62,225 nucleotides of DNA from Chthoniobacteraceae bacterium (lineage in GTDB: Bacteria > Verrucomicrobiota > Verrucomicrobiia > Chthoniobacterales > Chthoniobacteraceae). The notes beneath the pieces are model-generated. The model saw only the letters and a program-made list of their open reading frames with translations. It made no database searches and was not told the DNA's origin. Position 1 is the first letter of the stretch. Every line of letters begins with the position of its first letter. Positions 1 to 62,225 of the stretch are shown one piece after another. The stretch spans positions 1 to 62,225 of the forward strand of contig CANFNA010000001.1 in the NCBI GenBank assembly GCA_947448395.1, given 5' to 3'. Both the position numbers and the translations under genes were made by a program.

Positions 1-1
1 G

Positions 2-220
2 TATGGAACCACCTACGGGGTTAAAGAAACGCCTCCCTTGCACGATGGCCCTTTAGACCAGCAGGACTGGAAAGATTACCTCTCGCGGAAGGGATTGAGT
101 TTTAATCGAGGTGCGTCCGCTACCTATTTCAAGGAGTACGGGCATCTCGTTGTGGTCAATACGCGCGAGCAGCTAGCGTTGCTCATGAAACTCATTGGAG
201 TTACCGACGAGCGAAATTGA
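2..220 (+). CDS. hypothetical protein, C-terminal fragment (5' end outside the window)
   Basis: The frame of ORF 38..220 stays open back to the window edge (YGTTYGVKETPPLHDGP...). No motif recognised. Confidence 0.3.
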   Translation, partial: YGTTYGVKETPPLHDGPLDQQDWKDYLSRKGLSFNRGASATYFKEYGHLVVVNTREQLALLMKLIGVTDERN

Positions 221-246
221 CCTCGCGCAATCAAGCTCTCCTGGCA

Positions 247-3200
247 TCAAAGGGACTTAAGGTAGGCAACAATATCGGCAACTGCTTGGTCTGTGAGCCC
301 CAAATTGGAGGGATCGTACATCAGCGACCGAGTCATCTTGTTCATCGATTTAATTCGTGAACGAGGAATGGTTTGGGCCGAGCCGCCCATGCATTTCATG
401 ACAACTGGATCTGATGTGCTCAATGCCATTCCAGTGATTGTCAGGCCGTCTTTAGTTTGGATTTCAGTGCCTTCGTATCCATGAGAGATCGAGGCAGACG
501 GTTGTACAATGGCTTCTACAATGGCTTCCACGGTTTGTTGCCTTCCATACTCCGTTAACTCAGGACCGAAATCCGTCCCATTACCGCCAATTCGATGACA
601 AGCATAGCATACTCCGATCGCCGCCTTTCCGCGCGCCGGATCGGCTGCCAGAGAGGCTATCTGCTTCGGCGACGATAGGGCCTGCGCGTTCTGGACTGGG
701 CTGGGCATTGGAACCGCTGCGAGCGTAATCTTGTCGGGATCGTACAAGCCACGCTCTTTGAGAGCCGCATCCAAGTCGAACGCTGCCCAAGCATTTGTTT
801 TCCGGTTCATAAGCCACCAGAGAGCCATGGCGTCCTGTCCCGCGGCCTTGTTTAGGGCGATCTCGATCATCGCTGTTGCGGCTTCCCGCGTCGGAATAAA
901 CGCCAACGCAGTGACCATCAGCTTTCGCGCCTCCAACGAGACTGAGGCAGATTGCGCACGAGTTTTGATTTTCTCCACCGCATCTTCTGGATGCAATCTC
1001 CATGCAAGCCATCCTACAGCCTCGCTCCATGCGGAGGGATCGTTCGGCATAGATTGAAGAATCGAACGCAAAACCTCCGCTTCTTTCCCCTCACTACCGA
1101 GGCCAATCGCCTCCAAGTAAGCGCGATCCTTCCCATCAAACTGCAACGCTAGTTTGGTAAGCAATAGAACGCTCTGAGCGGCCGGGATGTCGCGCAGATG
1201 AAGGGCCACTTCGCGGCGTATCGCGCTTGAGGGGTCGTTCACCAGTTGCTTCGCCAGCGTCAGTGAGTCATACCCCGCACGATGAAGTGCGCGATAAGCG
1301 ACCAGCCTCTTCGATGGATCTTCGGAGTGCAAAAGTGAGGTTACTTTTGCTGAGCCAGAATCCCCCATTTGCGCAAGAAGCCAAATGGCGCGTGCAGCGA
1401 GGAATGGATTTGAATCGGTGAGAAGGCGTTCAACCGCCGGAACGGCTTTGTCGCCTTGAGCTTTGAGGCGAGTAAACCCGCTGAAGCGGACATTTGGAGC
1501 AGGACTCTTTAAGGCTGCTATCTGGCCCTCTGTGGTGGAAAGGTCGAGGCGAGGGATCACGGATTTAAATCCTTTAGGCGCAATTCGATAAATGGCTCCG
1601 GTAGAGCGCGCGTCGTTAGTGCCATGACCCCCCACGCGTGCATCAAACCAATCAGCCACGTAGATAGCGCCATCGGGTCCGACCGTGATGTCACTGGGCC
1701 GGAAAAAGTTTTTGAGCTCCGATTTCTGGGGCGCACCGCCAAGAAAATCCGAGCCGGCCCACTCGCGTTCTTTATTCGAGGTGAGAAAATCAAACCGCTC
1801 TAGCTTCCAACCCGCCCCATCTTGTTTCGGGAGGTACCCATAAACCACGTTTTTACCAGACTCACAGGCGAGCAAGAGTCCGTTCCAGGCATCTCCCAAT
1901 GCGCCGTTCTCGTAAAAGGCGACCCCAGTCGGCGCCCCTCCGCCATAGACATCGCCCGCAGGCATGGTGCCCGGATCTTCCTGTCGCCATTCTGCGGTCG
2001 CAACAGACTGCCCTGGCCGCTTGTCGGCTCCCCAAGAACGTTTCCCGTCTGCCGAAGCAAATCCAGCATTGCCACCCTCTATCATGGCGGTGACTCGGCA
2101 GGCTGGTGGATCATCGTTGTCGCTCTGGAACACGTCTCCCATGGATGTCACGGACTGCTCGTAGCTGTTGCGGAAATTATGGCCGATGATCTGCACACGA
2201 CTGCCATCTGGATTCATGCGTGCGGCAAAGCCTCCAATCCACGCGTGGCCGTCGTCACTCTTTTTCCCGGCAATCTCCTGCAACATATAGGGGCTTCCCA
2301 TGTAGAAGGTCTTACCCGACTTATCCGTAAATTGAGCGCCGGTGTTTCCTTGATTCCAGTACCACAAACCATCTGGTCCCGCAGTGACACTGTGCAGGCT
2401 ATGATCATGCTGACGGCCGTTAAACCCGCTCAAAAGCACCTCCCTCTTGTCCACGGAGGGGTCGAATCTCCCATCTCCATTCGTGTCGGTGAACACGAGT
2501 AATTCAGGAGGTTGCGAAACAACGACTTTATTCTCGAACACTGCGACGCCGAGGGGGGCTGCCAGACCTTTGTCCTCGAGAAACACCGTCGACTTATCGG
2601 CAAACCCCAGACCCTTGGTATCTTCCAAAACCACAATGCGATCTCCTTCGGCGCGACGCCCTGCTTTTCCTCGGTAGTTCACCCCCTCTGCGACCCACAG
2701 CCTTCCTTGAGCGTCGAAGTCGATGTTTGTTGGGTTAAACAAAAGTGGCGACTTGGCCCAAAGAGTGACTTCCAGCCCTTCCGGAACACTGAACATGGAG
2801 GGAGGGAGTTCAGTTGGAACGCTGGAGAGCCGTTCCTCCGCCGTTGGAGGCTTGGCGGTGTACGCGAGGAACTGAATCTGCGCGCCACTTGGCTTGCCAC
2901 TCCGAAAAGCTCCACCGTCGTCTATGGCAACCTTCGCGCGGAACAAAGAGATACCGTCTGGAAGCGTATACTCGATGACCGATTCCGAGTGCGTTCCAAT
3001 CCCTTTTTCATAGGTCTTTCCGGCGACCAAGAGGGGAGTATTGGCGTTGGATTTTCCAATTCTCACCGCACCTGAACCAGCGGTGGCTGAACTCCATGAA
3101 AGGCTTGTCAGATCTATGGAGGTACCGTCTTCACGGATTAACTCGGGCTCTATCCAGTTGGCCCACGCACAAGCGATAGAATTTTCGGACTGGGCTACCA

Positions 3201-4272
3201 GATAAAGCTTTTTGGCCCCCTTCAGCGGCGCCTCAAAAGGCAGCAGCCTGTCCTTTGAGTTGGACACTAGAATAATCGATTGAGCGACTGGCTTAGCCAT
3301 CGGCGGTTGCGTGGGCCCTGTGCTAAGCGAGGGAAATTTCGATTCACGCTCCGTGTCAACTGGAGCCGCCGGCACTGATTGAAACTCATCCGATTTCGGT
3401 ACGAGAAGGTGAGTGGATTTCGGCGACTTGTCGTCGAGGTTCGCATTGAGATCGGATTCACTAATCGATTTTGAAGCCACTCCGTCTTTCGGCACCTCCA
3501 ACCCAGCAACCCAAACAATCGCGTTCAAGGCAAGTTTACGAAAACCGTCAATGGCCCAGTTGCGGTGATAATGTCCCCCACTGAATCCTACTCCACGTCC
3601 GCCATCCGGACGTTCGACGCCCCACATGAGGGTCTGCGGTTGATTCAGTCCGGCCACCCCATGCTCGTTCCAAAGATTAATGTAGCGCTTGATGCGCTCT
3701 CTGGAGGGAGTCGCGGTCACCAGATCGAGCACCTCCGCCCGATTTTCGCGAAAGCGCATGTGGTAATAAAACTCATCTAGTGCTTGAACCGGTCCCGTTA
3801 GTCCTCGCGCGACCGGGTGATTTGGGAGAGCTGCCAGATCCGCCACCCAGTGGGGATTCACCGACCATCCTGTCTCGAAAGCACCGCCAATCCACGGGCG
3901 ATAGTACTTTGTCGCGTCTGCAGCGTCGGGGTGGACAGCATAGTGCATGAACATGATGCCTTTGCCTTGCTTGGCGAGTGCGTCCATTTTTGCCCAACCA
4001 TTCTTCACGACACTCGTACCATCTGCGTAAATGATGATGGCTTTGGCTGAGTCCAGAACGGATTCGTCTGTCGGCCATCCCTTGATCACCTCGGCTTTTA
4101 CGGCGAGCCCGCTTTCTTCATTCAGCGCCTTGGCGAGCAAGAGGCAGCCGGCGTTAAATTCATGCTCGCCGGGGCCATGGCTTCTTGCGCCCGCTAGAAA
4201 AACAATTCGACTATCAGCCAGTGCCGCTGTGGTAAGGCTTAAAAGAGTAAGTAGAATGATCGCGTGTCGCAT
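247..4272 (-). CDS. secreted multidomain protein: ThuA-like + NPCBM-like + beta-propeller 'membrane-bound dehydrogenase' domain + HEAT repeats + C-terminal c-type haem-binding domain
   Basis: Signal peptide MRHAIILLTLLSLTTAALA. ThuA-like N-domain (IVFLAGARSHGPGEHEF...FMHYAVHP...DEFYYHMRF). NPCBM-like module (LVAGKTYEKGIGTHSESVIEYTL...KVAIDDGG). Pirellula/Verrucomicrobium-type dehydrogenase domain (VPEGLEVTLWA...GRLWVAEGVNYR...GDRIVVLEDT). HEAT-like repeats. CYACHRIGGNG haem motif near the C-terminus. Confidence 0.85.
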   Translation of the reverse strand: MRHAIILLTLLSLTTAALADSRIVFLAGARSHGPGEHEFNAGCLLLAKALNEESGLAVKAEVIKGWPTDESVLDSAKAIIIYADGTSVVKNGWAKMDALAKQGKGIMFMHYAVHPDAADATKYYRPWIGGAFETGWSVNPHWVADLAALPNHPVARGLTGPVQALDEFYYHMRFRENRAEVLDLVTATPSRERIKRYINLWNEHGVAGLNQPQTLMWGVERPDGGRGVGFSGGHYHRNWAIDGFRKLALNAIVWVAGLEVPKDGVASKSISESDLNANLDDKSPKSTHLLVPKSDEFQSVPAAPVDTERESKFPSLSTGPTQPPMAKPVAQSIILVSNSKDRLLPFEAPLKGAKKLYLVAQSENSIACAWANWIEPELIREDGTSIDLTSLSWSSATAGSGAVRIGKSNANTPLLVAGKTYEKGIGTHSESVIEYTLPDGISLFRAKVAIDDGGAFRSGKPSGAQIQFLAYTAKPPTAEERLSSVPTELPPSMFSVPEGLEVTLWAKSPLLFNPTNIDFDAQGRLWVAEGVNYRGKAGRRAEGDRIVVLEDTKGLGFADKSTVFLEDKGLAAPLGVAVFENKVVVSQPPELLVFTDTNGDGRFDPSVDKREVLLSGFNGRQHDHSLHSVTAGPDGLWYWNQGNTGAQFTDKSGKTFYMGSPYMLQEIAGKKSDDGHAWIGGFAARMNPDGSRVQIIGHNFRNSYEQSVTSMGDVFQSDNDDPPACRVTAMIEGGNAGFASADGKRSWGADKRPGQSVATAEWRQEDPGTMPAGDVYGGGAPTGVAFYENGALGDAWNGLLLACESGKNVVYGYLPKQDGAGWKLERFDFLTSNKEREWAGSDFLGGAPQKSELKNFFRPSDITVGPDGAIYVADWFDARVGGHGTNDARSTGAIYRIAPKGFKSVIPRLDLSTTEGQIAALKSPAPNVRFSGFTRLKAQGDKAVPAVERLLTDSNPFLAARAIWLLAQMGDSGSAKVTSLLHSEDPSKRLVAYRALHRAGYDSLTLAKQLVNDPSSAIRREVALHLRDIPAAQSVLLLTKLALQFDGKDRAYLEAIGLGSEGKEAEVLRSILQSMPNDPSAWSEAVGWLAWRLHPEDAVEKIKTRAQSASVSLEARKLMVTALAFIPTREAATAMIEIALNKAAGQDAMALWWLMNRKTNAWAAFDLDAALKERGLYDPDKITLAAVPMPSPVQNAQALSSPKQIASLAADPARGKAAIGVCYACHRIGGNGTDFGPELTEYGRQQTVEAIVEAIVQPSASISHGYEGTEIQTKDGLTITGMALSTSDPVVMKCMGGSAQTIPRSRIKSMNKMTRSLMYDPSNLGLTDQAVADIVAYLKSL

Positions 4273-4371
4273 GGTGGATGGTCCGGGGGACTTATAATTT
4301 CGGAAAACGCAACGGTGTACGCTAAAGCATTCCGACTCGCTACTTCCATTTGCCCTGAGACAAAGAAGAGA

Positions 4372-4399
4372 TAAGCAACTGCCTTGCAGCTGCGCTTAG
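4372..4399 (-). terminator. possible intrinsic terminator or regulatory stem-loop between the LysR gene and the 1341-aa gene
   Basis: GCAACTGC-CTT-GCAGCTGC forms an 8-bp stem with one mismatch and a 3-nt loop. Flanking TAAGC/GCTTA arms extend it. On the minus-strand transcript it is followed by a U/C-rich tail (UUAUCUCUUCUUUGUCUC). Confidence 0.3.
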
Positions 4400-4475
4400 A
4401 ACACGGGGAAGGCCGCTCCAATTTTGCGCATCAGCCTGTTGCTCCGAGCGCGCGAAACCAGCTCTTCTAGGGTCT

Positions 4476-5477
4476 TCAGGCTGCTTGCCTTTTTTGGGAG
4501 GGCGACGGCTTTCGTCGTTTATCGGCCGAACGCGCGTTTGTTCTCGATGCAGCACGAGGACGCTTTGACCGTGCCGACCACGCGTTGAGGATCATCGTTA
4601 CCGTTGGATGTTCGATCCGTCTCTCGGCAGTGATCAAGTACAGGCTGATCTTGCACGCATCTGTTTTGCCGATGGGGACGAGCCCATAATTCTCAAATAA
4701 TTGAGGGACGACCGTCGTAGGCACCACGGTGACACCGGCACCATCTCCGGCCACAACCTTTGCAAGCGCAGCATCCTCAAATTCTGCCACTACGTTCGGT
4801 GTCAGGTCCTTTTCTCTAAACCAACGCTCCAACTCCCTCCGCAATGCAGTATTTTGGGTCGGTAGCAACATTGGAGCGAGGTTCAGATTCTGCGGAAAGC
4901 GCCGACCCAATTGTTTTGCCAGCGGCTCCGTCGCACAGAAGGTGATCCCGCTCGATCCAAGCGCATGCTGGAATGTCTTCACCTGAGCACCAGAGGGTGG
5001 CGGTTCATCAGCCAAGAGCACATCTAACCTATGCGCGGATAATTGCCCGAGAAGATCGTCGATCTTACCCTCCTGACAAATCAGCCTAACGGGGGGATCT
5101 GAGGCAAAGACTGGACGAAGGATTTCTAAGCTGAGCAATTTTGGAAACGAATCGACAACTCCCACATGTAAGCGTCTGGGGCGTTTTGTCGGGGCGCGCC
5201 TAGCGGTTGTCAGCAACTCGCGGCCCAACGAGAAAATCTCATCCGCATAGCCAAAAACAGTCCTCCCAAAATCTGTGAGTGCGATCGACCGACCGCTTCG
5301 ACGATACAAAGGCTCTCCCAAGGCAGCTTCCAGTTGTTTAATTTGCGCGCAAATGGACGGCTGTGAAGCATTCAATCGCTCAGCAGCACGGCTAATACTG
5401 CCATCCCTCGCGACGGCATGAAAGTACCGCAGATGATGGTAGTTCAACCACTCGGACCCCATTTTCAATGATTCCAT
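4476..5477 (-). CDS. LysR-family transcriptional regulator (NhaR-like)
   Basis: N-terminal wHTH LNYHHLRYFHAVARDGSISRAAERLNASQPSICAQIKQLEAALGEPLYRRSGRSIALTDFG closely follows the NhaR-type LysR pattern. A LysR substrate-binding-like C-domain follows. The C-terminal tail is basic. Confidence 0.85.
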   Translation of the reverse strand: MESLKMGSEWLNYHHLRYFHAVARDGSISRAAERLNASQPSICAQIKQLEAALGEPLYRRSGRSIALTDFGRTVFGYADEIFSLGRELLTTARRAPTKRPRRLHVGVVDSFPKLLSLEILRPVFASDPPVRLICQEGKIDDLLGQLSAHRLDVLLADEPPPSGAQVKTFQHALGSSGITFCATEPLAKQLGRRFPQNLNLAPMLLPTQNTALRRELERWFREKDLTPNVVAEFEDAALAKVVAGDGAGVTVVPTTVVPQLFENYGLVPIGKTDACKISLYLITAERRIEHPTVTMILNAWSARSKRPRAASRTNARSADKRRKPSPSQKRQAA

Positions 5478-5734
5478 AAAAGCGAAAGACGACTTAGATA
5501 CTGAGCCTCGCTCTCGCTGTCAGTCTCTCGTTGTTTCTCGGAGCGTCAAAACCCATCTCGCGCTTTCGAGGCAAACCCAAAGCCGTGGAGGGACTATCGC
5601 AGATCAGCCGTCGCCGCTCACAAAAACCCCGCGGAAAGTCGGTGGATTAACGTCGCGGCGCCGTGTGTGACTTCCCCCGAGTGATGCTTTCCTGCCTCGT
5701 TCGGGACGTGAGGAGGTATACACACAGGAGGCGC

Positions 5735-8700
5735 CTACTTGAGGGTTTGGAGGTAGGACTGAATATCCTCAAGCTCTTGCGGGCTGAATATCGTCGCCAT
5801 TGGAGGCATGGGACTGACGCCAAGTTGCTCAAAGCCTTTTGCCAAAACCTTGTTCGGCTCTAAAAGACTTTCCTTAATGTATTCTTTTGTTGCCCGAGAG
5901 GCGATGCCATCAAGGGCTGGGCCGACAGCGCTGCCCTGTCCCTTGATTGCGTGGCACAAGATGCATGCAGCAGCATGTTTGAAAACAAGCGTCTCTCCAC
6001 GGATAGCATCTCCGGGGAGTAGAGAAGTTACGTTGTTCTCCGGGGGCGCAATTTCACAAAGCTTTAGATCATCCCACCACGCTGTGCCCTCGCCGACATG
6101 GAGAAGGTTGATGCTCGCCTTTGTTTTTTCGCCGCTATCGAAAATAGACTCCACCTCTGTCCACTCCTTCCGGCCGTTTATTTTCTGCGTTTCAGCTCGA
6201 CCAATGTGGTCGTTAAGGCTGGCTTTGCCGCGAAGGCCATCGGTACGAATCCAACCCGACAATCGGTATTGAGTGTGGGGTTTCACCGCGACCTCCATGA
6301 AGAAACTCGTGTCGGCTTGCGCTGTTGTTGTGCAACGAATGGCCTGTTTCCCGCCGTGCAGCTGTTTTGGGTCGGTGACCACAGACCATTTCGCAGAGCT
6401 GTTGCCTTGGGCTTTATCAGCCGATCCATAATCGCGGCGTTTCCACCCCTCTGGGAATCCATCCCCTGCTAGGATCTCTAATCCAGCGTTTTTGAGTAGG
6501 TTCGGTCCCTCTTTAAATTCAGAAAGATTATTCCGGTTCAGTAGGACGCGAAGTGCCTGCTTTAGCCATTCGTCCTTTTCTCCAGCGCTGGTGCGCTGAA
6601 TGTTTTGCACGACGGCCTGAATGTGCTGAGTCGCTGGGAATTCTGCTAGTTTGACCCAAGCTGCGAGCTTCGTGACAGCATCCGAGTCCGAGATCACTGA
6701 AGCGCTAAAAAACAGCTTTTGAGCAGCATCATCAGTGCCAAGTGCGCGCACGGCGTTTCTCCGAAGGCGCGCGTCCTTGGCAGTTAACGCGGCACGGTGC
6801 GTTTCTTCGTCCAATTCATGAAGACCGTGTAAGGTCCATAACGCGTGCAACGCGCCGATCGTCCCATCATTCGCTTTCACTAATGTCTGAAGAGTGACTT
6901 TCGAATCGTTTGCCTTTCCCTCCACGAGCACGCGTTGTGCAGTGTTTCTCCAGAAGGGATTGGCATCCCCCAGTCGCGTGATCCACTCGGTTTGGCTCCG
7001 AGGCCCAGCCGGCAGGGATTTGCTCAATCCCGTGGGGGCTTTGTTCCAGACAAGGCGATAAATACGGCCGCGACCATGGTCCCGAAGTGGGTTTTCGTGG
7101 GCACCTCCAACGCCTGTCTTGGCGTCAAATCCGCCACGTGCCGTGCTCGGGGTGGGATTGTGCTGGATAATGAAATTCTGCCAATCGCAAAACCAAACAG
7201 CGCCATCGGGCCCCACCTCGGCGCAGACAGGCGACATCCATTCGTCGGTGCTAGCCACAAGGTTAAAACCGTCTCTGGCCACATATCCAGCGCCACTCTG
7301 CCGGACATCCATAAGAGCGACGAGCTTCATTGTCGGCTCGCAAACCATTGCCTTTCCCTGCAAGCGCTCAGGAAGATAGGGCGAGTAAATAAAACTGCTA
7401 CCAGCCGCCGCGGTGTATCCGCCAAAGACGTCTACCTGTCGGAAGTTCGGGGTGATCGGATGTGCTTTGTCTTCTACATTGATTCGCTTTGCAGACATCA
7501 ACTGCATACCCGCCGGCGCTACAGTTGCAGGAATGCCACCATAGAAAATGGGAGCATTATTCGCGGTGCCACCAAATTGGTCCCCGGCATCATTCGCGCT
7601 CTGGCCCCAAGTATTGTTGCTGAACTGATGCAGGAATTGGAGTGCGGATCCATCGGGGCGGAAGCGATAGGTGCCTTGGCTAAACTGAAGTTCCTTGCCG
7701 CCAACCTCACCTTTGAAACCGGAGTAACCCACCGCACCATACAGCCAGTTATCCATTCCATAATGGAGATTGCTCGCCTGTGCGTGTGTATCGCGTATCC
7801 CCCATCCCGTGAGAATCTCCTGACGAATGTCGGCATGATCATCCCCTTTACTGGATTTTAGAAAAAGGAACCGAGGAGGTTGCGAAACGATGATTCCCCC
7901 GTTTGCGAAAACAATTCCCGTTGGGATGTTCAGCCCGTCCGCAAAAACCGTGAACTTGTCCGCTTTACCATCCCCATCCGTATCCTCGCAGATAAGAATC
8001 CGATCGTTCCCCTTCCCGTCTTCTTTGACGTCATGCGGGTAATCTTTAGTTTCCGCAAGCCAGAGGCGCCCACGTTCATCCCAAGCCATGGCGATGGGTT
8101 TTCCAATGTTCGGCTCGCTAGCGAACAGCTCCAAATGCATGTCGGCAGGTACTTGCGTCCGCTCGATGCTACCATTTACGTCGAAGGGATGTTGGAATGA
8201 CAGGGCTTCGGGGCGCTTCTCGTAATTGGCGACAAAGGAATGAACTTCACGCTTCTCTGGGCGTGAGCTCTTGAGAAAAGCCTGCCAGTTCGATTTGCGG
8301 GCTTCTCCGACGCTCCAAACGATGGCATTTCTGAGCATCCGTTGAAAGTCGCTGTTAGACCAGGTCCTCTCATCATGGCCACTGGCTGTGTAAAATACGC
8401 GCCCATGCCCCTGCTCGCGAACCCACGTCCAAGGCTCGCGATGATCGCCATCCACGCGCTCTGCCAGTAATTTACGCCCTTTCTCATTGAGACCTGCATG
8501 CACGTACGTTTCATCCCAAGTCTCGTATCCATGGACGCCTTCAAAAACAGGATGCTCCGGCGCTAGGATGCGTGGTTGAAAGGTTGCCGTTCCGTGCGAC
8601 TTAAACTCACCCCCGACCAAAGCAGCGAATCTCGGGTCGTTTTTAAAGCAGGCAGAGGCGCAGTGAATGGGCAGGAAACCATGGCCCTCCTCCACGAAGG

Positions 8701-9001
8701 TGTTCAGCGCGGCGAACTGCTCTGGCTTAATTTGGCCGTGGTTCGCGTAGAGCATGACCGCATCGTAGTGACTGAGCGTTTCAGAATTCAGGCACTGATC
8801 AGGGTGCGTGAAGTAATCGAACCAAATTGCCTCTCTCCCAAAATTCTGCATGAGCAGCGGAAGCACTTTTCCAGAATCGTGGTGCGTGCTTTCGTGGCCC
8901 AGAAAAAGAACTCGAATGGGTCCGGAGCCAGCCCAAATCGAACTGGCGGTAAAGAGATAAAAACTGAACAGGACCGTTAGAAGTCGGAGGGGAGTTTTCA
9001 T
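5735..9001 (-). CDS. secreted multidomain protein: ThuA-like + beta-propeller dehydrogenase domain + HEAT repeats + CBM/jelly-roll-like module + C-terminal c-type haem-binding domain
   Basis: Signal peptide MKTPLRLLTVLFSFYLFTASSIWA. ThuA motifs (IRVLFLGHESTHHDS, GFLPIHCASACF, RVFYTASGHD). Dehydrogenase domain (LELFASEPNIGKPIAMAWDERGRLWLAET...GNDRILICEDTDGDGKADK). HEAT-like repeats. CILCHAIKGQG at the C-terminus. Confidence 0.85.
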   Translation of the reverse strand: MKTPLRLLTVLFSFYLFTASSIWAGSGPIRVLFLGHESTHHDSGKVLPLLMQNFGREAIWFDYFTHPDQCLNSETLSHYDAVMLYANHGQIKPEQFAALNTFVEEGHGFLPIHCASACFKNDPRFAALVGGEFKSHGTATFQPRILAPEHPVFEGVHGYETWDETYVHAGLNEKGRKLLAERVDGDHREPWTWVREQGHGRVFYTASGHDERTWSNSDFQRMLRNAIVWSVGEARKSNWQAFLKSSRPEKREVHSFVANYEKRPEALSFQHPFDVNGSIERTQVPADMHLELFASEPNIGKPIAMAWDERGRLWLAETKDYPHDVKEDGKGNDRILICEDTDGDGKADKFTVFADGLNIPTGIVFANGGIIVSQPPRFLFLKSSKGDDHADIRQEILTGWGIRDTHAQASNLHYGMDNWLYGAVGYSGFKGEVGGKELQFSQGTYRFRPDGSALQFLHQFSNNTWGQSANDAGDQFGGTANNAPIFYGGIPATVAPAGMQLMSAKRINVEDKAHPITPNFRQVDVFGGYTAAAGSSFIYSPYLPERLQGKAMVCEPTMKLVALMDVRQSGAGYVARDGFNLVASTDEWMSPVCAEVGPDGAVWFCDWQNFIIQHNPTPSTARGGFDAKTGVGGAHENPLRDHGRGRIYRLVWNKAPTGLSKSLPAGPRSQTEWITRLGDANPFWRNTAQRVLVEGKANDSKVTLQTLVKANDGTIGALHALWTLHGLHELDEETHRAALTAKDARLRRNAVRALGTDDAAQKLFFSASVISDSDAVTKLAAWVKLAEFPATQHIQAVVQNIQRTSAGEKDEWLKQALRVLLNRNNLSEFKEGPNLLKNAGLEILAGDGFPEGWKRRDYGSADKAQGNSSAKWSVVTDPKQLHGGKQAIRCTTTAQADTSFFMEVAVKPHTQYRLSGWIRTDGLRGKASLNDHIGRAETQKINGRKEWTEVESIFDSGEKTKASINLLHVGEGTAWWDDLKLCEIAPPENNVTSLLPGDAIRGETLVFKHAAACILCHAIKGQGSAVGPALDGIASRATKEYIKESLLEPNKVLAKGFEQLGVSPMPPMATIFSPQELEDIQSYLQTLK

Positions 9002-9134
9002 GGTGTGGATCGAGAGACCAGAGGCAGTAGAGCTGGCATCACGCTCGAAACACTAACCGCTTCTCGCAAAAGCTATGCGGACAAGTTTTGTTGACGATCG
9101 GACAAGTCTTCTGCCAGACGAATGGTTCCCGCAA

Positions 9135-10559
9135 TCAGAGCGCCGGAAAAAGACAGTCAATTTTAAGAACCGCAACCAGTGTTCCTCCCGCATTCACCAC
9201 GTGAGATACGGGAAGCTTATAACCGTCTTTTACAGGTTCGAATGAAGTGGATGGAAACTCACGAATGCTGAGGACCTGATCCACCAATAGCCCTGTCATG
9301 GCGCCCTCCAAGATCGCGAGGAGGCAGGGGGGATGTTCGCCGGAAGATGCGGAATCCGCACTCCCGTCTTTGTCACTTTGTGGGGGTTGGGCAACCTGTT
9401 TACGCAGGTCAATCACTGGGACGATTCCATCACCAACATCAGCCATGCCATCAAAGTACTTCAGCTCGCTTGGAAGTGGCGTGAGTCGAACTCCAGCCTG
9501 AATGCGCGTGATTCGCTCGAGTGTTAAGCCGAATGTCTCTGCACCGATTCTGACTGTCAGCATTTGCTGGGCGCTCTCTGCGGTATCGCCTTCCTGCTGG
9601 ATGCTATCAAGCTCGATGACTCCACCACTTGTCGGTGCCATGGCTCGTAATTCTTTTTCCATCGGCTCCACGAGCTTGAGAGGATCAATGACCCCAACGA
9701 TGCGGTCTGGGTCGAGCACCAGATATTCACGTACACCGCCCATCGGCTGTTCCATCGCGTACACGTTGTCGGGCGCGAAACGCTCTAATCCGAGCGCCTT
9801 ATCAATGAAGAGAGCCACTTGCGGTCCATTCTCCAATTCTGCGACCAAGCAAGTCTCTCGCCCAGCAGACAGCTCTTTTCCTAATAGCCGAGAAGTGGAC
9901 AGCGCTAATATCGGAGTGCCTCGTAGATCAATCAATCCGAGGACCCAGTCAGGGGTGCCAGGCATGAAGCGAATATTCCCAGGGTTGTTCAGTTCTAAAA
10001 CGTCCCCGGATGCGAAGGCATAATGCTCGGAGGCAATCTCCGTGAGCAGAAAGGAAATGGATGCCGCTGAGATTTCTGCGGAAGTACTTTCAGGCTTATC
10101 TGCAGAGGCCAACATGACTTCGCCGCTCGGAACCAATGCGTCTACAACGTCGGATTGGCTGAGCCTTTCGATGTCGAGCATGTGGAGCGTCTCATTGCCG
10201 TGCGTAAACGCTGCTTTGAAAAGCGGATGATCGACCGATGCGTCTGCGTTAGATTTGAGAGCCGACTCGGAGTCGATCTCGATCATGGAGTTCACCTGCT
10301 GCACGCGGAGGGCAAGCGAACCGCTGGCGTCTGTCACCACAATGAGAAAGCCGCCCGGGGGTTGTGTTTGTCCAAGTACACGAGCCAGATCGATCTGCGG
10401 TACGACCTGACCGATGGCCTCCACGAGACCTTCAAATGCGGCACTGGAAAACGGCAGAGGTGTCAGCGGACCTCCTTCTACGACGCCGATGACTCGGTCG
10501 TGCGGAATCGCGACAGCCGTCTCATTGAATTTGCAGCATAGAAGATTCAGTTGAGCCAT
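9135..10559 (-). CDS. cheW: chemotaxis scaffold protein with three CheW-like domains
   Basis: Three successive CheW-like modules. Each has the pattern 'xxAIPxxxVxxV...(I/V)PxIDLxxxLG...(L/V)VD' (e.g. VAIPHDRVIGVVE...VVPQIDLARVLG; HYAFASGDVLEL...GTPILALSTSRLLG; TFGLTLERITRI...IVPVIDLRKQV). It is the last gene of the che operon. Confidence 0.8.
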   Translation of the reverse strand: MAQLNLLCCKFNETAVAIPHDRVIGVVEGGPLTPLPFSSAAFEGLVEAIGQVVPQIDLARVLGQTQPPGGFLIVVTDASGSLALRVQQVNSMIEIDSESALKSNADASVDHPLFKAAFTHGNETLHMLDIERLSQSDVVDALVPSGEVMLASADKPESTSAEISAASISFLLTEIASEHYAFASGDVLELNNPGNIRFMPGTPDWVLGLIDLRGTPILALSTSRLLGKELSAGRETCLVAELENGPQVALFIDKALGLERFAPDNVYAMEQPMGGVREYLVLDPDRIVGVIDPLKLVEPMEKELRAMAPTSGGVIELDSIQQEGDTAESAQQMLTVRIGAETFGLTLERITRIQAGVRLTPLPSELKYFDGMADVGDGIVPVIDLRKQVAQPPQSDKDGSADSASSGEHPPCLLAILEGAMTGLLVDQVLSIREFPSTSFEPVKDGYKLPVSHVVNAGGTLVAVLKIDCLFPAL

Positions 10560-10574
10560 TGGAAAGGATGAGAG

Positions 10575-12326
10575 TTAACCGCCTTTGGATTCCATCGACC
10601 AGACGCCATCCCAATCGGCTCTAGGGGTGGACGCAAGGACGCGGCATCGGTCCATGAAGACCTTGCATGCTTTGTCCCGCGGATTGCATTCCAGCGCAGA
10701 CTCAAATTTTGGCAGCGCAGCGCGGAACTGTCCTGCAGTGTAGAGCTTGAACGCTGCATCAAAGGCTTCCAGCCAAGGTCCATCTTTCGCTTCCTCGTAC
10801 TTATAAAAAATCTCGTGCACCTTCGTGGGTGTTTGTTGGCCTTTGACACGAACGCGATCAATCAAACGGGAGTGAACTGGAATCGCAAGCTGCTCGAAAG
10901 TAGCTCCACAAACGAGCAGCTGTGCGCCGTAGTTGCTGGTCAAACTTTCAATCCGCGATGAGAGGTTCACAGCGTTTCCGATGACCGTGTAATTCATGCG
11001 TTCGGGCGAACCCAGTTGACCGGCCACCACCTCACCCGTTGCCAAACCAATTCCGATGTTGAATGGCAAATGACCGTCTGCCAGGCGGTCTGAATTGAAC
11101 AGCTCAAGCGCTTGGAGCATCGCAATTGCGCCTTGCACTGCATTTTCCGCGTCTTTGCCTGTACTAGTTGGAACGCCGAATAACGCCATTACGGCATCCC
11201 CTATGAATTTATCGATGATTCCAAAGTTACCCTTAATGACATCGGCCATGAAGGTGAAGTAATCGTTCATCATCGTCACGAGAGCCTCTGGATGAAGGCC
11301 CTCGCACAACTTAGTGAAGCCCCGTACATCACTGAAAAGGATCGTGGCCTGCGCAAGCTTGCCTCCTAAGCCCAAATTTTGACCTGACATCACCGCGTCA
11401 GTCACGCTGCTGGACATCGCGCGATCGAGAACCTTGCGCAGCGCTTGTTCCGCAGAAACATCCTCAAAAGTGACCAACAACGCCGCCGATTTCCTTAAAT
11501 CTGGGGCGGCGGGTACAATGCTGATGCGAAACGGGACCCACTCGCCATCCTCGGTCGAAAAATCGACCCGATGGGCCTTTTTCTCTGCGCCAGTTGCAAG
11601 AACTTCGCGGATTTCGTCAGCAATCAGTTCATTAAACTCTCCGAACAGTTGAGATAAGGGCAAGCCGATAGGAATGGCCGTATTGCGTCCCAACAGCTTT
11701 GTTGCGATCTCGTTTGCGTAGACCACATTGAGGCCGATGTCTAAAGCGACTACTCCTGAGTTGATGGTATTGAGAAGCGCAGAATGAACTGTGCGCAAGG
11801 AGACGGGCGGTGCAGCTTGCGCTGTCGCTGCTGGATTCTCAGCGACTTCCTCACTCTGCAGCGCGTCCTCTTCACCTTCAGATTCTCCATTCAGAGGGAG
11901 TCCGCACACGCGACGAAGCGTCTGAACAATCTTGGATCCGCGACTGCTCTTGATGTCCATGCTCACGGAGCCGGACGGTTTGTCTAAGACATCGGCGGCA
12001 CCTAAGCGAAGCGCTTCCGCACGCTCTGCGGATCCTTCAAATCCGAGTGAGGACAGGATGACTACCTTTGAGGGACTGCGCAGACCCAAGCGACGGAGCG
12101 TCTCTAAGCCGGAGAGCTCGGGCATTTCGATGTCGAGAAGCACGACATCCGGACGGTGCTGACGAACCTTCTGTAAAGCAATCTTTCCGTTCTCTGCGGT
12201 GTCGATTACCCGCAGGTCAGGATCGGACTCCACAATTTCCCGTACCAGACGACGCATGATGTTGCTGTCATCTACGACGAGCACATTTTTAGGACCGATT
12301 GGCTGTGCAGCAGGGGTTTCCATCAC
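10575..12326 (-). CDS. response regulator with PAS, class III adenylate/guanylate cyclase and TPR-like domains
   Basis: Canonical CheB/CheY-type receiver (VLVVDDSNIMRR...PDVVLLDIEMPELSG...VVILSS...GAADVLDKP). PAS-like segment (LNTINSGVVALDIGLNVVYANE...). Cyclase homology domain (ATILFSDVRGFTKL...IDKFIGDAVMALFG...NYTVIGNAVNLSSRIE). TPR-like tail. ATG at 12323 is an equally good start because it shares one nt with the upstream TGA. Confidence 0.85.
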   Translation of the reverse strand: MMETPAAQPIGPKNVLVVDDSNIMRRLVREIVESDPDLRVIDTAENGKIALQKVRQHRPDVVLLDIEMPELSGLETLRRLGLRSPSKVVILSSLGFEGSAERAEALRLGAADVLDKPSGSVSMDIKSSRGSKIVQTLRRVCGLPLNGESEGEEDALQSEEVAENPAATAQAAPPVSLRTVHSALLNTINSGVVALDIGLNVVYANEIATKLLGRNTAIPIGLPLSQLFGEFNELIADEIREVLATGAEKKAHRVDFSTEDGEWVPFRISIVPAAPDLRKSAALLVTFEDVSAEQALRKVLDRAMSSSVTDAVMSGQNLGLGGKLAQATILFSDVRGFTKLCEGLHPEALVTMMNDYFTFMADVIKGNFGIIDKFIGDAVMALFGVPTSTGKDAENAVQGAIAMLQALELFNSDRLADGHLPFNIGIGLATGEVVAGQLGSPERMNYTVIGNAVNLSSRIESLTSNYGAQLLVCGATFEQLAIPVHSRLIDRVRVKGQQTPTKVHEIFYKYEEAKDGPWLEAFDAAFKLYTAGQFRAALPKFESALECNPRDKACKVFMDRCRVLASTPRADWDGVWSMESKGG

Positions 12327-12826
12327 GATTTATCGGGCGAAAGGTCAGAAATATTCTCGGCAGCCTCTCTGCTCAACGCGACCAGAGCGTTAAGGAAATC
12401 GCGCTTTTGGGAGCGGTCTTGCATGGGCCAGTGAGCAGACGTGCGTACTCGAACCGAGAACGTTCCATCTGGTATTCTGAGGGCAAGGTCGCAGAGGTTG
12501 CTGATACGGCGCGGGAGGGCGGGAAGCGGGCACAATGAGGAGTCGTCGCAATGAACGATTTGCTCAACCGCATCAACAATGAGAAATGCGGAGTACTCAC
12601 CGTCGTCCGAGAGCCAGTGGAGTCCAGCGCATGAATCCGTATTCGGGGAACAACCCGGCTGCAGTAACTTACGGACATCGACTACAGGCAATGCGGGTCG
12701 GATTTGTTTCCTTGGAATTTGGCGTGGCAGCACCGCCCCCCGCTCTAGCGCGCAAATCGAATGAATGCTTCTGCCCGGAAACAGGAGTCGGTAATTGAGA
12801 CAACGAGTGGCGACGTGTTCGCTCAT
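12323..12826 (-). CDS. divergent single-domain CheW-like protein
   Basis: RPALPVVDVRKLLQPG...YSAFLIVDAVEQIVHCD...LPALPRRI...LALRIPDGTFSVRV follows the CheW core pattern. ATGA overlap with the cheA stop and TGATG overlap with the next gene. It is too divergent to be certain by eye. Confidence 0.5.
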   Translation of the reverse strand: MSEHVATRCLNYRLLFPGRSIHSICALERGAVLPRQIPRKQIRPALPVVDVRKLLQPGCSPNTDSCAGLHWLSDDGEYSAFLIVDAVEQIVHCDDSSLCPLPALPRRISNLCDLALRIPDGTFSVRVRTSAHWPMQDRSQKRDFLNALVALSREAAENISDLSPDKS

Positions 12827-15555
12827 GGCGCCGAGAGGGTCTCAAGATTGTGGGTTGGATGGTTTCTGAGGCCAGTAACCACGGAGCGTTTGGCTAATTC
12901 AAAAAGACCGTCTGGATCAACGACGATCACGATTCGATCTGTGCCTAAGGTAGAGATGCCCCCGATCCCTGGTAAGTGGGCGATGCGTGGGTGCATTTCT
13001 TGGATCAGCAGATCATTGCGTCGCAATATTTTATGAACCTCGATGCCGATTCTGCGTTCCCCATATTCACAGACGATAATCGACATGAGCTCATGGGCCA
13101 TTCCTACGGGAGAAGGAAGCTGAAGCAGGTCCACTAACCGGAATACGGGCAGAAAGCGATCGTGCAGGAGAATGGAACGCTGACCATTGACGAGCTGCAG
13201 CTCGCTGCTTGGAACAAGTGTACCCTCCACCACGATCCGGTCTGGGAACGCCACGGTTTGAATGCCGGTTTCAGCAAGAAGCATCGGCTGGATGGCCTTC
13301 GAGAGAGGCATATCCAAGCGGAAAGTCGTTCCCCGTCCGGCGCGTGTTTGGATCTCAATTTTTCCGCCAAGCTTTGTCACGTTTACAAGTGCGACATCCA
13401 TCCCGACGCCACGCCCAGACGTGTCTGTAATTTTTTCGGCGGTTGAAAAACCTGGGGTGAAAATAAACCGCGCAATTTGCTCATCACTCAAAGTCTTGCT
13501 TTGCTCCTCACTCACCAACCCAGCGGCAACCGCTTTTCCACGGACCCGCTCGATATTGATGCCGCGACCATCATCCGCAATCTCGACCACAATATGGTTT
13601 CCTCGTTGTTCGGCGGACAACACGAGAGAGGCGGTGCGGGGTTTTCCGGCAGCCAGCCTGTCTTCAGGCCCTTCGATACCATGGTCAACGCTGTTGCGGA
13701 GCATATGCATGAGCGGATCCGCAAGTAGCTCAACCATTCCATTATCCACCCGAATTCCTTTCGAGTGCGCTTCGAATCGAACGAGTTTTTTTTGTTTTTG
13801 CGCGGTATCTCTGACCATGCGCGGGAAGCGATTGAAAAGCGTATCGATCGGAATGACGCGCAGACCGAGCGTGGTTTCGTGAATGAGCGAAATTAAACGG
13901 TGCGCTTCCGCCTCGAGGGAGGCGAAGTCATTCTGCTGACGCACCAGCCAGTCAATCTTCGGAAGCAGTTGGGGCGCGTGGCGTCCCATGTAGTCCGAGA
14001 GTTCGCGGAGAATCTCGTGAGCCTGACTGTCGTAGACCATCGCATTGAAGCGAGATGAGACGCTGAAGAACTGGCCAATCCGGCCAAACATCATATCGAG
14101 TAGCTCGACAGGAACTCTGACCTGTGCGCCGCCCATCGCTGTCGCGGTCGAGGGCTTTAGTTTGATTCCAAAATGAGCGGCGTTCTGGCGGCCATCCAAT
14201 TTCCGCAATACCAGACCGTCAGCATGAGGAAGTTTTAGGGTGAGTAATGTGCGAAATTCGTCTTCGCGTTTAGAACTGAAAATCAGGAAAGCGAGAGAAG
14301 CGCCGCCATCAATCACGGTCCGTTCCGTTAGTAAAATTTCGCAGACTCCGCTGATTGCATTCGAAAGCTCCGCTAGTGCAGTCCCCTCGGCTGGCTGTGG
14401 AACGATGGCCTCATAGAGTTCGCCACTTCGGCTCTTTATCCACACCGGCAGACGCTCCAAGAGACTGGGCGGCGCGATTTGAAACCGGTCGGGATCAAGC
14501 TTTCTAGCGGTCCACCACTTCTTCCCAGCCTCCGGCACGAGAATGCTTGCCAGAAGCCGCTCACGGATTTGTTCCGCTGCTAGCGCAGACAACGGGGAAA
14601 TCTGTGCCGCATCGGTTTGCAAATCCGAGTGGATAGCATCGTGGGCAACTTGCAGTAGATGCGATTTTGAGGGATCAGAATCTGGGAGATTAGCAATCGC
14701 CGGCAAAAGCGCACACATTGGGGATCCAGGCGTCAGGACTGCGAGAAGGTCCATGCCTCTGAGAAGTTCACCTCGTTGTAGTAACTCTTCGAGTTCCCTC
14801 CGAAACCATGAGCGCACCGCGAGTGCAGCTTCAGCCCAACCGCATGACGTTCCGATCAGATGCCGGAAGTTTTCGAGCACACGTAGAAACTTGGCGAACG
14901 CAAAAGCGGTCTTTCGCGAAGCTGCTTCCGATAGGGCCTGAGTGAGGGCCGGTAGATGAATTCGGCTCAAGGCAAACTGGATGAGTTCCACGTCTTCGTG
15001 AACACGCTCGGGTGAGCAGGAAGAGGGGTCCGCGAATGCGCGCGCCAGATCTGGGAGGAGTTCCTCAAATAACTCCCCTTGTGCAACCAGAGTGTCCGAG
15101 TCAAAGAAGAGGTCGGCGTTGGGATGTTTTGTGTCATCCGACGACGTCTTGGCGGTTGTTGCGAGAGAGCCACCGCCTTTCAAAGCGGCTTTGAGGCCGT
15201 CAATCAGCTGGGGATTGGCTTCAAACTCTTTGCCCGCGAGCAGGTCTGCCCGAGCTTGCTTGATTGCATCTAGTGCTTTCAGAAGCAAGTCTTGGGCATC
15301 GTCATTGAAGCTCTGGGAACCCGAACGAAAGGTCGCCAGAAGCGATTCCGACTCGTGGGCGAGACTTTCTAAGGCCGCGAAATTGACGACGCGTGAGAGG
15401 CCTTTGACAGAATGAAAACTGCGGAAGAGCAGATTGATTTCGTCCGCCGTTGGTGGCTCTGTTCCGGGCCGGACGAGAATTTGCTCAGAAGCCTCGATAT
15501 GTTCGGAGACCTCATTTGCAAATTCCTGCACAAGAGCTGGATCACGTTGGCTCAA
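12823..15555 (-). CDS. cheA: chemotaxis histidine kinase CheA (Hpt - long insert - dimerisation - HATPase - CheW-like)
   Basis: Hpt with LFRSFHSVKG (His48). Dimerisation segment QVRVPVELLDMMFGRIGQF. N box DPLMHMLRNSVDHGIE, G1 box EIADDGRGIN, F/G2 boxes FTPGFST...SGRGVGMDVA. C-terminal CheW-like domain. The apparent start is TTG, overlapping the upstream stop (TTGA). Confidence 0.9.
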   Translation of the reverse strand: MSQRDPALVQEFANEVSEHIEASEQILVRPGTEPPTADEINLLFRSFHSVKGLSRVVNFAALESLAHESESLLATFRSGSQSFNDDAQDLLLKALDAIKQARADLLAGKEFEANPQLIDGLKAALKGGGSLATTAKTSSDDTKHPNADLFFDSDTLVAQGELFEELLPDLARAFADPSSCSPERVHEDVELIQFALSRIHLPALTQALSEAASRKTAFAFAKFLRVLENFRHLIGTSCGWAEAALAVRSWFRRELEELLQRGELLRGMDLLAVLTPGSPMCALLPAIANLPDSDPSKSHLLQVAHDAIHSDLQTDAAQISPLSALAAEQIRERLLASILVPEAGKKWWTARKLDPDRFQIAPPSLLERLPVWIKSRSGELYEAIVPQPAEGTALAELSNAISGVCEILLTERTVIDGGASLAFLIFSSKREDEFRTLLTLKLPHADGLVLRKLDGRQNAAHFGIKLKPSTATAMGGAQVRVPVELLDMMFGRIGQFFSVSSRFNAMVYDSQAHEILRELSDYMGRHAPQLLPKIDWLVRQQNDFASLEAEAHRLISLIHETTLGLRVIPIDTLFNRFPRMVRDTAQKQKKLVRFEAHSKGIRVDNGMVELLADPLMHMLRNSVDHGIEGPEDRLAAGKPRTASLVLSAEQRGNHIVVEIADDGRGINIERVRGKAVAAGLVSEEQSKTLSDEQIARFIFTPGFSTAEKITDTSGRGVGMDVALVNVTKLGGKIEIQTRAGRGTTFRLDMPLSKAIQPMLLAETGIQTVAFPDRIVVEGTLVPSSELQLVNGQRSILLHDRFLPVFRLVDLLQLPSPVGMAHELMSIIVCEYGERRIGIEVHKILRRNDLLIQEMHPRIAHLPGIGGISTLGTDRIVIVVDPDGLFELAKRSVVTGLRNHPTHNLETLSAP

Positions 15556-15983
15556 GGTCTATGAGGGGGTTGGGCGGCGTGCCGCAATTGTTTGATATAG
15601 TCCGTCGAAGCCTCAGAAAACAGGAAGGTGCTCGCCTTTCCTTGAGGCTTTAGAAGAACAGCCGAGACGCCGATGGATACCAAAGGATCCAAGGCGGCAA
15701 GTCCGGCGGCCGCGGCTGCACCAGTAACTAGGATGGGTGCGGAGGTGAGGAGTGTCAGCTTAGCAACTAAAGCGGCAGCTTCAGAGAGCTCGAGCGTATC
15801 GAGGTCGATCAAGAAAGCGGCTGCAGGCGAAGACCGTGCAGATTCGATCGCGCGGGTTTCGGGGATGACGGTGATTGCAATAGATGCGGTTGGGTTGTCG
15901 TCTCGGGCGCATCCGGATTCGAGTGCCGCGGCGAATGCGGAGTCTGAAGAAACCAGAAATAGAGGAAGCTCCGCGCGACTCAT
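15552..15983 (-). CDS. small receiver-like (CheY-fold?) protein with an incomplete acidic pocket
   Basis: Start re-picked at the ATG that forms ATGA with the cheB stop (143 aa). Pattern LFLVSSDS / AAFLIDLDT / PILVTGA / AVLLKP matches REC beta1, beta3-Asp, beta4-Thr and beta5-Lys spacing. The DD pair is replaced by S-S-D-S. Confidence 0.45.
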   Translation of the reverse strand: MSRAELPLFLVSSDSAFAAALESGCARDDNPTASIAITVIPETRAIESARSSPAAAFLIDLDTLELSEAAALVAKLTLLTSAPILVTGAAAAAGLAALDPLVSIGVSAVLLKPQGKASTFLFSEASTDYIKQLRHAAQPPHRP

Positions 15984-17077
15984 GGGGTTAAAGACGGGGA
16001 GGTGTTTACGCCGGTGCGACCGAATGAGGTGAACCAACGCCGCAGGGTGAAGGCGATTTGTTCAGGGGTCTGGATCTCGCGCGCGGCTCCATTTTGAATC
16101 GCTGCGGAAGGCATACCTGCGACCGCGCAAGTATCTGGGCGCTGTGCGATCACGGGATAGCCCTGAAGCATGAGTGCGTGCGCCCCCTTAGCGCCATCCT
16201 GACCCATACCGGTAAGGATCATGGAGTGTGTTGGGATGCGCGCGGAGGCCGCGGTTTCCAGCAGATGATCGATGCTAGGATGAAAAGGGTTACCGGGGAC
16301 TGTCGCCTCGCGCAAACGAAAGGCGCCGGCGGTTCCTCGGAGGATTTCAAAGTCACGACCGCCCTGCACGAGCCCTATAATTCCGGCTGGGGGCACTGGG
16401 CCGCGGCCTACTTCAATGACCGTGTGTCCAGAGTCTTCGCGTAGACGTTTTGCAAATTCCGCGGTCTCACCTACGGGCATGTGCTGAGCAATCAAAAAAG
16501 GGAGAGTTGGTTTTGGAATTTCTTTGAGAAGTTTCAACAGGAGAGGTGGTCCACCAGTGGAAATGCCGATGACCACGAGCTCTGGAGGCAGAGGTTTTGG
16601 TGGGCTGCAAGGCAGGCTCTCTGATTTGACGCCAGTGGCGGATGACACTGAAACAGGAGCTTCGGCCAGAAGGCTGGCTGTTCCCTGCAGCCAAGCCTCG
16701 CGAAGGCTACGCACAGCCTTTGGTAATTCAGACTGAAGGTGGGCGAGATCCATCTCGCCAGGGCGCCGTCCGGAAAGAGCTCGCACCGATGGTTTCGAAG
16801 ATAAAGAGACGGGGAGTGGCAGAGCTTTTGGACTTAGGACCAGCGTGGGCTCCCGGCGGAGCGTCAGAAATTTTTCGAGTTGCGCACCGTCTTGCTCGAG
16901 GAGGAGTTCGATGTCGACCAATGCCACGCAATCGGTGGAGGTTCTCAACAGGCGCTCGATTCCTGAGCAATCGCGTTCTTCCCCCAGAAGAACAAGCTCC
17001 GGCGCCTCACTAAGAGCCTTTCGCAGAACGATGGCGGTGAAGGTCGATTTAACTCCAAGACAGACGCGGAACTTCAT
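15980..17077 (-). CDS. cheB: protein-glutamate methylesterase CheB with a degenerate receiver domain
   Basis: Methylesterase triad motifs are present: VVIGISTGGP (Ser), IAQHMP (His), ILTGMGQDGA (Asp). The N-terminal REC-like domain reads KFRVCLGVKS where VxxDDS is expected. Confidence 0.85.
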   Translation of the reverse strand: MKFRVCLGVKSTFTAIVLRKALSEAPELVLLGEERDCSGIERLLRTSTDCVALVDIELLLEQDGAQLEKFLTLRREPTLVLSPKALPLPVSLSSKPSVRALSGRRPGEMDLAHLQSELPKAVRSLREAWLQGTASLLAEAPVSVSSATGVKSESLPCSPPKPLPPELVVIGISTGGPPLLLKLLKEIPKPTLPFLIAQHMPVGETAEFAKRLREDSGHTVIEVGRGPVPPAGIIGLVQGGRDFEILRGTAGAFRLREATVPGNPFHPSIDHLLETAASARIPTHSMILTGMGQDGAKGAHALMLQGYPVIAQRPDTCAVAGMPSAAIQNGAAREIQTPEQIAFTLRRWFTSFGRTGVNTSPSLTP

Positions 17078-17919
17078 ACGTGAAATCGTCCTTTCTTTTT
17101 CCAGGCTATAACCCGGGAGTCCGTTAGCATTTCAAACTCATCGGTCTCGCGGAGCGTATCAGCGGGGCCCAGCATTAAAACGCCTCCTATTCGCAGCGTC
17201 CGCTCGAGTTTTTTTTGGACGACTCGAACGGTGTTGGAGTCGAAGTAAATGAGGATATTCCGGCATAGGATGAGATCGACTTCGGTGAGAGGAGGTGCGT
17301 CTTCGATGAGATTGCGTTGCTGAAAGGAGGTGGTCCTGCGCAGGCCATCATCGGCTTTCCATATTTTCTCGGTACCTGCCAGAATGGACTGGAAATGGTG
17401 CCGAGCAAACGCAGGCACATCGCGGAAGCTATTCAATCCAGAGCTGACAGTATATTCGCCAGCGCGTGCTCGGTGAATCATAGCGGGGCTAAGATCAGTG
17501 CCGATTACTGATACGTCCCAGAGCGAAGCCGAGGGCCCAAAAAATCGGCTAATCGCATCGCGGAGCATGAGGGATGTGGAGTAAGCCTCTTCACCAGAGG
17601 AACATCCTGCACACCAGGCCCGGAATTGTTTTTGGCCCACTGAATGTTTTTCTTCCAGTAGGCTCGGAAGAACGGTTTCAGCGAGAAATTGAAGCTGTGA
17701 GGAATGGCGGAAAAAATAGGTCTCGTGGATAAGAAAAGGTTCGATGAAGTCAGCCCACTCTTGACTCCCTGGAGAGAATCCAGCGATGCGGTTTACGGTT
17801 GCTGCGCCATCATCGGAAGAACGATTTTCCAACAACGAATCGACCTTCGGGCGCGAGATTTCGCGACGAAGACCGGTGCGTTGAGCAATCACTTCGGTGA
17901 GATATTCAGCCGGGTTCAT
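17074..17919 (-). CDS. cheR: chemotaxis protein methyltransferase CheR
   Basis: ETYFFRH, the SAM-binding motif FRAWCAGCSSGEEAYSTSLML, and DLILCRNILIYFD are typical CheR motifs. ATGA overlap with cheB. Confidence 0.9.
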   Translation of the reverse strand: MNPAEYLTEVIAQRTGLRREISRPKVDSLLENRSSDDGAATVNRIAGFSPGSQEWADFIEPFLIHETYFFRHSSQLQFLAETVLPSLLEEKHSVGQKQFRAWCAGCSSGEEAYSTSLMLRDAISRFFGPSASLWDVSVIGTDLSPAMIHRARAGEYTVSSGLNSFRDVPAFARHHFQSILAGTEKIWKADDGLRRTTSFQQRNLIEDAPPLTEVDLILCRNILIYFDSNTVRVVQKKLERTLRIGGVLMLGPADTLRETDEFEMLTDSRVIAWKKKGRFHV

Positions 17920-17952
17920 GCGAACAGGGACTTGGTCCCAGAACGGATGCGG

Positions 17953-19857
17953 TTACTCAGTTTTGAATTCTGCAATTAGCCGCGTGTCGTTGGAGAGCTT
18001 GGAAAGCTGCACCATGGTGGCGGTGATTTCTTCGGAGGAAGCGGTGTTGGCCATCGCGATGTTGCGGAGCTGATCCACGTTGCCGTTGATTTGCGAGAGC
18101 GTCGCTTGTTGTTCGTCCATCGCTACGGCAATCGAGCGGACAGACTCTGTTGTTTCGCGAGTGGCTGTTGCAATTTCCTGCATCGCGTCGCCAACAGTTT
18201 CTGTGGCCTCCATGCCGCGTTGGGAGTCTGCGGCGGCTTGCTCTACGATATCCGCAATTTGGCGTGCGTTTTGCGCGGAACTCTCGGCGAGTTTTCCGAC
18301 TTCCTGAGCCACCACCACAAACCCTTTACCGTGTTCGCCAGCCCGTGCCGCTTCGATCGCAGCGTTGAGAGACAGGATGTGCGTCCGATTTGCAATCTGA
18401 GCGATCACTTGAGTGATCTGGTTGATTTTCCGGCTATTCTGGGCGATGGCCTCCACAATCGGGGTCAACTCGCTCACCGCGGACTTTCCTTTCTCAACCG
18501 AGATGGATGCGTTCTCCGCCTTTTGGCGTCCGGATGTCGCGTTTTGGGTTACTAACTTGATGGCTCCGAAGGATTCGCCGAGCGCAGAGGAAATTTGATT
18601 AAGCTGATTGGTTTGTAGTCTTGCTCCATCCGAGATTTGGCTGATGGCGGTGCTTGCTTCATCGACGGACAAGGCCGTCTGAGTCGTCATCGATCGGATC
18701 TTGCCCGCATTGCGCCGGAAAATCTCGAGGGCGCGAGCTAGTTCGCCAAGCTCATCGGTCCGGTTGGTTTCGGGAAGGTCGAAAGACGAATCCCCTTTTG
18801 TGAGACGCGAGGTCTTATCGGTGATGTCCCCCAAAGGAGTAATGAGAAGACGCGAAACAATCTGTGAAGTTGCTAAGCAGATGCCGATTGCGGAGATGCC
18901 AATCAGCATGAAGTAGAGATTGCGAAGTTGCCGGGGTTCATTCATCGCCTCCGAAAGCGACTCGCGGATCACGAGGTGCCAGGCATGACCTTTGTAGGAG
19001 CTGAAGCCGGGAAATTTAGAATAGGCAATGATCTGCTTTTCGCCGGACGGGAGGGTTTCCGTGAAAAAGCCCTTGGTTCCGGTGAATTTAGATGTTGGGA
19101 ATGCTGCGGGGCCTGCGGGGGTGCCGACGGCCGACTTTGGGAACTCTTCGAGAACTTTGCCGGAGCTGGAGATGATGGAAATTGCTGCGCCTTGACTCTT
19201 TGCTTTGAGGGTTTTATCCAAGCCGCCGAGCACCTCGCGAATGGATCGCTCCCAAGAAACGCGATTACTCCAAACGCGGATGGGTTTGCCTGAGGCGTCT
19301 ACGACAGGTGCGGAAAAGTTCAGGGAAAGCCCTTGGGACTTCATGATCTTTGAGAGGTTGGCATCGGCTGCGAGATCGCCGGCATAGCTTTCTGCGTCTT
19401 TGATTTTGCCGCTGATACAGTCTTCAAACCAAGGCTCTCCTTTGACACTGGTGCCGATGATCGAGGCCGTATCGAAGGGGCGTCCCTCTGGGTCTTGGTT
19501 ATTTGCAGCGATGATTTTGCCGCTGGCATCCGCGATGATCATCAAGTCGTAGTATCCGTAGGACTTGGTGTAAAAATTAGCGGCTTTGGTTGCGGCCTCT
19601 GGCGATTCTGCGGCGCCTGGATGGAAGACAAATGCCTGAACATCGCCGTAGCGTTCGAATAGAAGACGGTCGATTTTGTCTGCGACCTGTTCCGTAGCGC
19701 CTGCGAGTTCCTCTCCCTCGGCGTGTTCACGCTGGGAGTAGGACTTCTGAATGGCGATGAAACTGCAGACGAGGAGAGGAATCAGGGCGATCAACAAACC
19801 GCTGACCACGATTTTGAAACCGATGCCCTTGGCGCCGTATTGGGATTTTTCTGACAT
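17953..19857 (-). CDS. methyl-accepting chemotaxis protein (double-Cache-like sensor, HAMP, MCP signalling domain)
   Basis: TM1 [22 protein letters not shown] periplasmic region of about 270 aa has Cache-like motifs ([18 protein letters not shown]...[17 protein letters not shown]). TM2, then HAMP ([14 protein letters not shown]). Conserved hairpin tip [34 protein letters not shown]. No C-terminal NWETF-type pentapeptide. Confidence 0.9.
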
Positions 19858-20121
19858 GGGTGGACGATATTTCGGAACTATCGTTACCCCATCTTAGCCG
19901 TGATAGCGAATACAATGCCTAAGCTTCAAAACCTCCAAATATCTGATAGTCGAAAGCTTAAACAGACTCCTCAAGTGCTTCGTTTTCAGGCTTCTATGAT
20001 TGCGAGGTAGGGACAAAGTACAACTAGTCTGGAGGGCGTTGACTTGTTAGACAAAGCCCAAGGCCCTACAAAAACTCCTGCCAACATCGCGACGGTGTCG
20101 GTTTTCAGCTTGAGCAAATCC

Positions 20122-22875
20122 TTAACGCACAGCTCCAGATTGAGGCAGGCTCTTTAGCCAAGCCAGGATGTCCGCAATTTTTTGGGCATCGAGACCGAGT
20201 TGTGAGGGTTCGTACATCAGTGATTGGCCCTTCATTGGGACGACGGATGCGATCTTTGCTTTGGGAACCGTTTGTTGGACACCGCCGACGCATTGAATCA
20301 TCAGTGGATCGCCGTTCGAAACGATCATGCCGTAAATGATCTTTCCGTCCTTGGTTTTGACGATGGAGCCTTCGTATCCGTGCGAAATATCGGCACTCGG
20401 CATGGAAATCGCCTGTGCGATGACTTCCTTGGTTTGCTGTGAGGCAAAAGCGGTGAGATCCGGCCCAAACTCGATCCCCTGATCTCCAATTCTGTGACAC
20501 ATGAAGCAGAGCGATCCAGCGCTTTTCCCGCGACCGACATCCCCCTGAAGTTTCGCAATTTCAGCCGGACTTGGAAGGGTTGGCGCATCTTTGGGCGAGG
20601 GAGGAGGTTCAGAGGAGACGAGCTGAATGGTTTCCGGATCATAGACGCCGGAGGCCTTTAACTTGTTAGCCAGTCCGTGTTGAGACCAGAGAGATTGGTT
20701 GTTGTGTAGTAGCCACCACACCGCTGATTCCTTGCCAGGCAACCCTTGCTCGGCTGCAACCTGCAACATGGCGTTGGCAGCGGACTCAGAGGGAATAAAA
20801 CCAAGGGCGGTGATCAGCATTTTGCGCTGAAGAGGATTGGTTTTCGTCGACGCAATCTGCGCCTGAATTCCTGCGACAGATTCCTCTGGGTGAAGTCTCC
20901 AAGCAATCCCGGCGAAAGCGTCCGTCCAAAGGTCCGAGGAAGTGCCCATGCTTTTGCTCAGTTCAACATAGACTGCACTCTCCTTCCCTTCACAGCCCAA
21001 CCCGAAAGCTTCGAGATAGGCGCGGTCTTTCCCGTCATACTGTTTCGCGATTTTAACGAGTAGCGGGAGGCTTTTGTCTGCGGGTACATTGCGGAGACTC
21101 AAGGCCACCTCGCGGCGAACCGAGGCGACAGGGTCATCAACCATTTTCGTGGCGAGTTTCAACAGGTCTTCGCCGGCGTGTCGCAGCGCACGATAAGCAA
21201 CCAGTCGCTTACCGGCGTCCTTGGACTCGAGAAGCGGTGTGATGTGGTCACGCCCCGTCTGGCCCATTTGAGCCAGAAGCCAGATGGCTCTCGCGGACAA
21301 GTAGGGGTTTGGATCCTTGAGAACTTCCACAACGGCAGGAACCGCTTTTGCACCCTGCGCTTTGAGGCGGGAGAACCCACTCCAGCGAACGTTGTTGGCC
21401 GGACTTTTGAGCGCCGTGATTTGGCCCTCGGTCGTATTGAGATCGATCGTTGGGATTTTGGATTTAAATCCTTTTGGAGCGATCCGGTAAATCGTCCCAG
21501 TCCAATGATTATCCAAGGTTTGGTGCCCGCCCACGCGGGCATCGAACCAGTCCGCCACATACAACGCGCCATCAGGTCCCACGACCACATCGCTGGGACG
21601 GAAAAAGGTTTTCAACTCAATGGACGGTTTACCTCCCAGAAAGTCAGAGCCTGCAAATTGCTTTTCTTTATTGGAGGTTAGGAAATCGAAGCGCTCGAGC
21701 TTCCATCCGGCGCCATCCGCTTTTGGGAAATAGCCGTAGATGACATTTTTCCCTGCTTCGCACGCGAGAAGCATTCCCTGCCACTGATTGCCGAGGGCGC
21801 CATTTTCGTAGAACGCAACGCCCGTGGGTGAGCCACCTCCATACACATCTCCAACAGGCATGGACCCTGGGTCTTCTTGACGCCACTCTGCAATCGGGAC
21901 GCTCTGACCGGGTCGACGGTCGGCTTTCCAAGCCCGCTTTCCGTCAAGTGATGCGAACCCAGCATTACCCCCTTCCATCATAGCGCTCACGCGGCAGGCT
22001 GGTGGGTCGTCGTTATCGCTCTGATAGACATCCCCTAAAGAATTGATGGTCTGTTCGTAGCTATTGCGGAAGTTGTGACCAATAATGGAAACGTTTGTTC
22101 CATCTGGATTCATGCGTGCTGAAAACCCTCCGATCCATACGTGACCATCATCACTTTTCTGCCCCGCGATCTCCTGCATCATATAAGGACTGCCCATCCG
22201 GAATGTCCGACCTGAGCGGTCTGTGAACTGCGCGCCAGTATTGCCCTGATTCCAATACCACTTTCCATCGGGGCCTCCCGTGACGCTGTGAAGGCTGTGG
22301 TCGTGTTGGAGTCCGCCGAATCCGGTGAGTAGGATCTCCTTCTTGTCGGTGGCCGGATCAAAGATGCCGTCACCGTTGACGTCGGTGAAGACAATCATGT
22401 CTGGGGGCTGGGAGACCACGATCTGGTGTCCAAAGACACCCACGCCCAAGGGCGACTGGAGCGAGGGATCTTGGAAAAAGACAGTGTGTTTGTCTGCCTT
22501 CCCACTTCCAGTGGAGTCCTGCAAGACTACGATCCTATCGCCCTCCGGTCTCCGACCGGCGGCTTTGCGGTAGTTCACACCCTCCGCCACCCAAAGCCGG
22601 CCTTTTTCATCAAAGTCGATATTGGTGGGATTGTAGAGATTTGGAGACTGCGCCCAGACAGTCACCTCTAGTCCCTCAGGGACAGAAAACAGATTGGTTG
22701 GGACGCTGACAGGGTCTCCCGCTTCAGGCGAAACAAGAAGGGATGCAGGTGGTGCTGCCGGAGTCTCCTTGGACTTCGAGTTATCGGCGGAATAGACCGG
22801 AGGGACTGATGATGCGAGAGCCAGCGAGAGAGAGCTCAAAAAAATAGCGTTTGGGATCGTGGAGATTTTGGACAT
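20122..22875 (-). CDS. secreted beta-propeller dehydrogenase-domain / HEAT / c-type haem-binding protein (paralogue of 247..4272 without the ThuA and NPCBM modules)
   Basis: Signal peptide. It aligns by eye almost residue-for-residue with the C-terminal ~860 aa of the 1341-aa protein (FSVPEGLEVTVWAQSP...GRLWVAEGVNYR...SDNDDPPACRV...ADWFDARVGGH...). CFMCHRIGDQG haem motif. Confidence 0.85.
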   Translation of the reverse strand: MSKISTIPNAIFLSSLSLALASSVPPVYSADNSKSKETPAAPPASLLVSPEAGDPVSVPTNLFSVPEGLEVTVWAQSPNLYNPTNIDFDEKGRLWVAEGVNYRKAAGRRPEGDRIVVLQDSTGSGKADKHTVFFQDPSLQSPLGVGVFGHQIVVSQPPDMIVFTDVNGDGIFDPATDKKEILLTGFGGLQHDHSLHSVTGGPDGKWYWNQGNTGAQFTDRSGRTFRMGSPYMMQEIAGQKSDDGHVWIGGFSARMNPDGTNVSIIGHNFRNSYEQTINSLGDVYQSDNDDPPACRVSAMMEGGNAGFASLDGKRAWKADRRPGQSVPIAEWRQEDPGSMPVGDVYGGGSPTGVAFYENGALGNQWQGMLLACEAGKNVIYGYFPKADGAGWKLERFDFLTSNKEKQFAGSDFLGGKPSIELKTFFRPSDVVVGPDGALYVADWFDARVGGHQTLDNHWTGTIYRIAPKGFKSKIPTIDLNTTEGQITALKSPANNVRWSGFSRLKAQGAKAVPAVVEVLKDPNPYLSARAIWLLAQMGQTGRDHITPLLESKDAGKRLVAYRALRHAGEDLLKLATKMVDDPVASVRREVALSLRNVPADKSLPLLVKIAKQYDGKDRAYLEAFGLGCEGKESAVYVELSKSMGTSSDLWTDAFAGIAWRLHPEESVAGIQAQIASTKTNPLQRKMLITALGFIPSESAANAMLQVAAEQGLPGKESAVWWLLHNNQSLWSQHGLANKLKASGVYDPETIQLVSSEPPPSPKDAPTLPSPAEIAKLQGDVGRGKSAGSLCFMCHRIGDQGIEFGPDLTAFASQQTKEVIAQAISMPSADISHGYEGSIVKTKDGKIIYGMIVSNGDPLMIQCVGGVQQTVPKAKIASVVPMKGQSLMYEPSQLGLDAQKIADILAWLKSLPQSGAVR

Positions 22876-22966
22876 CGGGAGAGTTTCTACAAGAAGGCTG
22901 GGCGGCGTATGTAAGAGTGGTTCCAGGAAGAATTATTAGGACGTTTTACGGCCCGCATAGTGTGAG

Positions 22967-25900
22967 TTATGACGACTTTTTAGAGGCTGGCTTTTGAGAG
23001 GGGGGCCGAAATGTCTTTGGATGGTACACGCCCATGGTTGGGCCCGACTGAACAATCAGAGTGGTACCATCCGGGCTGATAGAGAGTACCTCAGGATGAT
23101 TTTCAGGTTGGGAAGCGAAGCCTCTCAATTCTTCGAGCATACGACCTGTACCCAGGTCCCAAATGCGAACGGTCAGATCTTCGGATGCGGTGACTAAAAA
23201 CGGCTTTTTTGGGTGCCACGCGAGAGCGGTGACAGGACCGTCGTGGGCTCGAAACTCTTGCTCGATCTCCAGCGTCCAAGAATTGCGGATGCGGATTCGC
23301 TGGTCATTTCCTGCTTCTGCTAGCTGTTGTCCGTCTGGGGAAGCCTCAATGGCAAAGGCATCAGGAGTATCCAATGTGAATATCCGCTCTCCGGTTCGCG
23401 CGTCCCAAACCACAATGCCGCGTTCCATGGCGTCCTCGGGGGCGCCCGGCCAATCGGCCTTTAGCATCGCAATCTCCGCAACTCTTCCATTGTCGAGCCA
23501 TCGAGAAGCGCCCATTCCAACCGGCGGAAATTCGACGTCGGTGCGTTGCATCCTGCAGATAGGCGCTCCGGACGCGGTGTCGTAGATGGCATCTCCGTTC
23601 CAAAGAGCATCACCTGAAGGGCTGAGCTGGAAGTGACGTCCTGTGACGGATATTTCGGCTTTGAGAGTTTCAGAGAGTGCTCCTTGCTTCACGCGATAAA
23701 TGCGCGTTGGTTTCCCGAAGACAGCTACCTGGTCGCCAACCTGATTTTTACAAATGAGGGGGCTGTACTGGGCGGGAAACCCAAGTGATTGAATGGGCTT
23801 CTTATCGAATTCTGCAGAGCCAATTTGGAGGGAGTCTAATAACCATGTATCCTCCTTTTTCGAGAAGCGTGCGATCCTTCCAGAGGTGCTCAGGAAGGCA
23901 AACTGCGAACCGATACTGGTGAAGGTTTGCTCCGGCTTAGAAAAATTGAAATGCCACACACGAAGGCTGCTTCCATTGATGACCGCGACATCGTCGGTGT
24001 TGGGATGCACGGCCAGCTTCCAACCGCCTTTCAACCCTCCGAGAATCGGGATGGTTTTGAGGAGCATGCCGCTTTGTCCGTGCCAGTATTGCAGGAGGAC
24101 ACAGCGATCTGAACGAGAGGCCAGCGACACTAGGGTCCCAGTCCCTTGGAGGTACCCTAACCCTTTTGCTTCTAGCATTCGATTTTCAAACATCAGCTTG
24201 CCAGTGGCGGGATCAAATTTTCGCAAAAATTTCGCCGGACTATTTTGGAAAATAAATGCACCGGTCCAGTTGGGTGATGCCGCAAAAAGCCAGTTCGCCG
24301 CGGAGGAAATACTGCCGGCAGGAAACGGAACCTTCCCCAAGGACTTCACTAATTGTCCGGAGCGCGCATCTAACTCCAGAACTCCCTCCCGATCCGAAAG
24401 CACACGCATCGCTTTTCCATCTTCGGAAAACTCTCCAAGCAACGTTCCCGAAGGGTCTCGTTCCCAAAGAAGTTGTCCGCTGGGAACGGCCCAGACCTGA
24501 AACCTCTGCAATCCGTGATCCGCAGTTCTACTCTCGCAAAGCAATGACGTTCCATCTGGGCTGAAGAGCAGGCGAAATGCGCCGCTCGGCGGGAGCGTAA
24601 TTTCGCATAGTTTCTTTTCAGTGGAGATCTGAAAGACCTCGATTCGAGAGGACTGGACCCGTTTGACTTCGCGACTGTTGTGAACGAGAGCCAGTTTGGA
24701 ACCATCTTTCGAGACCGCGAGGACATCCACCATACCGGTCGGATTCACCTTCCATAAATCCGCGATGTGTCCGGTCTTCAGATCGAGGCTTCGGATCCAC
24801 CCATTCGGCTGGAGAGTGATGAATTTGCCCGGATTTTTTGGATCTGGAGTGATGGCCATCCAAGGCAGTCCGTCTTTCGCAACGACGTTTAAATCCGCCG
24901 AGTTCAGCTTCTTGCTGAGGTACTCCCACTTTTGGTCGCGGAGATCTTCCGGAACCTCTGCTAAGATTCTTTGCATTTCCTCACCGTCCGAATCGCGCTC
25001 TGCGGCCTCAGCCAGAGCGATATGCGCCACGGTGGCTGTTTCTCTAGCGCGTTGTTTTTCTTGGAGCGCTCTCTGCGCGCTCGCTTCCGCGGCTCGCTCG
25101 CTTGCAATCAGACGCAAAGTGAAAGCGATAGTTCCGATGATCGCCAAGGCCAGGGTTGTCGACGCTACCTTGTGTCGTTTCATCATCAGATATAACTGCC
25201 TCATCGGGCCGGCTTCCTCCGCTTCCGTTGCATGCCCAGACAGGTACGCGTCGATTTCCTCTTCAAGTTCTTCAACGCGCCCATACCGCAGTTCGCGGTC
25301 CAGCGACATGGCTTTGCGCGTTACCGCTTGGAGCGCATCGGGAATCCCAGTGTTCCTTGGCCATGGCTCGAGGGATCTTCCTTCGTTAGTCTTTGTTGTG
25401 GCTCGCCATGGTTCCATGGACGTGAGGACGCCTGTACGAACCTTCGTGAGCAATTCCTCGAGTGTTTCTGCTTCAACGGGAGGGCGGAGCGTTAGAATAG
25501 AGAATAAAATTCCACCCAATGAATAAATGTCAGAGCGGGAATCGAGTTCAGCGACGCGTCCCTGAGCTTGTTCTGGCGACATAAACTGCGGTGTCCCCAT
25601 GACCTCGCCGTCCATGGTGGTTCCAAAATCAGCGGCCGGCTTCTTTTCGATGGAAACGAACGATTTCAACGCCGGGGGAGCGCCGGCGTCCTCCTTTTCC
25701 GCGATAAATTTCGCGAGTCCCCAATCCATGACCAACACCTCCCCGAATTCTCCAACCATCACGTTGTCTGGTTTGAGGTCGCGATGCAAAATTCCCTTCG
25801 AATGCGCGAAAGCCATTCCGTCACACACCTTTTGAAAAATCGACAGAAGGCGCGGCAAACGGAAAGCCCGCCTCGTTTCCGGATCACCTTCGCGTAGGCC

Positions 25901-26626
25901 GTCTAGAATATCCTGCAAACTCCGTCCCTTAACCAACTTCATGCTGTAAAATGGGAACCCGTCTTCGTCGCAGCCCATGGCATGAATGGGTACTATGTTC
26001 GGATGCGCAAGGTGTGCCAGGACCTTGGCTTCCTTCACAAATCTCGGATCCATGCCTTCGGCTGAGCGGCTGACCTTGACTGCAACCTCGCGGTCCAAGT
26101 GAGCGTCTTCTCCGCGGTAAATCAGTCCCATTCCTCCGGCCGCAATCTCCTTTTCCAGGGCGTAGTGAACATGTGTTCCAGCGTTCCGCACAAACCGAGC
26201 TGAAGGATTCGAGGAAGAATCCGAGTGCAAAAAGTTAGCGGCCGTACTTCCTAGAAAAGTGAGCCCGAACAAATTTTTGGATTTCTTCTCAGAGCCCTCG
26301 GAGTTCTCCGGTTGCGAGGTGACCTCTTTGATGGAGAGAATAGCCGGACCGAGATGGATGGTTGCGGGATAGGGAACCTCAACCTGGTCGCTAATGTCAT
26401 AGCCATTCACCAACGTGCCGGTTTGGCTTGCGAGATCCTCGACAAGAATCCGTCCGCTCTCCAAGCAGAGACGCGCGTGTCTGGGAGCTACGGAATCTGA
26501 TGGGATGTTCCAGTCGCAATCGTGAGCGGCCCCTGCCACATAGATCCCTGCTTCGGCGGTCCAAGAGCGGGAATCTTCGAGTGGCAACTGTAGATCGATC
26601 TGAAATACCCGCATCATGCCTTCCAT
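22967..26626 (-). CDS. FHA domain / Ser-Thr protein kinase / transmembrane / WD40-like beta-propeller protein
   Basis: N-terminal FHA-like segment (APRHARLCLESGRILVEDLASQTGTLVNG). Hanks kinase motifs (GGMGLIYRG...VAVKV, ILHRDLKPDNVMV, VMDWGLAKF, GTPQFMSPEQ). TM helix STTLALAIIGTIAFTLRLI. The C-terminal ~650 aa hold WD40-type repeats ending ...VRIWDL. Confidence 0.85.
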   Translation of the reverse strand: MEGMMRVFQIDLQLPLEDSRSWTAEAGIYVAGAAHDCDWNIPSDSVAPRHARLCLESGRILVEDLASQTGTLVNGYDISDQVEVPYPATIHLGPAILSIKEVTSQPENSEGSEKKSKNLFGLTFLGSTAANFLHSDSSSNPSARFVRNAGTHVHYALEKEIAAGGMGLIYRGEDAHLDREVAVKVSRSAEGMDPRFVKEAKVLAHLAHPNIVPIHAMGCDEDGFPFYSMKLVKGRSLQDILDGLREGDPETRRAFRLPRLLSIFQKVCDGMAFAHSKGILHRDLKPDNVMVGEFGEVLVMDWGLAKFIAEKEDAGAPPALKSFVSIEKKPAADFGTTMDGEVMGTPQFMSPEQAQGRVAELDSRSDIYSLGGILFSILTLRPPVEAETLEELLTKVRTGVLTSMEPWRATTKTNEGRSLEPWPRNTGIPDALQAVTRKAMSLDRELRYGRVEELEEEIDAYLSGHATEAEEAGPMRQLYLMMKRHKVASTTLALAIIGTIAFTLRLIASERAAEASAQRALQEKQRARETATVAHIALAEAAERDSDGEEMQRILAEVPEDLRDQKWEYLSKKLNSADLNVVAKDGLPWMAITPDPKNPGKFITLQPNGWIRSLDLKTGHIADLWKVNPTGMVDVLAVSKDGSKLALVHNSREVKRVQSSRIEVFQISTEKKLCEITLPPSGAFRLLFSPDGTSLLCESRTADHGLQRFQVWAVPSGQLLWERDPSGTLLGEFSEDGKAMRVLSDREGVLELDARSGQLVKSLGKVPFPAGSISSAANWLFAASPNWTGAFIFQNSPAKFLRKFDPATGKLMFENRMLEAKGLGYLQGTGTLVSLASRSDRCVLLQYWHGQSGMLLKTIPILGGLKGGWKLAVHPNTDDVAVINGSSLRVWHFNFSKPEQTFTSIGSQFAFLSTSGRIARFSKKEDTWLLDSLQIGSAEFDKKPIQSLGFPAQYSPLICKNQVGDQVAVFGKPTRIYRVKQGALSETLKAEISVTGRHFQLSPSGDALWNGDAIYDTASGAPICRMQRTDVEFPPVGMGASRWLDNGRVAEIAMLKADWPGAPEDAMERGIVVWDARTGERIFTLDTPDAFAIEASPDGQQLAEAGNDQRIRIRNSWTLEIEQEFRAHDGPVTALAWHPKKPFLVTASEDLTVRIWDLGTGRMLEELRGFASQPENHPEVLSISPDGTTLIVQSGPTMGVYHPKTFRPPSQKPASKKSS

Positions 26627-26640
26627 TGATGCCAGAATCG

Positions 26641-27684
26641 CTAATTAGCCGCAACCTCGCCTCCGAGTCTGAGTACGTGCGCAGAGATTCCGGCAGGGAG
26701 CCATTCAAGTTGCGTTGTGGTGATAATTTGTTGTGCGGTGGCGGGCAATTCGCGCAACAGGGCTGTTCGACGATGTAAATCGAGTTCGCCGAAAATATCA
26801 TCCAGAAGGAGCAGTGGAGGCGCTCCAAAGTGCGCCTCAAGGAAGCGGGCGGCTGCCAGTCTTAGGGCCAGTGCTAGCGTTCGCTGCTGGCCCTCGGATC
26901 CCAGAGTCGCTGGATGGCCCGCTAGCAAAAGGTCCCAATCATCCCGATGCGGGCCGACCGTGGTTTGACGAAGCCGCGCATCTTCAGCTCGTGCCGCGAA
27001 AAGCGTGGCCGGAAAATTAGCATCTGTGCCGGATGAGAACGTCGCATCAACCTTCTCATAGCCTCCGCTAATCGAGGTGTGGGCAAGTTGAACTAGGGGG
27101 CGAAGAGACGTTGTTATTTCCTGCCGAATGGCAGTCAGCACTTCGCCGGCGGCGATTAGCGGGGCATCGAAGGCGGTGATTTCCTTCCAGCGCGGCGCGG
27201 CCGATTTGAGGAGGAGATTCCTAGCACGTAAGGCGCGGGTGTAATCGAGCAAGGCTTGACGATACTCGGGGTAAGATTGGACCGCGACGAAGTCGAGGTA
27301 GCGGCGCCGCAAGTCGCTCCCACCGCGAATGAGTTCGATGTCGGTATTGGAAAACCAGATGACGCGAGCTGACTGTAGGTATTCGGTAGCAGAGCGTTGT
27401 TCTACGGAATCGAGAGCGAGCTTCTTTCGAGACGGGCTATAATAAAACTGGAGATGCCGGCCGCCATAGTGGCCGTCGACGAGGAGGCCTCGCGTTTCAT
27501 GTTGAATCAGCTCCCCAAGACGCGAAGAGCGAGGGGATTGGAGGCGAAGCAAGACACAAGAAGCCTCCAAAAGAGAGGTTTTGCCGCGCGCATTCGGGCC
27601 GATAATGAGGTTAAGGCCCGGTTCGAATCGAGCGGTGAAAGACTCGAAACAACGGAAATGGCCGACTTTCAGATCCGTCAGCAT
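26641..27684 (-). CDS. recF: DNA replication and repair protein RecF
   Basis: Walker A IIGPNARGKTSLLEA, RRRYLDF...YTRALRARNLLLK, GPHRDDWDLL, signature-like SEGQQRTLALALRLA, Walker B LLLLDDIFGELD. Length 347 aa. Confidence 0.9.
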   Translation of the reverse strand: MLTDLKVGHFRCFESFTARFEPGLNLIIGPNARGKTSLLEASCVLLRLQSPRSSRLGELIQHETRGLLVDGHYGGRHLQFYYSPSRKKLALDSVEQRSATEYLQSARVIWFSNTDIELIRGGSDLRRRYLDFVAVQSYPEYRQALLDYTRALRARNLLLKSAAPRWKEITAFDAPLIAAGEVLTAIRQEITTSLRPLVQLAHTSISGGYEKVDATFSSGTDANFPATLFAARAEDARLRQTTVGPHRDDWDLLLAGHPATLGSEGQQRTLALALRLAAARFLEAHFGAPPLLLLDDIFGELDLHRRTALLRELPATAQQIITTTQLEWLPAGISAHVLRLGGEVAAN

Positions 27685-27693
27685 GGTGATTCC

Positions 27694-28290
27694 TCATGCA
27701 GGGTTCCCTGGGTGGGAAGAGTTTGTTCGGTGAGAGGTTTTTTTGCGCATTTTGGAAACGAAAACCCAAACCGTGATTCCCAAAACGAAAGCCGCAAGCA
27801 AGAGACGTTGCGCAAGAACGACATTATGTTTTAGAGCCTCAAGACGGTCATCAAAGACGTATCCGAGGCACGCCAGCAAGAGTGCCCATGGAATCAAACC
27901 AGTGAGATCAGCGAGCCAAAACCGTAAGAGGGATAGCTTTTGGAGTCCCCAAAAAATGAGTGTTGGATATCGCGTGCCATAAAGAGGCCGACAAAGGGCC
28001 AGTTGCCAGTAGCCGGCCTTTTTTGAAAGGGCCTCTACACGATTTGCCACTTTCTGATAGGACGGACGCGACCGAACCCAGTCCGCGCGCTGATGAACCA
28101 CGTAGAAAAGTACCGTGTCATGCATAATGGCGCCAAGCATCGCTGCGGGCAAACAGGAGCCGAGGTGGACGCTCCCCGCATGTCCAAGGGCGCCCAAGAT
28201 CAAAAATATGAAGTCGGTGTCGATGGTAGCCCAAAGAAAGGCCAGCCAGAAACCATGGGTCTTCAGAAGATCGAGGAATTGATCAAGCAT
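27694..28290 (-). CDS. DedA/VTT-family membrane protein
   Basis: Multi-TM protein with a DedA-like core (FWLAFLWATIDTDFIFLILGAL...PLYGTRYPTLIFWGLQKLSLLRF). Start re-picked at MLDQFLDLL (ATG 28290), because the longer ORF overlaps the divergent gene's upstream region. The true start is uncertain (ATG at 28356 is possible). Confidence 0.55.
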   Translation of the reverse strand: MLDQFLDLLKTHGFWLAFLWATIDTDFIFLILGALGHAGSVHLGSCLPAAMLGAIMHDTVLFYVVHQRADWVRSRPSYQKVANRVEALSKKAGYWQLALCRPLYGTRYPTLIFWGLQKLSLLRFWLADLTGLIPWALLLACLGYVFDDRLEALKHNVVLAQRLLLAAFVLGITVWVFVSKMRKKTSHRTNSSHPGNPA

Positions 28291-28449
28291 CAATCGGGGG
28301 AAGGAGAGGGCGCAGTGTGTGGCCCGCGCGAGTCCGACGCCACAAAAACAAGCCATGAGGGTGTTAAAATCCTGCGGACGGGGCCGATCATCAGCTGCGC
28401 ATCGCGCCTTGCCTCTGCTTCCGCCGAAACTATACAGGAATCGCCCCCT

Positions 28450-29526
28450 ATGAGAATCCAGCACCTTCCTTCCTTCGCGTTCTTGCTCCTCTTCGTCTCG
28501 ACATTAACGTGCGATGCGGCAGCGCCCGGACTGCAAGGACTAGCCTTTCGCGATCCGACACCCAAAGTGCACGACTTTAGCGCCCGTGCTAGCGAGATAG
28601 ACGCAAGAGCCAAACCTCACCCAGAGATCCAATTTGACTTTACCAAGGATGGAAAGCCGACGGACACGGAACATGCCAGTGTGGACACAAGAGTGGCGCC
28701 TCGAGGACAGTTAGTTGTCTGGTTGATGGGTTATAATGCGGCGCTGTTTGAGAGGCTTAATAGTTACGGGCTACACGCCATTCAGGTGAGCTATGCAAAC
28801 GGCTGGTTTTCAAAGTTAAACAAGGAACCAGCGCCGGCAGATGAGCAGTATCTGGGCAATATTCGACTCGAAGCCACCTCGGGGGTGAATGCCAGCGAGG
28901 CGGTGGATATACCGGTTCCAGACTCGATGCAGGAACGAGCGTTCGAGTTTGTAAAATGGCTGGCGAAGAAGAATCCGGAGGCGCGGTGGGATTATTTTCT
29001 GACGCCGGATGGCAAAGGTCTAGATTGGGAGAAGGTCATCGTTTCCGGCGCTTCCCATGGCGCCACGTCTTCAGCCCGCTTTGCGATTCATCAAAAAGTC
29101 GCTCGATGTGTGATGCTGTGTGGTCCTCGTGACCAGTACGAATCGTGGCAAGGGCTTCCTTCAGCCACCCCGAAAAACCGCTTTTTCGGATATAGTCACA
29201 CGCTCGATGGAGGATGGTCTGCAGACCATTATCCGAGGTCTTGGCTCCTTCTGGGATTGAACCAATTTGGTCCGATCGTGAATACGGACGAGGCCAAGGC
29301 GCCTTTCGGGCATTCTCGAAGACTCATTACGTCGGCCGATGTTAAGGGGGATGACAAAAAGGCTCACAGTTATGTGACGCCGAATGCAAAGAATTCTCCT
29401 CGGGATGCTTCAGGAAACTATGTTCAGGACGAAGTGTGGCGCTACCTCTACACCTCTCCAGTGGACGAGGTGGGTCACGCAGTTCCTCCGGAGACCGTCA
29501 CGCGGATGAATCTCCGAACGAAATAG
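28450..29526 (+). CDS. secreted hypothetical protein, possible alpha/beta hydrolase
   Basis: Start re-picked at MRIQHLPSFAFLLLFVSTLTCDAAAP (signal peptide). The upstream 119 codons of the ORF run antisense to the DedA gene. VIVSGASHGATS resembles a GxSxG nucleophile elbow. No firm family call. Confidence 0.45.
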   Translation: MRIQHLPSFAFLLLFVSTLTCDAAAPGLQGLAFRDPTPKVHDFSARASEIDARAKPHPEIQFDFTKDGKPTDTEHASVDTRVAPRGQLVVWLMGYNAALFERLNSYGLHAIQVSYANGWFSKLNKEPAPADEQYLGNIRLEATSGVNASEAVDIPVPDSMQERAFEFVKWLAKKNPEARWDYFLTPDGKGLDWEKVIVSGASHGATSSARFAIHQKVARCVMLCGPRDQYESWQGLPSATPKNRFFGYSHTLDGGWSADHYPRSWLLLGLNQFGPIVNTDEAKAPFGHSRRLITSADVKGDDKKAHSYVTPNAKNSPRDASGNYVQDEVWRYLYTSPVDEVGHAVPPETVTRMNLRTK

Positions 29527-29554
29527 CAGGCTGTCGAAAGGACGGGGTGTTTTT

Positions 29555-29803
29555 ATGCGCTACTTGAAGTCTTTACTGGTCGTTATCCTTGGGGTGATTG
29601 CCGGCGTTTACCTCATTAATCCAGGCGCTGGCATTTTTGAAATCATCCCAGACAACATCCCATTCATTGGAAATTTAGACGAAGCTGCAGCAACAGTGCT
29701 CCTCCTCAACTGTCTGGCGTATTTCGGCTTGGATATCCGCCATCTTCTAGGTCGCAGTTCCCCAGAAAAGTCGACCTCTTCCGAAAACAGGAGACCCAGA
29801 TGA
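29555..29803 (+). CDS. small membrane protein, DUF1232 (YkvA)-like
   Basis: YLINPGAGIFEIIPDNIPFIGNLDEAAATVLLLNCL matches the DUF1232 signature (DLIPDxIPxxGxxDD). Confidence 0.6.
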   Translation: MRYLKSLLVVILGVIAGVYLINPGAGIFEIIPDNIPFIGNLDEAAATVLLLNCLAYFGLDIRHLLGRSSPEKSTSSENRRPR

Positions 29804-29822
29804 TGAACGTGGGCCGGTCTCT

Positions 29823-30959
29823 TTAGGATTCTGGTGGCGGGAATCCGGGAATGGCCAGACGATGTGCGATTCTCTTGGAACGCAGCAACGCCTCGCGCAT
29901 CCTTTCTGCCTCATCTCCGCTTCGAAGATCCGAGCAGTCTGGATGAGACTCGGCAGAGGCGATGACACCCATTTGGTGGAGGAGATGAGCGGTGCTGTGC
30001 TTGTACGCTGCCGCACTCCCTCGCGCATCCAGTCGGAACACCTGATCCTCCAGGGACTGAAAGGCCTCGAACAGTTTGTAAACGCGCGTGTCAAAGGTTC
30101 CTGTTCCTGTTGGAAAGCGTTTCTGTGGCACGTCGTCAGACAGCCACATGTCTTTCGCAGCGCAGATGAGAGGGGCTGCACTACTTGCCGCGCCAATAAG
30201 GAGAGGCAGACCTGTTTTGATTGCCGTTGCGATGCCAAAATCGTCTCCGCTATGAGGCTGAAAATCGAGTTTCAGGTCTTTGCACATGGCCGCCCAATAC
30301 AAGAAGTGAGGTTCGTCGAGTGTGCTGATTTTGCCTCCCACAAATTTCGGATGTTGGGCTAACTGCCACAGAAGCCATGGTTCATACGGGGTCGCCCACG
30401 GAACGAACGAAGGTTCCAATGCATGAACGATTCCCGGCCGGACCAGCCATTCGGCAATTTCGAAGTACCCGTCGCGCCGCCGCTCTGGATCCAGACTGTT
30501 AAGCCAACGCGAAGTCATGATCATCACTTCGCAATGGTCGTGTTGCTGTACGATATCAAGCAGCGGCCGATAACGCTCTGCGAGAAATCTTGTATCTGAA
30601 TCGGCGCCTCTGGCGGTGATACCAGCAATAAATTTGGATGCAGGAAAGGCCGTCCGGAACTGCTTTAAAACCTCTGTGTACAAGGCGTCATCCAGATTGA
30701 AAATGTAGCCGGTGTCGGCGTTCAGCACTGGGACAAATTCAACCCCATAATAATCCGCTGCCGATTGCATCCAGTGGATGCTCGCAATGAAACTCTTCCA
30801 ATCGGGTTTTCCGTTTTGGAAAGGAAGCAATACAGCCGAGCATAACCGAGCCTTAGTGTGATGATCTGCGAGAGATTCCTCGCACGTCCATGCCCATTTG
30901 GTCTGCTGCCACGTTGTAGCAGGAGTGAGCTGTGAAGGGTCTGAAATGAGAGGGTTCAT
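29823..30959 (-). CDS. hypothetical protein, possibly a DapA/aldolase-like TIM-barrel enzyme
   Basis: Start re-picked at MNPLISDP; its ATG shares one nt with the stop of the upstream oxidoreductase gene (TGATG). There is weak DHDPS-family resemblance (AVLLPFQNGKPDWKSFIASIHW...VPVLNADTGYIFNL). Third gene of the LysR-linked operon. Confidence 0.4.
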   Translation of the reverse strand: MNPLISDPSQLTPATTWQQTKWAWTCEESLADHHTKARLCSAVLLPFQNGKPDWKSFIASIHWMQSAADYYGVEFVPVLNADTGYIFNLDDALYTEVLKQFRTAFPASKFIAGITARGADSDTRFLAERYRPLLDIVQQHDHCEVMIMTSRWLNSLDPERRRDGYFEIAEWLVRPGIVHALEPSFVPWATPYEPWLLWQLAQHPKFVGGKISTLDEPHFLYWAAMCKDLKLDFQPHSGDDFGIATAIKTGLPLLIGAASSAAPLICAAKDMWLSDDVPQKRFPTGTGTFDTRVYKLFEAFQSLEDQVFRLDARGSAAAYKHSTAHLLHQMGVIASAESHPDCSDLRSGDEAERMREALLRSKRIAHRLAIPGFPPPES

Positions 30960-32113
30960 CAGACGAGATCCTCCACAGGCAGCCATTGACGTTGCTCCCA
31001 ACTCTTGAGTCCCAGTTCTGCGAGTTGCACGCCTTTGGCGCCTTCGCGAAGGGTCCACGGGAAAGGGGTATCCAAGGCGACGTGCTTCAAGAACGCCTCC
31101 CACTGAATTTTGAATGCATTGTCATAGTTGGAACAGTCGGGGACCTCCTGCCAACCATTGAAGAAGTTGATGGGTTGGTCGATATCAGGATTCCAAGTTG
31201 GGCGTGGCGTGGTTCCTAAACTCTGAACCCAGCACTTGCGAAGGCCCACGATCGCACTCCCGTGGGTGCCATCGACCTGCATGGTCAAAAGATCATCCCT
31301 GCGGACGCGGACGGTCCATGAGCTGTTGAACTGACACACGACCCCGTTTTCGCACTCAAAGGTGGCGTAGCAGGAATCGTCACTCGTGCAGGCGTACGGT
31401 ACCCCATGCTCATCCAAGCGTTTCGGGAGATGCGTGGCTCCGAGGCAACTGACGGCCTTCACCTTACCGAATAGGTTGTCGATCACGTAGCGCCAGTGGC
31501 AAAGCATGTCGACGATGATCCCGCCGCCGTCTTCCTTACGATAATTCCACGAGGGACGTTGCGCAGGTTGGTCTGCATTCTCACCGGTGAACACCCAATA
31601 ACCGAACTCTCCACGAACGCTGAGGATTTGACCGAAGAACCCTTGATCCTTCAAAAGTTGGAATTTGCGGATTCCTGTCAGCCAGAGTTTGTCCTGAACC
31701 ACCCCATTTTTGAGCCCAGCATCTTCACAAAGCTTGGCGAGCCGCAATGCCTCGGCGGATTCAACGGCTGTTGGCTTTTCGCAATAAATCGCCTTCCGAG
31801 CCTTCACCGCCTTCTCAACAAAACCCGCACGTTGAAGGGTCCCGCTGGCATCAAAAAAAATCTCATCGGCCGGATTCGCCAGCGCGGCGTCCAAATCGGT
31901 CGTGTAACGGGTGATCCCAGTTCGCTCCGCAAGGATGCGCAGTTTATCGTGATTTCGTCCCGTAAGAATGGGGTCTGGCATGAGCACGAGATCGTCGCCG
32001 ACACGGACTCCGCCCTGATCGCGGATGGCCTTGATGGAACGGATCAAGTGTTGGTTGGTGCCCATGCGTCCAGTGACGCCATTCATGATAATGCCGATGC
32101 GTTGGGTTTTCAT
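30959..32113 (-). CDS. Gfo/Idh/MocA-family NAD(P)-dependent oxidoreductase
   Basis: Rossmann start RIGIIMNGVTGRMG, the EKP motif (AIYCEKPTAVES), and a family-typical C-terminal alpha/beta domain. Confidence 0.85.
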   Translation of the reverse strand: MKTQRIGIIMNGVTGRMGTNQHLIRSIKAIRDQGGVRVGDDLVLMPDPILTGRNHDKLRILAERTGITRYTTDLDAALANPADEIFFDASGTLQRAGFVEKAVKARKAIYCEKPTAVESAEALRLAKLCEDAGLKNGVVQDKLWLTGIRKFQLLKDQGFFGQILSVRGEFGYWVFTGENADQPAQRPSWNYRKEDGGGIIVDMLCHWRYVIDNLFGKVKAVSCLGATHLPKRLDEHGVPYACTSDDSCYATFECENGVVCQFNSSWTVRVRRDDLLTMQVDGTHGSAIVGLRKCWVQSLGTTPRPTWNPDIDQPINFFNGWQEVPDCSNYDNAFKIQWEAFLKHVALDTPFPWTLREGAKGVQLAELGLKSWEQRQWLPVEDLV

Positions 32114-32136
32114 AATAGTCAGGTTTGGAATTGGTT

Positions 32137-33000
32137 TTAGTGACGGACGTGGTGACTCGAATGCGAATTGCTACCCAAGGCCTCTGCCGAGTAGACGCGC
32201 TCATAGCTTTTTGCGATCTGATCGAGGAAGACGGTCTGGTCAGTGTTCCACCAGCGGTCTGAAAAAATTTCCACCTCGCGGTAACCTTCGAAACCTGCGG
32301 CATCAACCCACTCACTGATTTCACGGACGGGGATGCACCCTTCCCCCATCAGGCCCCGATCATTGAGGAGATCGGTAGTAGGGACTCGCCAATCGCAGAT
32401 ATGGAGGGCGTGTAAACGGTTTAAGGAGGCGGAGTGTTGGATCTGTTGCTGAAGCTCGGGGTCCCACCAGACGTGGTAGACATCGAGAGCAATTCCCACC
32501 GAGGCAGGAGACCCTAGGGCATCGCAGATCTCGTTGGCTTGGCGCATGGTGTTCACGGCACTTCTGGTGTCCGCATACATTGGGTGGAGTGGCTCAACGG
32601 AAAGTTTGACGCCAGCCTGCTCCGCTATTGGGAGGACTGCAGCGATGCCGTCGGTGATTTGTTTTCGTGACTCAGCCAAGGACTGCCCAGGAAATGCTCC
32701 GCAAACGAGCACGATGATTGGCGCTCCAAGGGAGTGCGCTTGGCCGATAGCCCGAAGATTGTCGTCTATGGCAGCTTGCCGACCTGCGACTGTGGTGTGA
32801 GGGAAAAACCCACCCCGACACAAGCTCACGAGCTGCAAGCCTTCCTCTTTAACCTGACGGGCAACCGATGTGCAGTTGCGTCCCTCCAGCGTTTGGCGCC
32901 AAATGGTGATGCCTTCCACGCCGTGCTTGGGATATTCCAACAGACACTGCTCAAGGGAAAGGGGTTTGGTGGTGATGGTATGCACGCAGAGTCTGTTCAT
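32137..33000 (-). CDS. sugar phosphate isomerase/epimerase (xylose isomerase-like TIM barrel)
   Basis: Typical family layout (LCVHTITTKP...GVEGITIW...IVLVCG...LSVEPLHP...IALDVYHVWWD...HICDW...GEGCIP). Confidence 0.8.
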   Translation of the reverse strand: MNRLCVHTITTKPLSLEQCLLEYPKHGVEGITIWRQTLEGRNCTSVARQVKEEGLQLVSLCRGGFFPHTTVAGRQAAIDDNLRAIGQAHSLGAPIIVLVCGAFPGQSLAESRKQITDGIAAVLPIAEQAGVKLSVEPLHPMYADTRSAVNTMRQANEICDALGSPASVGIALDVYHVWWDPELQQQIQHSASLNRLHALHICDWRVPTTDLLNDRGLMGEGCIPVREISEWVDAAGFEGYREVEIFSDRWWNTDQTVFLDQIAKSYERVYSAEALGSNSHSSHHVRH

Positions 33001-33074
33001 AACGCTCAGGAGCTTAGCGAATGTAAACGCGCTGGTAAAACATGTCTTTCCGGCGCTAGCCTTCGGAAAAACCG

Positions 33075-33971
33075 ATGGATTTATATCAATTGGAATATTT
33101 CTTGGAAGCTGCGAGGCAGCGTAGTTTCACGCGTGCAGCGGAAAAACTTCACTTGGCGCAGGCTGCTCTCAGTGAGCAGATGAGAAAGTTGGAGTTGGAT
33201 CTGGGAGCCGTTTTGTTTCATCGATCGCGTCGGGAAACTACATTGACCGCTGCCGGTGAAGCTTTGCGAGGGCACGCAGAGATCCTGATTACTCAGGCAC
33301 AGACTGCGCGGCGAGCGGTGTCGGATGTTGAGATGCTGCGTGGTGGTCGCCTAGTGATTGGGGCGATCCCGTCGGTGAGTGCTTGTGTCTTGCCTGGAGT
33401 CATTGCGGAGTTCCGGCGTCAGTATCCGGCTGTGGAACTTTCTTTGCTCGAGGGAACTTCCGAGAGCGTCGCCCAGTGGGTGGAACTTGGGCGGGTGGAT
33501 TTGGGAGTGGTTCAAATGCCGGCTGTTGGGGGGCGTTTTGAGGAGACGGAGTTATTTGCGGAGCCGTTTGTTCTATTGGTTTCGCATGGTCATGGGCTGG
33601 CAGGACGCCGCCGTGTGCTATTGGCGGAGGTCGCTGGGGAGAGTTTTGTGTTTTATCGTGGTCGAGCCCGAGATACGGCACAAGCGGCCTGTCGAGCCGC
33701 TGGGTTTGAACCGCGAATCGCTTGTGAGAGTAGTGAACTGGAGACGATCCGATCCCTCGTAGATTCGGGATTGGGAATCGCGCTTTTGCCGGAGCTGGCT
33801 ACGCGGAATGCGAAAGGAAAGTGTGCCGTCATTCGGCTATCGGGCGAGGTTCCCAAACGCCGGGTGGCCACGCTGCAAAAATCCGGACAGCCGCCTTCTC
33901 CGAGTGCGGCGGTCTTCAAGAGTCTATTGGTGACCCAGACAAGGAAGGCGCATAAAAAATCCGGACGTTGA
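33075..33971 (+). CDS. LysR-family transcriptional regulator
   Basis: MDLYQLEYFLEAARQRSFTRAAEKLHLAQAALSEQMRKLELDLGAVLFHRSRRETTLTAAGEAL is a canonical LysR wHTH. It is divergent from the isomerase/oxidoreductase operon (74-bp intergenic). Confidence 0.9.
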   Translation: MDLYQLEYFLEAARQRSFTRAAEKLHLAQAALSEQMRKLELDLGAVLFHRSRRETTLTAAGEALRGHAEILITQAQTARRAVSDVEMLRGGRLVIGAIPSVSACVLPGVIAEFRRQYPAVELSLLEGTSESVAQWVELGRVDLGVVQMPAVGGRFEETELFAEPFVLLVSHGHGLAGRRRVLLAEVAGESFVFYRGRARDTAQAACRAAGFEPRIACESSELETIRSLVDSGLGIALLPELATRNAKGKCAVIRLSGEVPKRRVATLQKSGQPPSPSAAVFKSLLVTQTRKAHKKSGR

Positions 33972-33979
33972 GAGCAAAA

Positions 33980-34792
33980 TTATGAATGGAACCGGATAGG
34001 GGGGGGGGGCGGTCCGACCCGTTCAACGGCGGCCTCTGGGATTCCGGCTGGTATTTCAATCTCCGTTGGAATTTGAAGCGGTGGCAGGCTACCACGGAAT
34101 GGCTCGTTCGTTTTTGGGGAGTGTAAGGTCTGCTTAGGGACTGTTTCTTGGGCCGCTCTTGCCGGAGCAGTTCCGGGAGCGGAAAGCGGTCTAGTTGGAG
34201 CTGAAGCTGCGGCAGTGCTGGGAGCGGCAGCCTGGGAAGCAGAGGAAGTCACTTCTGGTGTGTGTGTTGTTGCCGGCTGCTGGTTAGAGAGGGTGTGTTG
34301 GGTAGTGGAGGCTGAAGAGACTGAATGTTGAAGAGTTTTGGGGAGAGACGGGGGCGCTTCAAGGGACTCGGGTGTAGTCTCTTTGTCGGGAGTGGACTGA
34401 GGTGCTTGATGGTGATGGACCGTGATTTTCGGTGAGACGCAGGCGAACAAGCTCACTGGAATGAAGAGCATTCCATTTAGCGCAATGAATGTCGGTAGAG
34501 AGTTCCATGCGCCATCTAAGTTCCCCCCCACCAGAGACGAGCCCATCAGGGTGAAAGAAGACAGAGCCTCCTCTAGGGCCGCTTCGGGCGTGTCTACCAG
34601 ACCGGCTTGGAACAAAAGGAGCGCCCACGCGCCAATTTGCACTATCGCTAGAAAAAAGACCCGCCAGACCGCGCGCATTCTTTCTCCGGGACCATATGAG
34701 GTTGAGGGGAGAGACGGCGATAGCGCTGCGCAGAGCGACAGGTTGGCAAGGAGCACTAACAATCCAATTCCAAGAAAGACGAGCGAACTCAT
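33980..34792 (-). CDS. hypothetical membrane protein with a Ser/Thr/Pro/Ala-rich tail
   Basis: The N-terminal half has 3-4 predicted TM helices. The C-terminal half is low complexity. It ends in a PPPPP run encoded by the G11 tract. No family recognised. Confidence 0.4.
   Translation of the reverse strand: MSSLVFLGIGLLVLLANLSLCAALSPSLPSTSYGPGERMRAVWRVFFLAIVQIGAWALLLFQAGLVDTPEAALEEALSSFTLMGSSLVGGNLDGAWNSLPTFIALNGMLFIPVSLFACVSPKITVHHHQAPQSTPDKETTPESLEAPPSLPKTLQHSVSSASTTQHTLSNQQPATTHTPEVTSSASQAAAPSTAAASAPTRPLSAPGTAPARAAQETVPKQTLHSPKTNEPFRGSLPPLQIPTEIEIPAGIPEAAVERVGPPPPPIRFHS
33999..34009. repeat. homopolymeric G11 (C11 on the coding strand) tract
   Basis: Eleven consecutive G read directly at 33999-34009. 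They lie 6-10 codons before the stop of the 33980..34792 CDS. Confidence 0.95.
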
Positions 34793-34928
34793 GGTTCTCT
34801 AAAGAGGGCATGAGCTGTGTCTCGCAGCAAGGGAGAACCGCAAAGAGGCCCATAGTTGCCCTAGATTTTTACTACCGGCGGCTTCCCTGTTCCTTTCTGG
34901 ACTCGGGAGGAATGAAAAAGTCTGGAAA

Positions 34929-35987
34929 TCACGCAGCCGTGGACGGGGTGTTTCCGTTGAGCGTGACTTCGCCTGCAGAGAACATTTGCAGCGATCCATC
35001 GTCGAGAAGCATTTGAAGATGCCCCTCCTCGTCAAATCCCACAACGGTCCCAGAAACTCGCCCAATAAGAGAATGCACGTCAATCCGACGGTTAATAACG
35101 CAGCTGCGTTTCTCGAGTTCTCGAAGAATTTGTGGAAAAGAGTCCCCAACTAGGGACAACGACCGCTCGAGCTCATCCAGGAGTGCCGCCGCGAAAGCCG
35201 GGCGGTCCACGTTTCTGTTCAGGGCAATTTTGAGGGAAGTGGCACGGTCACGAAGCTCATCGGGAAAGCAGCTCTGGTTGGCGTTAATGCCGATTCCGAG
35301 CACTGCGAATGGCGATCCAGAGACGTGTGCAGTTTCAACTAAAACGCCGCACACCTTCTTTCCGTCCAGGAGAACATCATTTGGCCATTTTACGGCCGGT
35401 TGAAGACCGAGGTGTTTTTCCAAGCAAAGTGTAACAGCGAGGCCGGCCGCGGAGGTAATTCGAGACCAGTGCAAAAAAGGAATTTCAGGCCGAACCAGCA
35501 CCGATAACCAGACGCCTTCACCGGGCGCGGACATCCATTTTCTCCCGAAGCGTCCTCTTCCTGCGGTTTGGGACTCTGCGAGAATGGCTAACGGTCCCTC
35601 GGCACCGTTGATTCCCCGCTGCATGGCCAGATCATTGGTTGAGGTCGTGCTTTGAAAAACGGTGATCTCTCGCAGCCATCGGCATTGCATGCGAGAAAGA
35701 AGGTCATCCCCAATGAGTTTGTCTGGGGACGATCGCAGGTTCAGACCACGCAGGGGATGAATTTCTATTTCGAAACCTGCCGAGTGGAGTGCTTCCAAGG
35801 AAGACTCCAATTCCCTCGGTGTGAGGCCGAGTTGCTGGGCCAATTCGCTTTGCAGCATGTCGCCTGCTCTGAGCAGAGAGAGCAAACGTGCATCGACGGG
35901 CAGTTCTTTGTGCAGGTCTGGAGGCACGGTGGTGAGGTCTGCTAAGGCTCCACTTCCTGTCGTACGCGGTTGAGCACATCGCCCCAT
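34929..35987 (-). CDS. birA: bifunctional biotin--[acetyl-CoA-carboxylase] ligase / repressor BirA
   Basis: N-terminal wHTH (LQSELAQQLGLTPRELESSLEALHSAGFEIE). BirA signature QTAGRGRFGRKWMSAPG. Biotin-ligase core and C-terminal SH3-like tail. The start is uncertain: ATG 35987 overlaps the upstream gene by 46 nt, and GTG at 35927 is an alternative. Confidence 0.85.
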   Translation of the reverse strand: MGRCAQPRTTGSGALADLTTVPPDLHKELPVDARLLSLLRAGDMLQSELAQQLGLTPRELESSLEALHSAGFEIEIHPLRGLNLRSSPDKLIGDDLLSRMQCRWLREITVFQSTTSTNDLAMQRGINGAEGPLAILAESQTAGRGRFGRKWMSAPGEGVWLSVLVRPEIPFLHWSRITSAAGLAVTLCLEKHLGLQPAVKWPNDVLLDGKKVCGVLVETAHVSGSPFAVLGIGINANQSCFPDELRDRATSLKIALNRNVDRPAFAAALLDELERSLSLVGDSFPQILRELEKRSCVINRRIDVHSLIGRVSGTVVGFDEEGHLQMLLDDGSLQMFSAGEVTLNGNTPSTAA

Positions 35988-37273
35988 GCCAGCATTTCGA
36001 TCTCTCGACCGGCAGATCTCTGAAAGCCTTCCTTGAGAAGCGCTGCCTCAATACCGGGCATGTGGAGGGCGCCCCAGGGAACCAGCACATGATCACAAGT
36101 TGGCAGAGATTTTCGGATAGCCGTGAGAACCTTGGCATTGCGCAGCTCCAAAACGTCTTGCTGTAATTGTTTGAGATCTTTCTTCTGAAAATTGCATTTT
36201 GACAACCCATCTAGCGCACCGAGGAGATCCCCTTCCCCCCAGCGCTGCAAGTGGGTGGCAACCGTGTTGAGGATCTCGGTGGTTGATGCCGAAAACTCGG
36301 AGATATCTGCGTCACACACGCGCAATTCTGTATTTGGAGTCTTGCGTGAAAAGTCAGGCTGAACGGAGAGGCCCGCAGACTTTGCTGGGCCGGCGTAGCT
36401 CCATCGGGCTTTCAGAAGGCCCTTACGATCCGAGACTCCTTCGGGCAGAAGGACGCATTTTTGTGAGGGAAGCCCCTCCATTAGTTTGGAGTAAAAGGAC
36501 GGAGAGGCAACGTGCATCGTGGGTAGCAGATAGACCTTCTTGCCATCCCTTTCGTAGGTGCGCGCCTCGGCTTTGAGGCTCTGTAGATTCAGATGCAGAA
36601 ACCCATGTGTTCTCCAATTCACCATGACGTTGCACGACCAGCCGACATAGAGAACAGCGAAGGGAAATAGGACGCCCAACTTAAACAAGAACGCGATCAT
36701 GGTTCGCCCCAAAGAGAACTCCACGTCTTCAAAGGCGCGCTTGGGAATCCCAAGTGTTCCCCGGTGCAGACGGATCATTCCAATCGTCACGCCTGCTGTC
36801 ACCAAGGTGAGGCCGGCTCCTAAAAACTCGATGTTCTCCCAATCAAAAAGTCCAGGTAGTGGCAGATAGAGGAAGCGAGACCAGAAGGTGACGAGCAGAA
36901 CCAAGGATAACTCCCGCCACGGAAGGTGCCGATAACTGCTCATTAACAGGACTTGCGTGATAAACGCGATCGTCACCGACAACGCCGCCCACTTACTGAG
37001 TGCCTCCAATGCCGGAAGCGCCTGTGTAATGGCGGGAAACTGGGAAGCGAATTCGAGGAGACCCTCCAGGCAAAAGCAGATCAGGTAGCCATTTGCCACA
37101 GCCTGCAAAAAAGGGTGTGTTTTCTGGGCTGACCCCTTTGGGTGCCGAGGCAGCGGGGGCGGCATTTGCGATGAACTCTGATCCACGGCGTCCTTTTGAG
37201 GAAGTGGAGCTAGAGCGACCGGATCTGGAAACGGATCAGCGGGAGACGGAGAATCGGCAGCTGGAGGGACCAT
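35942..37273 (-). CDS. membrane protein with a TraB/GumN-like C-terminal domain
   Basis: Multi-TM N-half. C-half has KKVYLLPTMHVASPSFY...LLPEGVSD...HVLVPWGALHMPGIEAALLKEGF, resembling the TraB/PrgY/GumN pattern. Start re-picked at ATG 37273, because the longest ORF would overlap the divergent DUF5069 gene. ATG 37165 is also possible. Confidence 0.5.
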   Translation of the reverse strand: MVPPAADSPSPADPFPDPVALAPLPQKDAVDQSSSQMPPPLPRHPKGSAQKTHPFLQAVANGYLICFCLEGLLEFASQFPAITQALPALEALSKWAALSVTIAFITQVLLMSSYRHLPWRELSLVLLVTFWSRFLYLPLPGLFDWENIEFLGAGLTLVTAGVTIGMIRLHRGTLGIPKRAFEDVEFSLGRTMIAFLFKLGVLFPFAVLYVGWSCNVMVNWRTHGFLHLNLQSLKAEARTYERDGKKVYLLPTMHVASPSFYSKLMEGLPSQKCVLLPEGVSDRKGLLKARWSYAGPAKSAGLSVQPDFSRKTPNTELRVCDADISEFSASTTEILNTVATHLQRWGEGDLLGALDGLSKCNFQKKDLKQLQQDVLELRNAKVLTAIRKSLPTCDHVLVPWGALHMPGIEAALLKEGFQRSAGREIEMLAWGDVLNRVRQEVEP

Positions 37274-37433
37274 GGAGTGGTAGCATAGCGTAAGAGCGAG
37301 AAAGACGCCTCTGCGAACTCCGTTTTCGCGGAAACGAGGGGTTAGGTTAGCTCGAATTGCCGCGGAGGTGGGCGGGAAACCGGTGCCTGAGATCTCTTTG
37401 ACGGCGAGAGTTTTCGGGTCATAAAACTCAGCC

Positions 37434-37865
37434 ATGGATTTTCCCTTTCGTTCTCCTCGCAGTGAAGTGGGCGGCATCGTCGTCTTTGGCCGCATTTTGG
37501 ATAAGATTCGTTATTTTGCGCGCGAAGGTCGTCTGCCCGAGGGCTATCACCTAGGTCCCATAGAAGGAGGACGTACTTTTGATGACCGTGTGTGCCGATT
37601 CTTAGGAGTGAGTTATGAAGATCTCACGCGGCGCACTTTGGAAGGCGGGACGGACGAGGAAGTCTTGGATTGGTGCTTTAAGCGGGGTCGTAGGCCTGAC
37701 GCGGAGCAGATTGAGATTTGGAACACCTTCATGGGAAAACGTGGTTGGCGCGATAGCGCTTCGGGGGGGCTGGCCAGACAAAAGGAGGAAGCAGGTCTTG
37801 GGACCCGTGACGATATTGTGGTCTTCTTTGACCTGATGGACGTGGAAGAAGGTCGGGCTCTCTGA
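37434..37865 (+). CDS. DUF5069-like protein
   Basis: FPFRSPRSEVGGIVVFGRILDKIR...LPEGYHLG...TDEEVLDWCF resembles the DUF5069 family signature. Confidence 0.55.
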   Translation: MDFPFRSPRSEVGGIVVFGRILDKIRYFAREGRLPEGYHLGPIEGGRTFDDRVCRFLGVSYEDLTRRTLEGGTDEEVLDWCFKRGRRPDAEQIEIWNTFMGKRGWRDSASGGLARQKEEAGLGTRDDIVVFFDLMDVEEGRAL

Positions 37866-37956
37866 GATGGCTCGGCGAGGGCGTTGTTGCCCAAGCGCAC
37901 CTTCACAGCAATGACACGTTGACTTCGAGTCTCTGCCTTGGCGCACTCGTCCCTGT

Positions 37957-38931
37957 ATGCCACTTCATATTCCCTCTTACTCGTTGACGCGACGGACGCT
38001 GCTATCTCGCATTCTTCAGGCTACGGGGGCAGCGGCAGCAGCACAATTTTGTGCAAATTCCATCGCCGAAACGCCTGGGAAAGAGGGCGTTAAAAAGGAG
38101 GCTTGGGCCTTGTTTTCCGACACGCATATTGTTGCCGACGTGGCGATGAACGCTCGGGGTATAAACATGGCGGATCACCTTCGACAGTCGTTGAACGAGG
38201 CACTGAGCGCCCATCGGGAGCTGCCGTTTTCAGGCCTTATGGTGAATGGTGACTGCGCCTATCTTGAGGGCAAAAGCGCCGATTATGCGACGTTTGCCAG
38301 TCTTTTGGAGCCAGTCTCGGCCAAGGGCATTGCTATCCATGTGACACTTGGAAACCATGATCACCGAGAGCATTTAAAGAGTGGGCTGGACAGTTACCTT
38401 GGAGCCGAGAGTGTTGCTGCGAAAAGCGGCGCGATCGAGCGGGCTGTAATCGCGGAAAAACTCTCTTCCCGAGTCACTGGACGTTTTTGCGATTGGTATC
38501 TTTTGGACTCGTTAGAGGAGACAAACCAAACACCCGGCAAAATCGGAAATGACCAGCTCAAGTGGTTGGATGAGCAGCTTAAACGCTCACCCGATCGGCC
38601 TGCACTTGTGATGGTGCACCACAATCCGCAGCCGCCGGGATTGGGGAAGGTAACCGGACTGCTCGACACAGAACCGCTTCTCTCTCTCCTGCTCGAACGG
38701 AAACAAGTGAAGGCGCTCTTTTTTGGACACACCCACGTTGCGAAGACCATCGAACTCGGTGGTCTGCATCTTGTTAATCTGCCCGCTTGCGCGTATCGAT
38801 TCAGTGAAGTGCAGCCTACGGGTTGGACGGCTGCAGTGATCGACCAAACTGGGTGTACGCTCACGCTGTTTGACACGGAAAAAAGACACTCGCTGCACGA
38901 AAAGCCAATCCGTCTGGAGTGGCGCTCCTAA
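37957..38931 (+). CDS. Tat-exported metallophosphoesterase (calcineurin-like)
   Basis: Twin-arginine-like leader LTRRTLLSRILQATGAAAAA. Phosphoesterase motifs FSDTHIV, NGDCAY, LGNHDH, VMVHHNP, FFGHTHV. Confidence 0.85.
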   Translation: MPLHIPSYSLTRRTLLSRILQATGAAAAAQFCANSIAETPGKEGVKKEAWALFSDTHIVADVAMNARGINMADHLRQSLNEALSAHRELPFSGLMVNGDCAYLEGKSADYATFASLLEPVSAKGIAIHVTLGNHDHREHLKSGLDSYLGAESVAAKSGAIERAVIAEKLSSRVTGRFCDWYLLDSLEETNQTPGKIGNDQLKWLDEQLKRSPDRPALVMVHHNPQPPGLGKVTGLLDTEPLLSLLLERKQVKALFFGHTHVAKTIELGGLHLVNLPACAYRFSEVQPTGWTAAVIDQTGCTLTLFDTEKRHSLHEKPIRLEWRS

Positions 38932-38962
38932 GCAGGCCAGCGGGGGATTTTTTCAAACGTAT

Positions 38963-39439
38963 ATGAGTGCGGATTTAATCCCACGGACCATCCTTTTGGT
39001 TTGTCTGGGGAATATTTGTCGCTCGCCCACCATGGAAGCAGTCCTCCGATACAAGGCTTCCGCCGCTGGACTAGACCTTCACGTCGACTCTGCTGGGACC
39101 GCAGATTATCATGACGGCTCGCCTCCGGATCCCAGATCTATCGGGCATGCAGCACGCCGAAGTTATGACCTTGCCCATCTCCGAGCGCGAAAGGTTAAAG
39201 CCTCTGATTTCTCGGAGTTTGATCTGATCTTGGCAGCCGATGAATCCAATGTAGCGAATCTGATGCGCATTTGCCCAAAAGCTTACCGCCACAAGATTCG
39301 TCTCTTTTTAGGAAACGGCCCCCTGCCTGACCCGTACTACGGAGCGGCGCCGGATTTTGAACATGTATTGGATTTGGTGGAGCAGCGGGCTGAGGAGCTC
39401 TTGAACGGATGGACAACGAGGAATGGAGAGTCAGCCTAA
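38963..39439 (+). CDS. low-molecular-weight protein-tyrosine phosphatase
   Basis: CX5R(S/T) P-loop in ILLVCLGNICRSPTMEAV and DPYYG general-acid motif. Start re-picked at MSADLIP (ATG 38963), just after the upstream gene's stop. Confidence 0.85.
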   Translation: MSADLIPRTILLVCLGNICRSPTMEAVLRYKASAAGLDLHVDSAGTADYHDGSPPDPRSIGHAARRSYDLAHLRARKVKASDFSEFDLILAADESNVANLMRICPKAYRHKIRLFLGNGPLPDPYYGAAPDFEHVLDLVEQRAEELLNGWTTRNGESA

Positions 39440-39530
39440 GCGGGGGTGCGTCGCGGTGGGAGCGCCAGCGCGGCGCTAATTGTTTTAGAAACTACCGCAA
39501 CTTTCCACTTTCTGAGGTGTTTGTTTCACC

Positions 39531-40199
39531 ATGATAGTTCCCCATATTTCCTCCGTGTCTCTTTCACGTGCCAGCCGCTTTGTTGCGATGTTTTCTGTAT
39601 TGCTTTGCCCGTCTCTCAAAGCGGCGAAAGATGCAGAAATTTCACCGATATTGGTGAAGGCTGGCAAGGAGCTTAAATCCGAGACGTTTTCTGAGAACGT
39701 GCTTGGACCTGATTGGAGTGTGGCAAAAGGCGACTGGCAGCCGAAGGAAGGCATTTTAGTTGGACGCGAAAAAGCGGAGGACAAACACGCTGCGGTTTGT
39801 GCATTAAACCTGAAAAACCAAAATTCAATTATCCGATTTTCCTTCTGTTTTCGAGGTTCGAAGTCTTTAGCGCTCAGCCTGAACCACGCGAAGGGTCATC
39901 TGTTTCGGTTGACTCTTAATCCCGAGACAGGGCTGCAATTGTTGAAAGACAAGGACAAAGCGGATCCCAATTCCAAGGGTGGGATCCTTGGTAAGGCGGA
40001 TGCGAAGTTTGAAGTTGGAACGTGGCACACGGTGCAGATGGAAATGCTGGATGATAAGGTGACTGTGACGACGGACGGAAAATTGAAGATCGAAGGCGCG
40101 GATCCCGCTTTAAAGACCGCCAAGACTGGTTACCGATTTGTCACCCAGGGCGAATCCGTTGAGATCGCTGCAGTGAAAGTCTGGGAAACCGCCCCGTAG
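39531..40199 (+). CDS. secreted concanavalin-A-like / DUF1080-like domain protein
   Basis: Signal peptide. The WSVAKGDWQPKEGILVG...SIIRFSFCFRG...WHTVQMEMLDDKVTVTTDG...VKVWE layout is typical of DUF1080/LamG-fold proteins. Confidence 0.45.
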   Translation: MIVPHISSVSLSRASRFVAMFSVLLCPSLKAAKDAEISPILVKAGKELKSETFSENVLGPDWSVAKGDWQPKEGILVGREKAEDKHAAVCALNLKNQNSIIRFSFCFRGSKSLALSLNHAKGHLFRLTLNPETGLQLLKDKDKADPNSKGGILGKADAKFEVGTWHTVQMEMLDDKVTVTTDGKLKIEGADPALKTAKTGYRFVTQGESVEIAAVKVWETAP

Positions 40200-40237
40200 A
40201 AATTTTCTCCAGACCGTTTTGTTGCGACTCTCTAGGG

Positions 40238-41194
40238 ATGAATGCGCTTTGCCTGAACCTGAGAAGGCGCGCATTTTTAGAGGTATTATCCGGCGTCATT
40301 TTTGCGAAGGCGCTCCAAGCGGATATCGATCCTGCCCGACTTGCCGTGGAGCAAGCCTTTGAACAAATGCGGTTGATGCCTTGGATGCGGGTTTGGCGCT
40401 CCGCGCACCTAGGAAGCATCAGGATGGTTAGTCAAAGCCCAAAACAGTTGTACCAATTAGGGATGAAGCCGGTTTGGGTAGCCACCGTTTTTCAAGGAAG
40501 CGACACCGTCGGTTATTTGATGCTCGAGGCAGAGTCCCCCTATCGGTGGGTTGAGTTTGGGGTGGATGCAGAGGCTCCGTTCGAATCCGAGGGTCTCCCA
40601 GGAAAAGCGATCGATGGGATTCCGAATCTTCAGCAGTTTCCTGTGCGAGGTAAAATGGCGGAGCGCGTTGCATCAGGATGTGTGCCTACAGCAGGCGCAA
40701 ATATGATTGGATATTGGGCGCGTCATGGATTCCCAAAATGGCTGGATTCCGGTGAATCTGAGGACGGACTCCGAGTTGCTACACAACGACTTCGCGCGCT
40801 TTTGCCGATCGCAGAATTTCCAGATGACGCGGGATATACCGATGAAGGCATGCCGCTTACAGGCTCTCATGCGAGCGGGATTGCGGCGGCGTTAGCCGCC
40901 GATGCGGAACGATTTCGCATACCGCTTAAAACAAGGGTTGGAGGGTTTCAGCGCAGCGCTTTTGAAACAGAAATTTCAGAGGGTCGTCCTGTGCTGATTT
41001 GCTGCGAGGCGCGCTTGCCTCACAAACCTCACCTGTCATGGGGGCATGCGGTCACTGCTATCGGATGGACTGAATTTTACGGCGCGTATTTTGTGATGAT
41101 ACGTGACAACTTTTATCCCACGAAAAGTCCGGATGCGGTGAGGTGGCTGCGATCGGACGCCATTTCGGAAATGGTACTTCTGCAGCCGAAATGA
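40238..41194 (+). CDS. predicted exported papain-fold (C39-like) cysteine peptidase
   Basis: RRRAFLEVLSGVIFAKALQA leader. Candidate nucleophile SGCVPTAGANMIGYW, His in SWGHAVTAIGW, downstream Asp/Asn in MIRDN. The order Cys-His-Asp/Asn matches Peptidase_C39-like domains. Confidence 0.45.
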   Translation: MNALCLNLRRRAFLEVLSGVIFAKALQADIDPARLAVEQAFEQMRLMPWMRVWRSAHLGSIRMVSQSPKQLYQLGMKPVWVATVFQGSDTVGYLMLEAESPYRWVEFGVDAEAPFESEGLPGKAIDGIPNLQQFPVRGKMAERVASGCVPTAGANMIGYWARHGFPKWLDSGESEDGLRVATQRLRALLPIAEFPDDAGYTDEGMPLTGSHASGIAAALAADAERFRIPLKTRVGGFQRSAFETEISEGRPVLICCEARLPHKPHLSWGHAVTAIGWTEFYGAYFVMIRDNFYPTKSPDAVRWLRSDAISEMVLLQPK

Positions 41195-41357
41195 GGTTTG
41201 CTTACTCGCTTCAGATTCGGCTTTTAAAAGCGTTCAGGAGGATCAGAAGGCCTGTAATAAGCGTTTGGAAAACGGACTGGGCGATACCCTAGCCGAGGGT
41301 TCTTGAAAAAGGATTGGAAATTTTTTTCCGTGAGTTAATTTCAGCACCCCAAAAGTT

Positions 41358-41433
41358 GGTGGCCGTAGCTCAATGGTAGAGCTCCAGATTGTGGTTCTGG
41401 TTGTTGCGGGTTCGAGTCCCGTCGGTCACCCCA
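41358..41433 (+). tRNA. tRNA-His (anticodon GTG), genomically encoded G-1 and CCA
   Basis: Hand-folded cloverleaf: G-1, acceptor GTGGCCG/CGGTCAC, D stem GCTC/GAGC, anticodon stem CCAGA/TCTGG with loop TTGTGGT, T arm GCGGG-TTCGAGT-CCCGT, discriminator C, CCA. Confidence 0.9.
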
Positions 41434-41451
41434 CCCTCCTCCCACCCTCCT
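41430..41451 (+). repeat. perfect 11-bp tandem duplication (CCCACCCTCCT x2) that starts inside the tRNA-His 3' end
   Basis: Read directly: 41430-41440 and 41441-41451 are identical. The first copy contains the discriminator base and CCA. Confidence 0.9.
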
Positions 41452-41498
41452 ATTTGACGGATCTGAGAGGTCAGAAATCGCTGATTCTGAAAGACTTT

Positions 41499-41957
41499 CT
41501 ACTCTGCCTCGACCGCTTGCTTTTCGAGCATCCGGTCAATAGTGGCATCTAAAAGCGCGCAATAACTCTCAAAATTGCCGCAGCGTGTATCAGGGTCGCC
41601 CTCCACTCGGAAAAGCCAGCCTTCCCCATATGGGTCTTTGGCGATTTTCTCGGGATCCGCGGCGAGTAGGCCATTGCCCTCCAAAAAATGACCCGAAACG
41701 GGACTATACAAGTCTGAGATGGCTTTGAATCCTTCCACAGAACCGACAATTTCGCCGCTTGAAACTGGGGCCCCAGTTTTCTTTTCAAACTGGTGATCTA
41801 CAAGCTCGCCAAGCATGCGAGTTGCAAACTTGGTGAAGCCGATTCTCCAAATTCCTCTCTCTTCTTGGGCCAGCCAATAATGGCTGGGGCTGAAGAGATA
41901 ATCTTTTGGCAGGTGCGTGACGAAAGTCGCGCGTTTGTAGAAGTGCGTTTCAGCCAT
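41499..41957 (-). CDS. glycine cleavage system H-like (lipoyl-domain) protein
   Basis: YLFSPSHYWLAQEERGIWRIGFTKFATRMLGELV...GEIVGSVEGFKAISDLYSPVSG...DPYGEGWLFRVEG matches the GcvH pattern, including a Lys at the lipoylation position. Start re-picked at MAETHF (ATG 41957), downstream of the ABC-F stop. Confidence 0.7.
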   Translation of the reverse strand: MAETHFYKRATFVTHLPKDYLFSPSHYWLAQEERGIWRIGFTKFATRMLGELVDHQFEKKTGAPVSSGEIVGSVEGFKAISDLYSPVSGHFLEGNGLLAADPEKIAKDPYGEGWLFRVEGDPDTRCGNFESYCALLDATIDRMLEKQAVEAE

Positions 41958-41994
41958 TGGAGTGGAGCGGTTGCTCAGTTGCAGAGCGGACAGT

Positions 41995-43992
41995 TCAGTC
42001 AGCCGCGGAGGGCTCAAGCAGGCTTGCCAGTTGCGCGGCGGCGGACTCCCACGTTCTGGTGGCGGTTTCTAACTCTTCCTGAATCAGCATCAATTCTCTG
42101 TTGAGTCTGAATGCCAAATTCGCGTCCGCATAGGATTCTGGAGACTCAAGATTCTTTGCTAGCTCTGTCTGTTTTTCTTCCAACTCAATCACTCGAGCCT
42201 CAGATGAAGACGCTGCCTTCTCGAGATCGCGGCGTGCCTTTGCTTTGGCTTGGCGCTCGGCAGCTTCGGCTTTTCTAGCCTCCCGCATCTCCTTCATTCC
42301 AAGTCCTGCGACGTTTGAGCGAGGGTTTTCTTCGGAGGAACCGGCTCGCTTGTCTGAAAGCATCTCACCCGCGGTGAGAGCTGCGCGGGCCGACACAGCT
42401 CTTGTCTTGTCCAAAAAGTAGTCGTAATTGCCGGCATAAGGGGTGAGTTGCCCAGCGGAAATGTGAAGCACCGTCTCCGCCAGCGTCCGGATGAAGTGGA
42501 CATCGTGAGAGATGAAAATGAGCGTGCCTTCGTACTGTTTGAGAGCGCCAATGAGGGCGTCGATAGAACCGATGTCGAGGTGAGTGGTAGGCTCATCCAT
42601 CAGCAGGAGGTTTGGGGGATTGAGCAAAACTTTCACGAGCGCGAGGCGTGTTTTCTCTCCTCCGCTCAGAACGGCCACGGGTTTGAAAACGTCGTCTCCA
42701 CGAAAAAGGAAAGCCCCTAGGAGACCTCGGGCCATCTGCTCGGAAACTCCCGTGGGAGCGTTCTCCATGGCCGCTTCTAGAACGGTAGCGGAGGAAGTGA
42801 GCATGTCCGTGCGGTGTTGGGAAAAGTAGCCTACCCGAACTTGGTGTCCCAGAATACACTCTCCACTTTGAGGAGTTAAAACGCCGGCAAGCAGCTTGAG
42901 GAGTGTCGATTTACCAGCGCCATTCGGGCCAACGAGAACTGTGCGCTGTCCTCGTTCAGCGAGAAAATTCATTCTCCGGTAGATCTGAAGTTCTCCGTAC
43001 GCAAAATCGATATCCCGAAGCGTGATGACTTTTTGTCCAGCCCGTGCAGGTTGAGGAAAACGAAATTGGCTTACGGACTTTTCTGCAGCTTCAGGCGCAG
43101 AAATTTTGTCCATGCGCTCAATTTGTTTGAGCTTGCTCTGCGCTTGCGTCGCTTTGCTTGCCTTGGCTCGAAAGCGGTCTGCAAATTGTTGCAGGGAAGC
43201 GATTTCACGTTGCTGATTTTTGTAGGCAGCCATCTGTTGCTCTGAGCGCGCGGCTTTTTGTACGAGGTACTCTTCGTAGTTTCCGCGGTAGCGGTGGAGT
43301 TTGCCCCTGCCTAGTTCGACGATGGATTCGACTAGCGTGTTGAGGAACTCTCGATCGTGAGAAATGACCATGATTGCACCGCGATAGGTGCGGAGGTGTT
43401 CTTGAAACCAACCGAGCGATTCGAGGTCCAAGTGATTGGTCGGCTCGTCGAGGAGTAGCAGGTCGGGTTGTTGCACCAATAGTCTTGCGAGGTGCGCGCG
43501 CATGATCCAGCCCCCGCTTAAGGTGCGCGCGGGGCGGTCAAAATCAGATTCGCGAAAGGCGAGGCCCTTTAAGATCTGTTTGGCGCGGGCTTCTACTTGC
43601 CATCCATCCTCCTCCGCAAAAACACCCATGGCGTGGTGATGAGCCTCCGATCCCTCGGGTTCGATGGAAAGAATGCGCTGTGCCTCTGCCAGCGGCTTCG
43701 AAATGGCACACGCGAGATGGAGCACGGTCTCCTCGCCAACCGGTGCGCTCTCTTGCGGCAGGAAACCGTAAGAGGCATTCTTCTCCCAACTGACCTGACC
43801 GTTGTCTGGAGAGTCTTCACGGAGGATGATGGACAGAAGCGTGGATTTGCCTGCCCCGTTTGGGCCGACCAACCCGATCCGGTCGCCTCGATTAACTTGA
43901 AGGGAGACGTCTTCGAATAGGGTGCGACCTCCGAAGGATTTCGAAATTTGGGAAAGTGTCAGCATGGGTAGGGCGGCAAAGGGGGAGGACAA
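41995..43992 (-). CDS. ABC-F family ATPase (two ABC domains, no TM domain, C-terminal coiled coil)
   Basis: Two Walker A motifs (GPNGAGKSTLLSI, GPNGAGKSTLLKL). Two signatures (LSGGWIMR, LSGGEKTR). Two Walker B motifs (LLLLDEPTNHLD, LLLMDEPTTHLD). Charged inter-domain linker and Lys/Glu/Ala-rich tail. ATG 43965 (MLTLSQISKSF) is an alternative start. Confidence 0.9.
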   Translation of the reverse strand: MSSPFAALPMLTLSQISKSFGGRTLFEDVSLQVNRGDRIGLVGPNGAGKSTLLSIILREDSPDNGQVSWEKNASYGFLPQESAPVGEETVLHLACAISKPLAEAQRILSIEPEGSEAHHHAMGVFAEEDGWQVEARAKQILKGLAFRESDFDRPARTLSGGWIMRAHLARLLVQQPDLLLLDEPTNHLDLESLGWFQEHLRTYRGAIMVISHDREFLNTLVESIVELGRGKLHRYRGNYEEYLVQKAARSEQQMAAYKNQQREIASLQQFADRFRAKASKATQAQSKLKQIERMDKISAPEAAEKSVSQFRFPQPARAGQKVITLRDIDFAYGELQIYRRMNFLAERGQRTVLVGPNGAGKSTLLKLLAGVLTPQSGECILGHQVRVGYFSQHRTDMLTSSATVLEAAMENAPTGVSEQMARGLLGAFLFRGDDVFKPVAVLSGGEKTRLALVKVLLNPPNLLLMDEPTTHLDIGSIDALIGALKQYEGTLIFISHDVHFIRTLAETVLHISAGQLTPYAGNYDYFLDKTRAVSARAALTAGEMLSDKRAGSSEENPRSNVAGLGMKEMREARKAEAAERQAKAKARRDLEKAASSSEARVIELEEKQTELAKNLESPESYADANLAFRLNRELMLIQEELETATRTWESAAAQLASLLEPSAAD

Positions 43993-44098
43993 TAGCGTTT
44001 AAGGACTGAGACCCGCGATCAAACTTTGCACACTTCCGGGGCGCGCACCTTAATTTCCATGTCCCCTTCCCTCGCAAATGTCCTTCGCATGGAAGGGG

Positions 44099-44183
44099 TG
44101 GTGCTCACGAGAGGACTCGAACCTCCACGGGTTGCCCCATACGGTCCTGAGCCGTACGCGTCTGCCAATTCCGCCACATGAGC
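44099..44183 (-). tRNA. tRNA-Leu (anticodon CAG), long variable arm, encoded CCA
   Basis: The reverse complement folds by hand: acceptor GCTCATG/CGTGAGC, anticodon stem TACGG/CCGTA with loop CTCAGGA, variable arm TGGGGCAACCCGTG, T loop TTCGAGT, discriminator A, CCA. Length 85 nt. Confidence 0.9.
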
Positions 44184-44297
44184 TTTTCCGACTAAAACGG
44201 ACTCCGACCAGTGAGTCGAAGGTCTGCCAAGATGAAAACTACGCCTGCAGAGCGCAATCCGAAAAATCAAACACCCTGCTTGTGCTCAGGTTTGAGC

Positions 44298-45392
44298 CTA
44301 GCTGACGCGCATCGGCATGAGGACGTATAGAAAGGGTTTTTGAATCTTAATCACGCCCGGACTCATTTCATCAATGAGATCGAGGAACACTTCGTCATCA
44401 GGCAACGCGCGGAGCGGGGCCATGAGGTACTCGGGATTGAATGCGATAGTGATATCGGGCCCTTTGTAGACGACCGGGATGGATTCACGACCTTCGCCGA
44501 TATCGGGTGTATTTGCTGCGATTTCGAGATTGTTCTTCGTGAAAACGAGCTTCACCGAGTTGCTTTTCTCGCTGGCTAGGAGTGAAACGCGGTGGACCGC
44601 GGCGAGGAACAATTGGCGCTCCAAAGTGACGCGCTCTCGAGCTTCGGACGGAATCACCTGCCGGTAATTTGGGTAATTGCCTTCCACCAATTTTGATACG
44701 AGACGAGTGGTCCCCACATCAAAGGCTACCTGGTTTTGAGAGACGTACATCTTGAGCTCACCATCGTCGTCCAGAAGTCTTCCGAGCTCGGTCACGCATT
44801 TGGTGGGGACGATGACTTCGACTTCTTCGCTCTGCGGAAACTCAACCTCCACATCGACCAGCGCGAGGCGGCGACCATCGGTGGCGACCATGGTGAGGCG
44901 TCCATCCTTAAATGAAAAGAGGATGCCATTCAGGACGTACCGAGTTTCGTCGGTGGAGATAGCGTAGGAAGTTTTACGGAGGGCATCGCGAAGGTCTGCC
45001 TGTTTGAGGGAGAAAGTCTTGGCGTCTTCAAATTGAGGCAGCGCAGGAAACTCGTCTTCAGGAAGACCGTGGATTTTGAAGAAGGTCTGGCCGCAACGAA
45101 TGGAGGCGATGTTTTTCGAATCGACGTCGACATGGACATCCCCGGATGTGAGCTCGCGAACGATGCTCGAGAGCCGTTTGACAGGAAGCGTGGTGCCTCC
45201 AGCTTTTTCGGTTTGGGCGCCGATGATTCCGCTGATACCGACGTCGAGATCTGTGGTGGTAAAGCGGATATGCCCATCTTGAGCCTGAATTCTGACATTG
45301 GCCAGAATAGGCAAAGTGGTTCTGGAGCTCACCACGTTCTGGACGGTCTGTAAGCCAGCAAGGAATTGCTCTTTGGCGACACTGAATCTCAT
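44298..45392 (-). CDS. dnaN: DNA polymerase III beta sliding clamp
   Basis: MRFSVAKEQFLAGLQTVQNVVSSRTTLPILANVRI... has a typical DnaN N-terminus and length (364 aa). It lies immediately downstream of dnaA. Start re-picked at ATG 45392. Confidence 0.9.
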   Translation of the reverse strand: MRFSVAKEQFLAGLQTVQNVVSSRTTLPILANVRIQAQDGHIRFTTTDLDVGISGIIGAQTEKAGGTTLPVKRLSSIVRELTSGDVHVDVDSKNIASIRCGQTFFKIHGLPEDEFPALPQFEDAKTFSLKQADLRDALRKTSYAISTDETRYVLNGILFSFKDGRLTMVATDGRRLALVDVEVEFPQSEEVEVIVPTKCVTELGRLLDDDGELKMYVSQNQVAFDVGTTRLVSKLVEGNYPNYRQVIPSEARERVTLERQLFLAAVHRVSLLASEKSNSVKLVFTKNNLEIAANTPDIGEGRESIPVVYKGPDITIAFNPEYLMAPLRALPDDEVFLDLIDEMSPGVIKIQKPFLYVLMPMRVS

Positions 45393-45542
45393 ACCTCGGT
45401 TGTTTGAAGAAAGGAGTAGGGGGAGGCAACCCAATTCAGCATGACCGCAAAGATTTCAAGTTTTCCGTTGGGCGGACTCCCCTCGGAGGAGCCTTTCGGA
45501 GATGCAACCTTCACTGAATAGAACTGGGATTCTTCCCTTAAT

Positions 45543-46943
45543 TTATCGTTGTAACTGACTGTCTAAAAAGGAAATGACTTGTTTGGTGCGGTCATCATTG
45601 GAGATTTTCTGCCGAATCTGACGGTGAGCGTGGAGGACCGTCCCGTGATCCCTGCCCCCAAAGGCTTCTCCAATCTCTGCGAGGGAGGCCTTGGTGAGCT
45701 CGCGGGAGAGATACATTGCGATTTGGCGCGGAAAGGCGATGTTCGCGGGGCGCCGTTTGCTGGTCATATCGGCGAGACGAACGTCGAAGTGCTCTGCTAC
45801 GCGCTTTTGGATTTGGTCAATCGTGACGGCTCGGCGGGCTTCTTCCTGAAGGATATCCTTAAGGAGCATCTCGATTCGTTCAGTGGATGGCATTTTTCCA
45901 TCGTTCAGAGAAGCGTAGGAAGCGACGCGCATGAGGGCGCCTTCTAAGCGGCGAACGTTGGTGCGGATCTTTTCCGCCAAGAAGTTGATCACCTCAGGGT
46001 CGAGCTTTACCCCCATCGACTCAGATTTCTTGCGCAGAATGGCCACGCGGGTCTCGATGTCGGGCGGCTGCATCTCTGCGGTCAGTCCCCATTCGAAGCG
46101 GGAGACGAGACGGGCTTCGAGACTCGCGATTTCCGATGGGGGGCGATCGCTGGAGAGGACGATCTGCTTGTGCCCGTCAAACAGGGCGTTGAAGGTGTGG
46201 AAGAACTCTTCTTGGGAACGCTCCTTGCCGGACAGAAATTGGATATCGTCGATGAGAAGCACGTCCGCTTGTCGGTAGCGTTTGCGGAATTTCACCAAGG
46301 TACCAGTTTGGATGGCATCGATGAACTCGTTCGTGAAGTGCTCGGAAGTGATATAGAGGACCTTCGCGTTTTTCTTCCCAGTCTGAATGCGTTGACCGAT
46401 GGCCTGCATCAGGTGTGTCTTCCCCAAGCCTACCCCACTGTAGATAAAGAGGGGATTGTATGTTTTTCCTGGGCCATTCGCCACTGCGGAGCAGGCCGCG
46501 TGAGCAAACTGGTTATTTGCGCCGACCACGAAAGATTCGAAGGTATTCCTGGGATTGAGTCCGTTGGCTGGGGCATTTGCCTTCGAAAGTGTAACCGAGC
46601 TGGTGGGTTCCTCTGAGTCGTCAGCTTGATTTTCCTGCACACGAGGGGTCGCAGGGAGAGGATCTTGGGGGGTAAAGACGTATTGAACTTTTAGCTTTCC
46701 CCCTGTGGCAAGGAGGATTCCGGAGTCCAAAAGCGACTGATAGTTACTTTCGATCCAAAACTGATGAATGTTGTTCGGGACTTGAAGGGTCAGTGTGTCT
46801 GGTTCCAACCGGACGGCTTTAACGTCTTCGAACCAGCGTTGGAAGGAGTCCTGACTGATTTCTTTACGGAGGTGCTTTGCGACCTCCTGCCACAGAACGG
46901 AGGCGGTGGCGTTGGAGGTAGGATTGAGAATTGGGGTATCCAC
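45543..46943 (-). CDS. dnaA: chromosomal replication initiator protein DnaA
   Basis: AAA+ Walker A IYSGVGLGKTHLMQAIG, Walker B LLIDDIQFL, sensor motifs, domain IV DNA-binding signature (RPANIAFPRQIAMYLSRELT...SLAEIGEAFGGRDHGTVLHA). The start codon is GTG (gtggatacccca). Confidence 0.95.
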   Translation of the reverse strand: MDTPILNPTSNATASVLWQEVAKHLRKEISQDSFQRWFEDVKAVRLEPDTLTLQVPNNIHQFWIESNYQSLLDSGILLATGGKLKVQYVFTPQDPLPATPRVQENQADDSEEPTSSVTLSKANAPANGLNPRNTFESFVVGANNQFAHAACSAVANGPGKTYNPLFIYSGVGLGKTHLMQAIGQRIQTGKKNAKVLYITSEHFTNEFIDAIQTGTLVKFRKRYRQADVLLIDDIQFLSGKERSQEEFFHTFNALFDGHKQIVLSSDRPPSEIASLEARLVSRFEWGLTAEMQPPDIETRVAILRKKSESMGVKLDPEVINFLAEKIRTNVRRLEGALMRVASYASLNDGKMPSTERIEMLLKDILQEEARRAVTIDQIQKRVAEHFDVRLADMTSKRRPANIAFPRQIAMYLSRELTKASLAEIGEAFGGRDHGTVLHAHRQIRQKISNDDRTKQVISFLDSQLQR

Positions 46944-47197
46944 TGGATGGAAGAGGAAAGAGAGAATAATTCACTGGAGCCCGAATGAATCCGCGAGCCG
47001 CACGGAGGCTCACTTTGGGCGTTGAGACTAAAAACTAGACACCGACCGATGCGGTAAAGCCTGCAAGTGATTCGAAGTCAATGTATTGCGTGGAAGTTCT
47101 TCGTTTCCGATGGTTTGCGGGGATCGAGCGTGATGGAAGCTGAAGACTCCAGAGTAAAGGGGTCTTTTGATCGGAAAAACAAAGGAGTTGTACGGGC

Positions 47198-47217
47198 TTT
47201 TTCACAAGTTATTCACA
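47198..47217 (+). promoter_or_regulatory. pair of DnaA-box-like 9-mers (TTTTTCACA ag TTATTCACA), starts 11 bp apart, upstream of dnaA
   Basis: TTATTCACA (47209-47217) differs from the TTATCCACA consensus at one position. TTTTTCACA (47198-47206) differs at two. Both are in the same orientation, about 255-275 bp upstream of the dnaA start. Confidence 0.3.
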
Positions 47218-47253
47218 CCCCTATGGCACTCGCCGCTTGGGGACGCGGAGCCT

Positions 47254-47307
47254 AAAAACCCCCCCGAGTAGCGACAAGGAAAAAGCCCCCAACCCCCCCC
47301 GAAAAAG
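47254..47307. repeat. alternating A5 / C5-8 homopolymer block (A5C7 ... A5GC5AAC8GA5G)
   Basis: Read directly: AAAAACCCCCCC at 47254-47265 and AAAAAGCCCCCAACCCCCCCCGAAAAAG at 47280-47307, in the dnaA upstream intergenic region. Confidence 0.9.
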
Positions 47308-47673
47308 TTTCAATCGCGTTTCGATTTTGTGTTGACCGTGTTTCGCAATTTTTTGCGTGAACGAGGGTCATTCCGCTGCGTGTGGCGCTCTGGTTCAAGG
47401 GAAAAGCGAGTTGGCGCCTCAGCCTAGCGTTTTCTGCAGGCAAGTTCACCGATTGTCTGGAAGGGTTTGGAACGAACCTATGACGGCTGAGACGTACTGC
47501 TAGATGGGAGATCGCATGGTTGGGGAAAAATTGAGACACTTGCGTCTTTTGACCCATTCATGAGATTTGGTGAGCCTCCTGATGCTTTTGAGGCCTACTA
47601 AATCCTCAAGAGGATGGTGGTGACGCCGGTAACCTGACCCGAGCGGGCATCAGCGATGGAATCTCTTAAGGCC

Positions 47674-50600
47674 TTAAAAGTGAGGCAACGCCTGTAACCA
47701 AGCTTGGTTTAGGATGTAGTGGTTTTTACTGGAGATCAGGTGGATGCGGCCGTCACGGGTCTGGATCGCCGCCAGATAGCCGGCCTTTTCAGCCATGGTA
47801 TCGCTGCAGGTGAAGGTGCCGCGATCAATGGTTGGGAGTTCGCGTGCCTTGCCGCCTGGGGTGATCAGGCGACGGATTGGCCAAGTCTTGCCGTCGTCCA
47901 AGGAAACGGCGGCGAAGAGGCCGTAGCCAGTGAACTCCGTACCGTCAGCGTGCTTGAATTTCAGTCCGACGCGCTGTCTCCAGTCACGCGACTGGTCGGT
48001 GTAGCTGAAGAAGACGATAGGTCCTTCGCGCAGGCGCAGCATCGCCTGACGCTGGGCGCTGCTGATCGCTGGGAAGGGGGATTCCTCGACTTGCCACGTC
48101 TCGCCTTGGTCGTTGCTGAAGCTGACCGGCGTGTTGCGATGGAAGCGAGCTTGATCAGCGGGGTCGTCTTGGCGGCTGAAGGCCATGAGGCGCCCGTCGG
48201 AGAGCTCGACCATCGGCGCGTGGATGCCGGGGGGACGATGGGCCATTGAGCCGGGTTTGACCGCCTTGTCTGTGGTCTTCATTTCGATGGACTGCCAAGT
48301 CTTACCCCCGTCGCGACTGCGAGTGATGCTAACTGTGCGGGAGTCGTGCGGAAGCAGTAGGGTGCCGTCGCGCAGGCGTAGCAGCGCATTGCCGAATTCG
48401 CCCACTGGCATGATGGTTTGCGCTTTGGACCAGGTTGCGCCGCTGTCGGTTGAGGATCGGAAGATGTTCTCGGTGGCGCCGCGTGCGAAGTGGAAGACAG
48501 TGTGATCGCCATCGAACCATAGCTTCGGAGCGTGATCGTTGACGTCCATGCCGTCCCAGAAGGGTGATGCCGGGTCCCATTCCTTGGATCCAAAGCGCAG
48601 GCGGCTTGCGAGGTTGCAGAGTTCGCTGCCGCCTTCGTCGATGCACGAGAACCAAGTCGTGAGAAGGTCGCCATTGGGCATCTCGGCGATCGAGGGGCTG
48701 TGATTATGCCAGGAGAATAGCGGGCCTATCGAATCGGGCGGAATTTTCACGAATGGATCTGGGCCGGAAAAGAATGGCTCCGTCGATGCGGGTTCGATTT
48801 GGGCGACGCCGGGTTTCACGTCGCGGGCGTTGAGCTCGGCGGCGACGGGCGGGAGGGGCTTGGACGCAGGGCGCTCGCCTTCAACGACGCGGAAGCCAAT
48901 GCCTTCGCTGACATGCGTGGGGAGCCATGCCCCGCGATTGGCGGAGCGCAGTAGGCGGCTGAAAGAGGAGTGGCTGCCGCCGCGGAACACGCGGAATTCG
49001 CCGTCGGCGCGACCGACGGGGTCGGACTGCTCGGCGGGCTCATAAGGGCCATACCAGTCCGCGCACCATTCAGCGACGTTGCCATGTAGATCGAAAAGTC
49101 CCCACGGATTGGCGGGTTTGCGGGCGACGCGCAGGTCTTTGGCATCCTCGCGCTGTGTATATTCTTCCGGAAGCTTTTCTTCGGTGAAATAGAGCCGCTG
49201 GCGGCCGCGGTCGCCGAACCAATCTTGGTAGCCCTTTGGCAGGCGGTCACCGAAAGCGTAAAGGGTGGTTGTGCCGGCGCGGCAAGCGTATTCCCACTCG
49301 GCTTCCGTGGGGAGGCGATAGGTCTTGCCCTCTTTCTTGCTCAGCCACTCGCAAAATTTCACTGCGCGATGCCAGCTAATGCCGCTCAGGGCATCGTCCG
49401 GATGACCGACACCGTTGCGAAAATCCGGTTCCATCGCGCGCCACTGTTCCAGCGTGACTTCCGTGCTGGCCATGCGAAACGGCTTTGTGATCGTGACCTT
49501 GTGCGCTGGAGCTTCATCCCAGTCGGGCTTGGCGAATTCAGTCGGGTGCTTGTTCTGATGATAATCCGTGCTGGGCCCCTCTTGTCCCATGATGAAGCAG
49601 CCCGCTGGGATCTCGACCATTTCCATTCCGATGGAATTACGCACAACCTTAGGCGCAGCTGCTCGGAGGGTGTCGATTTCGCTGAGTTTGAAGCGGACGC
49701 TGACTACCGAGTTCTGCTCCGGGCCGTTGGTGTATTTGACGTAGGTCGTAGCCACGATCGTTCCATCGGGCAGCAGTTCCACGCCAGGATAGCCGCAATC
49801 GCCGATGCGTTTGCCGTAGTGATGGAGAAGCTTGATACGGTACTGGCCCGGGCCGCCCTTCTTCAGCTCGTCGTAGGTGCCGACCCATGCGACGAAGTGG
49901 CCTCTGGTTGGGCTGTTGATAGCTTGGTCGCGGAAGCAGACGACCATGCGTCCGTCGGAAGTGAACACGCCGTTGTGGCGGTCGCCTGTCAGGCCCCAGT
50001 TCGTGTCGACCGGCATCGACCATGTTGCACCCTCGTCTTGGCTAAACATCATCAGGCTGCGGCCCTTGTGGGTGTTCTCGCGGAGCAGGCAGCAGAGCTC
50101 CTTGCCGTTAGGAGAGCGGAAAACAAAGGGCTCGCATGGGTTCTTGCCGTCGACCTGGGCGACGATGCGGGGCTCGGACCAAGTGAGCCCGGCGTCGGCC
50201 GTGATCGATTGGAGAGTAACTAACGGCGCCTTGTCTTCGCCGTTTGGGCCGCGGTGGAAAAGCCCGAGGTAACGTCCGTCATTGAGTCGAACCACGCTGC
50301 TGAAAGTCATCACGCAGGGGAAGTTGAGCGGGGGCATTTCCCTCCAAGAGTTGCCGCCGTCTTCGCTGAGAATGCTCGGCATTCCCGGCCCGCCGCGCTT
50401 TCCGAGCGCGGCAGAGAAGACCCATAGACGTTCCTGACCTGCTTTGGTGACCATCCGGTAGAGACTTGGGCAGTTCTGGTGGGTCGCGAAGCCCTTCGGT
50501 AGCTCTGCGTCTAGGCGCGTCCAGGTCAGACCGCCGTCTTCGCTGCGGGCCATTGGGCCTGCCGAGCCACCGTGGTTGACGCACCAGACCGTGAAGATCG

Positions 50601-50778
50601 TTTGGCCGTTCGGCATCAACAAAGTCGTCGGGTGGCCCTGATAGAGAGATTCGGTGCCGGCACCTACGACGATCTGCCGTTCGGTCTGACCCGAAATATC
50701 GACCAAATGAAGGTTCGGTTTTTCGTCGGCCGACACGAAAGCGACGAGGCAAAGCAGGGCGGCGAGCAAGGTGTGCAT
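47674..50778 (-). CDS. secreted BNR/sialidase-like propeller - FGE-sulfatase-like domain - BNR/sialidase-like propeller fusion protein
   Basis: Signal peptide [17 protein letters not shown]. Four BNR motifs in the N-domain ([32 protein letters not shown]). Central FGE/SUMF1-like domain ([13 protein letters not shown]...[17 protein letters not shown]...[17 protein letters not shown]...[18 protein letters not shown]...RVFRGGS). Four BNR motifs in the C-domain ([32 protein letters not shown]). Confidence 0.8.
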
Positions 50779-50862
50779 CGGAAAACCGTGTCCCCTGCAC
50801 CATAAGCTGCCAAGTCTGTTTGGATGGCTCGTGCAGTTTTAAACCCCGAACGCAGAGCAGCG

Positions 50863-50890
50863 GGGCCGGGATCGGGCAGGATCCCGGCCC
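50863..50890 (-). terminator. strong GC hairpin (11-bp perfect stem) just downstream of the small basic ORF
   Basis: GGGCCGGGATC-GGGCAG-GATCCCGGCCC read directly. No clean U-run follows on either strand, so a terminator role is uncertain. Confidence 0.35.
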
Positions 50891-50897
50891 GCGTGTT

Positions 50898-50993
50898 CTA
50901 GGACTTTGTGGCCTTGGCAGCTTTTAGGCGTTCAGCCTTTTTGCGGCGGGCTTCAGTCTTCTTTTTGTTGTCCTTGCCTTTGTTGTGACCCAT
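50898..50993 (-). CDS. candidate 31-aa highly basic small protein (MGHNKGKDNKKKTEARRKKAERLKAAKATKS)
   Basis: Hand-translated ATG..TAG ORF below the 60-aa cut-off of the ORF track. AAGG lies 4-7 nt upstream of the ATG. The ORF is bracketed by a 5' hairpin and a 3' GC hairpin in an otherwise gene-free 570-bp gap. No homologue recognised. Confidence 0.3.
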   Translation of the reverse strand: MGHNKGKDNKKKTEARRKKAERLKAAKATKS

Positions 50994-51345
50994 AGGCCTT
51001 TAAAACACACTCAAAGGCCCTCCGTGCCAAGAGGAAGTTCTTTGCGGATTGGACTAGATGACCCCTTTTCCTCAGCACGGTTGCGGTTGAGCTGAAGACA
51101 ATACTTTTGGGCCAAACTCCGCCCAGAACGCGCACGGTGTTCGCGCCTCTGGCTCGGGCGCGTGTCCCTGATAATGCTCCAGTTCATGCCATTTTTAAGC
51201 CTACGGGACGCTAATTATTTTCATGCAACCTGTTCTCCGGCGATGCATGGTCGTTACTTGAGATAGACGCCCAAGTGTCCGTGGGCATGATATTCTAAAG
51301 GCCCACCCCAGCTTGCCCCCTCCGCAAAAGCGTACAGCCGAAAAA

Positions 51346-53787
51346 ATGAAGATGCGAAGCCGATTTGCTTACCTGCTCCTCACCGCCAGCTTTGGCTTAG
51401 CTGCGGCCGTGCAAGCCACAGAACCGTTTGAAGCCTTTTTGGAGAAGCATTGCGTCCGCTGTCACGGGCCGGAGAAGGAGAAGGGGGATTTGCGGATCGA
51501 CCGACTCTCACGTGATTTCAAATTGGGCGCGGATACGCATCACTGGGCGGAGCTGATCGAGCAGGTCAATTCTGGAGAGATGCCGCCCAAGAAGGAGAAG
51601 AAACCCACGCAGGATGAGATCGCATCATTTGTGACGAGTCTCGACTCCCAGATCAAGGATGGCCGTGCCGCGCGCATGGCGGCAAGACCGGCGGTAGCGC
51701 ATTACCGTCTTAGTCGTAGAGAGTATCAAAACACGGTCTATGACCTGCTTGGAGTGCGCTATGATCCCGCAAAGCCGGGAGGCCTCAATGAAGACACGCT
51801 CTGGCACGGATTTGAGCGCATAGGCGCGCAGCTATCGCTTTCCCCATCGCATGTGGACCGCTATTACCGTGCAGCGGAACTCGTGCTCGATCGGGCTTTC
51901 CCAGCTGAGGCCAGCGAGGCCCGCAAAGTAATCAAGACCGCTGCGGAACTACGTTACGGAGGCGGGAAGTCCCAGCAGGAGTTACTGGACCGCTTTGGCA
52001 TCAAGCGACCACTGCGGGCTCTCCTGTTTCCCGGCGCGGTTCAGAACGCGCTCTCCCCTAATTGGTTTGGAAAGACGGGGCCTGAGCATAGCGGGCTCTA
52101 CAAAGTCCGTCTCCAAGCCAGCGGAATTCGCCCGCTTGGCGGCCAGCCGGCGCACCTGAGCATTGGGAAGCGGACTGGCGAGGAGACGGTGGATGGAATC
52201 ATCGAGTTTGATCTGATGGCAACAGAGGACCATCCCCAGATCTATGAATTTGACGTATTTCTTGAGATGCCTGCGACGCTCGAGTTCTGCGTGGTGGCAA
52301 CGGATGTGGTGGACCGTAGACAAGGCGCAGCCTTCCGCAATGCGTTGGCCAGCCGGGGTGGCTATGTTTTTACGCACAGCAGCGAGACCCTGCTGCTGAG
52401 TCCGAACGCGCCGCAGATGTTTGATGACAAGGGAAACGGCCTTTTCTCGACAGTGCTCCTTGATTGGATTGAGTGGGAGGGGCCTTTAACAACGGAAGCG
52501 GAGAAATCGCGGCGCAAAGGTGTGCTGCCCCCTGATGACGCGACGCCCGAGGTAGTCGCGGATCATCTGCAACGCTTCGCCGAACGCGCTTGGCGGCGGC
52601 CTGTGAAGAAGGAAGAGTTGGAGGAATATCTGCAATCTTATCGCGCCGAGCGCGAGGCGGGCGAAAAGACGGCTGACGCTTATCGTATCGCCATTCAGGG
52701 CGTGCTCACTTCGCGGCACTTCATCTACCTCGTCGAGGGCGATCCCGTACCTCGCGAGCGTCTCACGCAATGGGAGCTCACCTCAAGATTGTCATATTTT
52801 CTTTGGAGCTCGATGCCCGATGACAGCCTCTTCAGCGCGGCCCGGAACGGCACGCTGAATGGAGAGGGGCTAAAGAAGGAAGTGGACCGGATGCTCACGG
52901 ACAGCCGTGTTAGCCGGTTCATCAATGATTTCGCGCGCCAGTGGCTGCAATTGCATCGTGTGGGCATGTTCCCGCCGGACAAAAAACTCTATCCGAATTA
53001 CGACGCCTGGCTTGAAGCGAGCATGCGCGACGAACCAGTGGAATTTTTTCGCATGATGTTCGGAAAAAACATGCCCATTGAGGGCTTCATCGATTCCGAC
53101 TGGACCATGGCCAATGCCCGGCTTTGTGATTTCTACGGACTTCCGGAGCCTAAGATGGGCGGCTTCGAGCGCATCTCATTGAGGCCTGAGGACCATCGCG
53201 GCGGGCTGCTTACCATGGGCGCTGTACTCGGCCTGACTTCAGATGGCACGCGCCATCGCCCTGTTCACCGCGGCGTTTGGCTCAGCGAGGCCATCTTTGG
53301 GAAGACGCCGCCGCCACCGCCGGCCAACGTACCTGCTATCGAGCCCAATCCCCCAAAAAGCGCGAAGGCAACTCTTCGCGACAAATTGGAGGCCCACCGC
53401 AACGATGCTAATTGCGCGGCCTGCCATGCGAAGATCGACCCGATGGGCCTCGCTTGGGATAACTACGATGCCATCGGCCAGTGGCGCACCCGTGAAAAAG
53501 TAGCAGCGGGAGTCGGCGAAGACCCTTTGATTAACCCTGCGGGCTCGATGCCAGATGGACGTGCATTCAAGGATGCCGTGGATTTCAAGCGGTTGCTGAT
53601 CGAGGACCGCGACAAGCTTGCGAGGGCCTTCATAGAGCATCTGTGCACTTATGGGCTTCGCCGACCAGTCGCTTTCGACGATCAGGACGAGCTAAAGGCC
53701 ATTCAGGCCGAAGCGAAGAAAAATCAATACGCGGTTAAGGACATCGTCCGCGCTGTGGCTCTCTCTGACTTGATGAGGAAGCGCTAG
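51346..53787 (+). CDS. cytochrome-c-domain protein of the DUF1587/DUF1592/DUF1595/DUF1588/DUF1585 family
   Basis: Signal peptide [24 protein letters not shown] (start re-picked at ATG 51346). N-terminal planctomycete-type cytochrome c motif [25 protein letters not shown]-terminal [25 protein letters not shown] is typical of the DUF1588/DUF1585 end. It is the partner gene of a DUF1552 protein. Confidence 0.8.
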
Positions 53788-53846
53788 CTTCCGAGTACTC
53801 CAAACGACCGCGAACCCCCCAAAAAGAACAAGGAACCAAGAATACT

Positions 53847-55205
53847 ATGAGCACCTACCTCTCCCAATCCTGGCTCATCGACCGACGTCACGCTCTGCGC
53901 GCCCTCGGCAGTCTTATCTCCCTGCCTCTCCTAGAATGCATGGTCCCGCTGCGGGCGGCAGAAAGCGCGACCGTTACGCCGCGGCGCAGCGCCTTCATCT
54001 ACCTCGCAAACGGCGTTCATTCGCTGAATTACCAGATCACACAGCCGGGAAGGGATTACCAGTTCTCGCGTTCGCTGAAACCGTTGGAGAGGCATCGGGA
54101 AGTCATTACGCCCATCAGTGGGCTGCATCATCCAGGTGCCCTCAGCCACCACCACAACTGCATCTCTGTGTGGCTCACCGGAGGAAAACTGGGCCCCTCC
54201 GACCGAAATACTATTTCTGTGGATCAGAAGATGGCAGAGATCACCGCGCAGCACACCCGCTATCCTTCGATGGAAGTCGCCATCACTCAGGATTCGCTTG
54301 CTTGGACCGCGGATGGCGTTCGCCTTCCCGCGATGCGTCGTTGCAGCGAGATCTTCGCTTCCCTGTTCGAAGAGCCGAAGGGCGGTAAAACGGCCCAACG
54401 GCGAGCCTTGCGACGCAAGGGCAGCGTTCTGGATGCCAACCTTGCCGAAGTGCGCCAACTCGAGAAAAAAATGGGGTCAGAGGATAAGGGACGCTTGGGG
54501 CAATATCTCACCTCTGTTCGTGAGGCTGAGATTCGCACGCGTCGGGCCGATGCGTGGCTCGATACGCCGCTACCCACTATCTCTGCTGCGGATCGCGAAC
54601 GCACCAACCGCGACATCGCGGCCACCAAGGCGGGCGACTATTTCCGGACGGTCTACGACCTGATGGTGCTCGCTTTTCAGACGGACGTGACACGCGTGGC
54701 TACTTTCAGTCTGGGCGGTGAGGGGGATGCCATCTCGATTCCTGAAATCGGAATCACCGAGTCGCGTCACCAGCTCAGCCACCACGGCGGCGATGCTGGA
54801 TACATGGAGAAGCTCACCAATTACGACACCTTCGCCGTCGAGCAGTTCAGCTACTTCCTGACTCGGCTGTCGGAGACCAAGGACCTCGGTGGCAAGCCGC
54901 TCCTAGGCTCTACGATGGCCCTCTTTGGCAGCGGCATGTCCTACGGCCACAGCCATGGCAACGCAAACCTCCCTACTGTTTTCGCAGGGGGCTCGGATCT
55001 CGGCCTGAAGCATGGCAGCCATCTCGACTTCAACCAGGGCCACTTCGGCGGTTACCAGCTCGAAAAGCCTAGCGAACACTACTCCCTTTGTAGCCGTCCT
55101 GCGAACACAGACGCCCACATGAGCAACCTCCTGCTTCTGATGGCTCAGCGCATGGGCGTCGAGACCGACCAGTTTGGCGACAGCAACAAAGTAATCACGA
55201 TGTGA
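53847..55205 (+). CDS. DUF1552-family protein (Tat-type leader)
   Basis: [18 protein letters not shown] leader. Family-typical FIYLANGV start and the conserved HxxSHH motif ([11 protein letters not shown]). It sits immediately downstream of the DUF1592-type gene, as in the canonical PVC pair. Confidence 0.8.
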
Positions 55206-56464
55206 ATAGGTTCCTCGTTCTTGGTGCCTTGTTCCTGATTTTTGGTTTGTGCACCGCACACGCCGAGGAGGAAGTGTTCCGCCCCGAGGCAGGAAAGTTT
55301 CCGCCTTTGGAAAAGGCGCACGCTTATCGTGGGGAGCTCGCTTTCGTGGATCACGCGAATCGCCGGGGTAGCATTCGGGTGCAATCCACGGGCATATTCC
55401 GCTTCAGCCCCCCGCGTCCATTCGCAATGCTTCCCTACGGCGCCATCCATTATCACGGCGCACCGGCTGATTTGCGGGATATTCCGATTGGCACCATGCT
55501 TTACGTCCGGGCTTTTCTGCCACCGGATCCGCAGACTTCCGCTGTCCCTGTTTTGCCAGTCAACAATCGGGCGAAGGCGGACTCGGGTGGGCCTGGGACT
55601 GCACCCGCTGAGAACCACGTCCTGCTCCTCGAAGACGAACCAAGCCGCTGCCACCGTGAGGGGTTGGTCTGGAAGCTAAAAGAGGTGGACATCAAAAACC
55701 GCGATGGAACTATTGTTGCCAGCTGCGAGCCGAAGCACGGGGCAGGTCACAACGCAGACGAGGAAACACTAACTTTTGATGCCGCTACCCGCGTCTGGCG
55801 CGGCCGCGAAACACTCCAGATTGAAAACCTGATTGCCGAGGGCGCTTGGCCTGCCAGCGGGAAGAAATCACTCGGCGGGCAGGCCGTCCTACTTGGCATC
55901 ACTTGGAAACCGACGCTCGGCGGCGTTTTCACCCGGTTCCACATTTCGGACATCTGGTTGGACGACTCAGCGATGCAGACCGCGATGCATCATCAGAACG
56001 AGGTCCACAAGGCCTTTATTCGCAGTCGGTGGATGCCCGCTTGGATCGATACGGTCGAGTACGGGAAGTTCGGCCGCGCGATCGTGACCGCGACTTTGTT
56101 TGGCGGCATGGATCCGTCTCTCTATGCCGACTTCAAAAAGGGCTTTCCGGCCCTGATGAATGGCGTTGAGAACACTTTGAAGCATACAGAAGGGGGCACC
56201 GCCGGACCCTCGCAGATGGCGGCACGAGGAACGATCCGCGAGGTCACAAAGACGGACGGAAACGTCCCGTTGGGAAGCAGCGGCATCCAGATCCGGTTTG
56301 AAACCGACCTCATCACCGAAGGCCTCCGGCCCACGCGACTCGTCCGTGTCCGGCCCGCAGAGTGGCCCGATGTCCACCTTCCAAGGGAGGAATATGTTGG
56401 AGACGGTGCAGGCTTCACCATTGAACAACGCTTCCCGACTCCCGCCATCTTCCCGAAATACTGA
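55202..56464 (+). CDS. secreted hypothetical protein, paralogue A (no recognised family)
   Basis: GTG start overlapping the DUF1552 stop (GTGA). Signal peptide [21 protein letters not shown]. About three-quarters identical by eye to the next ORF. Both end in ...PAIFPKY. Confidence 0.6.
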
Positions 56465-56489
56465 TATTCCCGTCTCCCCGTCTCATATT

Positions 56490-57794
56490 ATGAAACGCTT
56501 CTTTTTTGCCCTTGGTTCTTCTCCCTTGGTTCGTTGTTGGTTTTTCGTGATAGCTTGTTCGCTCTTTGTTCAGGCGCATGCCGTCAGCGCAGAAACAAAA
56601 ACCGAGGTCGGTGAACCGTTCCGGCCAGAGGTTGGCAAGTTTCCGCCGTTGGAAAAGGCGTATGCCTACCGAGGCGAACTCGTTTTTGTGGACCACGCGA
56701 CCCGCCGTGGCAGCATCCGCGTGCAAGGGGCTGGAACATATTTCCGAAACGCCCCGCATCCCTTTGCCATGCTTCCTTACGGCATCGTTCGCTATCATGG
56801 AGCGCCAGCGGATCTGCGAGATATCCCACTCGGCACCGTAATGTACGTCCGAGCTTATCTCCCGCCGGACCCGAAGAACTCCTCCGTGCCGGTTTTGCCC
56901 GTAAATAACCGGGAGAAAACCGCGGGTTATAGTGGTGCCGGCATCGCGCCCGCCGAGAACCATGTTCTTCTTCTCGAAGACGAACCCAGCCACTGCCATC
57001 GTGAGGGACTGGTCTGGAAGCTCAAAGAACTGGAAATCAAGAACAACGCTGGGATGATCGTCGCCAGCCTACAAAAAATGCAAGGTGGAGACGGTAAGGC
57101 CACCGAGGAAAAGATGACCTTCGATGCCGCCACTCGCATCTGGCGCGGCCGCGAACGCCTAGAGATCTCGGAGCTAATCGCCGAGGGTGCGTGGCCTGTA
57201 GAAGGAAAGAAATCTCTCGGCGGCCAACCTGTTCTGCTCGGTATTACTTGGAAGCCCACGCCGGATGGCGTCTTCACCCGATTCCACATCTCAGACATCT
57301 GGCTTGATGACGCCGCGATGCAACGTGCTGTTCATCATCAGACGGAGGTCCACAAGGCCTTTATTCGCAGCCGCTGGATGCCGGCCTGGATCGATGCCGT
57401 CGAGTATGGGAAGTTCGGTCGTGCGACGGTGACTGCGACGCTGTTCGGCGGGATGGATCCTTCCTTGTATGACGATTTCAAAAAGGATGCTCCGGCCTTG
57501 ATGAATGGGGCAGAGAATACGTTGAAGCACACCCATGGCGGATACGGCCCTGCGCATATGGCTTCAAAAGGGCCAATCGTGGCTGTCATGCAATTGTCGG
57601 GAGAGACGCCGTTGGGAAGCAGCGGCATCCAGATCCGTTTTGAGACGGACCTCATCATCGAGGGCATTCGTCCCGGAAGAATCGTCCGCGTGCGTCCGAA
57701 GGAGTGGCCGCAGGTTGACTTGCCGCGAGAGGAATTCCTTGGCGACGGCCTTGAAGATCGCTTCGCAACGCCGGCAATTTTTCCGAAATACTAA
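56490..57794 (+). CDS. secreted hypothetical protein, paralogue B (no recognised family)
   Basis: Start re-picked at MKRFFFALGSS... (ATG 56490, signal peptide), 25 nt after the paralogue A stop. The upstream 64 codons of the ORF overlap paralogue A in another frame. Confidence 0.6.
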   Translation: MKRFFFALGSSPLVRCWFFVIACSLFVQAHAVSAETKTEVGEPFRPEVGKFPPLEKAYAYRGELVFVDHATRRGSIRVQGAGTYFRNAPHPFAMLPYGIVRYHGAPADLRDIPLGTVMYVRAYLPPDPKNSSVPVLPVNNREKTAGYSGAGIAPAENHVLLLEDEPSHCHREGLVWKLKELEIKNNAGMIVASLQKMQGGDGKATEEKMTFDAATRIWRGRERLEISELIAEGAWPVEGKKSLGGQPVLLGITWKPTPDGVFTRFHISDIWLDDAAMQRAVHHQTEVHKAFIRSRWMPAWIDAVEYGKFGRATVTATLFGGMDPSLYDDFKKDAPALMNGAENTLKHTHGGYGPAHMASKGPIVAVMQLSGETPLGSSGIQIRFETDLIIEGIRPGRIVRVRPKEWPQVDLPREEFLGDGLEDRFATPAIFPKY

Positions 57795-58189
57795 ACTTAA
57801 GCCTGCGATTTTGCGGGCGAACTGCGCCCTCAGTGAAAAAATGGCTCTTAGCTCACTGCCCCAAGCAAATTCGCAAAGCACTAATGCCGAACAGCCTTAG
57901 CTGAAAAAGAGCGGCGGATGGCAGCGAATAGGTCTGTGTTCATCAAAACCTCCCCTGGATGGACGACCGCCCTCTGGGGAAGAACACGATTCAGCCCATG
58001 GGAGTTCCATGAAAATCTACGTCACGCACACCAATACCACGGTGCGACTCTTGCAACACGTCTCCTGTCATTGCATCGAATTCTCGAATGCCAGTGATCC
58101 CAGGCGTTGTTTCCTCAAGTCAATTGCGCCGCCTGATCTTTCCGAAAATGTGAGGGGAAAAGGCGAATTGCGATTCGCGTGGCAGGAGT

Positions 58190-61100
58190 ATGCATCCACG
58201 GAATCACACAAATAGCCGTTCGGCAGGAGTCGGATTTCAGCAGGCCATCGGGTTGGTGGTTGTCATGGTTGGCACGCTCACGCTGGTCGGCTGGACTTTC
58301 GGCATTCATAAACTAATCAACTTCGTTCCTGGAACGGTGGCGATAAAGGCCAATACGGGCCTGGCCTTCCTCCTAATTGGCAGTGCGCTTTTATTGCTCC
58401 AAATTTCCAGCAATCGAGCGCTGATTTTGGCCCGGACCTTCCTGCTGTTCGCAGGGGCGATTGGATTGCTGACGCTTTTTGAATACACGACGGGATGGAA
58501 TATCGGCATCGATGAACTGCTTTTCTTGGATACGAGTCCTTTGGGTGGTCTTGTGCTTCCTGGTCGGCCCTTACCGAACATGGCGCTCTGTATTGTGCTT
58601 AGCGTGGCAGGATACTGGCTGATGAGCCAACCGGTCGGAAATGACAGGCGACCCCTGACTATAGGATGTCTGGGTGCATTTGTGGCCACGATCGGAGTGT
58701 TTACAGGTTTCGTTTATTTCGTCGGCTTCGTATCCAGTTACGAATTGTGGCATCTTTCCGGAACGCCTATCCAAGCGGCTGTAATTTTGATTTTGTTAGG
58801 CGCGTCACTCCTCGATTTTGCGCGGCGGGAGTCGCAAATCCGCTGGGTACTAGGACGCAAGCTGAGCTTGGTCTTTAGTGCTACGTCCGTGTTGCTCCTC
58901 GCAGGTGCGATCTATTCCCATCGAAATGCGATCCATATCGTCAAGGTAGCTGATTGGATGCAGCACACCCATGAAGTAAACCTTAAGCTCTCTGAGTTGC
59001 GCGGTGACTTGGATGAATCCCAAAGCGCGCAGCGTGGCTATATTCTCACAGGAAATGAGTCGTTTTTACTATTGGCCTCTAACGCAGAGCCTGCTGCGGA
59101 AAGATATTTGGCGGAGCTGCTGAAATTGACTGAGGATAATTTAATCCAGCAGCAGCGCCTTGTCTCGCTGAAGTCCATCGTGTCGGAATGGTTTAAATTT
59201 TCTGAGAGCACGATAGATGCCCGGAGGACCCTCGGATTTGAGGCCGCAGTGTCATTGATAACCTCGGGCCATGGAAAGGCGCTGATGGATCAGATTCGGG
59301 TGCGCATAGTCAACATGAAGGAGGCAGAAGAGCGGCTGCGCTTATTGCGCCAAGAGGAGTTGGCCGCGCTAACAGTGAGCACCATCTCCATTCTCCCGAT
59401 CGCTACGGCGCTGAGTTTCGTCCTTCTCGCAGCAGGCTTCCTTCAGGTCAATGCTACGGCGGTGGTGGATATAATTGGTAATGAGGCACTGAGGGAGAGT
59501 GAAGATCGGTTTCGCACGATGGCTGACGCTATCCCGCAGTTGGTGTGGATAGCCGAGCCTAACGGTCATATCACTTGGTACAATCAGCGGTGGTATGATT
59601 TCACAGGCACCACCCCTGAAGCGATGGTGGGATGGGGCTGGAAGAGTGTGCATGATCCTGAGCTGCTACCTCTGGTGATGGAACGTTGGACGAGGGCGAT
59701 TGCGAATGAGGTGTCCTTTGAGATGGAGTTTCCATTGCGAGCTGCCGATGGACAGTTCTGTTGGTTCCTGACGAGGGCTGTTCCTTTGAAGAACCCGGCG
59801 GGGAAGCTCTTGCGGTGGTTTGGGACTAATACTGACGTAAGCCAAAAGCGGAAAGCAGAGGAAGAGATCAACCGGCTCAACACAAGACTTGAACAGCGGG
59901 TGCAAGAACGGACTGCAGCGTTGCAAGCCGCTAACAACGAACTATCGGACCTTAAAGCCGCAATGGACGAGCACTCGATCGTGATCATCATGGATCCAAT
60001 CGGTAAGGTAACCTACGTGAACAGTAAGTTCTCCGCGATCTCGGGGTATTCACGGGAAGAATTGCTCGGTCGGGATGACTGTATCGTGAACTCGAAAGAC
60101 TTTTCGGAAGAGTTTAGTCAGGATCTTTGGCAGACGATCTCGGGTGGACGCGTTTGGAGAGGAGAGATCAGAAAGCGCGCCAAGAATGGGGCATTCTACT
60201 GGGCCGACAGCACCATTGTTCCCTTCTACGATACGCGCCGGTCGGTGACCCAGTATATTGCCATTTGCTCCGATATAACGCGGCGCAAGCTCGTGGAAGA
60301 GGCGCTCAGTGAGGGTGAGGAGCGCCTGCGGTTGGCGACCGCGGTTGCAGGAGTTGCGGTCTGGTCGTGGGATATCCAGCGCGATGTAGTCCAGTGGGAC
60401 GAGCTAATGTTTGCCTTGTACGGTATGAAGCCCACCCGAGACGGATGGGTCTCTTACAAGGACTGGCAGGACCGTGTGCTTCCGGAAGATTTTGCTGAGC
60501 AGGAAGCCGTGCTAAAAAATACCGTCGCAAAGGGTGGGTCTAGCCAGCGCGAGTTCCGGATAGTACGGGCATCGGATCAGGCCGTCCGGATCATCCAAGC
60601 CGCCGAGGTAATGGTAGCGCGAGTCGATGCCTCTGCGATGCGAATGGTTGGCGTAAATATTGATATTACCGAGCGGCGCCACGCCGAGGCTGAGATCGCA
60701 AAACTGAACTTGGACCTTCAGCGTCGCTCACACAACCTGGAGCTGGCTAACAAGGAACTGGAGGCCTTTTCCTACTCTGTATCGCACGATCTGCGCACGC
60801 CGTTGCGGGCGGTGGACGGCTTTTCGATGATGGTGTTTGAGCGCTTCCACGGTCAGCTCGGCGAAGAAGGCAGGCGAATGCTTTCTGTCGTACGCAGCGA
60901 GACGCGGCGGATGGGGCAGCTTATTGACGACCTGCTCGCCTTCTGTCGCATTGGCAGGCAGGAGATCGAGTCAGTGGAAGTCGACATGCGCTCTGCGGCG
61001 CAAGAGGTCTTCGACGAACTGGCAAGCTTGGAGCCCAAACGCAAGTTGCAGCTAAATCTCCACCCGCTGCCAGCCACTCGGGGTGTGGCTGCGATGCTCC

Positions 61101-61489
61101 GTCAGGTCTGGGTCAATCTAATCGGAAACGCTATCAAGTTTACTAAGGGTCGCGACGTCGGTTGCATCGAGATTGACGCTTGGTCGGGAGAGGACGGGGA
61201 GCAGATTTACTCCGTTAAAGACAATGGCGTCGGCTTTGACATGCGATACGTAGGGAAGCTCTTCGGGGTCTTCCAGCGACTGCATGCGCTAGATGAATTT
61301 CCGGGAACCGGAGTCGGCCTCGCCATTGCCAGCCGAATTTTGCAACGGCATGGCGGACGCATCTGGGCGGAAGCCGAACTCGACAAAGGGGCGACCTTTA
61401 CGTTTGCACTTCCCAATCAGGAGGTGCGCGCAATTGAATCGAAATCTCCCCAGAGCGAAGGAACTCCGCCGAAAGTGGATCGCATTTGA
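58190..61489 (+). CDS. membrane sensor histidine kinase (multi-TM N-domain, CHASE3, three PAS, HisKA, HATPase_c)
   Basis: About 6-7 N-terminal TM helices. CHASE3-like periplasmic segment (ESQSAQRGYILTGNESFL...NLIQQQRLVSLKSIV) bounded by TM helices. PAS modules (FRTMADAIPQLVWIAEPNGHITWYNQRW; IVIIMDPIGKVTYVNSKF; VAVWSWDIQRDVVQWD). H box FSYSVSHDLRTPL. N/G boxes NLIGNAIKFT, VKDNGVGFD, GTGVGLAI. No receiver, and no adjacent response regulator. Confidence 0.85.
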   Translation: MHPRNHTNSRSAGVGFQQAIGLVVVMVGTLTLVGWTFGIHKLINFVPGTVAIKANTGLAFLLIGSALLLLQISSNRALILARTFLLFAGAIGLLTLFEYTTGWNIGIDELLFLDTSPLGGLVLPGRPLPNMALCIVLSVAGYWLMSQPVGNDRRPLTIGCLGAFVATIGVFTGFVYFVGFVSSYELWHLSGTPIQAAVILILLGASLLDFARRESQIRWVLGRKLSLVFSATSVLLLAGAIYSHRNAIHIVKVADWMQHTHEVNLKLSELRGDLDESQSAQRGYILTGNESFLLLASNAEPAAERYLAELLKLTEDNLIQQQRLVSLKSIVSEWFKFSESTIDARRTLGFEAAVSLITSGHGKALMDQIRVRIVNMKEAEERLRLLRQEELAALTVSTISILPIATALSFVLLAAGFLQVNATAVVDIIGNEALRESEDRFRTMADAIPQLVWIAEPNGHITWYNQRWYDFTGTTPEAMVGWGWKSVHDPELLPLVMERWTRAIANEVSFEMEFPLRAADGQFCWFLTRAVPLKNPAGKLLRWFGTNTDVSQKRKAEEEINRLNTRLEQRVQERTAALQAANNELSDLKAAMDEHSIVIIMDPIGKVTYVNSKFSAISGYSREELLGRDDCIVNSKDFSEEFSQDLWQTISGGRVWRGEIRKRAKNGAFYWADSTIVPFYDTRRSVTQYIAICSDITRRKLVEEALSEGEERLRLATAVAGVAVWSWDIQRDVVQWDELMFALYGMKPTRDGWVSYKDWQDRVLPEDFAEQEAVLKNTVAKGGSSQREFRIVRASDQAVRIIQAAEVMVARVDASAMRMVGVNIDITERRHAEAEIAKLNLDLQRRSHNLELANKELEAFSYSVSHDLRTPLRAVDGFSMMVFERFHGQLGEEGRRMLSVVRSETRRMGQLIDDLLAFCRIGRQEIESVEVDMRSAAQEVFDELASLEPKRKLQLNLHPLPATRGVAAMLRQVWVNLIGNAIKFTKGRDVGCIEIDAWSGEDGEQIYSVKDNGVGFDMRYVGKLFGVFQRLHALDEFPGTGVGLAIASRILQRHGGRIWAEAELDKGATFTFALPNQEVRAIESKSPQSEGTPPKVDRI

Positions 61490-61649
61490 ATGCTCACGGC
61501 GCCTGCCAACTCTGGCATGAGGGAGGCCCTGTTCGTGGCGCCAACTTTCTCGCTGGCCGGGAGCGCTCCATGATCGAACGCCAAATTGAGAGATCATCTA
61601 GGCGCCGCCTCGACAGTGAGTCGGATGACGGGACAATCGATACCGTGGA

Positions 61650-62095
61650 CGCGTATTGTGGTCGTCATGGTGTTCAAGAACGCTCCAAAAGGCGTGGCTT
61701 AAAAGTCGCTATTAGTGGCCCAAGCATTGAGTTGCCGCTGATGTTTTAAAGCGCCAAAGTGAGCGCAAGGAAACGCGATTAGTTTTGGAAAGTGTTGCGC
61801 TTGGCAGTCGTGCGGATCATTTGCCGAAGGAGCTTTCGGGTGGTGAGATGAAGCGTGTTGCGGTGGCCAGAGCACTGATTACCAACCCGCAAGTGGTGAT
61901 TGCAGATGAGCCCACGGGCAATTTGGACAAGAAGACGGGAGAGTATGGTTTTGAGCTGCTGTACAATCTGGTGAAGCCGAAGGGTCTGACTGCGGGCATC
62001 ACAACGCACAACATTGGGTTGGCTTGGCCTATCAAGGCGACGGCATCATCACCTTGGAGGACGTGAGAATTCTGAAGGAAGAAAAGGGCACGTAA
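61650..62095 (+). pseudogene. decayed LolD/MacB-type ABC transporter ATP-binding gene
   Basis: Only the C-terminal half is recognisable: LESVALGSRADHLPKELSGGEMKRVAVARALITNPQVVIADEPTGNLD...GITTHNIGLA (signature + Walker B + H-loop). A frame break lies near 61735-61748 (ELPLMF* in frame 1, then the motif continues in frame 0). A 5-bp tandem duplication TTGGC/TTGGC at 62019-62028 shifts the frame; removing one copy restores ...THNIGLAYQGDGIITLEDVRILKEEKGT*. I could not find an intact Walker A upstream. The 5' boundary is approximate. Confidence 0.6.
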
Positions 62096-62225
62096 AAAAC
62101 GGCTCGGAATGGGCGGCGCGTTCCCCAGTCGGTTTTAGCTCGAAAGGGAGGAGGACCCTTCTTCTTTGGCTGCAGCGACGAGGTGTTTTCGTGCGGCTTC
62201 CAATTGAGCTTCTGGGGTCTCAAAC

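Follow-up and report, generated by a model that had tools for sequence, protein, structure and literature searches.

In the Pil-Chp chemosensory system, the CheY-like protein PilG raises cAMP via CyaB (PMC12632253). The Esn cluster of Geobacter encodes a chemosensory pathway that ends in a REC-GGDEF protein (PMC5585712). In delta proteobacterium NaphS2, a cheR-TPR cluster includes a regulator listed as REC-'CHD mononucleotidyl cyclase', one Table S2 entry of a 2012 survey (PMC3447774). A chemoreceptor array with cyclic-nucleotide output is thus not wholly new as an idea. A preliminary description of the present locus had considered the direct wiring of CheA to a cyclase as uncharacterised. This part of its novelty claim stands, since no experimental study of signalling from CheA to a REC-class III cyclase was found in the literature searched; as a concept, the arrangement has precedents in Pil-Chp, Wsp and the NaphS2 entry. 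The locus is read here, with a probability of about 0.7, as a self-contained Che-type pathway in which CheA would act on a receiver-cyclase protein and the output would be a second messenger, not a motor.

The window, i.e. the whole stretch of DNA analysed, comprises 62,225 nucleotides (62 kb), and its host is described as a soil/freshwater Verrucomicrobium. The ORF list and Pfam place eight genes on the minus strand between 9135 and 19857, in the order MCP, CheR, CheB, X, CheA, Y, REC-PAS-cyclase-TPR and triple-CheW (X and Y denote two small ORFs; all coordinates below refer to the minus strand). Junction letters were read directly. Stop and start codons overlap as ATGA at CheR/CheB, CheB/X and CheA/Y, as TTGA at X/CheA and as TGATG at Y/cyclase. 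The MCP and CheR genes are separated by 33 nt and the cyclase and triple-CheW genes by 15 nt. The named gene order and all seven junctions agree with the preliminary description, as does its statement that the window lacks flagellar and pilus genes and a stand-alone CheY. Pfam detected no flagellar, pilus, CheY or CRP-type protein among the 27 other large ORFs. In tblastn searches of the 62 kb, E. coli CheY and the cyclase receiver as queries revealed no receiver besides that of the cyclase, and E. coli CRP as query revealed no CRP; with respect to a distal CheY, the search spans this window and not the rest of the genome. Scans for sigma-70 promoters and intrinsic terminators gave fewer sites than shuffled sequences and nothing at the operon ends. 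The core features of a Che pathway are all present (MCP hairpin domain, CheA P1, ATPase and P5, CheW, CheR and CheB). The feature of the ACF class that denotes a non-motility output, a multidomain regulator with no flagellar or pilus genes, is also found in the 62 kb.

The chemoreceptor (MCP, 634 aa, 17953–19857) was assigned with Pfam and NCBIfam; the Pfam matches are to MCPsignal (9.1e-35), HAMP (6e-10) and, weakly, dCache_1 (1.1e-4). Two TM helices enclose a periplasmic stretch of ~270 aa; HAMP and the signalling domain, which probably comprises ~36 heptads, make up the remainder. The tip motif spans residues 504–513, with E508 as the hairpin-tip Glu flanked by arms of 125 and 126 aa, and a methylation-type motif, ASSEEITAT, is present. 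Residues 318–619 align end to end with residues 196–500 of the Tar model, representing E. coli-type receptors, with no difference in length; together with the arm lengths, this would be compatible with the 36H class. The methyltransferase CheR (281 aa, 17074–17919; Pfam CheR 1.9e-40, NCBIfam CheR 1.2e-19) is without TPR. The last gene of the run encodes a protein of 474 aa (9135–10559) with three tandem CheW domains, matched by Pfam CheW in three stretches (4.5e-47).

Y (167 aa, 12323–12826) had been described earlier as CheW-like. Pfam alone did not support this for the window protein (CheW, E=0.015); comparison of orthologues and profiles favoured it. Pfam CheW matches were obtained for 8 of 15 orthologues (best E 1.1e-5), and hhalign aligned Y with the triple-CheW protein at E 2.4e-4 and a probability of 44%. 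The Y profile gave only weak CheW matches against the PDB (E 0.05–0.37), and an AlphaFold2 model built from two sequences was unusable (pLDDT 38).

The kinase CheA (910 aa, 12823–15555) starts with TTG and was assigned by Pfam Hpt, HATPase_c and CheW/P5 matches, by PDB comparison and by AF2/Foldseek. It carries one Hpt and no REC according to Pfam, and the Pfam H-kinase_dim model did not match. P1 comprises residues 8–104 with H48, and P3 begins at ~478, with P4 and P5 extending to 886. Residues 552–886 align with E. coli CheA 311–642 (P3–P5, 1.3e-75), and P1 was matched in the PDB as well. H48 and the N, G1, F and G2 box residues are invariant. The position of P2 is taken by a family-specific central region of ~400 aa, which is helical over 152–350 and then forms a beta-alpha-beta-beta-alpha-beta domain over 363–452. 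In the AF2 model, pLDDT is 80–92 over residues 152–460. Foldseek recovered CheA P1, P3, P4 and P5 from this model; for the central module it returned no significant match, and only weak ACT-like ones (E 0.03–0.14).

The output protein (582 aa, 10575–12323) was analysed with Pfam, PDB matches and a 14-sequence alignment. Pfam identifies Response_reg (1.5e-23), PAS_9 (6.8e-8), Guanylate_cyc (7e-25) and a weak TPR. The C-terminus is a TPR-like hairpin that terminates in a WDGVW motif, both invariant in the alignment. The receiver domain (11970–12284; Pfam, alignment, PDB, NCBIfam) contains the VVDDS, LLDIEMP, ILSS and LDKP motifs and the full REC signature: D18, D19, D64, S91 and K115 are invariant, and the phospho-acceptor Asp64 is encoded at nt 12132–12134. 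Its nearest solved receivers are of the CheB/CheY6 type (3t8y, 7.5e-28; 3kyj, 1.8e-26) and CheY follows at ~1e-15; in NCBIfam it matches the CheB subfamily model (6.4e-36). Both CheY6 and the CheB receiver are direct substrates of CheA.

The class III catalytic domain (10830–11351; Pfam, PDB) has invariant D332, D376, N453 and R457, with K372 and T446 nearly so. The adenylate-specific signature residues of class III, i.e. two metal Asp, Asn, Arg, and Lys plus Thr, are all present. In the PDB comparison, the domain aligns with CyaB of P. aeruginosa (3r5g, 4.5e-31), a bona fide adenylate cyclase, which has the identical Lys/Thr pair, and because of this pair cAMP is the likely product of the window cyclase. 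The top-scoring solved catalytic domain is Synechocystis Cya2 (2w01), together with its engineered derivative 6fht. Cya2 is natively a guanylyl cyclase. This ranking, and the imperfect nature of a two-residue specificity prediction, leave some room for the same wiring with cGMP or another cyclic nucleotide as product. Such an outcome appears very improbable, as Cya2 carries Glu/Gly at the specificity positions and the window cyclase carries the Lys372 and Thr446 of CyaB, which are hardly varied in the family. Synthesis of cAMP thus remains the favoured assignment.

The other two receivers of the operon are degenerate, in agreement with the earlier observation that the only complete acidic pocket is fused to the cyclase. 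CheB (365 aa, 15980–17077) was examined by Pfam and by alignment to the CheBs of a sister variant of the cluster, variant B, which have canonical receivers. Pfam matches CheB_methylest alone (residues 168–343, 9.9e-41), and the esterase motifs STGG, QHMP and GMGQDG are all there. In the N-terminal pseudo-receiver, the DD pocket has become V-K, the Lys is gone and at most 1–2 of the five REC signature residues are left. The catalytic residues of the kinase, the methylesterase and the cyclase are all intact.

X (143 aa, 15552–15983) was assigned by hhalign and position as a single-domain, fast-evolving diverged receiver. It matched nothing in Pfam or NCBIfam, so that Pfam alone did not support its earlier description as REC-like; support came from hhalign, in which the X family (17 orthologues) aligned with the cyclase receiver over 127 columns (probability 98%, E 1.9e-13). 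Judged from these profiles, X appears to be a decayed or diverged receiver and Y a divergent CheW, though pipelines label both hypothetical. X is without the first pocket Asp and has 3–4 of the five REC signature residues. The acidic residue equivalent to D13, the acceptor Asp (D60) and the Lys (K112) are retained in 17/17 orthologues, and X may therefore still accept phosphate.

With three of the five signature residues kept everywhere, X could be a real or a parallel acceptor. It might even be the true CheY-like output, acting on another target, with the REC-cyclase as a phosphate sink or side branch. Retention of these residues in spite of only 33–43% identity among the orthologues speaks for this alternative, and so does the position of X, at which the sister variant has its canonical stand-alone receiver. 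Yet X lacks one pocket Asp, its Thr/Ser is kept only within Verrucomicrobiota and Polyangia, and it has diverged far more rapidly than the cyclase receiver, which is 67–90% identical across the same loci. The cyclase has both a complete receiver pocket and invariant catalytic residues. We therefore consider X as the main output unlikely, and the cyclase receiver as the preferred target of CheA.

Conservation of the module was examined at 24 distinct loci, defined as those with a full-length cyclase homologue (41–76% identity) and enough flanking DNA. CheA is encoded along with the cyclase in 24/24 of them, each with its upstream flank, and MCP, CheR, CheB and triple-CheW are also present wherever the flank suffices. 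The DNA outside the module is otherwise unrelated between these loci. The carriers, several alphaproteobacterial families among them, are Chthoniobacteraceae, Acetobacteraceae, Pannonibacter, Rhizobium sp., Elstera, Magnetospirillum, Bradyrhizobium, Vicinamibacteria and an Ignavibacteriota-labelled MAG. The preliminary description had named loss of the cyclase gene from homologous che clusters as evidence against its proposal; in all 24 informative loci, drawn from several phyla, the gene stays inside the cluster. Every one of its refuting conditions that sequence could address turned out in favour of the proposal. Across the compared loci, the surroundings of the module contain no further conserved histidine kinase. 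Likewise, no conserved cNMP effector adjoining the module was found across these loci. A cNMP-binding protein beside the Humitalea MCP was considered as a downstream effector; tblastn found it in Humitalea and Rhodopila only, and hence it is not a general partner.

In the sister variant (Stellaceae, Reyranella, Lacibacterium), a canonical stand-alone receiver occupies the X position between CheB and CheA; it is present in ~20 species. CheB of the sister variant retains its canonical receiver. The cyclase, encoded in the same cluster and adjoining Y, has a GAF-GAF-PAS architecture and no receiver. The stand-alone receiver is 52–57% identical to the cyclase receiver. Derivation of the REC-cyclase from CheB by domain replacement was rejected, as the CheB receivers are less close to it (~40%). 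Because the sister variant holds the receiver and the cyclase as separate proteins of one cluster, the fusion in the window can be taken as a Rosetta-stone link between the two.

The sister variant also brings in another explanation. As its cyclase has no receiver and still resides in the cluster beside Y, the array may be linked to its cyclase by something other than direct phosphorylation, with scaffolding via Y or the TPR as a possibility. The cyclase could then belong to the array in a structural or accessory role, regulated mainly through PAS or by another kinase, and co-location would not amount to phosphotransfer. The invariant TPR-like C-terminus and WDGVW motif are in line with such a role. 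Against it, the fused receiver belongs to the CheB/CheY6 type, the class phosphorylated by CheA, it resembles the sister cluster's own stand-alone receiver (52–57% identity), and the comparison of neighbourhoods yielded no conserved alternative kinase. A purely accessory cyclase is accordingly regarded as improbable, and phosphotransfer from CheA to the fused receiver is retained as the favoured reading.

This reading builds on gene content and order, the junctions, the intact catalytic residues, the type of the fused receiver and the degenerate state of the others, and co-conservation across phyla including the split and fused variants. The same evidence favours the earlier prediction, made from sequence, that the array output would be cyclic-nucleotide synthesis. 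In the proposed pathway, the MCP, with its probable ~36 heptads and dCache-like periplasmic sensor, would form arrays with CheA via P5, triple-CheW and Y. Ligand occupancy would set the rate of CheA autophosphorylation at His48, and we infer that the phosphoryl group would then move to Asp64 in the CheB/CheY6-type receiver that is fused with the PAS-class III cyclase. Phosphorylation of the receiver would alter the geometry of the cyclase dimer and, in one direction or the other, the synthesis of cAMP from ATP, the substrate predicted from Lys372/Thr446. Adaptation would be methylation-based, through CheR and an active CheB methylesterase; as the CheB receiver is a pseudo-receiver, demethylation probably proceeds without phospho-feedback. 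X is probably a competitor, a phosphate sink or a docking subunit. PAS and the TPR-like hairpin may give the cyclase an additional input or anchor it in the array.

A wider proposal is that the family forms a distinct cross-phylum class of arrays dedicated to cAMP, in which a CheY6-like receiver became fused to the cyclase and the CheB and X receivers decayed, so that all CheA phosphate flux would go to the second messenger, and in which P2 of CheA was replaced by a new helical and ACT-like module, maybe metabolite-binding. Taken jointly, these elements make a tentative picture, to which we give somewhat less than even odds.

The apparent direct wiring of chemoreceptors to a cyclase is present in many bacteria. 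Chemoreceptor arrays provide high gain plus adaptation. If coupled directly to cAMP, an array would give a non-motile bacterium an adapting, temporal-gradient sensor for a global second messenger. Carriers of the fused variant in culture are Pannonibacter spp., Humitalea rosea DSM 24525 and Rhizobium sp. RU36D, and Lacibacterium aquatile KCTC 32017 carries the split variant. Since these hosts can be grown and are tractable, the wiring is directly testable. The split form (Stellaceae, Lacibacterium) and the fused form (Chthoniobacterales, Pannonibacter, Acetobacteraceae) would, if the reading is true, constitute a natural experiment on the control of a class III cyclase by a stand-alone CheY. 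The pair may offer a handle on CheY-like regulation of class III cyclases, a matter of relevance to Pil-Chp/CyaB in P. aeruginosa virulence.

Among known systems, Pil-Chp (PilJ, ChpA, PilG, CyaB, cAMP, Vfr) resembles the window in that a chemoreceptor/CheA system leads to a class III cyclase, with homologous catalytic domains, and the stand-alone receiver and separate cyclase of the sister variant reproduce its split layout. The window, however, combines receiver and cyclase in one protein, and no type IV pilus genes are nearby. In the Pil-Chp/Tfp type, PilG and PilH are stand-alone proteins, type IV pilus genes are linked, and ChpA has multiple Hpt domains and a C-terminal REC; the window CheA, by contrast, bears one Hpt and lacks a REC, which sets it apart from this type. 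At its N-terminus, CyaB carries a membrane domain (MASE2) where the window protein has REC-PAS, and it has no TPR; its activation by PilG may be indirect.

The NaphS2 cluster, recorded as a che cluster of the 'alternative cellular functions' type, likewise includes a REC-class III cyclase. There the TPR is on CheR, whereas in the window the cyclase bears the TPR-like element and CheR is without one. Among solved structures, Rhodobacter sphaeroides CheY6 and the CheB receiver are nearest to the cyclase receiver, and they also share its C-terminal 'KPSG..S.D' extension. CheY6 stands alone and binds the motor, and the receiver of CheB governs a methylesterase, whereas the window receiver is fused to a PAS-cyclase. 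Wsp (WspA, WspE, WspR) and Geobacter Esn are similar to the window in having an MCP, CheA, a receiver-cyclase fusion, CheR/CheB and more than one CheW-like coupler. WspE is a CheA-REC hybrid, while the window CheA has no REC, and the locus thus falls outside the Wsp type. In contrast to both Wsp and Esn, the output of the window is a class III mononucleotidyl cyclase with no GGDEF and its CheB has a pseudo-receiver, and triple-CheW, X and Y are peculiar to the window family.

The minus strand carries eight consecutive Che-type ORFs between 9135 and 19857, and the ORF list and Pfam searches agree on this with the preliminary description. They encode an MCP (17953-19857; MCPsignal 9.1e-35, HAMP 6e-10, dCache_1 below threshold), CheR (17074-17919; 1.9e-40), CheB (15980-17077; methylesterase at 168-343 only), a 143-aa protein X (15552-15983; no Pfam match), CheA (12823-15555; Hpt, HATPase_c and P5/CheW), a 167-aa protein Y (12323-12826; CheW only, E=0.015), a cyclase (10575-12323; REC 1.5e-23, PAS ~1e-7, Guanylate_cyc 7e-25, weak TPR) and a triple-CheW protein (9135-10559; CheW 4.5e-47 in three stretches). 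Direct reading of the sequence reproduced the junctions as described: ATGA at CheR/CheB, CheB/X and CheA/Y, TTGA at X/CheA, TGATG at Y/cyclase, and gaps of 33 nt and 15 nt at the remaining two.

The receiver fused to the cyclase had been singled out as the only one with a complete acidic pocket, and this proves right. Residues D18, D19, D64, S91 and K115 are invariant in a 14-sequence alignment (44-74% identity). Its nearest solved structures are the CheB receiver of T. maritima (3t8y, 7.5e-28) and R. sphaeroides CheY6 (3kyj, 1.8e-26), with CheY proteins far behind (~1e-15) in the PDB comparison, and an NCBIfam CheB subfamily model covers cyclase residues 13-172 (6.4e-36). The N-terminal domain of the window CheB is a receiver homologue in which the acidic pair is replaced by V-K and the Lys is gone, a decay common to all CheBs of the fused variant; its esterase motifs are intact. 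X has no match in Pfam or NCBIfam, yet it is REC-like as claimed: 17 orthologues were gathered from the equivalent site of related loci, and their profile matches the cyclase receiver across 127 columns (hhalign probability 98%, E 1.9e-13). Three receiver residues persist in 17/17 orthologues, namely the acceptor Asp (D60, within LIDLD), the Lys (K112, KP.G) and an acidic residue where CheY has D13, and the KPxG...L tail matches that of the cyclase receiver throughout. The first pocket Asp is missing, and the Thr/Ser is not general. This makes X a partly decayed receiver that evolves fast; it may serve as a phosphate sink, competitor or docking subunit.

A sister arrangement was found in which the receiver and the cyclase are separate. 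The order MCP-CheR-tripleCheW-CheB-REC-CheA-Y-cyclase occurs in ~20 species, including Stellaceae, Reyranella, Enhydrobacter and the cultured Lacibacterium aquatile KCTC 32017 (locus L053, 113-11239; also loci L028, L030-L053 and L069). Here the receiver on CheB is canonical (Pfam 4.5e-25), the X position between CheB and CheA is occupied by a canonical stand-alone receiver 52-57% identical to the window cyclase receiver over its full length, and the cyclase is GAF-GAF-PAS-cyclase-TPR in place of REC-PAS-cyclase. The window architecture thus joins in one protein a receiver and a cyclase that the sister arrangement encodes separately, which is classic Rosetta-stone evidence that the two are functionally linked; decay of X and of the receiver on CheB probably followed the fusion. 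A third form, REC-cyclase-TPR without PAS, occurs in Polyangia/Myxococcales MAGs (L063-L065), with a receiver 70-73% identical to that of the window.

The catalytic domain of the cyclase aligns to Cya2 (2w01, 6fht) and to P. aeruginosa CyaB (3r5g, 4.5e-31). In the 14-sequence alignment of the family, the metal-binding D332 and D376, together with Asn453 and Arg457, are invariant, and the Lys372/Thr446 substrate pair nearly so. The adenylate cyclase CyaB has the identical pair, whereas Cya2 has Glu/Gly there; cAMP is the predicted product. The C-terminal TPR-like hairpin is conserved, with an invariant WDGVW end.

In CheA, P1 (8-104, invariant H48) and P3-P4-P5 (~478-886) are canonical; the ~400 residues between P1 and P3 were matched by nothing at the sequence level. 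The AF2 model of this central region is confident (pLDDT 80-92): a helical domain comes first (152-350), then a beta-alpha-beta-beta-alpha-beta domain (363-452) that gave only weak ACT-like matches in Foldseek. Residues 152-452 hold the place usual for P2, the CheY/CheB-binding domain, and P2 is not recognisable. A search covering candidates that share short exact words with the query found 23 further full-length CheAs of the window type (53-65% identical), followed by a steep drop to generic CheAs. The central region is common only to these ~24 full-length relatives, none of which is matched by the Pfam H-kinase_dim model. The CheW-like assignment of Y is held with moderate confidence, as a divergent member: beside the marginal score of the window protein, 8/15 orthologues match Pfam CheW (best 1.1e-5; Lacibacterium 5.9e-5), and Y aligns to the triple-CheW protein with an hhalign E of 2.4e-4.

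Full-length cyclase homologues (~98% coverage, 44-76% identity) occur in many lineages. With one genome scanned for each species, 79 loci were obtained, and these were searched by tblastn with the eight window proteins. Conservation of the cyclase gene inside homologous che clusters, on which the preliminary description had staked its reading beforehand, was borne out: CheA lies directly upstream of the cyclase in 24/24 distinct loci having a full-length homologue and upstream flank. MCP, CheR, CheB and triple-CheW are also present where the contig permits. The eight-gene order is identical in two Chthoniobacteraceae genomes (L001, L002) and a Rhodospirillaceae MAG (L085); in Pannonibacter tanglangensis (L084) the MCP gene is shifted behind CheR and CheB, and in Humitalea rosea (L003) the eight genes form two divergent units. 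Outside the module the flanks are unrelated between loci, and the module is therefore an autonomous unit. Distant PAS-cyclase homologues without a receiver (33-37% identity) have no che neighbours; association with che clusters is specific to the clade of the window cyclase. In L084 eight tandem 109-120-aa genes without Pfam match directly follow the module on the opposite strand (13540-16826).

Pfam detected no genes for flagella, pili, CheY or CRP among the large ORFs of the rest of the window, and tblastn of the 62 kb with E. coli CheY, the cyclase receiver and E. coli CRP returned a single receiver, that of the cyclase, in line with the earlier claim that motility genes and a canonical stand-alone CheY are absent. 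The presence of dnaA, dnaN and a recF-like gene (26641-27684 and 44298-46943) shows that the window belongs to the region of the chromosomal replication origin. The module is flanked by three giant paralogous ThuA/DUF7133/HEAT/cytochrome c proteins (247-4272, 5735-9001, 20122-22875), which are typical of PVC bacteria and are not kept beside it in relatives. GC rises from ~0.54 to 0.58-0.615 at 48000-56000, a stretch with an FGE-sulfatase/BNR gene (47674-50778) and a planctomycete-type PSCyt/PSD and DUF1552 pair (51313-55205). Other signalling genes encode a 1219-aa FHA-Ser/Thr kinase-WD40 protein (22967-26626) and a CHASE3-PAS-PAS histidine kinase (58190-61489) with no partner receiver within the window.

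In the best-supported reading, the chemoreceptor array would control CheA, CheA-P would phosphorylate Asp64 of the cyclase receiver and thereby modulate cAMP synthesis, and CheR and CheB would adapt the receptors. The earlier interpretation, a chemoreceptor array with cyclic-nucleotide output, is judged correct, with phosphotransfer as a prediction; the family is more general than the window, being conserved across phyla in split and fused variants. Among the loci, tblastn found an adjacent cNMP-binding gene only in Humitalea and Rhodopila, where a 178-aa protein is encoded beside the MCP gene (L003, 15620-16156; L014, 8459-8980); in Humitalea the next genes encode two C39-peptidase/ABC exporters and a membrane-fusion protein. 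In these two Acetobacteraceae the 178-aa protein could act as a cAMP effector and as a link to secretion.

The preliminary description knew of no experimentally characterised direct CheA-to-cyclase pathway, and none to a REC-class III cyclase was found in open-access papers and preprints. A 2012 survey devoted to CheR-TPR clusters lists 'mononucleotidyl cyclase' among regulator output domains of che clusters, with one instance, in a cluster of the delta proteobacterium NaphS2 (PMC3447774). The family matters mainly for its wide distribution, its uncharacterised state and its occurrence in cultured strains, where it could be tested. Functionally the closest known system is Pil-Chp of P. aeruginosa, in which the stand-alone receiver PilG, once activated by the MCP PilJ, activates the class III cyclase CyaB (PMC12632253); unlike Pil-Chp, the window module has a single Hpt in CheA and no pilus genes. 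In architecture, Wsp and the Geobacter Esn cluster come nearest, with a REC-GGDEF protein as the target of CheA (PMC5585712), although the module has neither the GGDEF nor the CheA-REC that define Wsp. Chemosensory control of second-messenger cyclases, cAMP included, is already established in principle.
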